DNA of 64,000 nt from contig CAUYUJ010000002.1 in the NCBI GenBank assembly GCA_963575745.1, positions 2,170,001 to 2,234,000 on the forward strand. The letters run 5' to 3'. Positions 1 to 64,000 of the stretch are shown here, piece by piece; position 1 is the first letter of the stretch, and the number at the start of each line of letters is the position of its first letter. Under the pieces are notes generated by a model. It saw nothing but the letters and a program-made list of their open reading frames with translations, was not told the origin of the DNA and did not search any database. Made by a program: the position numbers and the translations under genes. Source of the DNA: Prorocentrum cordatum (Eukaryota).

Positions 1-464
1 CCCCGCTTTGGACCACGCATGTGCCTCCGGCTAGGTTTTGAGAACCGAGGACGACTTTCGCCGGCCGACGCTGAGCCGAAAAGGCGATATCCATGGGAGC
101 GCACCATCGGACGCCAGGGTCTCCAGGATCTCCGGAAGCTCCAAGGGCATCCAGAGGTACGCAGGAGCCCCAATATACCCCCCGCCCAAATGAAAACATC
201 CTCGACCATCCTCGATCCTAGATCCATCATCCTCCCCCTCCTCGTCCGCCTTGTGGGGGAAGCAGCTGAGGGGTGGGGGGGGGGACATACACTTCGAATC
301 GGCGATGCATTTCCGATTGATCGGCGATAGGCCCCCGATAGCGAACCGCACGTTCCTGGGCGGGGTGAGCTATCAAACATCTATCGGCGATGAGTGGGCG
401 ATAGGGGGTCAGCGCACCCTCTTCTGGGCCAATTCACCCCCAACGTTGCCCCTGAACCTCTCCC

Positions 465-1310
465 CCTCCCCCTTGTCCCTCCCCATCCTCCTCCTCCTCG
501 TCCACCTCCTCCTCGTCCTGATGCTGTTGCTGCTGCTGTTCCTCCTCCTCCTCCTCCTTTTCCTCCTCCTCCTCTTCCTCCTCCGCCTGCTGCTACTGCT
601 GTTCTTTCTGCTCTTCCTCCTCTTCCTCCTCCTTCTCCTCCNNNNNNNNNNNNNNNNNNNNNNNNNNNNNNNNNNNNNNNNNNNNNNNNNNNNNNNNNNN
701 NNNNNNNNNNNNNNNNNNNNNNNNNNNNNNNNNNNNNNNNNCCTCCTCCTCCGCTTCCCCCTTCTCTATCATCCTCCTCCTCCGCTTCCTCCTCCTCATC
801 CTCATCCTCATCCTTCTCCTCCGCTTTCTCTTCCCCCTCTAGCCTCGATCCTCCCGGGTCGACGGGCCTCCCGCGGCGCCCTACCAGCAGTGGCGGTTCG
901 GCCCCTCTAGGCGGGCTGCGCCCAGACACGCTACGAGGCGTCGGTGCTGTGGCGCGGCGTGGAGGCGCAGCGTCGTCGCCGGCGTCGTGGGCCTCGGCCG
1001 CCTCGTCGCCGTCCGTCGTTGTCGTCGCCGTTGTCGCCCTTGTCCTCTTCCGCCTCCTCCCCCTCCTCCTCTGCCTACTCCTCCTCCTGCTCCTCCTCCT
1101 ACTCCTCAGCCTCCTCCTCCTCCGCCTCCTCCTCCTCTTCCTCCTCCTCGTCCTCCTCCCCCTCCTCCTCATCATCTTCCTCTTTATCCCCCTCCTCCTC
1201 CTCCTCCTTCTTCCTCCTCCTCCTCCTGCTCCTGCTCCTCTCCTCCTCCTCCCTCCTCCTCCTTCCTCCTCCTCCTCCTCCTTGTCCTCCTCCTCCGCCT
1301 CCTCCTCCTT
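465..1310. repeat. (CCT)n-type pyrimidine-rich microsatellite region spanning the assembly gap
   Basis: Long degenerate CCT/CTT runs; produces poly-L/P/S/E/R spurious ORFs. Confidence 0.9.
642..741. other. Assembly gap (100 N)
   Basis: Exactly 100 N, flanked by CCT repeats. Confidence 0.99.
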
Positions 1311-2549
1311 CCACTCGAAAGGTACCTCATCAGCGCAGTGCCTTCATGCCTTGCTTTTCTCGCCCCATCCTTGACTTTGCCATCCGCTGCCATTTTTGCC
1401 CGAAGTGTTCCGTGCCCGCCTTAGCCTTAGACGCGCCTTTGACGCACTTCCTTATCTTTCACACCCACTTCTACACCCATATGTTAGATGGTAGCGAGGC
1501 ACGACGCTCCGTTGACACAGCCGCGCCATGTTTCGCCAGACCCCGACAGACACGGTCCCAGCCCCCCGCCGTATGTAGTCATCCCGTTGTTCACGTCGCG
1601 CCTTCGTGCAACTTCTCCCGATCACCATGGCAGGGGACGTTACTTTACCGCCCGTCAAAGCAGTAGCCCCTTTGCCAGGACCGGCACCCTCTCTCGTTCA
1701 CGATGGCAGGAGACGTAGCTCGAGGGTCGGGGGGGTCATCCGCCCATCCGCCAGGACCAGTGGCCGGGAGCGTGCACAGCCAGAACGTAATCAGGGACAA
1801 CACCACCAATATCCACAAGGACCGTTATACGACCCATCCCAGGCACGCTCGGACTGTGCCCAGGCAGCTCGCGGACCCCAAATTGACAGTGCCCCCCGCC
1901 CGCGGGGGTAGCGTCAGGTGATAGACAACTGCTCGACTGCTCGACACAACGTGCACATTTGCGGTGTCAGAACAAGGTCCCGAGCTTTTCGGGACTGCGT
2001 CTCAAGAGCCCTGGGAGAAGCAAGCAAAGAAGAGGCATCCGGCGACTGTGACGCTGCCGCCGAGCGGGGATGCAGTGGAGAGCATGGGAATGGCGTTCGC
2101 AATCCCCCCGAGGTAATGCAGCGGAGGGCATGACAGCCGGGACACCATTCCGAGGCGCCACACATCGGGACCCGACTCTTCGCTTTGCCTGCTCAAACCC
2201 GCCAGCCAGGCAGGACGGGTTCCCGACGCGTGCTCCTCTCGACGGTTTCGCAGCTGGCGGTGCTCAGCGCGGTGACCACACGGCGCACGAAAAAAATGTC
2301 CGCGACTGTGTCGCGGGATGCCCCGAGCACCGCGAGCCACACAGTGACGCAACATGAACAGACGCCCCATGCGCCGACGAGGAGGAACACATCCGGGGCA
2401 TGTATCCTCGACGACTCATGCAAAGCCGCTGGAGGATCCCCAGCCGCCAGCACCGCTACGGCACGTGGAGGATGGAAGGGCATCGGGGCGGGCATGATCG
2501 CCATCGCAAGCTGCGTCGCCTGCATGGGCGCAGGCTGCGGCGGTGGCAA

Positions 2550-2840
2550 CGCGCGACACCTCCGCACCTGGGGGCCCGAGCGGCAAGCTCGAGTGCCCTT
2601 CCAGGAGTGGTTGCGCGAGGCGGTGATCTGGTCAGTAGCGAACTCACACCTCAACGAGTTTCTCCAGGCGGCCTACATCTCGTCGCGCTCCACCGGCACG
2701 GCGCGCGAGCACGCGGACGAATGGCCGCCGATTGTCCCGATCCAGGGAGGGGTCATCAACGGCAACCCAGTGACACCGGTGACCTTCCGCGTGCACATTT
2801 TGGCCGGACGGGGCAAATTGGGCCCGGAAGAGAGCGCTTC
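2550..2840 (+). pseudogene. Gag N-terminal fragment of a decayed LTR retrotransposon
   Basis: Translation WGPERQARVPFQEWLREAVIWSVANSHL..QAAYI..GTAREHA..GGVINGNPVTPVTF..EE resembles the P-W..F/Y..W....W start of the Gag in the intact element (PPPWPGFGHYRQWSRAIRRW). Confidence 0.5.
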
Positions 2841-5800
2841 GGCTACGTCAGCACCGACGAGGCCCAACCATTCAACAATTCAACCAATTGCCGCGTGAGC
2901 GCATCGGCATTTTCCACGTTAGATCCGGCAGCCTGCGCAACCAGGCACAGCAAGTTGGTCGACTCATCATCGGCCACGGGGGCCTCAGCTTCCTCTTGCT
3001 GCGCGCCGCTGGCGCGTCGAACGTCCAGCTGACCACGTTCGCGCAGCACCGTCGCGCGGCCCGCCCCGCGAACGCCGCGCAGCTCGCGCGCGCGACGGGC
3101 CAGCTGCGGCGCTTCGGGCGCATAATCGAGGGGTCGCCGGGCGGCCTCGCCCCGGCGGCCCACGCGGCCCAACGACGCGCTCCCCACACGAGTTCGCCCG
3201 CGCAATATCGGGTTCTGGGCGCCTGCGGCGCAGCGGCCGGACCGAGCCTGGACGGCGCGGGCCCAGCTGCGCAGGGGGCGGCGCCGAACCCGCCCGCGCC
3301 GGCAGCCGCCGGCGACGCCGGCACGGCGTCACCAGCACAAGGGGCACCCCCAGCAGCGCACATAGACCCCATCAGCTCTTTCGGCGAAGGCGATGCCGCA
3401 CGCGGTCATGCGATCCCGAGCTACGCGGCGCATCCGCGGAGCAACGCAGCGCGCGCCCCCCGGGCCTACGATCGCGCCGCAGCGCGCCAGCGCAGTTTCA
3501 ACGACAACAGCCATCCCACGCGCAGCGCCCGAATAATCACCGAGCGGAAGGGCGCGGACAAAGGCGCAGGCTACCGCGCCTCCTTGGCAGACGCGTGGAA
3601 TTTCGCCGGCTTCGGGTAGGGCAGAGGCACGGGCGAACGGAAGCGCGGGGCCGGCGGAGCGGGGTCCGGCCGCCACCCGAAAGGCCACGAGCGCGAAACC
3701 GATGAGCACCTCGTGCGCGACCGCCCCCCGCGCCGCAACCATGGGCGCGCTCTCCTCGCCTGCGCCCCTGCGCCTTCGCCACCACCAGCATCCTCACCGC
3801 TCGCGCATCTGTGTCAGCAGGGGCTGCCAGGTCCACCCGAACAGCAGCCCGCGCCAGGTTGGATGCCGGTGGGGGCCTGAAATCTCGTCATTCTGGAGAA
3901 CCGCAAAACAAGCGCCATGGATGCAGATTATGCCATTCTGCGCATTGTGGGCGCCCTCGTCATTCGCTTCCCATCAGGCCCCGACCTGTTCCAAATCCAC
4001 GGATTCTGGAATTCTGCGGATCAGGCCTGCGTCGTGCACGCGTCGCGTCGCAATCCACAGGATTGGTGTTAATCTGTAGATTGGAACTCCATCGTGGGTC
4101 CACAGAATGTCCTTCAATGCGTGGATGATAGTCGCCCCCCTGGCGATTCGGATCCCGTGGCCCCCTTTCACGTGCGCAGAATCATTTGCAATCTGTGGAT
4201 TTTCAGCGCGTCGGGCACAACCCCCGAATCAACATAATCTGGCATCATGTGGATTTGTTGCGGCCCCCAGAGGGACCCGAGACGACGAGACATTCAGCGC
4301 CATAATCAACACAGTTCGCAAATCTGCAGATTTCGCATGCTCCGGGTAGAGAAGTTCGGCCCCTCTCCAGTTTCAGGGGAGGGTCGGCACCCAAGCGCTA
4401 GGGGCGCGTGCAGCGTGCCAGCCAGCGGCTCCAGGCACCGGGCAAGGCGGTCCCACGCAGAGTGCTGACCCCTGGAACGGCGGACAGCTGACTCCAGCAG
4501 CACGGGCGCCGCGGCCAACAGCAGCCGCAGCCGCTCCAAGTGCGTCGTCGCAAGACGGCTCTTGGCAGCATGTCGGCCACGGCCATTGGTCACGATGGGT
4601 GGGCACATCATCCCCCCCTTCGTCTTCTCGCAACCATCACGACGTAGAAGTACGACCACTGCGACCGGAGATGGCAGCACTCATGAGCGGCGCGCAGGAC
4701 TCCACGCAATTGACGGGCCCTGCGACTGCGCCACCAGCCCGCGCTGCAGCAGCGGGGGGCCCAGCACCAGCCACGGCAGCCACGGGGGCCGCCGCCGCAC
4801 CAGCAGCGCCAAAAGCTCCAGCAGCTCCAACAGCACCACCGCAACCAGCACCATAACGGTGGGCACGAGTGCGCGGCGCGTTCCCGCCGGGGCAGGCCCG
4901 GGGGCGCGCTTGGGCAGGCGATCTCAACAACGAGTCGCCGCGCCTCCGGCCCCGCCTGCCGGCGCGCAGTTGCCGGGCTGGGCATCGAGCTCCACGCGGC
5001 CAACGCAGTCCGCATCGGCAGTCGCGCCACCGCCAGTGCCGGAGCCCCCCCAGAAGCTGTCACTGTTCAACCAGAACAGCCCCGTCGACGCGAGCCAACC
5101 GTCTGCGAGAGCGGCCGCGCGGTTCGACGGCCGCGAGATCTGGATGGCCAGCGGCGGCCGATCCGAGCAACGCGGGGGCACCGCCCTCGACCGTGCGCAG
5201 CGACGGCACCTCGACGAGCTCCACAGCACACAGTTGGCGCCGGAGCGAATGCGGCAGCAGGGCGAGCAGAGCCAGCAGGCCGCACAGAGTTGGATGGATT
5301 GAAGCCCCCGTTCACCTTGACTCCTGCGCCATCCGCCCTGCCTGCCGAGCCCCCGTCTGTCGCATCTGTTTCGGGCAATGATAGGGGGCGGCAAATGCCT
5401 CGAGGCCCTCGAGCGTGGCGAGAGGGCGGCGCGCCTGCAGTGCCGCCGCATCTTGCAGCGGGCGCGCCATCTGCAGCCGACGCAGAACACAGACGCCCGC
5501 TTGGCGCGCTGCCCCGCGCGCCGCGGCCCAGCCGACATAATCGCCCGTTTCCGCCGAGTCGGCGCTGGTCGCGCGCTGGCGGGCCCAGCGCCCGCCGCGC
5601 TGGCCTGCGCGGCAGCCGACAGGGACGCGCCGCAAGAGATCACGCCACAGAAGGACCTCGCGCAGTCTCCGCGACCAGCCCCGGCCCCGCGGACGCTTCG
5701 GCATGGCTTCGCGCAGTCGCCGGGCAGCGCGGCCAGCCGCGTGTCTGCAGCGGGCGCGGCGGCGCCCCGCGACGCTCATTTGGACTTGCATATGCCGCCG

Positions 5801-6445
5801 CGCCGGCCGACGACGCCGCGGCGGCCGACCTCGTCGGGCGCGGGCTCGAGTTCATCGGGCGAGTCGCCGCGCTACCTGGCGAGCACCGATCTACCGGGCG
5901 GTTGGTTAGGCGCCACGTTCGACACTGGCGCCTGGACGACCCTCCCGGGACTGCGTTTCGCCATGAATTTTGCCCACCAGGCGAGTCTGCAGCCATCCCA
6001 GGACCGCAGCGCGCAGCAGGTGTTAGCAATGGCAATGGGCCGCTGGTAGGGCGCCGCGAGGTTCACTGCTCTAACTTATTGCGAAGACCACCCGCCATGG
6101 CGCGACCGGTCGACACACCGCGCGCGGCCCGGCCGCGGAGGGCGCAGGCGCTGACGTCCCTGCCCTATGACGTCTGCAGCCCATGCAGTCCATCAGCGGG
6201 GTGGCGGAGACGGGCCTTGACCACGAACGCTTCGAATTCCTTGAGCCAGGCGGCAATGAGGTCGCATGGGGCCCCGTCGCCATCCGCTTCGATCCAGAGT
6301 CGGTGCCGAAGGGTCACTTGCGCATCTTTGGTCGACGACTTCGGCAAGCTTCGGCCGCGCTCCGGGGGCCCGCTGCCCAAGCACTCACGCTGCTGGCGGC
6401 GGAAAAAGACAGGATGACTACACCGCCGACGACCGCGAGTTCGGG

Positions 6446-6848
6446 AAGCTGAAGGCCCAGCGCGTCAGCCCCAACGCACGGGCGCCCCCACAGGGCACGA
6501 TTGGGGCTGCAGGCAACGACCTCCGCGCCTGCGCGGACGTCAGCATTGCGAGCTGGGGTCGACGCGCGCGGCGGCCACAGCACCGCTTGGCACTTACTTT
6601 CGCGCCGCCCCCCTCTCCAGACTCGCCCTCAACTCAAGGGGTGCGACGTCGCGGGCGGCGCGGCGGGAAACGACTTCCGCGGCGAAATCTGGGTGACCGT
6701 GGCGAACACCAGCCCGCGGGCGCACGTGGTCGAGCAGGGCCGCCGAATCGCCCAGCCCATCCTGGAGCGCATCGTCAAGGACACCGAGATCGCGGTCGTT
6801 CCCAACCTTCGCCTGTCCTCTCGCGGACGCGGAGGACACGCTGGCATG
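6446..6848 (+). pseudogene. dUTPase (trimeric type), frameshifted
   Basis: KLKAQRVSPNARAPPQGTIGAAGNDL (motif 1, AGxDL); after a frameshift GAAGNDFRGEIWV (motif 3, DxDYRGEI), GRRIAQ (motif 4), RGRGGHAG (motif 5, RGxGGFGS). Confidence 0.8.
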
Positions 6849-8139
6849 GCGCTCCTTCGCCAGGACGCCACTGCGAGAGAGGCGGCGGCGCGACGTCCAA
6901 GGGGTCGGTCGGTGCCTGCGGCAATGAAGGCTCCGAGGAGCTACCCCGCTCGGAGACCGCCAGGGCGGTCCGCGAGGCTGGCCCCGCCGACCTGCATCGA
7001 CAGGAGTGGGCACCAGGACCAGGACGCCCTGCGCCCTAGAACAAGGACAGGGCACATCATTAGCGCTACAAGACCACGGCTTCGGCGTCTTTCGCACTTC
7101 CGACTTGGAGGGCGCCATCAAGTCGCGGCTCACGCACGATGCGGACATGGACGCGACTCACCTCATCCTCGATTACTTTCCCAAGTTGCGCGCCAGGGTC
7201 AAGAACAGCACCAGGGTGTTAGTGATTTTTGGCCGGCAGCCAGCAGGGCCACAAGTGGAAACAACCAGCACCATGGCAGATGTTCGACAATCACGCGTTC
7301 CATGCCAGTACGCATCAGGCTTGCCACAAGCCTTTGGCCCCAGAGGCCAGACACATCAGGGCAGTCTGCATGGCGCTCACTCAGGTCCCCATCTACAGCC
7401 AGCTGCGCCGATGCAACATCAAACTGGAGGAGCACATCGACGACTAGACGATCATCAACCGACGAGTGCATTTGGCCCTGAGATGTGCCGCGAAGAATTG
7501 CGATTCACACCCTACTGCAGTCGCACTCCAAGCAGCAAGGTCGCATCGAGGAAAGTACGCTTTCAACGAGGCACGACGGCAGTTTGTCAACCAGACTCGA
7601 ACACATCTTCGAGTCCAATGTCAGAACGCAAGCACGACACCCGGCAGCACACCAACGACCACGCGCAAAAAGGCACCTTCCAGTCCTATAGCAGAACGCA
7701 AGCACGACACCCAGCAACACGCCCAGGACCGCGCGCACGCGAACACCTCGAACACCTTATAAGCACGAACAACCAGAGGCGTCCGGTGACTGCGCCACCA
7801 GCGCCTGCCCAGCGGCAGAGCGCATACGCTAGAAGGCGAAGATAAGGAGGACCATGCGCTCAGGGCACGCAAGCAGGTCGTCGAGGACCACTACGACGAC
7901 TGCGGTTCCGACCTCAGTGGTCTGGCCTCTTGCCTTCTTTGGCGACTTCGGTTGCGACGACGGGCGCGAAGAGGACGACCTCTATGGCAACCTTACCGCA
8001 GGTCTGCCCACGCGGCGGTTCCGAGGCTCGTAGACCAGGTTTTCACCGCCAAACGGCCAGCGTGCAATCATCGCAGTCCACCGAGCTCGACACCATCCAC
8101 CACTTCCTTCCCGACCTTGTTGTATTCGGCTACGGCGTC

Positions 8140-8720
8140 GACATGATGGATGTATGCGGTGGAAAAAGATTGGCTGTCCGCCGCCGCCCCAGAGCTGGCG
8201 AGGACTTCGATTCGGTCACCAGCCGCGACCTCAACGACGAGAGCCATCAGCGAGCCGCCGAACGAGATGTTCGACAACATCGGCCACTAGTAATCACCAT
8301 GGTTCCGACCTGACGGCCCTTCGGTCGTTGGGCAACCTTCAACTACAAGCGGAATTATCACACCTGGCTGCGTTCTTAAGAGGACGCGGCCCCCCATGGC
8401 CGATGCTGCGGCTACCCTGCAAAGCTGCAGCTCGAGCTAGGCGGCTACTCCGTCAACGTGCAGCCCGTGCCATAATGGATGTACGACGAGCCGCCATGTC
8501 CAGAGGTGGTGGTTGCGCCGGGCGTGGACAAGGTCATCTTCGACCAATGTCAAGCAGGTCTTCGAGATTCGAGATGGTCAGGGAGGTATCTTGATGACGA
8601 CCACCAGGCTGGTCTCCCATGCTCCAAGGATCCCCAAGCAGTTCGTGGACCTCAGATGCCCAGGCAAGCACGCCCATGTCCTCATCGAAGGCCACAACAC
8701 TCGCGACTCTCAGGTATTGG
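8140..8720 (+). pseudogene. C5-cytosine methyltransferase-like domain remnant
   Basis: MDVCGG..FDSVTSRDL..PLVITMVPT* / GGYSVNVQP / VIFDQCQAGL / LRCPGKHAHVLIEGHNT are collinear with MEVFSPP..FDRLTGWD..PETIWLSSEC / GRFFVFEHP / RVDMCAFEL / LCTGGHRHAILEGSRQT in the intact element. Confidence 0.65.
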
Positions 8721-11240
8721 CCCTGGAACAGGATCGAGCGAATCGCCCAGGGCATAGTGGAAAAACGTCGCCGTCTGAGGCTTCGCGAATTGAGTTCGCG
8801 AGAGCGACGTCCGATCAGCAGCCCTCCCAACAGTGGCCACGGCGGCCACGGAGGGCGAGATCAGACGCGCAGCGGCGGCCGAGCGCACGCGCCACACCTC
8901 CAAGGCGTGCAAGCGCAGCATACGGGCAGACTCGCCCATGCACCCCAGGGATCCAGCAACGCTCCGCCACCTTCACAGCGCCCCGATCCACTGGGAGTGC
9001 CCCGGCATCCAGGAGGAGAAGGAACGCGACCACCCCATGCACGCCCACGGGTTCGGCAAGCGCAGATTCGCGGACCCTCACATGCGTCCGCCCCCACGCG
9101 CTGGCCAGCACCCACGAGCGCCAGCACGACCTGGATGGCCACATCACCCAAGCGTTCAGCAGGCTCAACTACCCAGCGGCGCAGACCTTGAAGCAGCTGA
9201 CGGGGCTGCCCGGCCACCCGCGCCTGCAGGAAAATCAGGAGCCAGCTCTTCATCTAGCGCCGGTGCTCAGGGTAGCGGTTCGGGTGACTGTGCCACTCGA
9301 CCTCGGAGCAGTGGTTTGGGCGGCTGTGTCACTCGACCAAGGATGCGAGCCAGTCCAGCAGCAGGCGCAGATCCCCGACGGTCAGCACCACGAGCTGCCG
9401 ACGCAGCTGTATGCTACCCGACGCTCTCGGACTGGATTCGCTTCGATGGCGTCATATCCCTGCGAGCACTTCGCGGGCAATCACATGAGACACACATGCG
9501 GGAACTGCGAAAGCTGCACCTCCGGCGGTTATCCAGAAGGTAGAGGCCCTCATTATAGGTGGCGGTCAACTCTCGGCGAAGGTTCCGTTTAAGTGCACTG
9601 GGTAACGACAGTGCAGATGTCGCCGTCAGGTTGGGTTCCCTCTTGCACCCCCAGCCCAGACGAGCTGAGCGCGAGGCCGTCGACATCCTGGTTGCTATCA
9701 GTCGCGCTATCGCCAGGCTCGCCTCTTGATTTTACCGTTGTGGCCAAAGCTGGACCGTGACGGGACTGAGCTGGCTTCCGCCAGGCCCCCCAAGCCCCCA
9801 AAGCTCATGGGATTTTGCCACTTCGGGCGCGCTTATCAACGGAGTTTTGATGTGCAACGTCTGCGCGAGGTTCCGCCGAGCCCAGGCCGTACCCCACGAA
9901 ACTGCCTATTCTGGGGGCGGGGGCCCCGCCGGCCCTGAATCAGACCATTGCGCTTGGCCACAGTTCACCGTGCTTGGCGTGCTCATTCGGGTCGAACCTC
10001 TTCATTTGTGCGTGCTGAGTATTGCACTACCACTGCCCACCTTGGGGGGGCCCCTCTTTTTCTAATTCGTAAGCCTGTGGGAAAAAGTCGGCGGGTGGAC
10101 GTACTGTGCTGTACAGAAGGAACCAGCGGAGTTCCACCCTAAGCACGACGATGTCGCAGTTGATTTGCCACCCCGCCTCCTCTGTGGACAACTCCAACGA
10201 TCCCAACGCGAAGGGTGAGGAGCCGGCCCGACAGTTCAGGCTGGTTGCAGCGGCCCTGCGCGACGAGGAGGATGAGCAGCCTCTCGTTCCTGTTGTCGGG
10301 GGGAAGCGGAATGAGACTCTCGATCCGAATAATTTCGCCACATGTTGTGGGTGTTGTTGCGTCTTCTGTCTCGGCCTCAGCCTCAGCAGTGTGGTGCAGG
10401 CCTTGCCTTAGGCAAGGCCACCGCTGCCTCGCAACTCTTGGATTGCACCAGGGGTGCTTGTCGCAGCCGCCAGCTCATGTGCCTTTGTTCATCAGGGGTG
10501 CGAGCGTCGACAAAGAACATGCTTCAAGAGGGCAACCAGTGTTTGCTGGAAAATCTTCCCATGGGCGCGGGCACCCACATGCCGATCGATGTCTAACAAA
10601 CTCCTCCTATTTTCCCTCCGCCTCCTCATCCCCCGCCCTTCCGAGACCTCCAGAGACTTCTGCAGCTTATGAAGGCACCAGTATGGTGTGCACGCGGTTT
10701 TGAATCGAAGGCGTTTGGTGCTTTCCGCTCTACGGGCCTCCAGGGGGCTCCTCGTCGCATCACTTGGGCTACCCTCGATGTGTTATGCAACGAGCTCAGA
10801 GAAATGTTTCATCCTTCCTTTATTATCATCCGCCTTATTATTCTCCTCCTCATCCTCCTCCTCGTCCTCTTCCTCTGCAGCCCTGATTTCTCCTCCACGC
10901 TTCTTCCTCCTCCTTTCTTCCTCCTCTTCCTCCTCCTCCTCCTTCTCTTCCTCCTCCTCCTCCTCCTCCTCCTTATCCTTAGCCTTATCCTTATCCTCCT
11001 CCTTCCCACCCTTCCCTTCTCCTCCCCGATGTTCGAGGATCGAGTTTGTTGGATGCGCTACACCCTTTTCGGGCTTCTGGCGGCCTCCAGGGCCCAGAAA
11101 ACGACAGAATCGGCAAACTCGGTGGGGGTCCGCACCGACTGTTTGCGTCGGCGAACAGGACCCCGCCCCATCCTCACAGCCTCAGCGTTCCTCCTGCTCT
11201 ATCAGTAATCCTCCTCCAAATTGCGGCGGAACGGAAAAGC

Positions 11241-11311
11241 GACAACAACAACAGCAACAACAACAATAATAACAACAACAGCAACAACAACAACAACAAC
11301 GACAACTACAA

Positions 11312-11342
<31 letters not shown>

Positions 11343-11404
11343 AACAACAACAACAACAACAGCAACAGCAGCAAGAGCAACAACAGCAGCAGCAACAACA
11401 ACAA
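11241..11404. repeat. (CAA)n microsatellite
   Basis: Direct reading. Confidence 0.95.
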
Positions 11405-11409
11405 TCATG

Positions 11410-12120
11410 TTCGGAATGCTCGCTACTATCTGCTCACGTGCCAATCAATACGTATATCCCAAACCCTCTGTACCCGCCCTCGTCGTCTTCGATCGTACCC
11501 CCTTAGGGCATACCTTCCTTATCTGCCACGTGCACATGTGCAGCCCTTAAAACAAGGGAAGAGAGGACGTGTGGAAGGAGGAGGGGGAAGAATGGAACAC
11601 GAGAGAAATTAGCAGGAGGGGGGCACGGAGCAGAAAACAAGTGGTAGAACCAGACGGGCAGATCGGGTGGGCAGACCCATAGCGGGCAGGTCGGGTAGGC
11701 CGGACCAGGTCGAGCAGGTGAGTTGCTGAAGCGTGGGTCCTGCATGAATCGCGAGGAAGTCTCGAGCGATAGCGCGATTCCCAAGTAAATCGTGAGAAAA
11801 GCCGAAGCGACAGCGTGATTCCTAAGCGCCGAGGGCGCATCGTTTGAACACATTGCAAGGAAGTCCCACGCGAGAGCGCGATGCGCACATGAATTGTCAG
11901 TGAGGAAGTATCAGGCGGGAGCCGCTGTTGTTGTAAACTGGGTGCCAGGGGATCAGTTTGAGCCCCGTGATTTTCCCTGCTCAGAAACAGGGTGCGAGCC
12001 CCGGGGGAAGCACTTCAACTGAACAATGGTCACCGGAAGGGGGGGATCAACAATAATTATTCTTCAGTAGTGGGAGTTCAATGACAACGACAACGACAAC
12101 AACAACAACAACAACAACAA
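11410..12120 (+). mobile_element. Non-autonomous interspersed repeat with (CAA)n tail, copy 1
   Basis: Start (TATCTGCTC..ATATCCCAAACC..TACCCGCCCTC.TCGTCTTCGATCGTA) and end (GAGGAAGTATCAGGCGGGAGCCGCTGT..CAGGGTGCGAGCCCCGG..CAACAAT..TTATTCTTCAG..GTTCAA-(CAA)n) are both shared with 16520-18285. Confidence 0.7.
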
Positions 12121-12121
12121 T

Positions 12122-13015
12122 TACTAGCACGTGGGGACACTCCGTTCTCACCAGTGCCAGGGTTTTCATAGGAGGCGGGCAATACCCCCACTTTGTGGGG
12201 GGGCCGGTTCAAGCTCTACCAAATTTCCAAACGACTCTTCGCCACCACCCACACCCAGCTTCCCGCCCTATGACGTTCGGACACTTCACTTCGTGGCATG
12301 CGGACGACCGTGGCTACTATTCAGGGCCCCGCGGCCGACGACGACGGCGTGCGCGCGCGAAGAAAAAACGAATGTGTCCCGCATGGTATTATTTGACAGG
12401 GATGATGGCCCTGGCAGGTGCGCAACCGTTGTCGCAGAAGTTCGAAAAAGTTGCTCGCAAAAGCCCGTTTGACAGAAATGTTTAAAAAGTGTTGGGTTTC
12501 CTACGAATCCGCAAGAGCGCGCGGGATGAGATTTTGACAATTTTTTGTTGAAAAACCATTGGTTTTTTGATGTTTTTATGTTAAAATCGCTGCGAACACT
12601 AAGGTTTTGGAAGGATTTCGTCTTGCGCGCGCGAATGTCCACTTTACCTTATTTTTTGCAAGGGATTCTTGAAATTTGATTATATTAGAACAAGAAATGT
12701 CATTTTCTATTGTTTTTTGCAAGGGAAAGCGGATTACAACAAAACAACCGGATCCTGTACACACCCTCTTTTCTGAGGCTTTCTCACGAAAATGATGAAA
12801 ATGTAGCTGCGGCCTAGGCGGCGCAGGGGGGGGCGCGCACCAGGGGGCCCAACAATAATTATTCTTTAGAATAAATAATGTTCAACAACAACCAACAACT
12901 AACAACCAACAACCAACAACAACAACACCCACAAAAACAATAACAAGAAGAAGAAGAACAACAACAACAACAACAACAATAATAACACACCAACAACAGC
13001 AGCATAACAACAACA
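12122..13015. mobile_element. AT-rich non-autonomous repeat sharing the hairpin+(CAA)n end
   Basis: Ends GGGGGCCC-AACAATAATTATTCT-TT-AGAATAAATAATGTT-(CAA)n; inserted directly after the CAA tail of the previous element. Confidence 0.5.
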
Positions 13016-13344
13016 ATCGGTTGACCCTCATACGCGATGCTTCCACACGCAGCAGCATGCGACCATCATGATAACCACCCCCATAATGGAGGATTATTGT
13101 TCAATCGCGGGTGTCTGTTATTCTCATTCCCCGATCTTTCGCCCAATGAGGTCTTGCAAACACCTATCCGAGGAATTTCAACATATCCCCCCTCGAAAAC
13201 ACATGCCCGCGCCCTGCTGCGCTGATGCGAGATCGCCAGTGGAGCCCCAGCGAAGGGGACAACACAAGGAAATATCGAGCGACAGGATTAATTTGGTGGG
13301 GATGGGGACTGTCGGCGGCGAGGCAACGACCTGGCCCTGAATAG

Positions 13345-13750
13345 AAAGGGAGGAAGTCTCGAGCAGGGGCGCTGTTGTTGCTGGGAGCCGCGCCAATGCA
13401 GAAGAAAGTGGGGCGCTAGCCCAGCGTAAAACAAAACGAAGTCTCGAGCGGCAGCGCTGGTTCTGTTGGGACGTCGGTTGTCGGCGGCGACGAGGAACAC
13501 AGCCTTGAGTAAGGAGGGCAGAAGTCTCGAGACTGTTTTGACGGGACGGGGCCTCTCGGCGGCGAGCAAAAACACCGCCCTCAGGAAAAAAGGGAGGAAA
13601 CCTCGAGCGGGAGCGTTGTTCTTGCTGGAGTCGGCGCTAATTCAAAGGAAAGTAGGGCGCCAGTCCAGCGTAAAACGGGAGGAGGTCTCGGGCGGGAGTG
13701 CTGGGTTTGTTGGGGCGGCGGTTTTTGGCGGCGAGCAACAATACCGGCTC
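13345..13750. repeat. Degenerate ~85-bp tandem repeat (GTCTCGAGCGGGAGCGTTGTT core), left part
   Basis: Core recurs at ~13356, 13441, 13525, 13601 and 13685; the array resumes after the inserted 77-bp-array element. Confidence 0.75.
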
Positions 13751-13755
13751 TGAGT

Positions 13756-15537
13756 AAATTATTGTGGCGAAGGACCCAAACATGAGCAATTGTTCGTAAC
13801 GCGTCGTGGGTGCCGCTTTCGGTGGGGCTCCCTATGGGGCCACGAAACGCTGCCTTGGGTGGGGGAGCCGCATGCGAACTGCGCCACTGGGGCGGGCCTT
13901 CGGTGGAGCTCCCCATGGGGCCACGAAGCGCTGCCCTGGGTGGGGGAACCGCATGCGAGAGCGAACCGTCTCGGGGGCCTTCGGTGGAGTTCTCAATGGG
14001 GCCACGAAGCGCTGCCGTGGGTGGTGGAACCGCGTGCGAACTGCGCCACTGGGGCCTTCGATGGAGCTCCGTATGGGGTCACGAAGCGCTGCCCTGGGTG
14101 GGGGAACCGCATGCGAGAGCAGCCATTGGGGCCTTCGGTGGAGCTCCCCATGGGGCCACGAAGCGCTGCCCTGGGTGGGGGAACCGCATGCGAAAACAGC
14201 CGCTGGGGCCTTCGGTGGAGCTCCCTATGGAGCCACGAAGCGCTGCCCTGGGTGGGGGAACCGCATGCGAGAGCAGCCACTGGGGACTTCGGTGGAGCTC
14301 ACCCTGGGGCCACGAAGCGCTGCCCAGGGTGGGGGAACCGCATGCGAACTGCGCCACTGTTGCCTTCGGTAGAATTCCTTATGGGGCCACGAAACGCTGC
14401 CCTGGGTGGGGGAACCGCATGCGAAAGCAGCCACTGGGGCCTTCGGTGGAGCTCCCTATGGTGCCACGAAGCGCTGCCCTGGGTCGGGGAACCGCATGCA
14501 AGAGCAGCCACTGGGGCCTTCGGTGGAGCTCCCAATGGGGCCACGAAGCGCTGCCCTGTGTGGGGGAACCGCATGCGAGAGCAGCCACTGGGGCCTTCGG
14601 TGGAGCCCCCTGTGGGGCCACGAAACGCGAAACGCTGCCCTGGGTAGGGGAAACCGCATGCGAGAGCAGCCACTGGGGCCTTCGGTGGAGCCCCCTATGG
14701 GGCCACGAAACGCTGCCCTGGGCTTCGGTGGAGCTCCCCATGTGGCCACGAAGCGGTGCCCTGGGTGGGGGAACCGCGTGCGAGAGCAGCCACTGGGGCC
14801 TTCGGTGGAGCTCCCTATGGGGCCACGAAGCGCTGCCCTGGGTGGGGGAACCGCATGCGAGAGCAGCCACTGGGGCCTTCGGTGGAGCTCCCCATGGGGC
14901 CACGAAGCGCTGCCCTGGGTGGGGGAACCGCATGCGAGAGCAGCCACTGGGGCCTTCGGTGGAGCCCCCTATGGAGCCACGAAGAGTTGCCCTGGGTGGG
15001 GAACCGCATGCGAGAGCAGCCACTGGGGCCTTCGGTGGAGCTCCCCATGGGGCCACGAAGAGTTGCCCTGGGTGGGGAAACCGCATGCGAGAGCAGCCAC
15101 TGGGGCCGTCGGTGGAGCTTCCCATGGGGCCACGAAGAGTTGCCCTGGGTGGGGGAACCGCATGCGAACTGCGCCACTGGTGCCTTCGGTGGAACTCCTT
15201 ATGTGGCCACGAAGCGCTGCCCTGGGTGGGGGAACCGCATGCGAGAGCAGCCACTGGGGCCTTCGGTGGAGCTCCCCATGGGGCCACGAAGCGCTGCCCT
15301 GGGTGGGGGAACCGCATGCGAGAGCAACCGCTGGGGCCTTTGGTGGAGCTCCCTATGGGGCTACGGAACGTGTGAGAGGTGTCCCTATGTGGCTACGAAG
15401 CGTGTGAGAGGTGTGCCGAGAACACAGGCAAGGAGGGGGGAGGGAGGAGGGGGAGGAGGAGGAAGGAAGGAGGTGGGACGCGGGGCGCTGTCTCTTCAAA
15501 ACGAGGACCCAACACCACAGGATGGTTGGGGAAAAAA
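13756..15537 (-). mobile_element. Helentron/DINE-1-like non-autonomous element with ~20 x 77-bp tandem repeats, copy A
   Basis: On the + strand: AAATT..GGCGAAGGACCCAA head, 77-bp array, GGA-rich microsatellite, TCTCTTCAAAACGAGGACCCAACACCACAGGATGGTTGGG-AAAA end; it interrupts the 85-bp repeat at an A-rich site. Confidence 0.75.
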
Positions 15538-15584
15538 CATGGTGTCTCGAGCGGGAGCTTTGTTTTTGTTGTTGGTACACACGG

Positions 15585-15880
15585 CGGATTCAAACTGTAC
15601 CTCGCCTCGTTGGGGGGCTGCGATCTGTGAAACTGTCGCCACTTTCGAGGCCTGCTGGGGGGCCCAGCACAGTGGGTACCCACGGCGGACTCAAATGGGA
15701 CCTCGCCATCCCTGGGGGGCTGCGATCTGTGAAACTGTCGCCATTTTCGCGGCCTGCTGGGGGGCCCAGCACAGTGACGCCACACGCAGATTCAAATTCG
15801 ACCTCGCCATCCCTGGTGACCTGCGATTTGTGAAACTGTCGCCACTTTCGAAGCCTGCCTACAGGGCCCAGCACAGTGAC
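15585..15880. repeat. ~102-bp tandem repeat, 3 copies
   Basis: CTGCGAT(C/T)TGTGAAACTGTCGCCA recurs at ~15618, 15720 and 15822. Confidence 0.85.
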
Positions 15881-15984
15881 GCCTCCCAAGTAGCTTACAC
15901 ATGAAGTTGATTGTCCATACAAGTTTCGGCCAACTCCTCGTCTCCATTGATACAAATGGGTTGGGTACGTCACAGGGTAGTTGT

Positions 15985-16390
15985 TTACAGTCTCGAGCGG
16001 GAGCGTTGCTTTTGCTGGGGGCGGGGCGCCCATTCAAAAGAGAGTGGGGCGCCAGTCCAGCGTAAAACGGGAGGAGGTCTCGGGCAGGATCGCCGGTTTT
16101 GTTGGAGCGGCGGTTTTCGGCGGCGAGCAAGAGCACCGCCTCGAGGAAAAAAAGGGAGGAGGTCTCGAGTGGGAGCGTTGTTGTTACTGGGGGGCGGCGC
16201 CGATGAGAGAAAAGTTGCGCTCCTGTCCAAAGTAAAACGGGAGGAAGTCTCGAACTGGAGCGTTGGTTTTGTTGAGACGGCTGCTTTCGGCGGCGCGCAA
16301 GAGCACCGGCCCTGAGTAAAAGAGGTGGAAGTCTCGAAAGGAGCGTTGTTGTTGTTTGGGGGTTGGTTTTGGCGGCCCCCCAAACCGCTT
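15985..16390. repeat. Degenerate ~85-bp tandem repeat, right part
   Basis: Same core at ~15990, 16077, 16162, 16247 and 16331. Confidence 0.75.
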
Positions 16391-16519
16391 GAGAGTGAGC
16401 TTCAGTTTCAATGAAAATGTAGCCGACGCCTCGGCGAGAGCGCCAGGGCGCCTGTAAGGGGTCCCACACGAATCGTCGTTTAGCAATTAACATGCAACAC
16501 CAGCAACAATCATTGTAAG

Positions 16520-18285
16520 ACTGTTCGCTCTTATCTGCTCGCGTGTCGCCCAAAATGCATATCCCAAACCTTGGTTACCCGCCCTCTTCGTCTTCGATCG
16601 TAACCCCTCTTGGGGGGTATACTCATTCCCTGCCACGTGTGGTTGGTGAAGCCCTTGAAAACGAAGGGTAACAGATAACGGGGGGGAATGAGGACGAAGG
16701 GATCGGAGGAAGGGAGGGGAGGGGCGAGAAGGAGGGAGGACGATGATTTGCGCTGCGAGTGGCGATTCAGCTTGCGCCATGGCTTGGGCCAGCACTCCAA
16801 CACAGGTTAACAATAAGTTTCGCCATCGGTCGCGCCATAAACAGCGCCACGGACCACCCCATTGAAAGAACATATCGTGGATACCCCCACGGGGGGACGT
16901 ACAGCTGCGAACTGGTGTCATAAACAAATTTCGTGGAACCCTGAAAAGAAGCGGGATGTTGGAAGAGTGGGGCGGAAGGGCAGTGAGAATTTATCCGTGT
17001 CGAGAGGAGCGCGGGGATGTAAAGTGGATTGGGATGGAGTGGGCAAGAGTAGGGTCTCAGGAGGAGGAGCGGTCAGGAGTGGAGACGAGGAACCGGGAGG
17101 AGCGCGGAGGAGCGGGGGGCGCACGGAGGAATCTGGAGGAGGGATTGGGAATTATTTCGGAGAAATTCGAAATGCGAGCGGGAAGGGGTGGAGATTGTTG
17201 GGGTGGGATGGGGTGGCCTGGGGAGGGGTGGGCGGAACGCGAAGAACTGAGGAGCAGCACAATGGAGTACGAACGAAATGAAAATGAAAATAGAGGGAAA
17301 GAGTAGAGAAGACCGGGAAAGAACGTTGAAAAGTGGGGACAGGTGGATGCGAGCGGAGATTGATGCGGAAACAAGGCGCGGGGGGATTGGAAGGCACCCG
17401 AAAGCCTCCTATGACCTTTGGGGGGCCTCGGAATGGCCCCGATGACCACCGAGCAGTTCCAGAGGCTCCGAAAATTTGCGGGAACGCCCCGGGGGCCTCG
17501 TCGAGGGAGGCCTTCATTCGAAGCCTGCAGAAGAACCTGGGCCAATGGAACACGCGCGTCTACAAGGCCGGTACGCCGGGCCCCTGCAAGCGGCGGACCG
17601 TCGGCCTGGCCAGTGGCAACGCTGGCGATGCACACGCCGACCCGCGGCAACCCGACCCCGCGACGAGAGGAGGGAGGAGGAGGAAGAGGAGGAGGGAGGA
17701 GGAGGAGGAGGAGGAGGAGGAGGAGGAGGAGGAGGAGAAGCACGATTCCTGAGTGCCGACGAGCGGCATCTGAACACATTGTGAGGAAGTATCAGGCGGG
17801 AGCCGCGATTCGGTGGTAAGTTGCGAGGAAGTCCCAAGCGAGAGCGCAATTCTTCAATAACTTGTGAGGAAGTATCAAGCGGGAGCCGCGATCCCGTGGT
17901 AAATTGCCAGGAAGTCCAAAGCGAGAGCGCGATTCTTCAATACATTGTGAGGAAGTATCAGGCGGGAGCCGCTGTCGTTGTAAACCGGGGGCCAACGACG
18001 CAGTTTGACCTTCAAGATTTTCCCTGATAGAAAACAGGGTGCGAGCCCCGGGAAGGGCACCTCAGTCGAAAAAACCATGTGCACCGGACGGGGGGGAGCA
18101 ACAATTGTTATTCTTCAGAAGTGAAAGTTCAACAGCAACAACAACAACAACAACAACAGCAACAACCACAGCAACAACGCTAAACATAACAACGATGACG
18201 ACGAGAACCGCAGCAACAACAACAACAGCAGTCGCAACAACATCAACAAGAACAACAGCAACAGGAGCAACAACAACAAGCATTG
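16520..18285 (+). mobile_element. Non-autonomous interspersed repeat with internal ~84-bp repeats and (CAA)n tail, copy 2
   Basis: Homologous ends to 11410-12120; three GAGGAAGTATCA(G/A)GCGGGAGCCG units at 17770-17990. Confidence 0.7.
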
Positions 18286-20869
18286 ACTTGTGGACATGCG
18301 GGGGTAACCAGAGAACACAGAGCGGATCGGCCCACGGCAGGGATTTAAAATCGAGGGAATCAAATATCGAGGGAGGGAGAATCACCCCGACCACCATATC
18401 TTGAGTAGGCCCGAAGGTCAGAGAGCGCCTTTCTCAGCAGGTCCCAACAAGGACGTCAAGGTGGCTCAACGCCTTGCCGATTAAGCCGACGAAGATGTGC
18501 AACGCCCATCTCTCGCGTTTGCCCAGCGGCACCGTGCATCCACGAAACGGCCCTGCCACTGCTCGCTTCCGCCCCTGGCACGTTTGCTGCGGGCCACGGT
18601 TCTGTGGGCTGGGCACCGTACTGGTGTGTGCCCCAGCCTGTAGAGAAAATGCATCAGTACAAACGTTTCGAGGTCGGCGCGGAGTTCTGGGGTCGGCAGT
18701 GGACCTCCCACAGCACAGACGTTTCACCGCGAGCTGTTTTGTCGACGCTCCCTGCTGGGCCCGGGGTCGGCCTCCAGAAGCCGAAGGCGCCGAAAGGCCT
18801 CAGGCTCGGCTTGTTCGAGCCTCTGCATGTCTGGGCCGCCTCCTGGCCGCTCCGGCCCGCTCTTCGCGGAACTCTTCAGCGTCCGAGCGCTCCCCCCTCC
18901 TTTTCCCCCCGCGCGGCCGCCCTCGTCTTGTTCCTTCCCGCTTGCACGCTGGACACTTATCGCCCTTCGGTTGCCCCGAACAGCCACACGGTGGAGCGGG
19001 TTGCCTCTGCCTCGCCGCCGACGGGAAAAATGTCTGGGCCCCCCTCGCCACGTTTTTCCTCCCCTCCCTCCTCCTCCTTTTCCTCCTCCTCCTCCTCCTC
19101 CTCCTCCTCCTCCTCCTCCTCCTCCATCGCTTCCTCCTCCTCCTCCTCCTCCTCCTCCTCCTCCTCCTCCTCCTCCTCCTCCATCGCTTCCTCCTCCTCC
19201 TCCTCCTGCTCCTCCTCCTCCTCCTGTCCCCGCTTCCCCCGCCTCGCGGGGAGGTCCTGCTGAGGCTCTCCGCCGCGGGCAGCGACGAGCCGCTGGCGGT
19301 CCTCGGCGCCAGGACTGGCGGGGGCGCCCCGCGCACCTCTCTGGGCGCTGGCGGGCCGAGGCGCCAGGGTCGGCGCCCGGCACGCCGCGGACTCGGAGAT
19401 GTCCTGCCTGGGATGTGCTTTTGGGTCTTGTCTAGAATCGTTTTCCCCTCCCCCCCTCTTCCCCGTGCTCAAGGAAGACCTGGGCAGCGGTGGTCAGACG
19501 ATATTCAAAGTTTCTTCGAACCAAGACCTTTCCACGGAGCATGGTACCTTTCGAAAGAGACCGGGAAGCATTTGAATCTGATCTCGTGCAGAGGAACGAC
19601 ATGTGAGGGTTGCGGCCCTCGCGCCTTGCCCCGTGCGGGTCGGCCTCTTTGGCCGGACACGGCGCGCCTGCTTGCTTGCTTGCCTGCCTTCCCCCCGTGC
19701 GACCGCCCTCGTCTTCCCCCCCCCATTCGTGCACGCGGGACACCTAGCCTTTCGGTTGCCCCGAATGTCCACACGCTGGAGCGGACTGCCTCGGTCTCGC
19801 CGCCGACGGAAAAAGTGTCTGCGTTCTTCGGGCCCCGGGGCCGTCACAGAACGACTCGGGGATGAAACACTGGCCCTCGGGAGCGGGTCGAAAGGGCTGG
19901 GGGCCCGAGGCCGGTGAATCTCCCAGGGGGGACGCGGCCCGGGGCCCCAGGGCAGCTGCCCTTCCCCCCCAGGACCGGACCAGGGCCTCCAGGGGCCCCC
20001 TGGCCCTCGCCAAGACAGCGTCCCCAGACATGCGACGTCCTGATTTTTTCAGGACGGGGTTCCTGGAAGTCCCGACCCGTTCCCTGGGACTGGCTTTTCA
20101 TCCTGAGTAAGGGCCCCCCGAGGCCGAAAATTGCCAAAAACCTCCCGTCCTGATTTTTTGACGACGCGATCATGTATGGGCTCTAGACCGCCCTCCACGC
20201 CGCCAGACGGTTCAGGTGGCTGCAAGATAGTGACACAGGCCCCCGAAGAGGCGCCCCAGACGCTGCTGAGACGGCTCTCGCGAGGCCCTCGCGAGGCCCC
20301 CAGGCGGCTTCCAAGAGATCCTCAGGAGGCCAAAAACCGTGAGAAACCATTGGAAAACGCAGTTTTTGGAAGGCTCTCGAAGGCGCCCACCTGGCCTCGG
20401 AGAGCCCCGTGAGAAGCCCCAGGGAGCCCCACGACGGCCCCAACAGCGCCCAACAGCCTCTGACGACGGCCCCCAGAGAGGCCCCGGACGGCCCAGACAG
20501 TCCCCAGAATGGCTCCCGCGGGCGTGCCTTGGGCCTCGAGCGCCCTGGGAGAGCCCAAGACGCCTCCAAGAACGCCCAGAGGCCCGATTATGGCGCCTGA
20601 GCGGGCCTGACAGATGCCCTCAAGAGGCGCCCGAGCAGCTCCGCAGCGCTCCCCGCAGCCAAAAAATGTTGAAAAACCAACGGGGAACTTGTTGTTTGGA
20701 AGATCTCCCTTGTTCGTTTCCAAAGAGCATCTCTCACCTTTAGAAGGCGCCCCCACGGGCTCCCAGAGCCCGACGAGCAGCCCAAAGAGTCCCAAGACAG
20801 CCCCAACGACGCCAACGAGCTTCCGAGGATGGCTCCGAGAGGGCCCCTGGACGGCTCAGAGAGTCCCCC

Positions 20870-21763
20870 AGTGGTGGTGTTCGCATGCGGTTCCCACACC
20901 CAGTACAACGCTTCGTGGCCCCATGGGGAGCTCCACCGAAGGCCTCAGTGGCGGTGCTCACATATGATTCCCGCACCCAGTACAGCGCTTCGCGGCCCCA
21001 TGAGAAGCTCCACCGAAGGCCTCAGTGGCGATGTTCGGCATCTCTCACATCGCGCCCCCACGGGCTCCAAGAGCCTGACGAGCAGCCCAAAGAGTCCCAA
21101 GACAGCGCCAACGGCGTAAAAGAGCCTCCGAAGATGGCTCCGAGAGAGCCCCTGGACGGCTCAGAGAGTCCCCCAGTGGTGGTGTTCGCATGCAGTTCCC
21201 CCACCCAGTACAACGCTTCGTGGCCCCATGGGGAGCTCCACCGAAGGCCTCAGTGGCGGTGCTCGCATGCGATTCCCGCACCCAGTACAGCGCTTCGTGG
21301 CCCCATGGAAATCAGTCGCGGTGTTCGCATGCGCTTCCCCCAACCAGTACAGTGCTTCGTGGCCCCAGAGGGAGCCCCACAGAAGGCCTCAGTGGCGGTC
21401 TCGCATCCGTCACCCCCACCCAGTACAGCGCTTCGTGGCCCATAGGAAGCTCAACTGAAGGCCCCAGTGATGGTATTCGCATGGGTCTCCCCCACTCAGT
21501 ACAGCGCTTCGTGGGCCCAATAGGGAGCTCCACCGAAGGCCCCAGTAACGGCCACGCCCCTTCGCGGCGCACCCCTCATACGCTTCGCGGCCCCATTGTG
21601 GTCTCCACCTATCGTCCCAGTGTGAGCGCCCACATGGCGGCCCCGCCCCATATCGGCACACCCTTCGCATTCTCCATGGCCCCATTAGGAGATCCCCCGA
21701 AGGCGACAACTGTAACGACAGCACTCATAACTGCATATGGTGGGGTCCTTCGCCCGGATAATT
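20870..21763 (+). mobile_element. Diverged inverted copy of the 77-bp-array element, partial
   Basis: Reverse-complement units (GCTTCGTGGCCCCATGGGGAGCTCCACCGAAGGCC) and terminus GCATATGGTGGGGTCCTTCGCCCGGATAATTT. Confidence 0.7.
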
Positions 21764-22419
21764 TGTCCGGAGGTCAATCCTTGGAAAGCTTCTTGAGGGC
21801 CTCGCGAAACCTTGTTTGGAGTTTCTTGGGGGTGTCTGGAGGCCTCCTGGGCGCCCTTGGGGGCCATCTGGGGGTTTTCTCGGGCCACCTTGCTGCCAAC
21901 CACGGACTCCCCCAACGACCAGCTCAGGTTTTGGAATGCTTCGGGGGGCGTCTTGGTGCCAACTTGGGTCGTCATGGTGCTCTCTTCGGGCCAATTTGGG
22001 GCGGTATTGGGACGTCTTGGGGCTCTATTGGTTTGTCTGCCATTTTAGGGGGGACCGTTTGCTGACGATGTTCGAGGCCCCTTGGGCGGTTTCGGACGCC
22101 CGAAACGCCGAAGAACCGAGTGTCGAAACATCAACATCGAAAATCTATAGTCTTTGCGTTTGGAAGGCCTCTTCCGGGTGCTGTTTGGGTCGTTTTCGGG
22201 CATCTGGTCGGTGTCTGGGGCCACTTGGGGCTCTCGCGGGACCGTTTGGCCACACTCCTGGCCACTTTGGGCCCGCTGGCTAGGCCCAGCAGTGACGTCC
22301 AGAAGGCCCGGGGGGGCCTCTGCAAGGGCGTCCAGAGGGTCCCGGGGCCAGGAATCCAGAGGGTTCGTTTTGGAGCGGGGGGCGCGGTTTCCGCCCCCCC
22401 CCAGATTGTAAACACATAG

Positions 22420-22680
22420 GGCAGTGTGTGTGTATACGTGGATGTGTGTATATGTGTAGACATACCGTTTGCATGTATACACGCATAGAGATATGTATAC
22501 ATACATATATCTATAAGTGGACATATTCATGTGTATACATATACATGTATATACACTACAGCGTGCACCTGCAACTAGTTGCTTGTGGGAGTGTGCATGT
22601 GCATGACTATGTATGTGCACACCAATGTACATGTTGTACATGTGTATGCGCGTGTATGCGCGCGTATGTATATGTGTGCT
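22420..22680. repeat. (TA)/(TG) mixed microsatellite preceded by a GC hairpin
   Basis: Direct reading; GGGGGGCG-CGGTTTC-CGCCCCCC immediately upstream. Confidence 0.85.
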
Positions 22681-25599
22681 TGTAAGTCGGCAATGGGGGG
22701 GCGGTGAGCATGACTCTGTGATTCTTCGACACGCAGTGGAGGTCGTTAGCCCAAGTTCGTGATAGGCTAACTGTGTTGGACGAGTGGCGCAGGCTTGACC
22801 CAAGCCGTACGGACAACTACATTCACAATATGTTGATCCACATGGTGTTGCATTCAATCATGTAGTTTGCGTCTGGGTTATAGGTCGCCGTGTTAGTACT
22901 GTGGTTCGCATGCATGGCTGGATGCTGCGAATCGGAGGGCGCTTGCTCACGCATAAACCAGAAAGCCTTGGATTGCTATGGGCCGAACATCATCTTTGGA
23001 GGTACCATTGATCACACACAGTAGCCATTTTGTTTCAAACTGTCCAGACACACCGTAGTGCCCGAGCCAGCAGCACGGCACACACATGTGTCCCCCAGCA
23101 GGGCTCAAGCATGGGGACAAGAGGCGCGAAGGCTTTGCGGACGTCTGGTGCGACAGTCCGACGCTGGTCCTCAGTTCGTCGGTGCCCAGATGTTCGTGCC
23201 GCCGTTCGTCGGAAGGGATCATCGGTGCCCTCGCACTCGACGCTCCTGCGCAGCGGGCCCAGGGCAGTCAGGTCCAGCAGCGGAGCCTGGAGCAGCTGAG
23301 GCAGGACCTGCAGGAGCTGAGGGGCTGCGTGCACGCTGCCATGGCCAAGCATGCATGCTGAGTATGGTCTTCCGCACAGGTTCTGTCCAGGAACAGACCA
23401 GATCGGGAACGAGCTTGGTTTTGGAGTGTGTTAGATATCCTCCAGCTGCATGCGGCAAACCCCGCCACCGTGCCAGTGCTGCATCGGAGCAACTTCAGAA
23501 TGGTTCTACCGAGCTGTCCCGAAACGGGGTTGGTAGAATTCCTAGATGGTAATTTTGGAGCCGCGCGGAACGCAACGCTACGATGTTGCAGCGGGGCGTG
23601 GCCGCAGCGGTGCATGTTCAGGGGCATCTTTACAGCCGTTTGGAAAACCCGTTAGGGCCCTTTCAGTGGCCTGGTGGGGAGCATGGTGTGGTCGCTTTGG
23701 GGGGCGCCCTGGAGTCGTTTTAGGCGTGACGTTCTACCGAGCGTTCCCGAAGCGGCTCGGTAAAGCTTTGGGGGGCAGTCTTGTAGCCCCCTTCGGACTG
23801 TCTTTGGCCGTTTTAGGATTGTCAGGCCGTGTTGGTGCATGTTGTCATTTTGTTTGCAGTCTTCTGGGGCCGCCTTGGGATCCATTAGAGTTTTTTTTTG
23901 GGGGGGGGCTACCTTGAGCCGAAAAGCAGCACGTGCCAAACAAGAACATGGTGGCCATGTGGTTTGACATGGTTGGGCTCCCCAGAGCATGAGGTGCCCC
24001 GTGCCTGTTTCGTGGAGGGTCTTGTGGTGTTTGGGGAATGTTTGGGGACGTCGTTTGTCCATCTTGAGCCTGTTTTCTTGAGACGTGTTGCAGCCCTCTC
24101 GGGGCGGTCTGGGGCCATCGTCGGCCGACAATTGTGTCGGGAGGCAAAACTAGAGGAGCAATGTTCGATGCTCGTTTGGGCGAGGATCGGGAAGCCCGAA
24201 ATGCATACGAAGACCATGACTACGAAGACCGACAGCGGTTCCTGTCTATTTTGGACAGGGTTCGTTGTCGACGTCGCCGTGGACGTTGTCAATTTGAGAC
24301 AGATGGCCGCCCGCCGGACAGCGGTCGCTGTAGGTTCTGGACAACAGTTGCTGCTGGGCATCATGCCCAGTTGTTCCGTATCTATTTCGTGCGTCCGAAA
24401 AGAAGGGGTTCCTCTTTAGAAAGGTATCTTGGCAAAGGACCCAACCAGATGCAGTTGTGAGTACTGTCGTTATGGGTATCGCCTTCGGTGGATCCCATTT
24501 AGGGGCCACGGAGCATGCGAAGGGCGTCCCGAAATGGCACGGACCCGCCATGTGGGCGGTGTCATTGGGGGTTTAGGTGGAGCCCCTTTATGGGGCAACG
24601 AACCGTGTGAGCGGTGTGCCGAAACGGAGGTGGTGCACACATGCGGGCTGCGCCACTGGTTTTTTTTTTTTGACTGTGACCAGGCTCGCGCAGCACGAGC
24701 TCCGGTTCTAGCAGCCGCACAGAGGCGGCCGCGGCTGGCGGCAGGCGTAAGCCTAGGGGAGCCGAGCGGCAAAGGGACGAGCAAGCCAAAAGGGCCGACT
24801 CGCCGCCGCCAGCTAAGCCCCCAATCATTACCGAGCCTGCGCTTTCGGCTGCACCTCCTTAGCAACAGCCCGATATTGATCCTTTCGACCTTCCCGGGGC
24901 GATGTTGCAAACCACGAGCCCTCTCTGGTAGCTTGCATTATGCGGACAAGGTTCTGTGCTTGCCTCCGATAACTCTCGCATGGCAAAGACAGTGTGTGCA
25001 AATGCGATCTCCAGAGATGGTTGTGAGAACATGCTCGCCGCTCGCCGCTCCTGGAACCCCTGTGCCACCACCAGCAGACGACGACGCAGCGAGGGGGCCA
25101 GAGGGGCACTCGAGGGCCACCGACCGAGACCGATCGGGCGAGCTCGAGCGGAGAGACGAAACAACACAACCTTGCGAGGCAACCAGGCTGCTGGCCGCCT
25201 CGCGAACACTGGACAAATCGGCGGGCGCACTCTCGCCGCCGTGGGCTCCCCCCAAGGCTTCTGCAGCGGGGCTTGGAGGATGCCTGAGGAGCTCCGAGGG
25301 GGGAAGCGAGGCAGGCCCATTCTCAAAACTCGCGCCACCAGCAGAACCCATGCCACACGGGGCTTCTGCAGCGGGGCCCACGGGGGCGCGCGTGCAAGGT
25401 CCGAGTGGGGCTTCTGCTGCAGGGCCCACAGGAGCCTCACCAGCACTGGCAGCATTTTTTTTCAGCCGATGCCAAGCGCACAAACCCGCTCGAGCTCGCT
25501 CCAGGAGCTGCCGACAACAGGTAGTCGATCTTCTGATGGGCTGTCTTGAGAACTTTGGTTTTCGGCAACTCGGTGCTGCCCTCGCCCGTAGCCTCAGCA

Positions 25600-28500
25600 G
25601 CTGTCGCCTCCTGCTCGGTTTGCGCCAACGCGGCGAAGGCCGCCGCCGCCGTAGCCGCCTTCGCCAAGGCTGCACGAGAAGGACGCTTCTTCCAAGCACG
25701 TCCAGAGTGCGACGGGGCATACGGCTTGGGCACGCACGGTTTGGCCCAGAAGTGCGTTAGCGCAAGCAGTGAATGCCACCATTCGGGACCTCGATGACCT
25801 CGTGACCTTCTCGTCCGAGATGTCGGCTCTGCCATCGGCAGCCATGCCGCCAGCAATCGAGACCCAGAAGAACGCGGAGTCGAGCATGGTCTGCCTCGCT
25901 TGGATGATCTGCCTGACGGCGTCGGGAGCGCCGACTTGAGCAGCCATAAACTTGGCACACCGACCAGTTTCGATGTTGCCCCTGCGGGCTCTAGCCGTGG
26001 CCGGGCCCTCTGGCACGCGCTGAGCAGAAGCGCGCGTTTTGATTTTGACAACTGCGAGGCCGTCTACGCCGAGCCCCCCGAAGTCCTGAACTGCATGCCA
26101 GACGCGAACCCACAGCTCCGCCCGGGCGGCCTTGCTGCTTGCAGTGGCCTCGGGCCCACGAATGTTGATATCACTCGCCGCAAAGTCAGCGACAATATTA
26201 GCTGTCACTTGTGGAATGGTGCCCTTGAGAAGCAGGAGAAGCGCCAGCAGCTCGCCGCCGCCGATGGACTGCAAGGCACCAGCCAAAGGGGAGGCTAACG
26301 CACGCGTAGCAGACCTTGGCCCAGGGTCGATGTGATCGCCGCCGCTAGGCAAAGCAATAACGGCACATCCTGCACCGGCAATATCGGTGCCACCGCCGGT
26401 GTAGGCTCCATCTGCGAACAGGTCGGGCTCTGCAAACGGCAGGCCCTCGCCGTAGCCCTTGATCCACTGCGCGCGCCAGGAAGTCGCCACCTGGCGGCCC
26501 CCACTCCACTTCGTGAGCGGTTCTGGCAGCCACGACCTCCCGAGCAGAGCCCTGGTCGTGATGGGGCCGCTCATGCCCTTGAAGCGCCCCAGCTCCTCTG
26601 GAAGGGGCAAAGGCGGCCAAGCGGTTTGACGCCCCACGTGCCTGCGCCAAAGTGCCCCCATCTTGCTGGGACGCAGCGAGCAGACCTAGTAAGCGCTGAG
26701 GCCTGCCGCGCAGAGCAGCTCGTTGAGCCGCTGACCGTCGACCAGGCATGATCTGGCGCACCCAGCTTCACTGGGCGCCAACGTCTTCCAAGCCATGGCG
26801 ACCTTGGCGGAGCCTCGGCCCGACGCGACCCACCGCCTGACCCGCGGCAGGAAGACTCCGCCAGCACCGTAGATGTCGTAGCGCGTGCTCTTGGCCAGCT
26901 GAGACAACTGCCACGGCCCGACGCCTCTCGTGACAATCTGCTTGACCGCCCAGGGAGAGCGCGCCGCCAAGTTGAGCTTCTCGCCCGCGTTATCAGTGAA
27001 AGAGCTGAGTGCGAAACCGATCCTCTGCAAAGACATCGCTGCTGCTCCGAGCGGGCCACGCGCGTCGCCCCAGCGCTTGGCGACCTTCGCGCCCCATTCG
27101 AAAGTAGACTGCAAAATGGGCGTCGGGATCCACTTCCCCCATGCAGCCTTGGCCCGCATCATGACAGGCCCCAGCGCGGCAGCGAAGATGGGGTCCAATG
27201 TCGTGGCCCCCGAGAACATCAGCATTGCGGTGGTATTCTCGCCTGCTGGCCGTGGCCCCACGGCTCTGACCGTGACGGGGCGCATCCCGGACAACCCGCT
27301 GAGGTCGAGGCCAGTGCAGTTGACGCCGCACATCGCCGAAGGATGGAGGTCTGTGAACGCAACCTCGGCCGCGGCAGCGCGCCCGCGCCTCAGGCCCAAA
27401 AAGCTCCGCACCTTGCCGGGGCGAAGCGCGACGTTGGCGAGGCGTTGCTGCCGAAGGGCCCGATCTGCACGTCGCCCCCCTGCATGATCGATGACCACGA
27501 TCTTGAGTTTAACGTTCTTCAGCTGCTGCGCCAATGCACCGATCGCCCTGCGCCCGCTTGGTGCCGCCCCAGCGCTGGAGCACCAGGCCGTCGACCACGA
27601 CGGCTGGCGCGACGACCCCGAACCGCGCGACCATCGCGAAGAGCGGCTGCAGCAACATGAGCTTCATGAAGCCCGTGGCGAATCCGTCTCCAGCGAGCAC
27701 CGTCCGGGAGACCTGCATCTCCTGCGAGCAGCACCCGTCGAGGTGAAGCACCCTCGGCGCACCGTGCAGATAGATCTGCAGCTTGGCCAGCCAGAACGGA
27801 AAACCGCACTTGATGGCTGCCTGCACGAGGCACCGATGCGAGACCTGCTCGGTTGCCTTCCAAAGGTCCAGTTCGATGCTGGCAGAAGTCCCAGTCTTGA
27901 TCGGGGCGAAGTTCGGCCATCATCGCAATCCACTGTGATCTCATCCGTTGCTGCCACACCGCTCTGTCACATGAGCGCCCAGAGCACGCCCACCAGTAGG
28001 GCCTGTCACTGGCCTTCTCCCACTGCTGCATGATGGGTCTGCGAAGCCTGCCGTGAACTCGGACCACCGATGCCAACAGCGCGATGGGTCGAAGGCCTCC
28101 ATCTGCCTTGGGAATGCCATCGGCAAGTCAATGAGGGCCTCGATGCCTAGGTCACCCACCAGGTTGAATGAATTCACTTGGACGGATGCTGTCAAAGTTG
28201 GACCCAGACTGAGGCTTGAAAGACGAGATCACGTTCCGCAGCTCAGCCACATAAGGCTTGCCGGAGCGCTCTCCGAGGTCCTCAGGCCAAGGCAGACGAT
28301 GCCTCTCGGGCTCGAGCTCCCTCGAGGCATTCGCAGCTGCGTCAGGAAGCGTAGCCTCGCTCAACAGCGGGGGACTGTGGCTGCGTCGGGGAAAGTCCCC
28401 CTTTTCGCCTCCAACTGTTGGTTGAGCCTCATGCGCACCACCACCAGCTGCCTGGACTCGCAGGGCCTGGGTGGCGACGATGTCCCAGTAAATGGACCGC

Positions 28501-30828
28501 TCGTCGACCAACGCCTGCAGGCTCTGCTGAATGGAGTTCGGCGCCAGACCAACTGTGTTGGCTGGCTTTGCATTCCAGGACTGAGCCGTCTTCGTGACAG
28601 CATGGATGCCGCCTGAGCCCGTAGCGACAGAGTGCAGCACCCAGTCGTTCTAGCTCTTGGAGGCTAGATCCAGATCCGTCTTGACCATTGCCTCAGACCA
28701 TCTGAAGCATGCCGCACTGAGCACACCAAGCTGATCAAGGGAGAAATCCTGCGCTCGGCTGGCGATGATGCTGGCCACGCCCTGCAGCTCTGTGAGGTCG
28801 GACGGCGGCCTCCTAGCCAGCCTGCCCAAGGCACGCAGGGCTCAACACCTGGCGAGCGGCCGTTCGATCTGCGCTGCGTCCCGGAGACAGATAGCAACCG
28901 ACCTGCACCAGGTCGAGGCTCGAGTGACGCGCGGCAGCCTAGGCGGCGACGGCGCCGTGGCTGAGGTGGCTGAAAGCCTGGGCCGTTCCGCGCGGCCTGA
29001 GCATCTGTCCATGCACCCGATCTGGTCGCGAACGGCACGCCAAGCTGGGCCGTGATCTTGCGCGCAGCAGGCGAGCGGCCCGGGCAGAGGCAGCCGCTTG
29101 GCCGCACGCATGACGGTGACCTTTTGGTGCCAGATCGGGCCGAGCAGCTCGAGCGCAATTGGGTAGCGCGGGCTGAGGTCCAGCCCGTGGACAACGCTGG
29201 CTCTGGCCCCGCGGAAGTGCCTCGAGACCACAAAGAATTTGATAATCCTGCCTGCAGGTCTGCACGCGGCCCCCGTGGGCGCAGCAACCACCGCCTGCGC
29301 CGCCTCTAGCCAGCCAGACTCTTCCAGGACCGACGGCTACATGTTGAAGTCCCCGCACACGATGAAGGGCCTGTTGGCCGCCTGCAGGGCCTTGAGCACC
29401 GCGTAGAGGGCGTCGGCATTGCTCTCGTTGAGCCCGGCGTTGACTTCCAGATACAAGTTGACCCACGCGATGCCGCCTCTACAGACGCCACTGAGGTGGG
29501 AGATGATGGCGCGACCAGGCTCCAGCACATATTGTTTGCCGGGCAGGTCGGACGGCCCGAGCCCGAGGTATTGGGGCGCCATCTGCACAAGGCCCCCAGT
29601 GCCCTGGGAGCCAAAACCAGCGTTGATCGCTGGCGCAGCGAATCCAAGTGCGTCTCCTGAACGGCAACGAACTCGCAGCACCTGACAGTGGCTGTGCCAA
29701 GCAGGTTGGCGAACCTCGACCAAGCATTGCAGTTGACCTGAGACCAACCCACCAACGCCCTTGCTTGTCCGCCGTTCTGGGCATGAGTGAGGAACGATTG
29801 CCACCTATGGCCTCGCCGAGGCCGCTACCCCGAGGTCTTGGAGCGCTTGGCGGCCCTGAGCGTGCCCAGTGCCCCCATTGAGCCTCTTCGTCTCGTTCTC
29901 GCCCGCAGCGCTGCCGAGAAGTCCATCAGGATCCTCGCCCTCCATGAACTTGTCGAATTCGTCGCTGCCTGGGTCGCCTGCCATGGGAGCATCAGCCTCG
30001 TCTGCGCCACCACCTGCGCCTGCGCCAGGAGCGCCTGGAACTGCACCTGCGGCTGGCACAGCGCGGGCAGGCTCTGCCTCGGGATGCGGCGGGGCCGCGG
30101 CTGCAGTCATCTCGCCCAGGATCGCGGCGAGGCTAGCCAGGACCTCAGCACCCGACTTGCCCTCCGCGTCGATGGAGGCGACCTTGTCCTTGACGGAGCG
30201 GGGCGCGTCCTCAGCCGCGGTGGAAGAGTAGAGCTTCGCCGCCTGCTTCTTGGCCTGCTCGAGCTTCGGCCTGCGCTCGGCGAGGGCCCGATCCGCGTCT
30301 GCCAGCGCCTCCAGAGCCTTGCGAGAGTTCTCCAAGAGGCGCTCACGCTTGGCTGCGGCGTCGGCGACGGCCAGCGATGCTTGATCGACTGCCAGAGGGA
30401 GCTTCCGCGCCCCCGAGCCCCGGACTCCAGCGGCTGCCTTTCGACGTGCCAGCTCGACCTTGTCTCGGCTGCTGCGTGAAAGTCCGCCCTTGGCGATCTC
30501 ATGCGACTCCATGGCCATGGCTGCGTAGGCTGCAATCTTCTCTGGCGAGAGCGCGAGGGTTTCGGGAGCAGCAGGCCCTCCGCCGTTAGTTTCATGCCCT
30601 TTGCCACCACGCCCTCTTGCCGCCGCCGCCGCCTTTGGGCCCCTGCTTGGTCCAGGGAGCTCCGAGACTGCCGCCGCCGACTGCCCGCTTACCCAAAGGC
30701 CTGCGGTGGTCGTTCGTTGCTGGCACATTGCGGTCCGTCTGCTTGCCCTTGCAGCCAGCCTTGCTACAGAGTGAGAGATGTTGTGGCGCGTAGCCACCGC
30801 ACCGCACGCACGGCCAGCATTTCGCCAT
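25600..30828 (-). mobile_element. Decayed LINE: ORF1 (Zn finger + coiled coil) - APE endonuclease - RT - RNase H
   Basis: ORF1 start MAKCWPCVRCGGYAPQHLSLCSKAGC; APE motifs AVQETHL, WVNLYL, IVCGDFNM; degenerate RT segment (TVLAGDGFATGFMKL..VVVDG); RNase H LFADGA..AGAGCAV..QSIGGGELLAL..LWVRVW..VVKIK..RRGN..AK. Many frameshifts and stops. Confidence 0.8.
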
Positions 30829-31019
30829 GAGAGCCAAAGGGTCCAAGCGAACAGACGACGTCGGAATAGGACTGCGCACCCTAGGGCTGAGGTGGGCAGG
30901 TGATGACCAGGGGGCGGACCTGGCACCACGAGAAGATGAATCGCAAGCTCGGGGAACAGAGCTATCCCGCTTTCGCCTAGAGGCTTGCAGCCTCCCAAGC
31001 ATGGAGTCTTGATCCAAAA

Positions 31020-32008
31020 TAGCTACGGAGCGCCACAGGGGCCTTAGGCGGAGCCCCCTATGGGGCCACGGAGCGGGTGAGTTGTTTGCGAAAACAGGGG
31101 TGGCGCGCCCGCCGCTGGGGCCTAAGGTGGAGCTTCCCATGGGGCCACGAACCGCGTGAGGGGTGTGCCAAAACGGAGGTGGCGCCCACATGTGGGCTGC
31201 GCCATTGGGGCCGTGGGTGGAGCTCCCGATTAGGCCACGGACGGTGTGAAGGAGTTTGCGACAACAGGGGTGGCGCGCCCACAAGCGGGCTGCGCCATTG
31301 GGGCCTGAGGTGGAGCCCCCCATGGAGTCACAAACCGTGTGAGGGGTGTGCCGAAACGGGGGTGGCGCCCACATATTGGTTGCGCCATTGAAGTAGTGGG
31401 TGGAGCCAAACCGTGTGAGGGGGTTGCGAAAACAGGGGTGTTGCGCCCACATGCGGGCTGCGCCATTGGAGCCTTTTTATGTGGAGTTCCCCATGGGGCC
31501 ACGAACCGTGTGAGAGGGTGCCGAAACGGGGGTGGCGCCCACATACGGGTTGTGCCATTGGGGCCGTGGGTGGAGCTCCTCATGGGGCCACGAACCGTGC
31601 GAGGAGTTTGCGGACACGGGGGTGGCGCCCATATGCGGACAGCGTTTGGGCGGCCTGAGTTGGAGCTCCCCGTGGGGCCACAAAACGTGTGAGAAGTGTG
31701 CCTCAGCGGATCGCGATGGTGATGATAACGGCGATGCTGATGGCGATGAAGGTGATGATGACGACCATGATGGTGATGATCATGATGGCGATGATGATAG
31801 TAATGCTGCTGATGTTGACGGTGGCGGTGACGATGCTGATGCTGATGATGTTGATGGTCATGGTGATGGCGAAGGTGGTGCTGGTGATGAAGCCGATGAT
31901 GATGGTGATGGTGATGATGGTGACGATTATCATGATGATGATGGTGGTGATGATGGTGACGATAATGATGACGATGATTATGATGTCGATGAGGATGGTG
32001 ATGATGCT

Positions 32009-32044
<36 letters not shown>

Positions 32045-32157
32045 GGAGGAGGTGGAGGAGGAGGAGAAGAGGAAGAGGGTGCAGCGAGGAGGAGGAAGAA
32101 TGACGCGGGGCGCTCTCACTTCAAAGCGAGGACCCCGCACCACAGGATGGCTGGGAA
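31020..32157 (-). mobile_element. Diverged copy C of the tandem-array element with expanded (GAT)n
   Basis: ~78-bp related units (GGTGGAGCTCC..ATGGGGCCACGAACCG), (GAT)n at 31715-32045, then end TTCAAAGCGAGGACCCCGCACCACAGGATGGCTGGGAA. Confidence 0.7.
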
Positions 32158-33949
32158 TTACAGAACCTCTACCGAGCAACCAACATGCATTCTCACACTC
32201 ACCAACGTGCCGAAGGCGCGGTGGCGGATTTGTCAGTCAGTATCTTTGCGGTGCACCTGCCACGTCTTAGCTTCATTGGGCATGGTTGGGCACCGGCCTC
32301 CTAGGGTTGAGGCTACTCTGGCGCGGCACAGTGCGCGTTTTTATTCCCGATTGTATCGACCACGGTCCTCCCTGGCTTGAGGCTCTTCAGGCGCCGGGCG
32401 CAGCATTGTCTAGTCGGACGCAGCATTTGAACAGCCAGCGTCGGCCTTGAATCGTTAAATAAGTGCACGAATTCGATGGTCATCCATTTTGGCACACACA
32501 CACACGTGCACATGCGCACCTAGGCCAGACATGTGAGCCCCCTCATGATTCAAAACGCGTGTGATTCTTGCGGATCCTACTGGATCCTCATCTGGACGTT
32601 CGCAGGCATCGCGCTAGTCGCGCCCTGGGCGATTTTTTTTGTCCAGACTGGCCTGCGCGGCGGGTTCCGAACAGACCCCGTATTGGAATTCCAGTGTTGG
32701 AAGCGAGGAAACTCGCGGAACCCCAAGACGAAAACACGATTATTCAAATGGATCAGCATTTGGAATGGCATCCCGGAAGCGTGCGCAATCGGGTCAACAT
32801 CGGCATTTCTCAACGTTCCCCAAACAGTTGTTGCATTTGAGTGATTGCTTTTGTTTTCTAAGGAATCGGGCCTGCGAGCTGGTCCAGCGGCTATGTCGCC
32901 ACCGTCGCCCCCTCGTCGCCGGCTCGTCGCCGCCCGTCATTTGGGCCTGCGTGTCGGTCTGGCGGCTATGCCGCCTCCGTCGCCGCCTCGTCGCCGCCCG
33001 TCGTTTCGGCTTGGTTGTCGGTCTGGCGGCTATGTTGTCGCTGTCGTCGCCTCGTCGGGTCCGCCGCCTTTGTTGTCGCCATCGCCTCCCCGTCGCTTTG
33101 CTCAGTTACGCCACATAGATTGCACAACAGATGTTGCCACATTGATTGCACCACATATTCAGACTGGACCACATAAATTGCACCACATACGTTGCAAAAT
33201 ATAGATTGCTCCACATCGATTGCAACTATAGATCTGTCCACAGGTTCTCGCTTTTCAGCAAAATTGTATAATGTACACCCCCTCCCCCCTCAAAAAAAAC
33301 ATACGATTCTGCCCCATCGCCCATCGTCAACATGAATTCGTCGCATCCCAGCCATACGGGCAATGCCCCCCTTCATCCTCTGCAAAAAAACTGTATGCGC
33401 GCATACTCGTTTATCAAAAAACATCAGTGTTCAAGAGAGTGTGAGAGAGAGAGAGCGCCATGCATGTCAAAGGTGAGTTGGCAGCAATGCAAAACCTGCA
33501 ATCACATTGCTATATGCGTGCAGAAATTGTGCACTGCATGGCGCTAAGCATTGGCGTCACCCTGCCATTATTGATGCAATCTGTCAGCATCGCTGGCTGC
33601 CTGCAAGCCGTGGTAAACACGTTGGGTGTCCACGTGTTCTTCGGCCGGCCGTGTTTCCGGCGACCGCCCCGGCAGAACGACCCAGGGGCGAAAATGCAGC
33701 GTCAGACGGCGCTGTCGTCTGGCTGTTGGTCCGCCTCCCCCACCAGCACTAGCTGCTGGTATGCTAACTGGTTACTTACTTTCTGACAGCTGCAATGGGC
33801 CAAGACGGGATCATTCGAAACACGGCTCACACCAGTACGTTATGGCGGCCATTTTGTGGAGGCAGCGCGTTTGGAAAGCATCTGGCTTACGGAAGTTTTA
33901 GCTTGTTGAGCCAGAGAGTGTGCAGGCAATACATCGGGTCAGACACAAC

Positions 33950-35260
33950 GCAAGATTGGAAACCAAGACCGTATTGAAAATTTAAGCTTTCGCATGCTTC
34001 CAATGTTGCACAAACTATAGGACTGTTTGTATGTTATGCCGACCCTTCTGCTCAGCTCAGGTCCGTTGCCGCCGTCGGCGTTCAGTAGCCCACCCAAGTA
34101 GATCATATTGTCCCTCTGCGGGATTGTTGACCCGTCTGGTCGGGCCAGATGTGTCTCGCATCCCACGGACACAACCTCGAGCTTGCCCCAATTGAGCCCC
34201 ATTCCATAGTTCCTCCCGGCCTCGCGCACGCATTCCATCAGCTGTTAGACGTACTCTTCGTCTGCCCCGACGATAGGGGTGCAGTCGGCGTACATGAGAT
34301 CGCTAACCAGAATTGAGTTGGGTTGCAACATGCAACAGCCCGCGACCAGCAAAATTCCGCTTCGCGTCTTGCATGAGGCCCGTCATCACGATCGAGAACA
34401 GTGAGCATGGGCATCCCTGCGATATGCCGAACGCTTGAGGCCAAGATTCGGAGGCTGAGTCAGATCTCGGACGCGGGAGCTCCTGTGGTTGTATATTCCC
34501 GTCACAGCGGCGGCGAAGTGTTCAGGGATGCCGAAGCGGATCAACGCCTGCAGGAGGCTATTTGGCGACACGTTGTCGAATGTTTTAGCCCAGTCGAGAG
34601 CGAGAAGAAGCAATTTCCAAGACGCCGTGTCCACGGTGTCCTCGATCAGCCGCCGCGCTACAAACAGTGCGTCGGCCGCTCCACTACCGGATCGGAATCC
34701 AAACTGCGCGCCCCAAATCCAGTCCTCGGCGCCCGCGCCCGTCAAGTGCGCAAGCAGTATCACGGCGTAGGGCATGTGCCCGATGGGAAAAAGGGATATC
34801 GGAATGTAGTTCTCGCACTCGGCGACGTCGCCTTTTTTGAAGATGGACGTGACCATCGCATCGCGACAGGCGTCGGGCACATGCGCCTCCGTCCAACACC
34901 GATCGCAGAGCAGAATGGCCCACCCGCATACTGGCGCGTCTGAGCTGCAGACTGCCTTCCAAAACTCAGCTGGGACGCCGTCACTTCCGGCAGCTCGATC
35001 CCGTTTCAGCGCACGCGCTGCCGCGCGCATTTCCGCGCAGGTTGCTCGGGCCCCAACTGTTCTGGATCGCTCACGGCAATGACTGGCCGCTCGGCCCACT
35101 GCGCGGCGGCGACGCACACGGCCAGCGTTCGGGCCCGCTCGTCGCCATCAACTTCCCGGCCGCGCAGGTCCCGCAATCGCCCTGGAGTGGCGCCGCGGGG
35201 GTTCTGGAGCTTGCGCGCCTGGCCCCAGTTGCCGTTATCCAAGAGTCCGTGAGCCAGCGC
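33950..35260 (-). pseudogene. LINE (RTE-like) reverse transcriptase fragment
   Basis: AAGSDGVPAEFWK, IFKKGD..ENYIPISL, QFGFRSGSG, LALDWAKTFDNV, YAD, LNWGK, YLGGLL; frameshifted. Confidence 0.9.
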
Positions 35261-35803
35261 CCCTTGTCATTCTTGATGGATGCCTTGATCCTCCCGTGGA
35301 AACGTTCCCCCTTCGCTGAGCCCCGTCTGCAGCAGCAGCGAAATCATCGACCGCGGCATCACTCCAGCGGCCCAGGGGCTGGCGCCGGCACGACGTGGGC
35401 ACGCTGTCGCGAGGCGACAGCAGACAAAGTTCGGGCCGCGGCGCCTGCCGGTGTTAGCAGGTCTGGTCTCGAGCCCCTCTCGCGCTCTGATTTCGGAGCC
35501 CCCGTGCGCGCGCGGCATAGCAACGGGAAGCGATGCGATGCATGCGCGTAGCCCCGCCAGCTCAACGTCTGCCACTCCGCGTCGCACAGAGGGAAATCGA
35601 TCTTACCGCAATATTGCGGCGCGTCTGGGTCTCCAGGTTGGGACCCCACGCTGCGGCGCGCGATCTGGCCCCCCGCGGAATGGTCAAAGAAAGTGTTGGC
35701 GACGACCAGCCCCCCCTTCTCCCGCGTAGATCCATCAGCAGGCTTCGGTTCGACCGAGGGTTGCGCCGGGCCAGCGGGCCCCTGGGCCCGAAGATCCGGA
35801 CCC

Positions 35804-36448
35804 AGAGATCGGCGACTTCAATTACGCGCTGAAACTTCAAGAGAAGAACATCAAACAGTGCCAGCGAATGATGCAAGACGTCAAAACAAGTACGAGACGC
35901 AGATCGACTACCTGACGGCGCAGAAGAGAAAGCTCAACAGCATCTTGCTCAGGTCGCAGATGCTAAACACGAAGAACACCTTGGAGGCCATCATGATCGG
36001 GGGGAACATGCAGACGCTCACGGACCAGCTGACGGGCATCGAGGAGGCGTTGACCGCCACGCTCCAGGCGCACGGCAGCCTACAGTTCCGCAGCGAGGCC
36101 CCACCGAAATACCCATCGAGCAAGGAGTAGATGAAGATGCAGGTGGACGAGGCCAACCACTTGGAGGACCAGGTCACGCCGATCCGCACGCAGCGCGCCA
36201 TGGAGCTTGCAAAGATCACGCTGGCACCCCCATGGGACGCAGGAGACCCGAGCACGTGGGTGTTCTACGGCTGGACGCCTCCAGCAGAGGGCATCCCAGC
36301 ATGGAACAAAGACGACCCGAACACGCGCGTATTCTACGGATGGAAGGAGAAGCGCCCATGGGTGGACTACCAGAAGGGGCAGGGAAGTGAGAGCAAGGTG
36401 CAGGCAGAGGAGATTGCGATTGGTTCGGACGGTGAGGGAGAGATCTGA
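35804..36448 (+). pseudogene. Coiled-coil / Trp-repeat protein, disrupted paralog of 43615-44382
   Basis: Collinear similarity (IGD..Y..KLQ..NI..C; AQK..L; QTL.DQ; AHGSL; PPW.AGD.S.W.F.GW.PP..GIPAWNKDDP.T..F.GW...WVDY); frameshift near 35885 and TAG at 36128. Confidence 0.8.
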
Positions 36449-37513
36449 TCAGGAGGTCGAGGCAGCAACTACCCGCTCTCAAAGTATGGATGGGAGTTTT
36501 TTTTTTAAATCTATATATATATATATATATATAAAAAGAGATAGAGAGAATGAGAAAACACACATATATATATAAAATCCGTCAGGAGTTGATGCTGCGC
36601 AGACGAAGAGTACCCCGCGCAGGGCCAGAGGACCTGATATATATATATATATATAAAATCGACGGTTCAGATACACGACGGACAGTGCCACCAACAACAT
36701 CCTGGGACCTTTGTGCACGGACAGAGACGGAACGGACAGAAACAACAGCACCCACTCCAATTATCACCCATGCCAGCCCCAGACCTGAGTAGGAGGAGGT
36801 AGAGTTTCTTCGATTGTTTGGCCCTGTCTGAGAGGGAGGGGAGGGGGGGGGAGGGGGAGGAGGAGCCGCGCGCGCGGCGCCCCGCCGCGCTGGGCTACGT
36901 GGGCTACGCAGGCGCGCCCCGCTGGCGCCGCCCCCTCCCCCCTCGCCTCTCCTTCTTGTGTGTGTGTGTGCGTGGTGTGGGTGGTTGAGCGTGCGTGTGT
37001 GTGTGTGTGTGCGTGGTTTCCCCCCTCGAATCACCGAGTGCGCCACCCCTTGCCCTGGGGCTCAGGGCGCGGCTCTCGCGATGAGCCCTGCCCTAGCCCC
37101 CCAGCTGTTGAGCGAGGGAGGCACCCGGCTCCCTGCGCGAGGCCCACCCCCGCGAGTACGTCCCTGGGGAGTGCGCTTCAGGCAGGCCTAGGCGATCAAG
37201 AAATTGGTCCCAGGCCCATGCATCCATGTCCATCGCAGGGATACTACTAGAGCTTGCTGCCGCTGCCGCTGTAGCTGTTCTGACTCATCCCCGAAGCGCC
37301 TTTGCTTTTTTTGCCTCCCCCTCCCCCTCCCCCTCCTCATCCCCCTCCTCCTTCTAGTCGGCGTGGGCAGGATCGAGGCTTTACCGACCCGCCAGGAGGG
37401 TGCGAAGCTTCCACCACGCGACTTGCTCGGCCCATCCGCTCGCTGCCTCGGCCAAGGGACGGGGCAGGGGGAGAGGAGGCCAGTCACGGCCACATACACT
37501 CGCAGTCCGCCTA

Positions 37514-38640
37514 ATGAAAATAGTCACTCACAACCCGCAGAGCGCAGCGATGAGCGAACGACTAGAAGACGTTAGTTGCGAGCAGAAGGGCTGGGACATA
37601 GTACTATTAAACGGAACACATCACTGGGCGGCAGCAGAGGGAGTATTTACCCACCGACTACCGCACCATTTGGCATATCGGTTTGGAGAGAAGAAAGGCA
37701 AGCTGGTGACGAAGGCATGTGGAATCGCTATTCTAGTAGCTCACCATATACACCCGACGTCCCTACGAAGCACTTATGTCCCCCCAGCCGAGATCCAAGG
37801 TCGAGCGGGGGGCCTCCGTATCGGGTCAAGAGAAGAGGACTTCTGCTTTTTTCGCGTTTACCTCGCCCCCACCCACTGCCAGTCCTTCTCCACGATAGCA
37901 AAAAAAGTGACGGGGTGGGTAGAGAACCAGTGCGACGGGTTGGGGGCTCGCTGCACAGTAGTGGTAGGGGGAGATATCAACAGCCAGCTAGGCTTGCATA
38001 GGGGACCAGACGGAGTGGTCACTGCTAACAGAGGAGCTACGACGGGACCAAAACACCACTTTCTGGAAAACGAGAACGGGCAGTATTTCAGGGAGATGTG
38101 TACAGGTTCCAACCTAGCAGTGGCTACAACGTATCACGACGTGGGCCCGACCTATTATTCCCCGAAGGGAGGCTCCAGCACAATCGACCGCATTGCTATT
38201 CCAGTTTCGGCCCTTCCTGCGGCGTCTCGCTGCGTAGCGCTGCGCACGTCGGCGAAGAGGCTGCAGCTGATAAGGGGGAGAGGACACAGAGACCACATCC
38301 CCATAGGCATGGTCCTAGATGTATCGGGCAGGAACAGTTCTGCGTCGGTGCGAAGGGAAAGGGAGCCCCCCCTGGATCGGGACAAGCTGATGGAATGCCT
38401 CCGCAGAGGCACAGCGCGCCCCGACCTTTTTGCTGCTCTGGAGAGGGAGATGGAGGGGATGCAGGAAGAGTGGGAGCAGGCGAAGCAGGAGGGGACGCCC
38501 GACAAAATGCGGGACCTGTGGAGTGGAACAGCTCGGAGGGCGCTGGACACCTGCTTCCGACAGGGGGCAGAAAGACTTGGACTCGACTACGGAAGTGGTG
38601 CGAGAGCGACGGATGGCACTGTTAGCAGAAAGGAGGGCCC

Positions 38641-38714
<74 letters not shown>

Positions 38715-41700
38715 GTAGATGGCGAGTCCGACGAACAACTTGTGCAGACACACCAGGAACTCTCGGAGATGACGGCCCTACTGAAGGTTTTGAGGCAAGA
38801 CGCCGAGAAGGCGAGAAGAGCTAAACTTGTGGAGGAAATCTGGGAAGCCCATCAGAGAAACGAGTTCAGCACCATGCACAGACTACGCATCCAGTACCAG
38901 CGTAACGGCAGAGGCCCAAAAAAACGATATTATCAGTCAACTAGAACTCACTGGCCGAAAGAGGAATGGCTTCGAGAACTTGGGAAGAGACCCGAGGAAG
39001 GAGGACTAGCAGCACAGGAGATCGACCTGGATGAGTACGTTAGGGGGCAACGGGAGAGAATCGAAGAGCAGCTACCTCTGCCAGAAGATACGGAGGCCAT
39101 GGCTCTCATGCTGTTGGACAAGAGCTGGATGCTGAAATATTGTAAAAAGGCGGCAGAACGACGGGCCTGGCCTAGATGGGGGATCCCTGTGGAACTGACT
39201 TGGGTGATCCTGGATCCCTCGACGCATCTTGAGCACCCAGAGCTCTTGAGCCGCCAGATAGAAGCCAGTGGGATTCGTGCAGCTGAAGGGAGAGAGGACG
39301 AGGAGGATCTGAGCAAGTACACGACACTGTTTCGTTATCGAGTAGGTAGAATAATTTTGAAAAGGATGGGATGGAACAGCGGGGAGAGACTGGGCAGTAC
39401 GGGTGAGAAATTGGACGGCGCAGAGTTGGACGCTTGCGAAGTGACACCGTACTTTGTGGACCGACCAGAGAGAGGAGGATTGGGCGCGGCCAAATTGCGC
39501 AGGAACGACGAAGAGGGACCGTATTTGTTCCAGCAGCTTCTGGATCAGCTGTTGATGAAATGCAGGACATCGCAGGTGACCCCCCTGGCGTGGCATCGTT
39601 CAATTTCCTTTGATGCGGATAAAAACAATGGGAAACCAGGCATCGGAGGGAAACGTATCATGCATGCATACGACTCTATGAGTATGGCGTGGCATTGTGG
39701 TATACACAAAAGGGGCCCTCAACCTAGTCACCCCCCATGGGCCCAAGGAGGCCTGGCACGCCGGAGCCGCGAAAATGCGATTCTCTGCTTACAGGCGGTG
39801 CAGTGGAGGGCTAGGGAAGGGGGAGTGAGTATTGTGCACACAAACTACGATTGCAGCAACGCGTTTGCCAGTACGAAGCGGGAGCTCCTCCAGGCGACGG
39901 CATGGAAACATGCGAGCGAGGCAGACCAGCCATTCGCCCTAGGAGCTATTTGCAACACACAGCTCAGCATACGTTGCGCAGATGAGTGGCTGCACGCAGA
40001 GACGACGGTGGGGGCCCAGATGGGTTTCACTCTGTGCCCGCGCCAGTTCAACGATGTCTACAACTTGTATGTAGACAAGTGGCTTCAGTCGGAAAGAGAC
40101 AGGGATATACACCACACGTGGCACGACACACGGAATCCTGTGACTGACACCTGGCACGATTTGGCACTGAACACGTTCATGGACGATGTGACGCGCACAC
40201 ACGCGATTCTACAGGGAGCAACGACCAGCGCGGTGACAGAACAGCTGAATGGAGCCACGACTAGACTGGAACAGACAATTGGCAAGGGCGGATGGAGGTT
40301 GAACCAAGGCAAAACCAACCTCCTCTTGTGCATCTGTGGCCCTGGGAGCTACACAGCGACAATGCAGCTCAGACGGTCCACTGAACTGAAGGAGGAAGCG
40401 CTACGAGAGATGAGAGTCCTTGGACCTTACCTCCCATCCGACCAGGGGCTGGGGGGGGGAAGTGCGCAGACGGATATCAGCCATGAGAGTGGCCTGGAGG
40501 CAATGTGGCTGTTTTTTGGAGCTCAGACACCCCTGACCCCATCAAGCGCACCATGTTCATTGCATTCGTCTTGGGAGCCGCATGGAGCGGCATGGCGGCT
40601 TTCGTTCTCCCAGCTGACCTGACAGATGCCCTCGGTGCTGTGATTGGGAAGTACTTGCGCAGACTTGCAGTAGGACGGATGAGTTGGCGGCTCGAATCAG
40701 GTGAGACCCGTTGCTATCCGACAGCACGAGTGTTCAAATAATGAGGGATAGAAAGAAGTGCCACAGCCCTCAGGACCAGGCGATTAAAGTGGCACAGAAA
40801 CTGGGCGGTGCACCCCCACGAGCATGCACATGTCATTGCTGCAGTGTTTGGCGAATCCAAACTAGACGAGAGGAGACAAATTCGCAGGCTGCAGGCGCAC
40901 AAGTGGGTGTGGTGTTGTTCGACCCCGTGGGCCCTACAACTTAAAGCAGACCTGGATGCACTGGCTGAGGTGGCGGAGGAAATGAAGGCTTGACACGACA
41001 AACGGACCTCGGATTTCGAGATCTTTTGCCCAGGGACCCAGGCGTGGCAACAGTGGACAAACATGGATGTGACAGTTATCCGCAGTGCAGCACTGACTTG
41101 GGCCCAGGGGAAGGAGGACGAGGAGTTGAAAGGATACGAGGAGGTGACAAAGCCTTTTTGGTGCGAGTGTGCGGTTACGGACGAGCAGGGACATTCCAGG
41201 GTATGTGGGAAACGTTTTGCGACGACAGCGGCACTCATAGGGCATCGCAGAGAGCTGCACAACATCCGACCATTGGTAGCCAGCTTAGTGGAGACTAACC
41301 AATGCCCTTGGTGCGAAAGTACCTTTGCAGACAGGCGCACGGCAATCGACCGCGTCACGAGGGCCGCCGACGGACATGGAATATGCCACCGTGACCGCAG
41401 CAAATGGAGCCACCCAGATGTCCCACCAGCAAGTTTGAAGTGCAAGATCTGTGATTTTGAGGCTCAAGACCTGCCAGAGTACCACGCCCACGCGAGGACT
41501 CATCACCCAGGCCCCACTTCGGTCAGAGAACCAAGAAGGGTGCGGCACACACAGGAAATGCCAGCCGAACTCATGGGGCTGCGACCGCTCGACGTGCCAG
41601 CTTGGGGCCTCATGCGCAGGGCAGACAGAGGAAACCTCCAGCAGTCAGACGAGAGGGTCACGAAGGAGGGCAAGGGGGGCTCCCAGCAGGCCAAGGGCGG

Positions 41701-42540
41701 GGACTCGAGCGGGGCGGCGGCGGCAGGAGGAGGCGAACCACCGCGCAGACCAGAGCCGCAAAAAGGAGGAGGCAAAGGAGACGATCACCACACCCAACTC
41801 GGACAAGCCATCAGCAACCTGCAGAAGCTGTCGCTGCGCACGGCGATGATGGCACGAGAACAGCAACACCTCAACTCGGACTTCTGGCTGATCCCAATCT
41901 CCTGTTCGCCGTGTCGGGTGGCCATCGAAACAGGAAAAAGACTACGCCATGCAAGTGAGAGCGGCGGGGAGAAAAACACTCGATGGGCCCTCCACACGCC
42001 CGCGTCGCAGTTGCTACGATCTCCGAGGTGAAAAACGTCCTGGCGGCGACGATCAGCAAAGAGGGGGGGGGGGGGATCGGACTCTGCAGTGGGGCTACGA
42101 GATCCTCCAGCACTGGTTGGACTTGGCGTTCCACGAGAAGGGTCGAGAGTTCGTGCTGGAGACCCTGAAGCAGTTCAAGATGTCGGAAGCGTACAAGCCC
42201 AAGGGTCAAGAAGACGACGGCAACGGGAAGGGCAAGCTGCTGTACACGATCAACCCGACGCCGAGCATCAGGGTGGCCATGGGCGTCGAGAGGATCCCCA
42301 AGGAGAAGGACGAGTTCGAGATGGACGAGGACGGGGACCTAGAGAGCATGAAAAACGGGGAGGGGGTATCAGAAGGACGAGCTGGACGAGTACCACCCTC
42401 CCTACCTGAAGCAAGCGATGGGCCACACGCTGAAGCTGCTGGGCGGGGTCTACAGCACGAGCCACGGCCCCAAGAGCGACCTGGAGAGGCAGGTGGAGAA
42501 GCAGTTGCAGGCGTCGAGGTCGCAGGGGCAGATGGACTGA
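37514..42540 (+). mobile_element. LINE ORF2-like: APE - G-patch-like insert - RT - C2H2 fingers - unknown 3' coding region; lightly frameshifted
   Basis: APE: MKIVTHNP, DIVLLNGTH, GGDINS, NENG, PTYY..TIDRI, DHIPI. RT: GIPVEL, W..S...DKNNGKPG..KR, YDCSNAFAS, GAQMGFTLCPRQFN, FMDDV, LNQGKT, LGPYL. Zn fingers: CGKRF..H...H, CPWC, CKIC..H...H. Several breaks fall at G homopolymers. Confidence 0.88.
38643..38710. repeat. (GA)n microsatellite within the LINE ORF
   Basis: Direct reading; translates as (ER)n. Confidence 0.97.
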
Positions 42541-43614
42541 CCAGAGATGCGGAAGCGTCCATCCAGAGCGGCCAGGGCGCGTCCAGTTCGACAGGGCCCG
42601 CCAAGACGCCAGTGCGCCCAGCCTCTTTCACGGCGGTGCCCTCGCATCAGACGCTTGCCCTGCCAGTGGCAGCCCCGCAGTCTCGAGAGGAAAAGCTGGC
42701 AGAGATGTTGAGCCGTAATCCAGCATCGATGGAAAAAACTAAAAGAATTAGCGGGCCAAAGTGGAAAAGACGGAAAAAGCAAGCAGCTGCATGAACTAGC
42801 CAAGCGATTTCAAGCAGAGCGGCCCCAAGCATTACGATATCACCCGGAGGGTGCAGGAGGGCGAGGGGGCAGCGGAGGTAAACGAGTTTAAGATCAACAG
42901 CAGAGCTTACTACGGACTGGAATGCGACGGGGGACAGACAGCACAAGTATGACGGTTTTTGGGTTTATACATTTACGACGGGCACGTACAGGTGACAGGG
43001 GAGGGCAATACTACAAGGACGGGACAGGGCACAGCACGATTGCAGAAGGATGAACTGGCAAGGGAGTGGGGACACCAGAGAGCACAAGTGGTAGGCTACG
43101 TAGGCGGGGAAAGTATTGTGACGAACGCTGCTACAGAGGGGGGGTCTGGACAGAGAACTAGGCACCGACATCGGCCCCTCCTTTTGTTCCGTGTATACGG
43201 CATTGCTTCAGCGCGGATAGCACTCAGATGGGGGTAGCAGCAAGCAGGACATCGGATGCCAGTACCAGCTGTCCAGTTTTGTTCACACAAGAGAGCAGAC
43301 ATGCATGCGGGGTCCTAGGCCTAAGGCTCCCAGGAGGGCCCATGGGAGAGCTCTACTATGCTCGGGGCGGGGGGGGGGGGGGCGTAGCGCCCATGCGGGT
43401 GGGCACGATCCCTTAAAGGCGACGGAGCGCCCCCCCCTCGAGTCTCAGATTGGTCGCCTGAGTCCTCGGAGAGCTCACTCTGCTTGGACTCCTGCCACGT
43501 GCCCCACCGACGGTTGGTCGCAACAGGAGTGGAACATCCGTAGCACAACTGGCTTACCACAGTTGCGGTCTTGTTTTGGCTCGCCACGCTCACTTTGCAT
43601 CAGCCTGTCCCGTG

Positions 43615-44382
43615 ATGCAGCAGATGCTGCCAGCGATCGAGGAAGCACCCGTGTTTCGCGGAGACACCACGGCCAACCAAGTCATTGGAGACGAGGCATA
43701 TGTGATCAAGCTCCAGGGGGCTAACATCCAGAAGTGCGCGGACACGATGGCGGACCTCAAGAAGAAGCTCGAGATGCAGATCGAGTTGATGATTGCCCAG
43801 AAGAAGGTGCTGAGTCAGAACCTGGCGCGCAGCCAGCAGGTGAACAACACGACGGCGGAGGGGGCGTTCATGCTGGCGGAGAACACTCAGACCCTGGCCG
43901 ACCAGATCAAGAGCATCGACGAGACCACGAGCGCGCTCATCACAGCGCACGGGTCATTGGCATGGAAGCACGACACACCCTTGCAGATGGCACCGACAAA
44001 GGAGTACAGCAAGCTCCAGCCCGACGAGAAGGAGGACCTGCAGGGCCTGGTCATGACGCAGAAGGTGCAGAGGGCCATGTTCGAGGCGAAGAGGGCAAAC
44101 AACGGCACCATCCCACCGTGGAGGGCGGGCGACGAGAGCTCGTGGATCTTCGACGGGTGGGCGCCGCCAAAAGGAGGAATCCCGGCGTGGAACAAGGACG
44201 ACCCGAAGACCTGGACGTTCCACGGGTGGAGGGGGCCTAAGAAGTGGGTCGACTACAAAGAGGGCAAGAGTTCCAAGCCAGAGACGCCAGAGGAAGTAAT
44301 CCCACAGAGTGAAGCGACGGCAGCATCATCGAGCGACGGGTGCAACGTGCCGATCCCAGAGTCAGAGGAGGACCAGCCTTAG
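43615..44382 (+). CDS. 255-aa coiled-coil protein with duplicated Trp-rich motif, probably LINE-associated (ORF1 or accessory)
   Basis: Intact ATG..TAG ORF, strong GC3 codon pattern, protein-like composition, conserved paralog at 35804-36448. Confidence 0.75.
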   Translation: MQQMLPAIEEAPVFRGDTTANQVIGDEAYVIKLQGANIQKCADTMADLKKKLEMQIELMIAQKKVLSQNLARSQQVNNTTAEGAFMLAENTQTLADQIKSIDETTSALITAHGSLAWKHDTPLQMAPTKEYSKLQPDEKEDLQGLVMTQKVQRAMFEAKRANNGTIPPWRAGDESSWIFDGWAPPKGGIPAWNKDDPKTWTFHGWRGPKKWVDYKEGKSSKPETPEEVIPQSEATAASSSDGCNVPIPESEEDQP

Positions 44383-45579
44383 AAAGGAGCAGTGAGTGAG
44401 GAAGAGAGGCGCATCGTCACTGAGCGGCCGCATGCGCAGTTCCATTGCATTTCGCATTGCCGTTGACCGTTGAGAGGCTGGCGAACGCAAGAGAGAGACA
44501 TAGTCATGTGGGGACCACGGAAACAACATGCCATGCCACTATGGATTGTGATTGTGATGACACGACTACGGGTCAGTCCACTACTGATGGGGACAGACTG
44601 TCAGCTTCAATCACCGCTAGACTCACCTAGAGGCGTGATCCCCCACAGGCAACCAGTTTCTGCACCACCCCGTCTAGCGTTCTTTTTTTAGGATTCGAGG
44701 AGTGGGGGGAGGAGGGGGGGCGGTCGTCTCGCTTCGTGCCGCCCGCGCCGCCGCGCGCGCTTCGCGTCAACGGCGTGGCCGTGACGCAGGCGCCCCGCGG
44801 CGGCCCTCCCTCCTCCTCCCCTCGGGTTGTGTGTGTGTGTGTGAGTGGGAGTGTGTGTTGTGTATTGTCCTCCTCCTCCTGCTCCTCCTCCTCCTCCTCC
44901 TCATATTAATCCGCCTCCGCCTTCTATACCTCCTCCTCGTCCTCCTCCTTCTCCTCCTCCTCCTCCTCCTCATCCCCCTCGCCCTCCTCCTCCTCCTCCT
45001 CCTCCTCTTCCCCCTCCTCCTCCTCATATTAATCCGCCTCCTCCGTCTATTTATCCTCCCCCTCCTCCTCCCCTTCCTCCTCCTCCTCCCCTCCTCCTCC
45101 TCGTCTTCCTCCTCCTCCTCCTCCTCCTCCGCCTCCTCCTCCCCCTCATATTAATCAGCCTCCGCCTTTTATTTATCCTCTCCTCCTCGTCATCATCATC
45201 ATCATCATCATCAGCATCATCCTCCTCCTCCTCCTCCTCCTCCTCCTCCTCCTTCTCCTTCTCCTCCCTTTCCACCTCCCCATCATCATCGCCCTCTCCC
45301 AACCCCTCCCCCGTCCTCATCCTTCCCCTGCTTCTTCTCCATGTGCCCCCCCCTCCCCACCTGGTCGGGGCAAGCAAATCGATGTTCCTCGGCGCCGTCG
45401 CCGCCTCGGCCAACGCGCGCGCGTTCGCCGACGGCTTGTTCGAGAAGCCTTCGGGACAGCTCCGCGGGCCATGCTTTTGGGACAACCCCGCGGGCCTCTG
45501 GGGCGCGGGGGCAGGCCGTCGGGGCAACCCCGCTGGCCAGACCGTTGGGACAACCCCGCGGGCCTCTAGTTGCGCGCCG

Positions 45580-45960
45580 CGGCGCTCATACCTGGAGGTT
45601 GTCGCTTTCTCCTCGAACTTCTTGAGCGCCTCCCGCAAGGACGCCGGCGGCCCGCGCTCCAGGAACTCGCGCGAGGGCATGTTCCGCACGCACGTGGCGC
45701 GGGAGAGCATGACGTAGAGGTGCAGCCACCACTGCTCGTCCGACATGCCCATGCGACCAGCGTCCTCGTCCCTCGCGCAGTCGATGGTGACGCCCTTGCG
45801 CAGCCTCTGGCCCTGCGACAGCGTGGAGGTCAGGTAGGACGCGTGCGTCAAGGTGAACCCCGAGCCGCGCACAGCGTGCGCCCCCAAGCTCTGCCACGTG
45901 AGCTCCTGCTCGCCGGGCCTGAACATGAGCAAGCTCCTCGCCCGCGCCTCGGCCTCGCCG
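45580..45960 (-). pseudogene. Pif1-family (Helitron-type) helicase C-terminal fragment
   Basis: LTHASYLTSTLSQGQRL (motif V, TxxxSQGxTL) and LYVMLSRAT (motif VI, YVxLSR). Confidence 0.75.
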
Positions 45961-46619
45961 TGTTCGACGGCGCCTTCGGCGCCCTGCAGCAGCAGTTCGG
46001 CGACCTTTGTAGATCGGGGACTCCTCGACGCCGCGGATTTGCAGCCGAACTACCTGCGGCAGGTAGCGGGGGCGGAAAGCTGGCCCGGCGCGCACTCCTC
46101 GTAGTCCCGCTCGTCGTCGGAAGGGGGAGGAGGGAGAACTGGCAGCAAAATTCTGCCCGACTTGTTCGCACCGGCAGACTTGTTCGCACCGGCGTTGCGC
46201 ACTTCCTTCGGCAGGCCGTTCGCGCCAGCAGATTTGTTCGCACCGGCGTTGCGCCCTTCGGGGCGTAAGCTTAAGTTCTAGTAAGTCTAAGTGGAATCAA
46301 AGGGATACAATACATTTGTGTAAAACATGCTTCACGCGACTACACCGCCTACCTCTGCTCATCCTGTCCCGCGCTGTATCGATCGAAACGCGCTCCTCCC
46401 GACGACGCGAGCTCTCGAATGGAAGCCCCCGACCAGTCACTTGCAACAGGAGACACAAAGAAACAGTGGGATTCATGGGGCCCACGTGCTACGACAACGA
46501 CTCCACCACCTTCTTCTCTGTCTTCTCCTCCTCCTCCTCCTTTTTCGAGGGCCTACGAGCTGTACCCGTTCGGATTACCTACATGATCTGCGGGCCCCAT
46601 ATGGATGGGACTGCCGCCT

Positions 46620-48310
46620 GAGAGTTCCTCACAATGCAATCACAGACGCGGCTCCCGCTTGATACTTCCTCCAAATTCATACCTGACAAGCCCAAAGGTG
46701 ACGACAGTTACAATGCTTGGATGACCCGCATGGATTACCATCATGAAGTGCGGGACCCATAGGGAGTGGGCTTCCGCCTGAGACTTCTTCACAATTCAAT
46801 CACACACGAGGCTCCCGCCTGGTAATTCTTCCATATGGATGTTTGAGGAGCCCAAGAGTGACGACAATTACAGGAGTTGGATGACCCGCATCGGATAACC
46901 AACATGATCCGCGGGGCCCATAGGGAGGTGGCTCCCGCTTGATATTCTTCGCAAATCACTCACCGACGAAGCTCCCGCCTGATAATCCTCTACATTCAGG
47001 GCTGAGGAGCCCAAAAGTGACGACAGTTACAAAACTTGGATGACCCGCGTCGGACTACCAACATGATCCGCGGGGCCCATGGGGACGGGGCTCCTGCCTG
47101 AGACGTCCTCGCAATTGGCTCACAGACGAGGCTCCCGCCTGATACGTCCTCCACATTCAGGGCCGAGGGGCCCAAAAGTGACGACAGTTACAAGATTTGG
47201 ATGGCCCGCATGAGTTACCAACATGATCTGCGGGCCCCATTGGGAGGGGGCTGCCACGTGAGATTTCTTCATCATTCACTATCAGACGCGGTTCCCGCTT
47301 GATACTTTCCCCAAATTCATACCTCACAAGCCCAAAGGTGACGACAGTTACAATATTTGGATGACCCGCATGGATTACCAACATGAAATACGGGACCCAT
47401 AGGGAGGGGGTTTTCGCCTGAGACCCTTTCAAAATTCAATCACACACGAGGCTCCCGCCTGATAATTCTTCCATGTTCGTGCCTGATGAGGCCAAGAGTC
47501 ACGACAATTACAGGAGTTGGATGACCCGCATCGGATTACCAACGTGATCCGCGGGGCACATAGGGAGGTGGCTCCCGCCTGAGATTTCTTGCAAGTCACT
47601 CACCACGAGGTTCGCGCCTGATACTCCCTCCACATTCAGGCCTGCGGAACCCAGAGGTGACGACAGTTACAAAACTTGGATGACCCGTGTCGGACTACCA
47701 ACATGATCCGCGGGGCCCATAGGGACGGGGTTCCTGCCTGAGACGTCCTCGCAATTTGCTCACAGACGAGGCTCCCGCCTGATACGTCCTCCATATTCAG
47801 GGCTGAGAAGCCCAAAAAGGACGACGGCTACAGGATTTGGTTGACCCGCGTCGGACTACCAACATGATCCGCGGGGCCCATGGGGACGGGGTTCCTGCTT
47901 GAGACTTCTTCGCAATTGACTCACAGACGACACTCCCGCCTGATACGTCCTCCACATTCAGGGCTGAGGAGCCCAAAAGTGACGAATATTACAATATTTG
48001 GATGACCCGCATCGGATTGCCAAAATGATTCGCGGGGCCCATAGGGACGGGGCTCCCGCCTGAGACTTCTTCGCAATTGATTCACAGGCGAATATCCCGC
48101 CTGATACGGCTTCCACATTCAGGGTTGAGGAGCCCAAAAATGACGACAGTTACAGGATTTGGATCACCCGCATCGGATTGCCAACATGATCCGCGGGGCC
48201 CATAGGGAAGGGTTCCCGCCTGAGATTTCCTCGCAATGTACTCACAGACGAGGCTCCCGCCCGATACGTCCTCCATGTTCAGGCCTGAGGAGCCCAAAAG
48301 TGACGACAGT
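46620..48310. repeat. ~160-bp tandem repeat, ~10-11 copies
   Basis: GACGACAGTTACA-like core recurs at ~46700, 46860, 47019, 47180, 47340, 47500, 47659, 47820, 47981, 48142 and 48302; followed by a (GAGT)n tract and hairpin CCCCAC-TTAGGAT-GTGGGG. Confidence 0.93.
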
Positions 48311-48544
48311 GAGTGAGTGAATGAGTGATGACGACGAGAAGTGAGTGCGTAAATGTGTGACCCAGTGAGTGTGAGTGTAAGTGAGTGTGTGATTGATGAA
48401 GGTGATGATGCTGATGATGAGTAAATGAAGGAGTGAGTGGGGGTGAGTGAGGGGGGGTGAGGGCTGCGCGGGGTGTCCAGAGAAAAAAAGAACCCCACTT
48501 AGGATGTGGGGATCAATTCCTCTCCCCAGATTCGCCGGCGCAGC

Positions 48545-50350
48545 CTAGCGTCGACGCCCCCCGACACCAAGGCGCGCCCATGCTTGGGCGCCCACGCGAC
48601 AACAATACCCAGCTGATTGTAAACAGCTCGCATCATCGCACGGCTTCGCACTGCGAGCGGCACGCGCGCTAAAGCGCGGCAAGCTCCCACCCCAAACACG
48701 AAGTTTCAAACGTGACATGCTCTCACCCATCAGTTCGAAGCCAATTGCGCACCCACGAGCCCGCGGCGATACGAGGAAACCAACTCCAGCAGTCTCGTCG
48801 GAGCCTGGGCCCCCAGATAAGACGACCCAAAACCCACGCTCAGTCGCAAAGTAGGCGCACTCGCGCTTGCGAGTCTCTTGCATGGCGAGCACGTCGACGC
48901 CCAGCTGCTCCGCGTAGATCTGCAGGTCCGCCTCCATAGCCTCCGTCGCGCCCTCGACGCGCTCCACGAACCGAGAACGATGTCCACTGCGCAGGGCTGC
49001 AACCGCCCTCCGCGGAAATCAGCCCTTCCTCGCCCAGTGCCGGCGCTGCCTTGCAGTGTTCTGATCGCTTCTTGCATGCACTCCTGAATTTTTATTCGAT
49101 GTATAAGCGCAGTAGGGGACGACTGCGGGTGACACGATTGTGCGTGGCATTTCCTATTCTGGAGGGCGCCCCTGGGCCCCCTTCGACAAAGCCTCGACGC
49201 TGTCCTTCGACCCCTCCCTGCCGGCCGCTGCTTTTGCGACCGACTAGTTCAAACTTGCCCCAGACATCCACGACCTGTAGCCCCCCCCCCAGCGCCGCTC
49301 GTGGGACACGCGATCAAGGAACACTCGCGCAGTCACTGCGAGCACGCCGCCCACTACCACCGCGCAAGGAGCAGAGCCGCTCACGGACTTAGCGAATGGA
49401 ATGTCCCACGCTTTCTTGAACATGCGCTTCCATCCAGAACAAAGTTCCACGCCGCCCTGTCGGTGATAGGGCGGCCCGAGTTGCCCCGCGGGTTTCTGCC
49501 CACCCGATTACGATCCCGCCCCCCTCCAGACATCCACGACAACGTTCCGCTCCACAGGACTCCCGAAGTCTGCTAACAGCACTCCAACGAAGTTCCCCAT
49601 CGCGTAGGTCTTGACGGAGGCGGAGGCCTCCAAGGAGGTCAGCTTGTCCTGCAACCGCTCAGCAGCCTTCGAGTGGGCGTCGCGGCCAGCGACGTTGCCG
49701 ACGACCATGGTCATTGAGCGCTTCTGTGTGCTCGGACCGCTGGCGGACTGCGCGCAGGCTGGAATATGCTGCTTGCTCCCCTGCGTCATGGCCTCCCTCG
49801 TGTACTCCTGGGGGGCGTAGGTCAGCTTATCCTCCAGAAGCTTGCGCGCGTGCTCCTGTTTCTCCGCCCGCGCTTCGATATCGAGGACGGCAGTCTCCGC
49901 GTGGCCTGCACGGAAAGCCAGCGTCTCCCTGATGCCCGCGACCTTGACATCGAGCTCGCCGAGTTCTGCGCGCAGGGTCCTGACCACTGACGGCACGGGG
50001 GACAGCGGCTCTTGCGGGAGGCTAGCGATGCCGGCCATGGCTACGTCCTCCTGGCCGAGATTCGGCTCGCGGGCCAGCGACTCGATCAGCTCGTCTTCGG
50101 AATCGTACTTGTGCATCGGGACGCAGCTTTCCTGCCGCCCGCGGCACCCTGGGCGTTTTTCGCCAGGAAGAGGAGCAAAGCGGGGAATGAGGACCACGCC
50201 CAACCCGGGGTTTCCATGGTCCTTCAAGAGACTCCGGACGGCAGCGCCGGCCACGCGGGCACCCCCAATCTTCGGAGGTGGTGCTGGAGACACCACGGCC
50301 TCGAACTCCCGTTCAAGATTCCGCTGCGATCTGGCCATGGGCGCCGACGC
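48545..50350 (-). mobile_element. 5' part of a decayed LINE (ORF1-like + start of APE endonuclease)
   Basis: VDVLAMQETR..FWVVLSG...AGVGFLVS (RTE-like APE); upstream helical ORF 49508-50515. Confidence 0.7.
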
Positions 50351-50517
50351 GGTTCCCACAGGCATCAGAGGGCAGGGAAAAAGGAACAGAATTGCGAGTG
50401 GAAGTGGGAAGTTGAGTAGCGACCCTCGCTGGCCAGGGCGAAGCAGGCGCGCGCGGTAATTCGACGCCCCGCTCGAACGCCCCCGCGCGCGTGCTGTCGC
50501 GAGAACCCCTTGCAAAC

Positions 50518-51860
50518 AAAATTAGCCTGGCGAAGGACCCAACCATATGCAACTGTGAATACCGCAAGTGTGAATATCGTTTTCGGCGGCGCTGCCTCTG
50601 GGCAGTGGAGACGCATGCGAACACCCCCACTGGGACCTTCGGTGGAGTTCCCCATGGGGCTACGAAGCGCTGCCCTGGGTGGGGGAACCGCATGCAGGCA
50701 GCCCCACTGGGGCCTTCGGTGGAGCTCCCTGTGGGGCCACGAAACGCTGCCCTGGGTGGGGGAACCGCATGCGGGCACCCCCACTGGGGCCTACGGTGGA
50801 GCTCCCTCTGGGGCTACGAAACGCTGCCCTGGGTGGGGGAACCGCATGAGGGCAGCCCCACTGGGGCCTACGGTGGAGCTCCCTCTGGGGCTACGAAACG
50901 CTGCCCTGGGTGGGGGAACCGCATGTGGACACCCCCACTGGGGCCTTCGGTGGAGCTCCCTCTGGGGCTACGAAACGCTGCCCTGGGTGGGGGAACCGCA
51001 TGTGGACACCCCCACTGGGGCCTTCGGTGGAGCTCCCTCTGGGGCTACGAAACGCTGCGTGGGGGAACCGCATGTGGACACCCCCACTGGGGCCTTCGGT
51101 GGAGCTCCCTATGGGGCTACGAAACGCTGCCCTGGGTGGGGGAACCGCATGCGAACACCCCCACTGGGGCCTTCGGTGGAGCTCCCTATGGGGCTACGAA
51201 ACGCTGCCCTGGGTGGGGGAACCGCATGCGAACACCCCCACTGGGGCCTTCGGTGGAGCTCCCTATGGGGCCACGAAACGCTGCCCTTGGTGGGGGAACC
51301 GCATGCGAACACCCCCACTGGGGCCTTCGGTGGAGCTCCCTATGGGGCTACGAAACGCTGCCCTGGGTGGGGGAACCGCATGTGGACACCCCCACTGGGG
51401 CCTTCGGTGGAGCTCCCTATGGGGCCACGAAACGCTGCCCTGGGTGGGGGAACGCATGTGGAACACCCCCACTGGGGCCTTCGGTGGAGCTCCCTATGGG
51501 GCCACGAAACGCTGCCCTGGGTGGGGGAACCGCATGCGAACACCCCCACTGGGGCCTTCGGTGGAGCTCCCTATGGGGCCACGAAACGCTGCCCTGGGTG
51601 GGGGAACCGCATGCGAACACCCCCACTGGGGCCTTCGGTGGAGCTCCCTATGGGGCCACGAAACGCTGCCCTGGGTGGGGGAACCGCATGCGAACACCCC
51701 CACTGGGGCCTTCGGTGGAGCTCCCTATGGGGCTACGAAACGCGTGAGAGGTGTGCCGAGAGCAGAGGCAAGGAGGGGGAGGAGGGAGGAGGAGAGGAAG
51801 GAGAGGAACGCGGGGCACCGTCTCTTCAAAACGAGGACCCAACACCACAGGATGGTTGGG
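50518..51860 (-). mobile_element. Helentron/DINE-1-like element copy B1 (~15 x 77-bp repeats)
   Basis: Subterminal inverted repeats CCCAACCAT (50538-50546) / ATGGTTGGG (51852-51860); terminal hairpin CCCAAC..GTTGGG; near-perfect 77-bp period. Confidence 0.8.
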
Positions 51861-52476
51861 AAATTAGCCTGCGAAGGACCCAACCATATGCAACTGTGAA
51901 TACCGCAAGTCTGAATATCGTTTTCGGCGGCGCCGCCTCTGGGCAGTGGAGACGCATGCGAACACCCCCACTGGGACCTTCGGTGGAGCTCCCTATGGGG
52001 CTACGAAACGCTGCCCTGGGTGGGGGAACCGCATGCAGGCAGCCCCACTGGGGCCTTCGGTGGAGCTCCCTGTGGGGCCACGAAACGCTGCCCTGGGTGG
52101 GGGAACCGCATGCGGGCACCCCCACTGGGGCCCCGGTGGAGCCCCTGGGTCACGAAACCTGACTGGTGGGGAACCGCATGCGGGACACCCCCACTTGGGC
52201 CTTCGGTGAGCCCCCTTCTGGGGCTACGAAACGCTGCCCTGGGTGGGGGAACCGCATGTGGACACCCCCACTGGGGCCTTCGGTGGAGCTCCCTATGGGG
52301 CTACGAAACGCTGCCCTGGGTGGGGGAACCGCATGTGGACACCCCCACTGGGGCCTTCGGTGGAGCTCCCTCTGGGGCTACGAAACGTTGCCCTGGGTGG
52401 GGGAACCGCATGTGGACACCCCCACTGGGGCCTTCGGTGGAGCTCCCTATGGGGCTACGAAACGCTGCCCTGGGTG

Positions 52477-52583
52477 TGTGAATGCCATCCAGATTTTAAT
52501 CCCTAGGTTCAGCGTTTGGAGAGTCCGACCGTTTCGCGTTCTGGCTCAAGGGAAAAACATCCCAGGGGCGATCTGCTGCCACA
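52477..52583 (+). repeat. 5' LTR (107 bp)
   Basis: TGTGAATGCC...CTGCCACA; identical to 62122-62228. Confidence 0.97.
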
Positions 52584-52585
52584 GT

Positions 52586-52602
52586 TGGTAGCGGAGCGGG
52601 GT
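52586..52602 (+). promoter_or_regulatory. Primer binding site, probably tRNA-iMet
   Basis: TGGTAGCGGAGCGGGGT 2 nt after the LTR; TGGTAGC matches the complement of eukaryotic initiator tRNA 3' ends. Confidence 0.8.
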
Positions 52603-52722
52603 GACCCCGCTTCGGGCCCATGGGAGCTCCGGCGCGGCGCTGAGGAGGCGCTGTCCAGGAAGCTCTCGAGCGCCCGGAGCGAGGACCTCGCTTCCAGGTC
52701 CGACTGGCGTGGAGATCCACGG

Positions 52723-55700
52723 ATGACGACGCGAGACGGCAAGGAGAAAGAGTCCCCAGCCGAGGCTCCAGCGAGCCCAGCCGCAGGGGACACGCTGGCA
52801 GCGGTCACACCGGCGCAGCTGAAAGAGATGATTGTGGGAGTAGTCCGCGAGACTATGGGAGCAGCATCATCGTCTCAGACGCCGGTGGCCGCGGCCACGA
52901 CAGCAGCAGAAGATCCCTGGTTACACGGCTGGACCGACAGCAGTGCCAAGGGAGATCGCCAGGAGGACCCGTGGAACTGGTCCGACGCTGCCGGCTGGCG
53001 CTGGGGAGGCGCTGAACGGCAGCAGGGGGGCGATCAAGGCGACAGCACGAACCAGGCCTGGGAGCACTGGACCGGCAGCAGCAGGGGCCATTTTGGCACC
53101 AGTGCCGGCGACTGGTGGGGATGGGCCGCCGGTGGCGGCAAAGGCGACTACTCTGATCCGCCGCCTTGGCCTGGTTTCGGACACTATCGACAGTGGAGCC
53201 GTGCTATCCGCAGATGGAGTCAGAATACCGACGTAGCGACATGGCGCCGGGCTGAAAAATTGTTCAAGCTCTTCGACTGGAACCTCCAGGCCAAGTTCGA
53301 GGATATACCCGAGAGTACGCTCAACAGCGCCTCGTGGCTGGAGGTCATCCTGCGCCGCATGGACACTATGGCTGGAGAGCGTGAGGGCGACGACCTACGA
53401 CGTGCTGGGCGCCGAGCCCTATATGAAGCAGCACGCGAGCCTCGAGAGACGCTGGTTCAGTATGTGATCCGCCGTGAGGCGCAGCTGACCGAGGCAGAGG
53501 GGCACGACATGTGGTTTAGCCCAAAGTTGAAGGGATTGCTTCTAGAGGAAGGCGCCGGATTGTCTGCTCAGGGTCAGCAAAATCTCAGAACCCTGACTCA
53601 CGGACGCCTGGACTACGATAGCGTGTCCTGGGCCCTCAGGCAGATGGACGCAACCAGTTCTGAGAGGCTTCTTCCAGGCCGTTCTGCAGGCACACTGTTA
53701 GCAGGTCCCGCGGCCGAAGAGCCCGGTGACGACGAGCGTGCCACAGCAGCATCTCAGCCTCCCTCCTCCACTCCCTCGTTCCCCGCTGGTAGGTTCGAAG
53801 GTGGTGAGGAGACAGGCGACGGCTCCACGGACCAGGAGGAAGTTGACGACGACTTCGAGGACGAAGCTGTCCTTCTCGAGGAGCTCGAGGATCTCGACCT
53901 CTACGAGGATCAGCTGGACGCCGCCCTCGAGGCTTTCGCGGCCCGCCCGACGGGACGCTCCTGGAAGGAGAACAAGGATCTCAAGCGCGCTGCCAAGCGC
54001 GACCGAGAATACTACGGAGGACGACGCCCAGCAGCCGGACCACGAGGAGCTACCGACAAACCCAAGGTGGAGCGCCCGTCTCCACCGTCCAAGGGTGCAG
54101 GTCGAGGCGACGGCCGTCGAGGAGATCGGCTCAGGCGCAGACCCACGCTCACCCTGGAGCAGAAGATGAAGGTGACCCGCTGTAGGACGCGCAACCAAAA
54201 GGGCCACTGGAGTCGGGAGTGCCCGAAGAACGCCGGAGCAGACCGACGCATGGCGGCATATGCATTCAACGGCATGGCATCGACCGACAAGGTGCTCAGT
54301 CCGGAGGCGATGGAGATCTGGAGGACCGTTCATCGAGAGATCAAGGAGGATGACACCTTCCTGGCATCGCTTCCGTGCCAAGGGCTGGTAGACCCTGGGG
54401 CAGGGAGTGATCTCGTCGGCGTCCAGGCTCTGAATCGAGAGTCACAAGCACTAGCAGAGCACGGTCTCAGATATGTTGAAGTTCCAGCCGAGCATAGACG
54501 ACATGTCGCCGCCCACGGCGTTGGTGGGCCGGCCAAGGTAGTAGCCAGCATCCTCTTTCCACTCTGTCTTTTCGGAGTTCTCGGAATAATCGAGACAGCA
54601 GTGCTAGCCGATGACGTCCCCCACATCATCAGCGTCAATCTTTTAGATTTTTTGGGCTGTGTTCTGGACCTACCCGAGAATACGTTGGCGTCCAGTAGGA
54701 TCGGAGAGACGACAAAGCTCACGAAGCTAGGATCAGGCCATAGAATGGCCGACATCGTGAGGACCCTTCGGCCAGGAACCTCTGTACCAGCTGGAGCGCT
54801 TCAGAGATGGCCGTTCCTCACAGCCAATTCGTTCGAATATTCTGGCGGCCCGGTGCAGCGCATGTCAGACACGGGTGTCGTGGGGCACTACATCTATCTC
54901 ATCATCTCATGTGCCCTTGGTCTGAGTATCGCGTTAAGAAGAACCCGCTCCCATAGAAGGGGCCCCTGGAACTCCGATTTCAAGGCCCACCTCAAGGACC
55001 CAGAGGCCCAGCAGACCACAGATCACGAGGACCCCGAAGACCTCCAGGGGGACGCTTGCGAGGAGTACACAAGGATAGCCGACACGGAGAACGTCCTCGG
55101 CTTCACAGGCCACTTAAGGATATACTCGACGGAGTTCGAGAGCAGTTGCGAGGACCTCTCGAGGACAGAGCAGTGCCAGGGTCAGTCCCGGGCTCAGCAG
55201 GGCCTAGCAGAACCAAATCGGGGCTTAGCGGAGTTCCGTCACACTAAGGTGATCCGGAGGGAGCTCGTCAAGGCTGAGGCCATAACTCGGACCCTGTCGA
55301 GAAACAGGATGTCACTCCATAGAAGCAGTATTCCTCAATGGGTCACGGCTCTTGCCTCCGTAGCCTTTCTCGGCTCGAAGCTTTCCAGCATCGACCACCC
55401 CGAGAGTATTGGTTCTCTTTCCAGTCAAGATCAGAGACAGGACAATGCCTCTAGTCCTGGCGACGCTGATGTTTCTCAGCACCACGGGCGTGGTCCGCGG
55501 AGGACCAAAGAAAGCTCCACCCGACCTCCCGTCAAAGGAGGAACGGGCCCGCCAGCTCCGAGAGCAGATTCGTCGGGTCCAGCAAGAATACGAGGAGCTA
55601 ACCAACGGGATGGAGAACGAGACGGGAGCGTATCAGCCGGAGACGGGAGCAGCCGCGGTCTCGAACCACTGGGTCGGCACCAGCAGCGGCAGCAGCTCGG

Positions 55701-58700
55701 GCGCAGCCGCAGCAGCGCCAGGGGCAGCAGCCGCGAGCTCAGGAGGTTGCGGACGGCCGAGCTGGCCTCAACAGCATCCGCAGATACAGAAGCCCATGCC
55801 GAAGGCATCGAAGGTTCCCTACAAGCCGCCTCCTCAGTGCGACCATCCCGCAGACCGGAGGCAGCCATACGGAAATCAGCACGGGCGAGGTTTCAAGTGC
55901 GGGCTGTGCGGCTACCGCCTGGAGTGGACGCCTCGGGAGCAGGAGGGCGGTGCTCCAGCCGAACGGCCCGAGTCGGCGGCTCAGGCAGCCCGTCGGGCCG
56001 CTGCCACGGCGGAGAAGACCATCCAGATGCTTCAGGAGAAAGAGGGTTTCGTCGACGGCGCAGCGACCCTCAACGCCGTGAACGGGATCTCGGCGATGAT
56101 GACGTCTCTCTCCCACCATCTTCAGAATCTACCCGAGGGACTGCAGCTACTGGCCAACATCCAGCCGGTCGTCGAGCAAATGCAGCAGCTGGTGGCATCC
56201 AATCAGATCGGCAGCAACAGCCAGCTGGAGGAGGGACTCAAGCAGGTGTACCAGTCGGTGGTCCACATCCAACGCATGCTAGGCGTCTTCGAGAATTTCG
56301 GGGAGTCCATCGACTCGATTGCCGATCAGTTGACCGCGATGCAGCTCGAGACAACGTCGATGCACCAGGCAGTCGATCACATGCTGAATCTTTTAGTGCA
56401 GGTAGCATCATCTGTCACCGCAATGGCGCATGCGATGAATCAGCACGCAATGGCCAGCTCCAGCAGCGGGAGCGGCTGGCAGAGTGGAGATCCGTGGACT
56501 CCCACGGCACCAGCCTGGACGGCGCCTCTAGCGCAGCCGCCGGCCAAGACGCCTCCTGCCAAGCCGTTCCCAGCTCAGGCGACGGAGATCTGTTCGATCC
56601 CAGAGGGTTCAGAGGAGGAGGACACGACCTCCTCCACTACCACATCGGTCGGCACGTGGGACTTGGTGTAGATCAGTCCCCTTGCCATTGCTACTCTCGC
56701 CACAGGGCGAGGGATTCCCAGTCACGACGCATGTGCGTCGCCGGCTCTTTTACTGCCGGCTCTTGCGAAAGAAAAGAAAGAGAGGAAGGCCCTCCAGAAC
56801 ACCAAGGGGGCCTCGGGAGCTTCCCTGTAGGTTTCCCAGTCTTTCGGGCCGAGTCGAACGGGGCCTACGCCACGGCTGGACGGGGCTCGAAAACCACGGA
56901 GGACGGCCTTCTCGAGAGTTGGATTGATGGTGATCTTTTTAACGACGATCACGAGTCGGCCTGGGGACCCAAGGTTCGGAGAGCTCTCGACAGGCAACTC
57001 GAGACCCACGGGTGCCCGTCCTCGGGAGCTTTCAGCGCGAGACAGGCCACCAAGGCCAAGACCTCGTTCATGGAGGTCTTCTCTCCCCCTCGTATAGCCC
57101 CCGAGGTGGAAAAGAGAGGGGGGCGTCTGGGTTCGAGTGCGAGTTTCGACAGGCTGACGGGATGGGACTCGGGGATCAAAGAACACGTTCGGCACCTCTG
57201 GAGGGAAATCAAGAAGAACGATCCCGAAACGATATGGCTTAGCTCTGAGTGCAAGGTCTTTTCCGCGATCAACAGGATCAATCGAGATCGCCGCGATCCC
57301 CAAAGGTGGCACCAGCAAGTCCTCGAGGGTCTCAGAGATCTCACGTTGTGCATGGAAATAGCTAAATATCAACACTCGAGAGGCAGGTTCTTTGTCTTTG
57401 AACATCCCCTGTACGCCAGCTCGTGGCACACTGAGGTCGTCCAGCTGATATCCTCTCTCCCCTCTGTCAGACGACTAAGGGTAGATATGTGCGCTTTCGA
57501 GCTACGGGTGGACGACCGTGGCCTCAACAAGAAGCCTACCGGTCTGCTGACAAACCATCCTAGGATCTTGTCTTTGTTGGACGGGAAGCTGTGCACAGGG
57601 GGCCACAGACACGCCATTCTTGAGGGAAGCCGTCAGACCTCCAGGGCTGCCGTTTACTCAAGTAAATTTGTGAGGACTGCCGCGAGAGCCATTGTTGAGC
57701 ACTGGAGCGGGTCTGACGAAAAGGTCAGGCCTACGTGGGCCCAGCTGGTTGACGAAAGCTTCCCTACGATAATGGCAGGAGAAGGTCTGGGAACCATCCC
57801 TGAGGAAGAGGAAGTCGGAGGAAGTGAAGCGAGCGATGGTGACGAACCCGAGACCAGGCCACAGCAAAACTCCAAGAGTGCCGAGATTCCAGACGAAGAA
57901 CCCAACGAGGACGAAAAGAGACTCCTGTATAAGATTCACGTGAACATGGGGCATCCCGACTCACGCAAATTTTGTCGGGTGCTCAGGGCTGGGGGAGTCA
58001 AAGCTCATTTAATCCGGTGGGTCCGCCATAAGTTCCAGTGTTCCGAGTGTGAAGAGAGGAGCAAGCAGGGCACGCACCGACGGGTTGCGCTGCCTCGCAC
58101 TTTTCGTTTCAACCACATAGTTGGTGTGGATCTCTTTTACCTGGAGTTCCTGGGCCAAGCGGTTCCTTTTCTTAATGTCGTCGACCACGGGTCGAACCTT
58201 CAGGTCTGCACCCGCGTGGCGGACGCCAGAGCGGCCACGGTGTGGTCGGGGTTTGTGCAGTCCTGGATTAGACCCCTCGGGGCTCCCCACCTTCTCATCT
58301 CGGATGGAGGCTCCGAGTTCGGGGGTCGTTTCGCCAGAGGACTGGAACACTGGGGGGTCAAGCACCATGTGTGTGACGCCGATTCTCCGTGGCAAAATGG
58401 GAGAGTCGAGCGCCACGGGGGATGGATAAAAGAACGTGCGCGCCAGGAAATTGACTCGGGTCCTGGGGCCCCGGTGTCGTTGGAGGAGCTGGATACCCTC
58501 GTGTACGAGCTGACTGCTCACAAGAACAGATTTTGGCACAGAGGGGGCTTTTCCCCGTTGCAGTTGGTCTTTGGGGAAAATCCCAGACTCCCACACGAGT
58601 TGCTCTCTGACGACGCCTCTGGTCTCCCGGGCTGGCAGGACCTGACTCGCAATCCAGCAGAGCTGGACGAAGCTGGCGCTGAGTTCTGCCGTGCTCAGGA

Positions 58701-61700
58701 AATCAGAGCGGCGGCCAGAAGGCTCGCTATGGAAGCCACGGCCAGAGAAAAGATCAGCAAGGCTTCCCGCGCCAGGAATCCCAACCCCAGGAGCTACACA
58801 CCTGGCCAGTGGGTGTACGTTTGGCGCCACATGGCGAGAGCCACTTCCCGGGCCGACAGTCTCGGAAGACGTCGAGACGGCTGGTGCGGTCCTGGGGTGG
58901 TGGTCCTGGCCGAGGGCGGAACCGTGTGGGTGGCCGTCCGGGCCCGGCTGTGGAAATGTTCGGCGGAACAGATCCGCCTCGCCAGCCCAGAAGAAGAGTA
59001 CGGTATACAGCTTGCCCAATCCCCGCAGTGGCAAGAACTGATGCGTCAGGCCCACACTCGGAGGGCCACGGCCGTCGACGTCCAGAGAGAAGGACCTCCT
59101 CCCGAAGACGCTTGGGACGATGCCATTCGGAGAGAGTTGGATTCGGGCCCTCAGCTCCCCGGGGCACCGTGTCCTCCCGTTCGAGAGGAAGTCCCTGCTC
59201 CAGAGACGCGACGTACCGACGGAACGCCCGATACCTCCGGTCCCCCTCCGACTCCCGGAGTGATCCCCCGACGCAGCCCCAGAGAGGCTCCGTCAGAGAA
59301 TGGATCCATGGAGGCGCAGGCGGGATCAGAGGTGACGAGGGTCCCGTCCACCGGAGGGCCCGAGGAAAGCTCAGGCAGATCGTCTCCCCACGGAGGCAGC
59401 GCATCTGGGCATGAAGTGAGGAGCGAAGAGGCTGAACCTACCCACACCCCTGCTCTCGCTCCCTCTGAGTCTCCCGACATTCCCCTTGACGAGGGGCGAG
59501 AAATCGAGGATCTTGAAAGAGATCACCCGGAGTCACGGCTGGAATCGCCTCAGGAACATGCGCGAGGGCCGGTCACCCAGGCTCCGAGACCGAGAAGACT
59601 CGCCCAGCCCCAGGACGTTCCCGCTTGCATTTTAAGATCTCGCAGCGGCAGAGCTGCCAGCGAGCCTCCCGACAAAAGGGTGAGGATTGAACCACCCCCT
59701 GGCCTCTCGGAACCATCCACCTCTCGTCCCGTTGATCCTTCCTCCTCCTCCTCCTCCGCCACCAGAGTTCAGGAGATTCAGGGCGGCACCGAGCCACGCC
59801 GAAGTGTGAGTGAGATAGTCAAGGCTCTGGAAGCGGGACGCCGACCAGAACGTTCGAGGTCTCCGCCCAGAGAGCCAGAGAGGAGAGAGGAGCAGGAGGA
59901 GGAGGATTTCTTTTTGGTACCGGCTGGAGAGGCCGGGTCTGGTCTTCAGGCCAAGACCAGGGAGCAGCTTGGAGAGACCTACGCTGCCAGTAGAGGAGGA
60001 GAGGTCTCGTTTAAAAACCTCACTCCGGCCGAGCGGGCCAAGTTTCAGGCATCAGACGATAAGGAGTGGAAGTCCATGGTCGAGTCGGGAGCGGTGGAGG
60101 TCCTGGGGCCGAAGGAGGCGGAAGTCGTGCGGAAGGAATGTCCGGACCGGATCATCTCTAGCAGGATGGTCCGCAGGTGGAAGCCGGTAGAAGGTATTTT
60201 CAAAGAACCCGAAGCAAAGTCCCGTTGGTGCGTACACGGTCACAAGGATCCCGACGCCGGATCTCTGCAGGTGTATTCCCCGACACCGCAAACGTCAAGC
60301 ATCACCTTGTTCGTGCAGGTTCTCATGAACCTTGGCATGAGGGCTGATATCGCCGACGTGAAAAATGCTTTTTGCCAATCCGACAAGATGGTGAGGTCCC
60401 AGGGAGAGATCTTCGTTGAACCGTGTGATGGCGTCCACCTTCCGGCAGGCTCCATCATACGCCTCAAGGTTAACGTGTACGGCCTCGACGATGCCCCAGT
60501 AGCATGGAGACGAACTGTCGTGTCATTTCTAGAACAACAAGGGTTTTCTCGGACACTACTGGAACCGTGTTGGTGGTGTCGTTATGGGTCGAAAGGGGAG
60601 TTGCTAAATATGATCCTGCTGGAGGTCGATGACTTCTTCATTGGGAGCCTCACGGAAGAGAGTCGGAAGTGGTTTCGAGAGCGCCTTGAATCAAGATTCC
60701 GTTTCGGAAAATACAGGGACTGTCACGCAGGGCCAGTTGACTACGCTGGCAGACGGGTGACTATAGGCCCGAACCGGGCCACTATCGACATGGAAAAATA
60801 CATTATGGAAGAACTTCGGCCTATCTCTCTTGCCAAAGGTAGGCTTGCTGCCCGGGACACTCCTTTGGAAGACAGCGAGTTCAAGGCACTACGCTCTCTT
60901 GTTTTTAAGTTTAACTGGATAGGACGGGAAGCTCGTCCGGAGGCTTCAGGACCAGCAAGCATTCTCGCTAGTCGTCTCAAGGCAGCCACCACGGGAGACA
61001 TCAGTCTGGCCAACAAGCTTGTCAAGCATCTCAGGGCCACCGCTTCCCGTGGTATCATCGTGTGGAGGCTCGATCCCGAACGTATGTCCTTCGCCTCGTT
61101 CTCAGATGCGGGGGGCATAGGAGGTCCTAGTTTAGACGGCGAACGGGGTCTCCCAGAGGATCCCACACAGGGCGCTTGGATGGTATTGGCCTGCGACAAG
61201 AGCATCGCCGAGAATCGTTGCGTCAAGGCGTCAATTCTAGGATGGCGCATCTCCAAGTTGCGCCGTAAAGTACCATCCACTCTGGCTGGCGAGACACAAG
61301 CTCTGGCCGCAGCTATTGCTGAGGTAGAATACCTCCAGATACTGTATCGTGATGTGGTTTTCAGAGATGTGACTATACGAGATCAGCACAGATGCTCAGG
61401 CCCATTTACAACAGTACTACGTCGTGAGTGCCGTTTGGGCGCTCGAGAGGGCCAGATTCATATCGTAGACGCAAAATCTATATACGATACTATGCTCAAG
61501 GAGGGTAACGCCAGTGCGAAAGACCGCCGTACGGCGATCGATTTAGCTATCATATGTGAGGCTCTGGAACAGGCATCAGGACGTATCCGCTGGATACCCC
61601 ACGGGAGGATGCCCGTAGATGCGCTCACTAAAGACGACGTGACCAAGTGCAATGCTGCACTGTTCGATTTGATGACCAGCGGGAGGATAGTATTGGTGGA

Positions 61701-61968
61701 CGAGGGGGTCGAGGTGGACAGGAGGCGGGAGGACCCAGGCCTCAAGAACAGATCCCAGGCGGCCTCCCGGAAGCTCCTGGACAATCAGCTCATCAGTGTC
61801 ACGTATTCCCAGGAGGATCGTCCACATCCAGGTCCCGGAGTACGACCAGTCTTCGGTGGTGGTAGTGTGGTTGGTGGTCTTTCCTCCTCCTCTTCCTTTC
61901 CCTCCTGCACTCCTCCCTGTCTGTTTCAGCCGGCTAGTGTCAGCCTCTTCGATTTCAATTTTCAGTGA
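52723..61968 (+). CDS. Gag-PR-[linker]-MTase-like-IN-RT-RNase H polyprotein (3,081 aa from the first ATG)
   Basis: Zn knuckle CRTRNQKGHWSREC (54181); protease LVDPGA (D at 54391); IN H-H-CSEC, GVDLF, SDGGSEF, WQNGRVERH; RT KSRWCVHG, DVKNAF, YGLDDAP, EVDDF; RNase H FSDAG, STLAGE, VDAKS, DALTK. Confidence 0.95.
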   Translation: MTTRDGKEKESPAEAPASPAAGDTLAAVTPAQLKEMIVGVVRETMGAASSSQTPVAAATTAAEDPWLHGWTDSSAKGDRQEDPWNWSDAAGWRWGGAERQQGGDQGDSTNQAWEHWTGSSRGHFGTSAGDWWGWAAGGGKGDYSDPPPWPGFGHYRQWSRAIRRWSQNTDVATWRRAEKLFKLFDWNLQAKFEDIPESTLNSASWLEVILRRMDTMAGEREGDDLRRAGRRALYEAAREPRETLVQYVIRREAQLTEAEGHDMWFSPKLKGLLLEEGAGLSAQGQQNLRTLTHGRLDYDSVSWALRQMDATSSERLLPGRSAGTLLAGPAAEEPGDDERATAASQPPSSTPSFPAGRFEGGEETGDGSTDQEEVDDDFEDEAVLLEELEDLDLYEDQLDAALEAFAARPTGRSWKENKDLKRAAKRDREYYGGRRPAAGPRGATDKPKVERPSPPSKGAGRGDGRRGDRLRRRPTLTLEQKMKVTRCRTRNQKGHWSRECPKNAGADRRMAAYAFNGMASTDKVLSPEAMEIWRTVHREIKEDDTFLASLPCQGLVDPGAGSDLVGVQALNRESQALAEHGLRYVEVPAEHRRHVAAHGVGGPAKVVASILFPLCLFGVLGIIETAVLADDVPHIISVNLLDFLGCVLDLPENTLASSRIGETTKLTKLGSGHRMADIVRTLRPGTSVPAGALQRWPFLTANSFEYSGGPVQRMSDTGVVGHYIYLIISCALGLSIALRRTRSHRRGPWNSDFKAHLKDPEAQQTTDHEDPEDLQGDACEEYTRIADTENVLGFTGHLRIYSTEFESSCEDLSRTEQCQGQSRAQQGLAEPNRGLAEFRHTKVIRRELVKAEAITRTLSRNRMSLHRSSIPQWVTALASVAFLGSKLSSIDHPESIGSLSSQDQRQDNASSPGDADVSQHHGRGPRRTKESSTRPPVKGGTGPPAPRADSSGPARIRGANQRDGERDGSVSAGDGSSRGLEPLGRHQQRQQLGRSRSSARGSSRELRRLRTAELASTASADTEAHAEGIEGSLQAASSVRPSRRPEAAIRKSARARFQVRAVRLPPGVDASGAGGRCSSRTARVGGSGSPSGRCHGGEDHPDASGERGFRRRRSDPQRRERDLGDDDVSLPPSSESTRGTAATGQHPAGRRANAAAGGIQSDRQQQPAGGGTQAGVPVGGPHPTHARRLREFRGVHRLDCRSVDRDAARDNVDAPGSRSHAESFSAGSIICHRNGACDESARNGQLQQRERLAEWRSVDSHGTSLDGASSAAAGQDASCQAVPSSGDGDLFDPRGFRGGGHDLLHYHIGRHVGLGVDQSPCHCYSRHRARDSQSRRMCVAGSFTAGSCERKEREEGPPEHQGGLGSFPVGFPVFRAESNGAYATAGRGSKTTEDGLLESWIDGDLFNDDHESAWGPKVRRALDRQLETHGCPSSGAFSARQATKAKTSFMEVFSPPRIAPEVEKRGGRLGSSASFDRLTGWDSGIKEHVRHLWREIKKNDPETIWLSSECKVFSAINRINRDRRDPQRWHQQVLEGLRDLTLCMEIAKYQHSRGRFFVFEHPLYASSWHTEVVQLISSLPSVRRLRVDMCAFELRVDDRGLNKKPTGLLTNHPRILSLLDGKLCTGGHRHAILEGSRQTSRAAVYSSKFVRTAARAIVEHWSGSDEKVRPTWAQLVDESFPTIMAGEGLGTIPEEEEVGGSEASDGDEPETRPQQNSKSAEIPDEEPNEDEKRLLYKIHVNMGHPDSRKFCRVLRAGGVKAHLIRWVRHKFQCSECEERSKQGTHRRVALPRTFRFNHIVGVDLFYLEFLGQAVPFLNVVDHGSNLQVCTRVADARAATVWSGFVQSWIRPLGAPHLLISDGGSEFGGRFARGLEHWGVKHHVCDADSPWQNGRVERHGGWIKERARQEIDSGPGAPVSLEELDTLVYELTAHKNRFWHRGGFSPLQLVFGENPRLPHELLSDDASGLPGWQDLTRNPAELDEAGAEFCRAQEIRAAARRLAMEATAREKISKASRARNPNPRSYTPGQWVYVWRHMARATSRADSLGRRRDGWCGPGVVVLAEGGTVWVAVRARLWKCSAEQIRLASPEEEYGIQLAQSPQWQELMRQAHTRRATAVDVQREGPPPEDAWDDAIRRELDSGPQLPGAPCPPVREEVPAPETRRTDGTPDTSGPPPTPGVIPRRSPREAPSENGSMEAQAGSEVTRVPSTGGPEESSGRSSPHGGSASGHEVRSEEAEPTHTPALAPSESPDIPLDEGREIEDLERDHPESRLESPQEHARGPVTQAPRPRRLAQPQDVPACILRSRSGRAASEPPDKRVRIEPPPGLSEPSTSRPVDPSSSSSSATRVQEIQGGTEPRRSVSEIVKALEAGRRPERSRSPPREPERREEQEEEDFFLVPAGEAGSGLQAKTREQLGETYAASRGGEVSFKNLTPAERAKFQASDDKEWKSMVESGAVEVLGPKEAEVVRKECPDRIISSRMVRRWKPVEGIFKEPEAKSRWCVHGHKDPDAGSLQVYSPTPQTSSITLFVQVLMNLGMRADIADVKNAFCQSDKMVRSQGEIFVEPCDGVHLPAGSIIRLKVNVYGLDDAPVAWRRTVVSFLEQQGFSRTLLEPCWWCRYGSKGELLNMILLEVDDFFIGSLTEESRKWFRERLESRFRFGKYRDCHAGPVDYAGRRVTIGPNRATIDMEKYIMEELRPISLAKGRLAARDTPLEDSEFKALRSLVFKFNWIGREARPEASGPASILASRLKAATTGDISLANKLVKHLRATASRGIIVWRLDPERMSFASFSDAGGIGGPSLDGERGLPEDPTQGAWMVLACDKSIAENRCVKASILGWRISKLRRKVPSTLAGETQALAAAIAEVEYLQILYRDVVFRDVTIRDQHRCSGPFTTVLRRECRLGAREGQIHIVDAKSIYDTMLKEGNASAKDRRTAIDLAIICEALEQASGRIRWIPHGRMPVDALTKDDVTKCNAALFDLMTSGRIVLVDEGVEVDRRREDPGLKNRSQAASRKLLDNQLISVTYSQEDRPHPGPGVRPVFGGGSVVGGLSSSSSFPSCTPPCLFQPASVSLFDFNFQ
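55445..56671 (+). CDS. Overprinted 408-aa ORF in the +1 frame (hydrophobic N-terminus, coiled coils, Cys/His Zn motif)
   Basis: Frame open 55364-56671; MPLVLATLMFLSTTGVVRG; EERARQLREQIRRVQQEYEEL; CDHP..YGNQHGRGFKCGLCG; long amphipathic helical region. The polyprotein frame here is R/G/S-rich low complexity. Confidence 0.75.
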   Translation: MPLVLATLMFLSTTGVVRGGPKKAPPDLPSKEERARQLREQIRRVQQEYEELTNGMENETGAYQPETGAAAVSNHWVGTSSGSSSGAAAAAPGAAAASSGGCGRPSWPQQHPQIQKPMPKASKVPYKPPPQCDHPADRRQPYGNQHGRGFKCGLCGYRLEWTPREQEGGAPAERPESAAQAARRAAATAEKTIQMLQEKEGFVDGAATLNAVNGISAMMTSLSHHLQNLPEGLQLLANIQPVVEQMQQLVASNQIGSNSQLEEGLKQVYQSVVHIQRMLGVFENFGESIDSIADQLTAMQLETTSMHQAVDHMLNLLVQVASSVTAMAHAMNQHAMASSSSGSGWQSGDPWTPTAPAWTAPLAQPPAKTPPAKPFPAQATEICSIPEGSEEEDTTSSTTTSVGTWDLV

Positions 61969-62105
61969 TTGATCTTTGAACCATCCGCCCAGAGACAGGC
62001 AAGGAGACCTTGATGAATTCAGGTGCTCTCTGTCCCAAGGACAGGTTGTCGGACACAGGTTCGACCATAGTTATTCTCACTGTTTCTAGAAGTTGCTGAA
62101 CCTAC

Positions 62106-62121
62106 AAGAAAGTTTGGGGCA
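62106..62121 (+). promoter_or_regulatory. Polypurine-tract-like sequence
   Basis: AAGAAAGTTTGGGGCA immediately before the 3' LTR; imperfect. Confidence 0.55.
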
Positions 62122-62228
62122 TGTGAATGCCATCCAGATTTTAATCCCTAGGTTCAGCGTTTGGAGAGTCCGACCGTTTCGCGTTCTGGCTCAAGGGAAA
62201 AACATCCCAGGGGCGATCTGCTGCCACA
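62122..62228 (+). repeat. 3' LTR (107 bp)
   Basis: Identical to the 5' LTR. Confidence 0.97.
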
Positions 62229-63044
62229 GGTGGGGGAACCGCATGTGGACACCCCCTCCGGGGCCTTCGGTGGAGCTCCCTCTGGGGCTACGAAACGCTG
62301 CCCTGGGTGGGGGAACCGCATGCGGACACCCCCACTGGGGCCTTCGGTGGAGCTCCCTCTGGGGCTACGAAACGCTGCCCTGGGTGGGGGAACCGCATGT
62401 GGACACCCCCACTGGGGGTGGGGCGAAACGCTGCCCTGGGTGGGGGAACCGCATGTGGACACCCCCACTGGGGCCTTCGGTGGAGCTCCCTATGGGGCCA
62501 CGAAACGCTGCCCTGGGTGGGGGAACCGCATGTGGACACCCCCACTGGGGCCTTCGGTGGAGCTCCCTATGGGGCACGAAACGCTGCCCTGGGTGGGGGA
62601 ACCGCATGTGGACACCCCCACTGGGGCCTTCGGTGGAGCTCCCTATGGGGCTACGAAACGCTGCCCTGGGTGGGGGAACCGCATGTGGACACCCCCACTG
62701 GGGCCTTCGGTGGAGCTCCCTATGGGGCCACGAAACGCTGCCCTGGGTGGGGGAACCGCATGTGGACACCCCCACTGGGGCCTTCGGTGGAGCTCCATAT
62801 GGGGCTACGAAACGCGTGAGAGGTGTGCCGAGAGCAGAGGCAAGGAGGGGGAGGAGGGAGGAGGGGGAGGAGGAAGGAGAGGAACGCGGGGCACCGTCTC
62901 TTCAAAACGAGGACCCAACACCACAGGATGGTTGGGAAAAAACACGAGACGACGTGCACGCGCGCGTTGTCGCGCGCGCGTGCGGGAATCCCTCTAAGCC
63001 TTAATTCGGCTTCGCTTGGATTTGAAAAGAACCGAGCCCCCCGA

Positions 63045-63061
63045 CACACACACACACACAA

Positions 63062-63105
<44 letters not shown>

Positions 63106-63540
63106 GCATACATACATATAAATATATACAAATGATACCGGAGAAAACCCCAATCAGATTTTTGTTTGGGCTATAGGGCTATACGGCTATCGGGCTATAG
63201 GGCTATCGGGCTATAGGGCTATAGGACTGTGACCTATGGGGCTATGGGGCTATAGAGCTATATGGGCTATTGGGCTATAGGGATATAAGGCTATTAGGGC
63301 TATAGGGATATAAGGCTATAGGGCTACAGGGCTATACGGCTACACGGCTATACGGCTACTGGGCTATCGGCATCCCCGGGCACCCCTGGGCACCCCCGGG
63401 CACCCGGGCACCCCCTGGCACCCGGGCACCCCCGGGCACCCGGGCACCCGGGCACCCGGGCCCGGCCACCGAAATCGGCCACCCGGGCACCCCTGGGCAC
63501 CCGGGCACCCGGCCCCAGCCACCGAAATCGGCCGCCCACC
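63045..63540. repeat. (CA)/(TA) microsatellite, (GGGCTATA)n and (CCCGGGCA)n minisatellites
   Basis: Direct reading. Confidence 0.9.
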
Positions 63541-64000
63541 TCACTTCAGGTTTATATACGCTAGGATCCCTACAGAAGCAAGCTCTGATGGGGGAACATA
63601 TATAGATAAGCACATGGTTAGGTGAGGAGTTCAAACGCGAGTGCCCCGAAAAGTAAGTTAAATTGAAAGCAAATTGGTTTTGCAACATCAGTTTTCAAGG
63701 ATGCCTGCGCTCGCGCTTTTGCCAATTCTTATGAAAGCCATTCCGGTTCTCAGTATGTTCGTCCAAGTCGGCCAAACGGGTCGAAACCATTCAAACGCTC
63801 CTGCGCGCGCTGGGGGGGTGGGGGGGCACGATCCGCGTCAAATACAAACACGCGGGTCACTCTCGCGCGCCTGTCGCGCGCGCATGTCGAACATGTTCCA
63901 AAACGTGCATCGCCAACGCGAAGACTCCGTCATCGGCCGTCGTCGGCGCGATCAGCATCGGCACCGTCACTGGCCATGCCGTTATCGTTGTCATCGTCGC

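Follow-up and report, generated by a model that had tools for sequence, protein, structure and literature searches.

A probable G-patch inserted in the reverse transcriptase linker of a diverged LINE clade, and its possible role as an element-encoded helicase cofactor

Results

A decayed APE-type LINE in the Prorocentrum cordatum window

The window, a stretch of 64,000 nucleotides from Prorocentrum cordatum contig CAUYUJ010000002.1, carries on its forward strand, from 37508 to about 42031, a decayed copy of a LINE (non-LTR retrotransposon) of the APE type, whose ORF2 runs from an endonuclease through a pre-RT region and the reverse transcriptase (RT) to C2H2 fingers (Table 1). The copy is dead: its ORF2 changes frame twice and is interrupted by three in-frame stops. 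Two overlapping frames (37358-38824 and 38391-40622) make up the first part of ORF2, and the switch from the endonuclease frame to the RT frame occurs in a microsatellite that reads (ER)n in both; the stops lie in the C-terminal part (two adjacent at 40739-40744, one at 40991-40993). The interval 42500-43560 showed neither a poly(A) tract nor any other clear 3' end. It is uncertain whether the ORF1-like frame upstream is part of the same element. This frame shares 39-48% identity with another ORF, at 43462-44379, and matched no Pfam family, and Pfam searches with the ORF1-like frames and 48 long frames of the window returned other transposon domains only.

Table 1. Features of the LINE copy and its surroundings, in window coordinates
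Feature	Position	Strand	Basis or remark
ORF1-like frame (membership in the element uncertain)	35552..36448	+	ORF list; about 1 kb upstream of the endonuclease; in-frame stop 36128-36130
APE-type endonuclease domain, ORF2 reading frame 2	37508..38560	+	AF2, Foldseek and colinearity with relatives
(AG)34.5 microsatellite inside ORF2	38643..38711	+	Tandem Repeats Finder, 100% matches
Pre-RT region of ORF2	38712..39218	+	tblastn (P0029 403-578, P0111 253-432, P0055 427-565); alignment
RT motif 0, RRAWPRWGIPVELTWVILDP	39159-39218	+	End of the pre-RT region
Initial segment of the clade-specific insertion, acidic and helical (...IRAAEGREDEEDLSKYTTLFRYRV), running up to the G-patch	39219..39344	+	Conserved in the clade
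G-patch motif (very probable)	39345..39485	+	Profile, alignment and AF2 evidence
Reverse transcriptase core, motifs 1-7, including YDCSNAF and FMDDV	39516..40487	+	AF2 and Foldseek
C-terminal part of ORF2 with C2H2-type zinc fingers, read in frame 2 again	40511..42031	+	tblastn (P0010 910-1237, P0029 905-1231); translation

The AF2 model of the endonuclease (mean pLDDT 91.2) has as its top Foldseek match the endonuclease of human LINE-1 ORF2p (1vyb_B, E 2.5e-13, TM (target) 0.74), and the N-terminal parts of full-length relatives align colinearly with the region (e.g. P0095 4-351, E 1e-30); Pfam Exo_endo_phos was undetected in the window copy. For the RT, the top Foldseek matches are human LINE-1 ORF2p (9hdo_A, E 5.1e-13) and Bombyx R2 (8gh6_A, E 7.1e-11), the catalytic xxDD motif is present as FMDDV, the Pfam RVT_1 match is only at E 0.08, and a profile of the relatives matched R2 in the PDB at E 1.2e-3. 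Matches to zf-C2H2 are weak, both in the window ORF and in its relatives. LINE-1 ORF2p is thus the best fold match for both enzymatic domains and has the same order of endonuclease, linker, RT and Cys/His tail, although identity in the fold matches is only about 11-17% and the tail of the window LINE consists of C2H2 fingers; to our knowledge, L1 has no G-patch. As a side observation, the LINE group is barely recognised by Pfam, and a bacterial label is attached to at least one of its members.

An in-frame G-patch pattern between RT motifs 0 and 1

The RT frame is open from 38391 to 40622 (+) over 743 codons and holds, in frame, a stretch (peptide YTTLFRYRVGRIILKRMGWNSGERLGSTGEKLDGAELDACEVTPYFVDRPERGGLGAAKLRR, translated from 39318-39503 (+)) in which residues G319-G365 display in order GRIILKR as part of a brace helix, MGW, G331, L334-G335, a 27-residue spacer and G363-L364-G365. 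The published G-patch pattern, given in PMC11459146 as Gx2hhx3Gax2GxGlG...GhG, is followed at every fixed position except the "GxG" glycine, which is R333 here and is also missing in most of the G-patch clade, and the spacer before the final GLG exceeds the 20-26 residues that this pattern permits. The initial annotation had quoted a peptide with a G-patch pattern at 39330..39490, between RT motifs 0 and 1. That peptide is present and in frame, with the one substituted glycine and the 27-residue spacer just described. Its flanks are the motif 0 sequence upstream (Table 1) and TPLAWHRS...DKNNGKPGIGGKRIMH (RT motif 1) downstream, and the placement between the two is confirmed by alignments to full-length relatives and by tblastn with the same proteins, which left 39335-39579 unaligned. 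Across its six reading frames, the window contains a single occurrence of a relaxed version of the pattern, which appeared in 0 of 200 dinucleotide shuffles, a control that is lenient because the relaxed pattern was written after the sequence had been seen; the 17-residue core alone occurs 0.015 times per dinucleotide shuffle.

Family-level profiles identify the stretch as a G-patch

Taken alone, the window copy scores below the curated cut-offs of both Pfam G-patch families (PF01585, E 2.1e-3, 18.4 bits against a cut-off of 22; PF12656, E 4.9e-4, 20.5 bits against 26). When the whole 743-residue frame was compared with the PDB, the sole match at E<=1 was the G-patch of SUGP1 (8ejm_B, E 0.04). 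We also observed that the alignment to SUGP1 runs ungapped for 20 residues upstream of the motif. A SUGP1-like protein may be considered as donor of the G-patch, as a weak lead.

The relatives speak more strongly. PF01585 was found in 11 of the 18 family members scanned (E<=1), no other family recurred, and the remaining seven gave no G-patch match at this threshold. Two members lie above the 22-bit cut-off (P0085 with 27.2 bits, covering profile positions 2-43 of 45, and P0145 with 26.9 bits), and P0133 reaches 21.2 bits. Three ENA members (P0163, P0085 and P0169) carry a precomputed PF01585 label. The match to PF01585 expected from the initial annotation therefore holds for the family, through P0085 and P0145, but stays below the cut-off in the window copy itself. 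A profile built from the family stretch matched 12 PDB entries at E<=10 (best E 3.4e-4), every one a G-patch protein: SUGP1 (twice), RBM5, TFIP11, S. pombe C1486.03, GPKOW, GPATCH1 (twice), PXR1, NKRF, a STIP1 homologue and CMTR1. A profile of alignment A1, which is wider, gave 14 matches, with G-patch proteins in the first three places and six of them in all. On these family-level profile tests, the stretch is very probably a genuine G-patch.

The motif is an insertion shared by one clade

An exhaustive search gave 606 relatives of the ORF at E<=1e-3. Among the matches listed, the core motif stands at the same site in 13 of 150 relatives, and further fragments begin inside it. The linker between motifs 0 and 1 is 125 aa long in the window and 24-49 aa in 26 of the 34 relatives that have both anchor motifs, and the short linkers of the wider LINE group hold only a G-h-G at the G-patch site. 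Ahead of the G-patch lies an acidic helix, with the clade consensus AAExxxDEExLxK in alignment A1, which is absent from the relatives that lack a G-patch. The comparison indicates that the G-patch is an insertion relative to the other members of the LINE group.

A tree built on columns without the motif unites the 13 carriers in one clade (UFBoot 96, SH-aLRT 91), which has diversified into several subfamilies and whose sister, P0008, has no G-patch. In this tree, which has no known root, the carriers come out as derived, and this makes gain a simpler reading than loss; the idea that the G-h-G of the other relatives might be a relic of an ancestral G-patch was dropped for this reason. P0133, a distant member, appears to have gained its G-patch separately (AU p 7.8e-5).

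The initial annotation had also raised the question of whether other family members share the insert, and it proves to be kept across a clade of diverged relatives and not private to the window copy. In a 19-row alignment of the stretch, no row deviates at the G, W and G of MGW..G, and the G of LG reaches a conservation of at least 90%. The rows are 24-63% identical to the window copy over the G-patch stretch, with the signature residues kept and forming the most conserved columns of the linker; the more distant clade members, at about 24-40% identity, still keep the motif. Members of the clade come from sequences labelled Pyramimonas sp. CCMP1952 and from ENA assemblies, and the best family matches come from Pyramimonas, a green alga. 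Except for P0133 (679 aa), the carriers are fragments of at most 393 aa, many of them decayed, and no intact full-length ORF2 with a G-patch was found among the relatives.

Other copies were compared in two DNA runs, represented by small shares (0.35 and 0.25) and by short contig pieces only. The 40 best-supported differences between the window copy and the other copies include 24 synonymous changes and 24 at third codon positions (binomial p 4.9e-4), a bias that speaks for constraint on the coding sequence. Three of the listed differences fall inside the motif; all are amino-acid changes (I321R, K324E and A344T), none affects a signature residue, and they are too few to gauge constraint on the motif. 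Diverged copies are numerous; run X1 has 117 contig pieces with a likeness of 80-100%. A single-protein scan of metagenome contigs matched 450 stretches, none of which was confirmed as a related locus.

Predicted structure

In the AF2 model, a helix at model residues 65-86 (ORF residues 304-325) ends at GRIILKR, the following 47 residues (86-132) are disordered with pLDDT <50, and the RT core (137-460) is modelled with pLDDT mostly >90. The layout described for G-patches in PMC11459146 is a brace helix in a disordered linker. As predicted by the model, the layout in the window is the same, with a short N-terminal amphipathic helix followed by a disordered region.

Discussion

The insertion in the G-patch clade comprises about 75-80 residues placed in a surface linker between RT motifs 0 and 1, an acidic helix and then a G-patch made up of an amphipathic helix (GRxhhxK/R), MGW..G..LG and a disordered stretch ending in AG-h-G. 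In our judgement, the G-patch probably has a selected function in the element. We propose that it may tether and activate a host DEAH-box helicase of the Prp43/DHX15 type on the LINE ORF2 protein. The insertion site is predicted to adjoin the entry of the template RNA into the RT. An RT reads its template from 3' to 5', and DEAH helicases travel along RNA in this same direction; a recruited helicase could thus run in front of the polymerase and strip a GC-rich template of structure or bound proteins. Alternatively, its task may be to help in RNP assembly.

That the selected function is helicase recruitment is in our judgement somewhat probable, because of the analogy with cellular G-patch proteins and with the G-patch/DHX15 pair of M-PMV, and we judge the whole explanation, helicase step included, to have the same standing. 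PMC11459146 describes an M-PMV G-patch that recruits DHX15 and is required for gRNA packaging and RT activity, and changes of its residues Y880, G883 and G887 lower DHX15 uptake; by our own mapping, these correspond to W328, G331 and G335 in the window copy. More tentatively, and at a little below an even chance, we suggest an evolutionary scenario in which a LINE lineage captured a host G-patch into the N-terminal extension of its RT, ORF2p thereby bringing along an activator for a DEAH-box helicase of the Prp43/DHX15 type that travels 3' to 5' ahead of the polymerase, with a second, unrelated lineage within the LINE group (P0133) having done likewise at the same linker.

Other readings have to be weighed against this proposal. 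A genuine and selected G-patch might work without any helicase, as a flexible, glycine-rich segment that binds RNA or DNA directly at the template entry of the RT or as a hinge that joins the pre-RT region to the RT core, which we hold to be unlikely. An RNA-binding module was the first proposal made for G-patches (as quoted in PMC9289625), the site falls in the RT N-terminal extension, and one consensus glycine is gone in most of the clade. Since every relative that lacks the G-patch keeps a short G-h-G at the site, the linker has a role of its own, which would also suit this alternative. On the other side, all of the solved structures matched by the family profile are proteins named as G-patch factors, and the residues that are kept (the helix hydrophobics, the W, G+3, G+7 and the terminal G-h-G) match the positions required for DHX15 uptake according to PMC11459146. 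Less probable still is that the G-patch recruits a DEAH helicase or another partner for a purpose outside reverse transcription, such as targeting of the RNP to the nucleus or nucleolus or the diversion of a host factor that restricts the element. The cellular partners of Prp43 are largely nucleolar or spliceosomal, which can be counted in its favour. So can the M-PMV pair, for which the first role found was packaging of the genome RNA and relocation of DHX15 and not polymerisation (PMC11459146). Placement inside the RT N-terminal extension fits a role at the template more readily; otherwise the sequence speaks neither for nor against such a purpose.

The disfavoured reading, to which we give very little credence, is that a glycine-rich insertion merely resembles a G-patch, through convergence or as a neutral leftover. 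The window copy does fall short of the Pfam cut-offs, the motif is short and low in information, and the carriers are all fragments, many of them decayed. Against this stand the two members above the curated cut-off and the uniform identity of the 12 structures matched, the concentration of conservation on the signature residues in a linker that is otherwise 24-63% identical, and the grouping of the carriers in a single clade that has diversified into several subfamilies.

Known G-patches of retroelements and of host proteins offer the nearest comparisons. The G-patch of M-PMV and other betaretroviruses is likewise encoded by a retroelement, in a disordered linker just N-terminal to the RT and with a predicted short N-terminal helix. 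In these LTR retroviruses, however, the motif follows the protease (PMC11459146), whereas the LINE motif lies inside the RT N-terminal extension between motifs 0 and 1, has the "GxG" glycine replaced and a longer spacer, and has a role that is proposed by analogy. Ty3/Gypsy LTR retrotransposons of dicot plants, as reported in PMC9289625, carry the G-patch PF01585 as an accessory domain, and they too are retrotransposons that acquired it; they differ in being LTR elements of land plants, whereas in the LINE described here the motif has a defined position in the RT. With cellular DEAH cofactors (SUGP1, TFIP11/Ntr1, NKRF, PINX1/Pxr1, RBM5, GPKOW, GPATCH1 and CMTR1) the LINE has the sequence motif in common, and the alignment with the S. 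pombe TFIP11-like protein spans all of it, including R-x-x-R-x-GLG. These cofactors, unlike ORF2p, are host RNA-processing proteins and not parts of a polymerase, and their canonical spacer is about 8 residues shorter than that of the window copy (two 4-residue alignment gaps).

The usual domain set of LINEs is small and fixed, consisting of an endonuclease and an RT, sometimes with an RNase H or zinc knuckles, and host helicases are known to LINEs as outside factors only. Our literature search turned up no non-LTR element reported to carry a G-patch. A conserved G-patch in ORF2p would be the first case of a LINE that encodes its own helicase cofactor, and would parallel the G-patch/DHX15 pair of M-PMV directly, an instance of convergent evolution between non-LTR elements and retroviruses. 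For annotation, the finding shows that marine algae and dinoflagellates harbour a LINE group that is strongly diverged. It also offers, in a peptide of about 50 residues, a testable handle on the part played by helicases in target-primed reverse transcription. If the capture scenario is true, retroelements would have arrived at G-patch capture as a solution repeatedly, in betaretroviruses, plant Gypsy elements and LINEs, and this recurrence would suggest that reverse transcription in general depends on DEAH helicases.

Results

The element hosting the G-patch is a LINE of a little-known, highly diverged group. Pfam found RVT_1 on the RT part of the window copy at E 0.08 only, and Exo_endo_phos went undetected in that copy. 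An exhaustive search recovered 606 relatives at E<=1e-3, some of them full-length proteins (1200-1800 residues) in which Exo_endo_phos, RVT_1 and, C-terminally, C2H2 are weakly matched. When modelled with AF2, 37508-38560 (pLDDT 91.2) best matched the human LINE-1 endonuclease (1vyb_B, E 2.5e-13), and a model of ORF residues 240-743, whose RT core has pLDDT above 90, best matched LINE-1 ORF2p (9hdo_A, E 5.1e-13) and R2. One relative, P0053 (1616 aa), is a full-length ORF2 of the same eukaryotic LINE group that NCBI lists under a 'bacterium' as a hypothetical protein; its source, of 25 kb, is probably a mis-binned eukaryotic contig.

Features of the LINE copy and its surroundings in the window
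Feature	Position	Strand	Basis or remark
dUTPase-matching frame	6453-7478	+	PF00692, 29 bits, above cut-off
Other reverse transcriptase fragment	34389-35147	-	RVT_1, E 7.5e-6; just upstream of LINE, opposite strand
ORF1-like frame, upstream copy	35552-36448	+	no Pfam family; W..GW.PP..GIPAWNKDDP; ~1 kb upstream of LINE endonuclease
Endonuclease part	37511-38557	+	colinear alignment of full-length relatives (tblastn)
Segment between endonuclease and RT	38712-39335	+	same alignment
G-patch motif proper, G319-G365	39345-39485	+	translation and pattern fit
RT part	39561-40532	+	same alignment
C-terminal part with fingers	40511-41524	+	same alignment
ORF1-like frame, second copy	43462-44379	+	no Pfam family; W..GW.PP..GIPAWNKDDP; downstream of LINE
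(TCC)134 array	44868-45267		read in several frames as long Ser/Pro/Leu runs; lies downstream of second ORF1-like frame
Copia-type polyprotein, 3153 codons uninterrupted	52507-61965	+	integrase (rve) and RVT_2 matches

The two ORF1-like frames are diverged copies (39-48% identical) and possibly represent ORF1 of the LINE; no endonuclease or RT of the LINE family follows the second. The Copia-type frame has ~1800 residues without a Pfam family upstream of its integrase, and the dUTPase frame may belong to another retroelement or to a host gene.

The window copy is a dead element. Its reading frame shifts inside or beside a perfect (AG)34.5 microsatellite (38643-38711) and reverts near 40500, and the C-terminal part of ORF2 has three in-frame stops; no clear 3' end of this copy was found. 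The microsatellite, which reads (ER)n in two frames, separates the endonuclease from the pre-RT region within ORF2, and slippage by a single repeat unit would alter the frame. Many diverged copies exist, since 38900-40600 was covered in one DNA run by 117 contig pieces at 80-100% likeness. Among the best 40 of 159 differences by support, 24 are synonymous and 24 lie at third codon positions (p 4.9e-4), which speaks for past coding constraint on the frame 38391-40622; within the motif these comprise only I321R, K324E and A344T, none at a signature residue and too few to gauge the motif.

This 743-codon frame contains the G-patch stretch in frame (YTTLFRYRVGRIILKRMGWNSGERLGSTGEKLDGAELDACEVTPYFVDRPERGGLGAAKLRR, the translation of 39318-39503, + strand). 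The initial annotation had noted a fit to the G-patch pattern, and this observation is confirmed. Against the pattern given in PMC11459146 (Gx2hhx3Gax2GxGlG...GhG), all fixed positions fit bar one glycine, replaced by R333, and the last GLG follows a spacer of 27 residues, where the pattern has 20-26. A relaxed pattern had a single match across the window's six frames and appeared in 0 of 200 dinucleotide shuffles, a lenient control because the pattern was written after the sequence was seen. In Pfam a 62-residue piece matched PF12656 (E 4.9e-4, 20.5 bits) and PF01585 (E 2.1e-3, 18.4 bits), below the cut-offs of 26 and 22, respectively; phmmer with the whole frame gave the SUGP1 G-patch (8ejm_B, E 0.04) as the sole PDB match at E<=1. 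Judged by sequence, the window copy taken alone is a weak G-patch match.

At family level the stretch is supported as a G-patch by sequence conservation and profile matches. The core h-x-K/R-M/L-G-W-x-x-G occurs at the same site in 13 of the best 150 of the 606 relatives, so that the insert sought in other family members does recur; further relatives start inside the core, and an additional search yielded more carriers. In a 19-row alignment, whose rows share 24-63% identity with the window copy, every row has the G and W of MGW and the G that follows; conservation of the G in LG reaches at least 90%, and the motif ends in R...AG-h-G. PF01585 was the Pfam family that recurred: of the 18 members scanned, 6 matched at E<=0.01 and 11 at E<=1, the other 7 giving no G-patch match at E<=1. 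Two relatives exceed the cut-off of 22: P0085, with 27.2 bits over positions 2-43 of the 45 in the profile, and P0145, with 26.9 bits. A PF01585 label is precomputed for three ENA members. Searching all PDB sequences with a profile of the stretch gave 12 matches at E<=10 (best E 3.4e-4), all G-patch proteins; RBM5, TFIP11, PXR1, NKRF and CMTR1 we take to be such partly by name and partly from general knowledge. With a profile of the wider alignment A1, G-patch proteins were the top 3 of 14 matches, that to an S. pombe TFIP11-like protein covering the entire motif with two 4-residue gaps. The proposed G-patch identity thus stands for the family, while the window copy itself stays below the cut-off.

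The stretch was also said to lie between RT motifs 0 and 1, and it does. The linker between them was measured in 34 relatives with both anchor motifs found, two being mis-anchored by the search pattern. It spans 24-49 residues in 26 of the 34, 58-83 in four, 95 in the relative P0133 and 125 in the window copy. Short linkers retain only G-[LVI]-G, which aligns with the G-patch's final GLG, and full-length relatives skip from 39335 to 39579 (tblastn). From these alignments, the G-patch stretch is an insertion in the ORF2 linker. G-[LVI]-G lies mid-linker in all G-patch-less relatives, often after R or G (alignment A6, e.g. P0010, P0029, P0048, P0086).

Discussion

EukProt assigns the label Pyramimonas sp. 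CCMP1952 to the fragments nearest the window copy (98%, 95% and 87% identical) and to another six, diverged carriers. The remaining carriers come from ENA assemblies, and Amphidinium carterae is among the G-patch-less relatives. A careful tree of 60 rows and ~180 columns downstream of the motif, with the motif's own columns excluded and 46 of 64 G-patch-less rows chosen as representatives, unites 13 carriers in one clade (UFBoot 96, SH-aLRT 91). Its sister is the G-patch-less P0008, and more G-patch-less lines lie outside; we read this clade as one G-patch gain. P0133 (679 aa), a distant member of the LINE group, has a near-canonical G-patch at residues 263-300 (LLRLGWREGEGLGRDAHG, PF01585 21.2 bits) in the same linker, but after the linker's G-V-G, not before. 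It is placed among six G-patch-less rows in a separate supported group (97/86), and constraining all carriers to one group, as specified after viewing a first quick tree, was 57 log-likelihood units worse, the AU test rejecting a shared origin with the main clade (p 7.8e-5). A second, independent gain in P0133 is probable, or more cautiously possible; on this unrooted tree, losses may be the alternative to gains.

In the AF2 model, a helix ending at GRIILKR is followed by 47 disordered residues before the RT core. According to PMC11459146, G-patches have the same layout of helix and disorder, including that between protease and RT of the betaretrovirus M-PMV (Mason-Pfizer monkey virus), which recruits DHX15; Y880S, G883A and G887A lower DHX15 uptake, and the G-patch/DHX15 pair is needed for both packaging and RT activity. 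By our own mapping, Y880, G883 and G887 correspond to W328, G331 and G335 of the window copy, all present, the replaced glycine (R333) falling between the latter two. By analogy, helicase recruitment by the LINE G-patch is plausible: it may hold a DEAH helicase of the host on ORF2p and activate it. On RNA, DEAH helicases travel 3' to 5' (PMC11459146), the direction in which RT reads its template, so a helicase at the RT N-terminal extension could clear GC-rich template ahead of RT.

In the accessible full-text literature, outside subscription journals and Repbase reports, we found no LINE, and no other non-LTR element, described as having a G-patch, and nothing apparently relevant on DHX15 in LINE-1 retrotransposition. 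G-patches occur in plant Gypsy elements, and a type D retrovirus case is cited (PMC9289625). For LINEs, the G-patch is a new accessory domain.

Follow-up and report, generated by a model that had tools for sequence, protein, structure and literature searches.

Evidence for a conserved gene nested in the +1 frame of the polyprotein gene of a Ty1/Copia-type retrotransposon from Prorocentrum cordatum

The env and env-like genes of retroviruses, errantiviruses and sireviruses follow pol on its 3' side and touch it, if at all, only at its end. In Ty1, Ty3 and retroviruses, gag-pol frameshifting joins consecutive products across an overlap of some tens of nucleotides, and the overlaps of deltaretroviral accessory genes are short. 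A longer arrangement is found in the hepadnavirus P/PreS-S pair, in which the replicase ORF encloses the whole of another ORF, over 1.1 kb long and shifted downstream by one nucleotide, position 3 of a P codon being position 2 of an S codon (Lauber et al. 2017, PMC5604429). According to the same paper, the N-terminal part of PreS/S coincides with a flexible spacer that separates two enzyme domains, stops are avoided in both frames, and relatives without the nested gene are also without the long spacer; overprinted accessory genes of deltaretroviruses are mentioned there as well (PMC5604429). The Ty1-copia-like elements of Symbiodinium, SmTCL, are described in the consulted part of Chen et al. 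(2017, PMC5776459) as having LTRs and IN upstream of RT and RNase H.

Here we describe an element of Prorocentrum cordatum whose polyprotein gene contains a second open frame, termed nested gene X. We put the probability at about 0.8 that X and the polyprotein form a conserved overlapping gene pair in an intact young Ty1/Copia element, with the expression, role and origin of X proposed below. A gene one base out of step inside a polyprotein gene is a layout known otherwise chiefly from hepatitis B virus, and our literature search found no description of nested gene X. Positions are counted from the first letter of the window, the whole 64,000-nt stretch analysed, and features lie on the plus strand unless stated.

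The host element and its polyprotein

The element (52477..62228, 9752 bp) was classed as a complete Ty1/Copia-type LTR retrotransposon on the basis of its LTRs and target-site duplication, its PR-IN-RT order and its satellite flanks. The 5' LTR (52477..52583) and 3' LTR (62122..62228) are each 107 nt long, begin and end TG...CA (TGTG and CACA at the ends), and differ at 0 of 107 positions. GGTG stands directly before the first (52473-52476) and directly after the second (62229-62232). The insertion site is a 77-nt satellite array, and the satellite was found at both flanks. Just 3' of the 5' LTR lies the PBS-like TGGTAGCGGAGC (52586-52597), so read from its likeness to the Copia tRNA-iMet PBS, and a purine-rich tract (about 62104-62119) lies just 5' of the 3' LTR. 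The identical LTRs, the GGTG target duplication and the single uninterrupted polyprotein ORF indicate that this copy is intact and very recently inserted.

The polyprotein is encoded by a single ORF (frame 0; 52516..61968) of 3150 codons from stop to stop, with its earliest ATG at 52723. It contains a Gag CCHC zinc knuckle (54181..54222), recognized by reading as CxxxxxxGHWxxxC, with Pfam zf-CCHC at E 0.062, under the cut-off. The aspartic protease region (54268..54690; DPGAGSDL at 54391-54414) has BLASTP matches in homologues, across which D626, G628 and A629 are invariant (alignment A3). An integrase core (58111..58389; residues 1866-1958), conserved in 107 homologues, matched Pfam rve at E 4.8e-6 and 27.2 bits, under the 32.6 cut-off, and a Copia-type reverse transcriptase (60148..60720; residues 2545-2735) matched RVT_2 at E 9.9e-15, over the cut-off. 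The labels of the 107 polyprotein homologues include Symbiodinium, Breviolum (symbB) and Durusdinium, with identity of at most 39% for those. An antisense ORF of 348 aa was also observed at 58009-59055 in the same element.

A DNMT-like domain with a putative C5 DNA methyltransferase fold (57061..57708) lies downstream of the overlap and was modelled by AlphaFold2 with a pLDDT of 82.7. Its top Foldseek matches were DNMT3A/3B/3L, DNMT1 and MET1 (E 3e-4, TM 0.35-0.46), and a Pfam search with this domain gave no match. The sequence S-P-E-C is conserved across homologues, reads SSEC in this copy, and presumably occupies the position where the P-C motif of DNMTs would be expected.

Two features of Ty1/Copia elements are thus present, namely direct TG...CA LTRs with a target-site duplication and the domain series PR-IN-RT-RNase H with an RVT_2-type RT. 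The third, a single gag-pol ORF without an internal extra gene, is not, because the single ORF holds a nested +1 gene; this is a departure from the usual Copia plan and no argument against Copia ancestry.

Two open frames between the protease and the DNMT-like domain

X (55445..56671) runs in the +1 frame from ATG 55445 to TAG 56669-56671 and encodes 408 aa. It lies entirely within the polyprotein ORF, between the protease and the DNMT-like domain, and frame 0 runs 5.3 kb further. Over the whole dual-coding region (55364..56671) the +1 frame is open end to end, from a TAG at 55361-55363 to the TAG of X, including 27 codons before the ATG, and codon position 1 of the polyprotein is codon position 3 of X. 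A first-pass annotation of this DNA had described such a 408-aa protein, together with a polyprotein frame that stays open but is R/G/S-rich up to the next domain, and the coordinates and content of both were borne out: frame 0 has no stop and is 42% R+G+S and 12% L+I+V+M+F, versus 21% and 21% in X. Contigs from other sequencing runs span 54963-55630, 55233-55679, 55601-56001 and 56378-56681 gap-free, so the frame shift at these borders is not an assembly indel; none of the runs listed for this region is recorded as RNA. In frame 0 at 55990-56350, GC1 is 0.72-0.85, GC2 0.58-0.67 and GC3 0.25-0.40; the +1 frame therefore has a GC2 of about 0.3 and a GC3 of about 0.8, the pattern of the ordinary domains of the element.

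All the features attributed to X beforehand are present: a signal-like start, a coiled-coil-like helix, the Cys/His motif, which reads C-x-H...YGNQHG...CxxC, and a helical region, which covers residues 190-352. The N-terminal segment (55445..55495), which starts MPLVLATLMFLSTTGVV, is hydrophobic and signal-peptide-like, with a Kyte-Doolittle value of 1.39, compared with 1.66-1.71 in the homologues P0004 and P0013. It is followed by the coiled-coil-like helix (55535..55630; residues 43-74 of P0002, pLDDT 93-95) and by a Zn-ribbon-like motif, C-x-H-P...YGNQHGxGxKCxxCG...W (55838..55927), predicted as three strands (pLDDT 87-96) and conserved in P0006, P0008, P0019, P0026 and P0027. The helical bundle (55976..56464; pLDDT 70-89) includes a conserved hydrophobic helix (56381-56437; Kyte-Doolittle value of 1.28 in this copy and as high as 1.73 in homologues), and the Pro-rich, acidic C-terminal tail (56465..56668) terminates in WDLV. 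This W-x-L-V terminus is common to P0007 (SWDLV) and P0025 (LWGLV), and P0010 and P0022 terminate at a comparable distance past the bundle. The C-proximal hydrophobic helix is absent from P0019/P0027-type relatives (maximum 0.73 in P0027), and a membrane reading of X is weakly suggested by its sequence.

An exhaustive HMMER search recovered 25 X homologues at E<=1e-3 (15 of these at E<=1e-10; identity 28-100%), which share the Zn motif and the helical core. Against Pfam, X gave nothing over the cut-offs and only unrelated sub-threshold matches at E>=0.011. AlphaFold2 gave a confident model of X, in which pLDDT is 87-96 for the helix and the hairpin and 70-89 for the bundle. Fold searches matched generic helical (four-helix) bundles only, and the fold therefore says little on function. 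The codon-position GC signature, the 25 homologues and the confident predicted fold indicate that X is a real protein frame, and they support the earlier interpretation that the nested frame carries the amino-acid constraint. The close copies are uninformative: the ten substitutions listed for them in X are not concentrated at third positions, which is what neutral decay after insertion would give.

Some family members are broken, such as P0012, with a frame shift after 40 residues, and P0010, without the CxxC part of the motif, as might be expected if X were a relic, once captured or in frame and now decaying, with the polyprotein frame alone functional. We consider this very improbable, because X is intact in a copy with identical LTRs and the codon signature is still in its frame; moreover, the family is conserved to 28-38% identity, P0007 differs in length from the X of the window by in-frame indels only, and, given frame 0, a stop-free +1 frame has a P of about 0.001.

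That last value comes from synonymous reshuffles with the polyprotein sequence fixed, of which 0.07-0.13% (2-4 of 3000) left the +1 frame stop-free. With the X sequence fixed instead, frame 0 over X has 0 stops versus 8.5 expected and was stop-free in 0 of 3000 permutations. Among X codons starting AA, AG or GA, none of 84 follows a T-ending codon, whereas 49 of the remaining 335 codons do (Fisher p 8e-6); the figure for T-ending predecessors outside X is 87 of 727. The caveat raised at the outset, that GC3-rich coding makes shifted frames stop-poor, is answered by the third frame over X, which holds 13 stops versus 12.1 expected. As a further control, 63 windows of 420 codons elsewhere in the polyprotein each had 6 or more stops when read in the corresponding shifted frames. 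The avoidance of stops is peculiar to frame 0, and the polyprotein frame across X is held open by selection. Both frames are thus open beyond what composition and the protein of the other frame account for, and the nested-frame protein is conserved in divergent relatives, as dual coding requires.

The GC content of the element (56-67%) and the occurrence in it of long shifted or antisense ORFs, for example the 348-aa one at 58009-59055, would fit a +1 ORF that arose by chance from GC-rich coding sequence with a GC3 bias. We give this reading next to no probability: it is refuted by the homologues, by the shuffles (P of about 0.001) and by the control windows, all 63 of which, like the third frame, have at least 6 stops, and the confident predicted fold of X also argues against it.

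The nested arrangement in relatives and the expression of X

X-family profiles were projected into the -1 (polyprotein) frame and run against the 107 divergent polyprotein homologues. They matched 14 of these with the default filter and 26 with --nobias (E 6e-35 to 7e-5), in every case after PR and before the DNMT-like or IN domain. None of 108 reversed decoys was matched, and the other-frame projection gave 0 matches. A profile from which the window's own subfamily had been left out served as positive control and recovered the spacer of the window at E of about 2e-20. Dual coding is thus probably shared across the clade; that these 14-26 relatives have an open +1 frame is deduced from protein 'shadows' in database models. 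Together with the stop avoidance specific to frame 0, this layout supports the earlier proposal that the polyprotein frame serves as a linker that is kept open. Codon-position conservation in the linkers of relatives leans the expected way and is mildly supportive (p1/p2 kappa 0.61 versus 0.79-1.00, in an alignment of only 20% identity). Linker length among 68 relatives is 90-110 aa in 3 and about 200 aa in 3.

Copies with X in frame, which the first-pass annotation had named as contrary evidence, occur only superficially: in 5 of the 107 polyprotein models (P0102, P0110, P0057, P0082 and P0076) an X-like segment is read in frame after PR. X could accordingly be a polyprotein domain put into frame in its mature mRNA through two introns or, for this lineage, through two compensating frameshifts, with frame 0 across X never translated, and intron-bearing LTR retrotransposons, the Ogre elements, provide a precedent. 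However, all five models are NCBI annotations of eukaryotic genomes, in which predicted introns can bridge frames. P0102 and P0106 (71-79% identical) co-align in frame to P0102:770 and again from P0102:1123; between these points the X of P0102 corresponds to the +1 shadow of the linker in P0106, a linker with straight read-through. The two are compatible at 58 of 63 codons (92%) on one diagonal, against a background of 0.26 and a best control of 0.49. In addition, an untranslated frame 0 would not be expected to avoid stops, yet no permutation among 3000 was stop-free; frame 0 is read through in the 14-26 other models, X homologues share a C-terminus and a Met plus hydrophobic start, and the bridging contigs are without indels. 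We therefore regard X as a domain of the polyprotein alone as distinctly improbable. If the introns of the five models are real, X could also be produced within a polyprotein isoform.

In the overlapping gene pair that we favour, X is the frame under amino-acid selection. Its protein begins with a hydrophobic, signal-like segment and continues with a long helix, the Cys/His Zn-ribbon-like hairpin, a bundle of four helices that includes a hydrophobic one, and an acidic tail. Frame 0 across X is a disordered R/G/S-rich spacer selected mainly for freedom from stops, so that ribosomes get to the domains beyond it (DNMT-like, integrase, RT and RNase H). X may be read from its own start codon, ATG 55445, on a subgenomic RNA, which would arise by cis-splicing or spliced-leader trans-splicing at a pyrimidine-AG site, like retroviral env mRNAs. 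A pyrimidine-rich tract ending in AG, ttctctttccag (55412..55423), was read 21 nt upstream of this ATG and is a candidate cis- or trans-splice acceptor. The product might then enter the secretory or membrane pathway and serve the element in an accessory or structural role. The codon signature suggests that X is the older coding sequence, through which the spacer frame would have been opened later.

A programmed +1 frameshift near 55364-55445 would dispense with a separate messenger for X and yield a truncated Gag-PR-X product ending at 56671 that sets the Gag-PR:Pol ratio. Ty1 and Ty3 use +1 frameshifting, the X frame is open from 27 codons before the ATG, and frame 0 just upstream of X encodes the signal-like MSLHRSSIPQWVTALASVAFLGS. 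We nevertheless think this route unlikely, since an initiator Met with an adjoining hydrophobic segment recurs in three divergent X lineages (P0004, P0013 and P0102, the last carrying MCCGSPWLVAAVSLPVLSG in the X frame). Moreover, the frameshift heptamers of Ty1 (CTTAGGC) and Ty3 (GCGAGTT), the motifs searched for, are absent from 55290-55530, and no structure or slippery site was identified.

Comparison with described systems

Like SmTCL, the element has LTRs, and its IN precedes RT and RNase H; the consulted part of the SmTCL description gives RT, IN, RNase H and LTRs and mentions neither a nested ORF nor a DNMT-like domain (PMC5776459). With gag-pol frameshift overlaps and deltaretroviral accessory genes it shares two frames on the same strand of a retroelement, but X is a 1.2-kb gene that is wholly internal, and frame 0 goes on for 5.3 kb past it. 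With env and env-like genes X shares the status of an extra ORF with a signal-like hydrophobic start, long helices and an expected need for a spliced subgenomic RNA. It differs from them in being nested mid-polyprotein and in lacking a clear membrane anchor in all lineages.

By analogy, the dual-coding region is geometrically like the hepadnavirus P/PreS-S overlap: X is fully nested, in the same +1 register, over a disordered spacer (PMC5604429), and a few relatives of this element have short linkers (90-110 aa in 3 of 68; about 200 aa in 3). However, X has no sequence relation to PreS/S (Pfam, nothing over the cut-offs), and is an analogue, not a member, of the hepadnavirus-type nested envelope genes. 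The host here is an LTR retrotransposon with an integrase, whereas the hepadnavirus is a protein-primed virus, and X overlaps the spacer only and no catalytic domain. Finally, the older-looking frame here is that of the nested X, a putative accessory protein, and not that of the replicase.

The retrotransposon and its polyprotein

The nested frame lies within a Ty1/Copia-type LTR retrotransposon (52477-62228, forward strand), whose polyprotein is encoded by a single very long ORF of 3150 codons (52516-61968, forward strand) in the 3' part of the window. A Copia-type reverse transcriptase (RT) was matched at polyprotein residues 2545-2735 (Pfam RVT_2, E = 9.9e-15) and an integrase (IN) core upstream of it at residues 1866-1958 (Pfam rve, E = 4.8e-6, under the curated cut-off), together with a weak Pfam match to a CCHC knuckle. 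The two 107-nt LTRs (52477-52583 and 62122-62228), unusually short for a 9.7-kb element, were identical at 107/107 positions. A 4 bp GGTG duplication flanked the element on both sides, a PBS-like TGGTAGCGGAGC was located downstream of the 5' LTR, and the 3' LTR was preceded by a purine-rich tract. The LTR identity, the GGTG duplication, and the complete structure indicate that this is a young, apparently intact copy. It was inserted into one of the 77-nt satellite arrays of the window (50519-52476 and 62233-62815), and the same satellite was also found at 13815-15445 and 20866-21546; the copy number of the element within the window was one. Elsewhere, an ORF at 6453-7481 with a dUTPase match above the Pfam cut-off (PF00692, E = 1e-6) possibly belongs to a different mobile element.

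Database searches returned 107 long homologues of the polyprotein, with identities of no more than 39% over the DNMT-like/IN region; labels on several of them read Symbiodinium, Breviolum, or Durusdinium. The DNMT-like domain, which follows the overlap at 57061-57708, was kept in 68 of these 107. It had no Pfam match and was modelled with a pLDDT of 82.7; its best structural matches were all C5 DNA methyltransferases (DNMT3A/3B/3L, DNMT1, and MET1; E = 3e-4, TM 0.35-0.46). According to the accessible text of PMC5890265, Copia elements of Symbiodinium have no DNMT domain, and the modelled region may therefore be a divergent one that has escaped recognition.

Two open frames and the X protein family

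Between the protease (PR) and the DNMT-like domain, the +1 frame was open from 55364, immediately after a TAG at 55361-55363, to a TAG at 56669-56671, and its first ATG (55445) begins a 408-aa product, here termed X. The polyprotein frame (frame 0) was uninterrupted over the same overlap and consisted of 42% R+G+S, and the composition of X resembled that of an ordinary protein. Codon-position GC changed register in the overlap. Frame 0 at 55990-56350 had a GC1 of 0.72-0.85 and a GC3 of 0.25-0.40, which amounts to low GC2 and high GC3 in the +1 frame, the signature of frame 0 in the ordinary domains of the element. An assembly slip as the cause of the frame shift was ruled out by contigs from other sequencing runs, which bridged both borders of the region with no gap at either, the best-matching run possibly being the source of the window itself.

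Synonymous codons were permuted in 3000 replicates each way. When the X protein was fixed, 8.5 frame-0 stops were expected and none was observed, and 0/3000 replicates were stop-free; when the frame-0 protein was fixed, 5.0 stops were expected in the +1 frame and again none was observed (P = 0.0007-0.0013). The third frame, which served as a built-in control, contained 13 stops against 12.1 expected. How stops are avoided could be seen at the codon junctions: X codons starting with AA, AG, or GA never followed a T-ending codon (0/84 versus 49/335 for other codons; Fisher p = 8e-6), and outside the overlap the polyprotein frame had no such ban (87/727). The first-pass annotation had cautioned that GC3-rich coding makes shifted frames poor in stops; however, all control windows of 420 codons (63/63) had at least six stops in either shifted frame, indicating that GC3 bias cannot explain the open frame. 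The same annotation had proposed that the nested frame carries the amino-acid constraint and that the polyprotein frame serves as a linker, and this was borne out by the stop avoidance, the codon signature, and the homologues: both frames are kept open, the constraint resides in X, and frame 0 is a permissive spacer that lets translation proceed to the DNMT-like, IN, RT, and RNase H domains. The IN-to-RT linker (58800-59960) is a second long low-complexity linker and also had atypical codon-position GC (GC1 > GC3); a 201-aa +2-frame ORF (58809-59414) and a 348-aa antisense ORF (58009-59055) were present within or near it.

X was searched exhaustively with HMMER against 1.84 billion representatives, which yielded 25 homologues at E <= 1e-3, of which 15 reached E <= 1e-10 and four E <= 1e-30; they were 65-420 aa long and mostly fragments. 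The family shares the motif C-x-H-P...Y-G-N-Q-x-G-x-G-x-K-C-x-x-C-G...W-x-P, a helical core (AAxAARxAA...LNTVN...PEG...EEGLQQI...IRR...FGE), and a hydrophobic helix (M-x-V-Q-I-G...A-H). The W-x-L-V C-terminus of X recurred in the homologues P0007 (82% identical) and P0025 (28%), and P0010 and P0022 ended at a comparable distance past the helical bundle. P0007 differed from X of the window by several indels, all of which were frame-preserving. An initiator Met with an immediate hydrophobic segment was also found in P0004, P0013, and P0102 (X frame). In an AlphaFold2 model built with a 24-row alignment, residues 43-74 formed a helix (pLDDT 93-95), a three-stranded hairpin bore the Cys/His ligands (pLDDT 87-96), and residues 190-352 formed a helical bundle (pLDDT 70-89). 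The only structures returned by fold searches were generic four-helix bundles (Foldseek E >= 0.024; VIA Z <= 12.3, below the tool's caution level for helical bundles), and thus the fold was not informative on function. Taken as a whole, these results show that X represents a genuine and conserved family of proteins.

A near-length word-index search with X gave no match, a protein atlas search gave no usable match, and X alone matched none of the viral and metagenome contigs. A degenerate Zn-motif pattern hit 23 metagenome loci, of which two (L007 and L014; 1.0 and 1.5 kb, neither with polyprotein domains) truly carried the motif. The coiled-coil protein encoded by each terminates in this same motif, YGNQHGRGIKCxKCG (L007, 288-905, reverse strand; L014, 413-1132, forward strand), and an R/G-rich ORF overlaps the 3' part of this gene in the +1 register (L007, 118-552; L014, 883-1287). 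These loci may hold a related overlap within a different type of element.

Spread of the arrangement among relatives

Five of the 107 polyprotein homologues showed X in frame after PR, and all five were NCBI eukaryotic gene models. One of them, P0102, and the homologue P0106 (71-79% identical) aligned in frame only to residue 770 and then from 1123. Between these two points, on a single diagonal, X of P0102 and the frame-0 linker of P0106 were codon-compatible at 58/63 positions, and at 149/193 over the whole domain, compared with a background of 0.24-0.26 and 0.49 in the best control. This suggests that the two models are two readings of similar DNA, of which the uninterrupted one would place X in +1.

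The X alignments were also projected into the polyprotein frame, each X residue becoming the residue encoded by the preceding wobble base and its own first two bases. The resulting shadow profiles were searched against the 107 polyproteins and that of the window, with 108 reversed decoys; for one profile the positive control was lost to the HMMER bias filter, and --nobias was used. The P0102-type profile matched 14/107 polyproteins with default filters and 26/107 with --nobias (E = 6e-35 to 7e-5), all positioned past PR and ahead of the DNMT-like or IN domain. It matched none of the 108 reversed decoys, and projection into the other frame matched none of the polyproteins. As a positive control, a profile of 20 divergent rows of the 24-row X alignment (P0002, the query X itself, and P0003, P0004, and P0007 excluded) recovered the spacer of the window (residues 1058-1315) at E of about 2e-20. 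The frame-0 linkers of 31-38 homologues detected one another, with no decoys. From the protein sequences of these relatives' models, we infer that the nested arrangement is clade-wide.

Among the 68 homologues with both PR and the DNMT-like domain, 62 had linkers of 447-944 aa with R+G+S of 0.22-0.32, three had linkers of 90-110 aa, and three of about 200 aa. This split gives the long spacer, together with X, the appearance of a module that was acquired. The distant relatives P0113, P0115, and P0118, with 90-110 aa from PR to the DNMT-like domain and R+G+S of 0.12-0.16, are candidates for an ancestral state lacking both spacer and X. Used as a jackhmmer query, the spacer of the window retrieved only itself, and the fraction of substitutions at position 1 only did not discriminate relatives' linkers (0.34) from ordinary domains (0.34-0.44). 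The polyprotein alignment had no match in viral and prokaryote genome contigs.

Possible expression of X and comparison with known systems

X would be translated from ATG 55445. A pyrimidine tract ending in AG at 55412-55423, 21 nt upstream of this ATG, could act as the acceptor site, in cis- or trans-splicing, of a subgenomic RNA. None of the sequencing runs listed as containing the region is recorded as RNA. Present in both LTRs is TCTGGCTCAAG (52540-52550 and 62185-62195), preceded by ACCGT..., which resembles the dinoflagellate spliced leader (SL) in its 3' half. Its two exact matches against 0.08 expected, together with this likeness, hint that the host trans-splices, and TCTGGCTCAAG may be what is left, fixed in the LTR, of a template RNA that had undergone trans-splicing. 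A search with the leader motif gave two 2-mismatch matches, which 1/100 shuffles equalled. Alternatively, a +1 frameshift could yield a Gag-PR-X product, which we consider improbable.

The signal-like start of X and a hydrophobic helix (Kyte-Doolittle up to 1.73 in homologues) point only tentatively, and on a thin basis, to entry into the secretory pathway. Just upstream of the X-frame opening, frame 0 at 55309-55377 encodes a signal-like MSLHRSSIPQWVTALASVAFLGS. The sole match of the frame-0 spacer among shorter proteins was P0135, a 75-aa peptide labelled Pyramimonas sp. that is 90% identical to polyprotein residues 932-1004 and begins at the Met of this segment. A strongly hydrophobic frame-0 segment also follows PR at 54877-54933 (Kyte-Doolittle 1.88). 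X might act as an envelope-like protein or in egress, being secreted or membrane-bound, and be expressed through an SL trans-spliced subgenomic RNA; this clade of protist Copia elements would then have arrived independently at the hepadnavirus solution, in which the replicase spacer conceals a structural gene. We give this reading a probability of roughly 15%. If it were true, members of the clade would be candidates for retrovirus-like agents, in dinoflagellates and other algae, that are infectious or that spread from cell to cell or horizontally.

A 1.2-kb dual-coding region across a Copia clade would mean that elements of a kind abundant in Symbiodiniaceae-type genomes carry a conserved, unannotated protein, which existing annotations omit or, in five models, wrongly splice into the polyprotein. 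Projecting a protein profile into the neighbouring frame and searching protein databases is reusable, and it found the overlap without the relatives' DNA. Long same-strand genes that are fully nested in another are a textbook trait of a small number of compact viruses; they are not one of LTR retrotransposons, whose genome size is not tightly limited. This type of organisation is known already but unexpected in the LTR retrotransposon class. In the open-access literature searched, we found no account of a nested gene within Copia elements, and the accessible text of two Symbiodinium retrotransposon papers, one of them PMC5776459, does not mention one. By its title, PMC5776459 reports that Copia-like retroelements are heat-activated in a coral symbiont, and X offers a specific candidate for a protein with an accessory or structural role in such retroelements.

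In its layout, the closest analogue of the X overlap is the hepadnavirus PreS/S gene, with which X had no homology in the Pfam scan. According to the accessible text of PMC5604429, PreS/S spans more than 1.1 kb wholly inside P, shifted by one nucleotide, over a flexible spacer that is absent from the non-enveloped sister viruses of hepadnaviruses. The X overlap offers an independent, natural second case of the P/PreS-S problem, with a folded protein encoded across a spacer that is disordered, and the two can be compared as to how overlaps of this kind come about.
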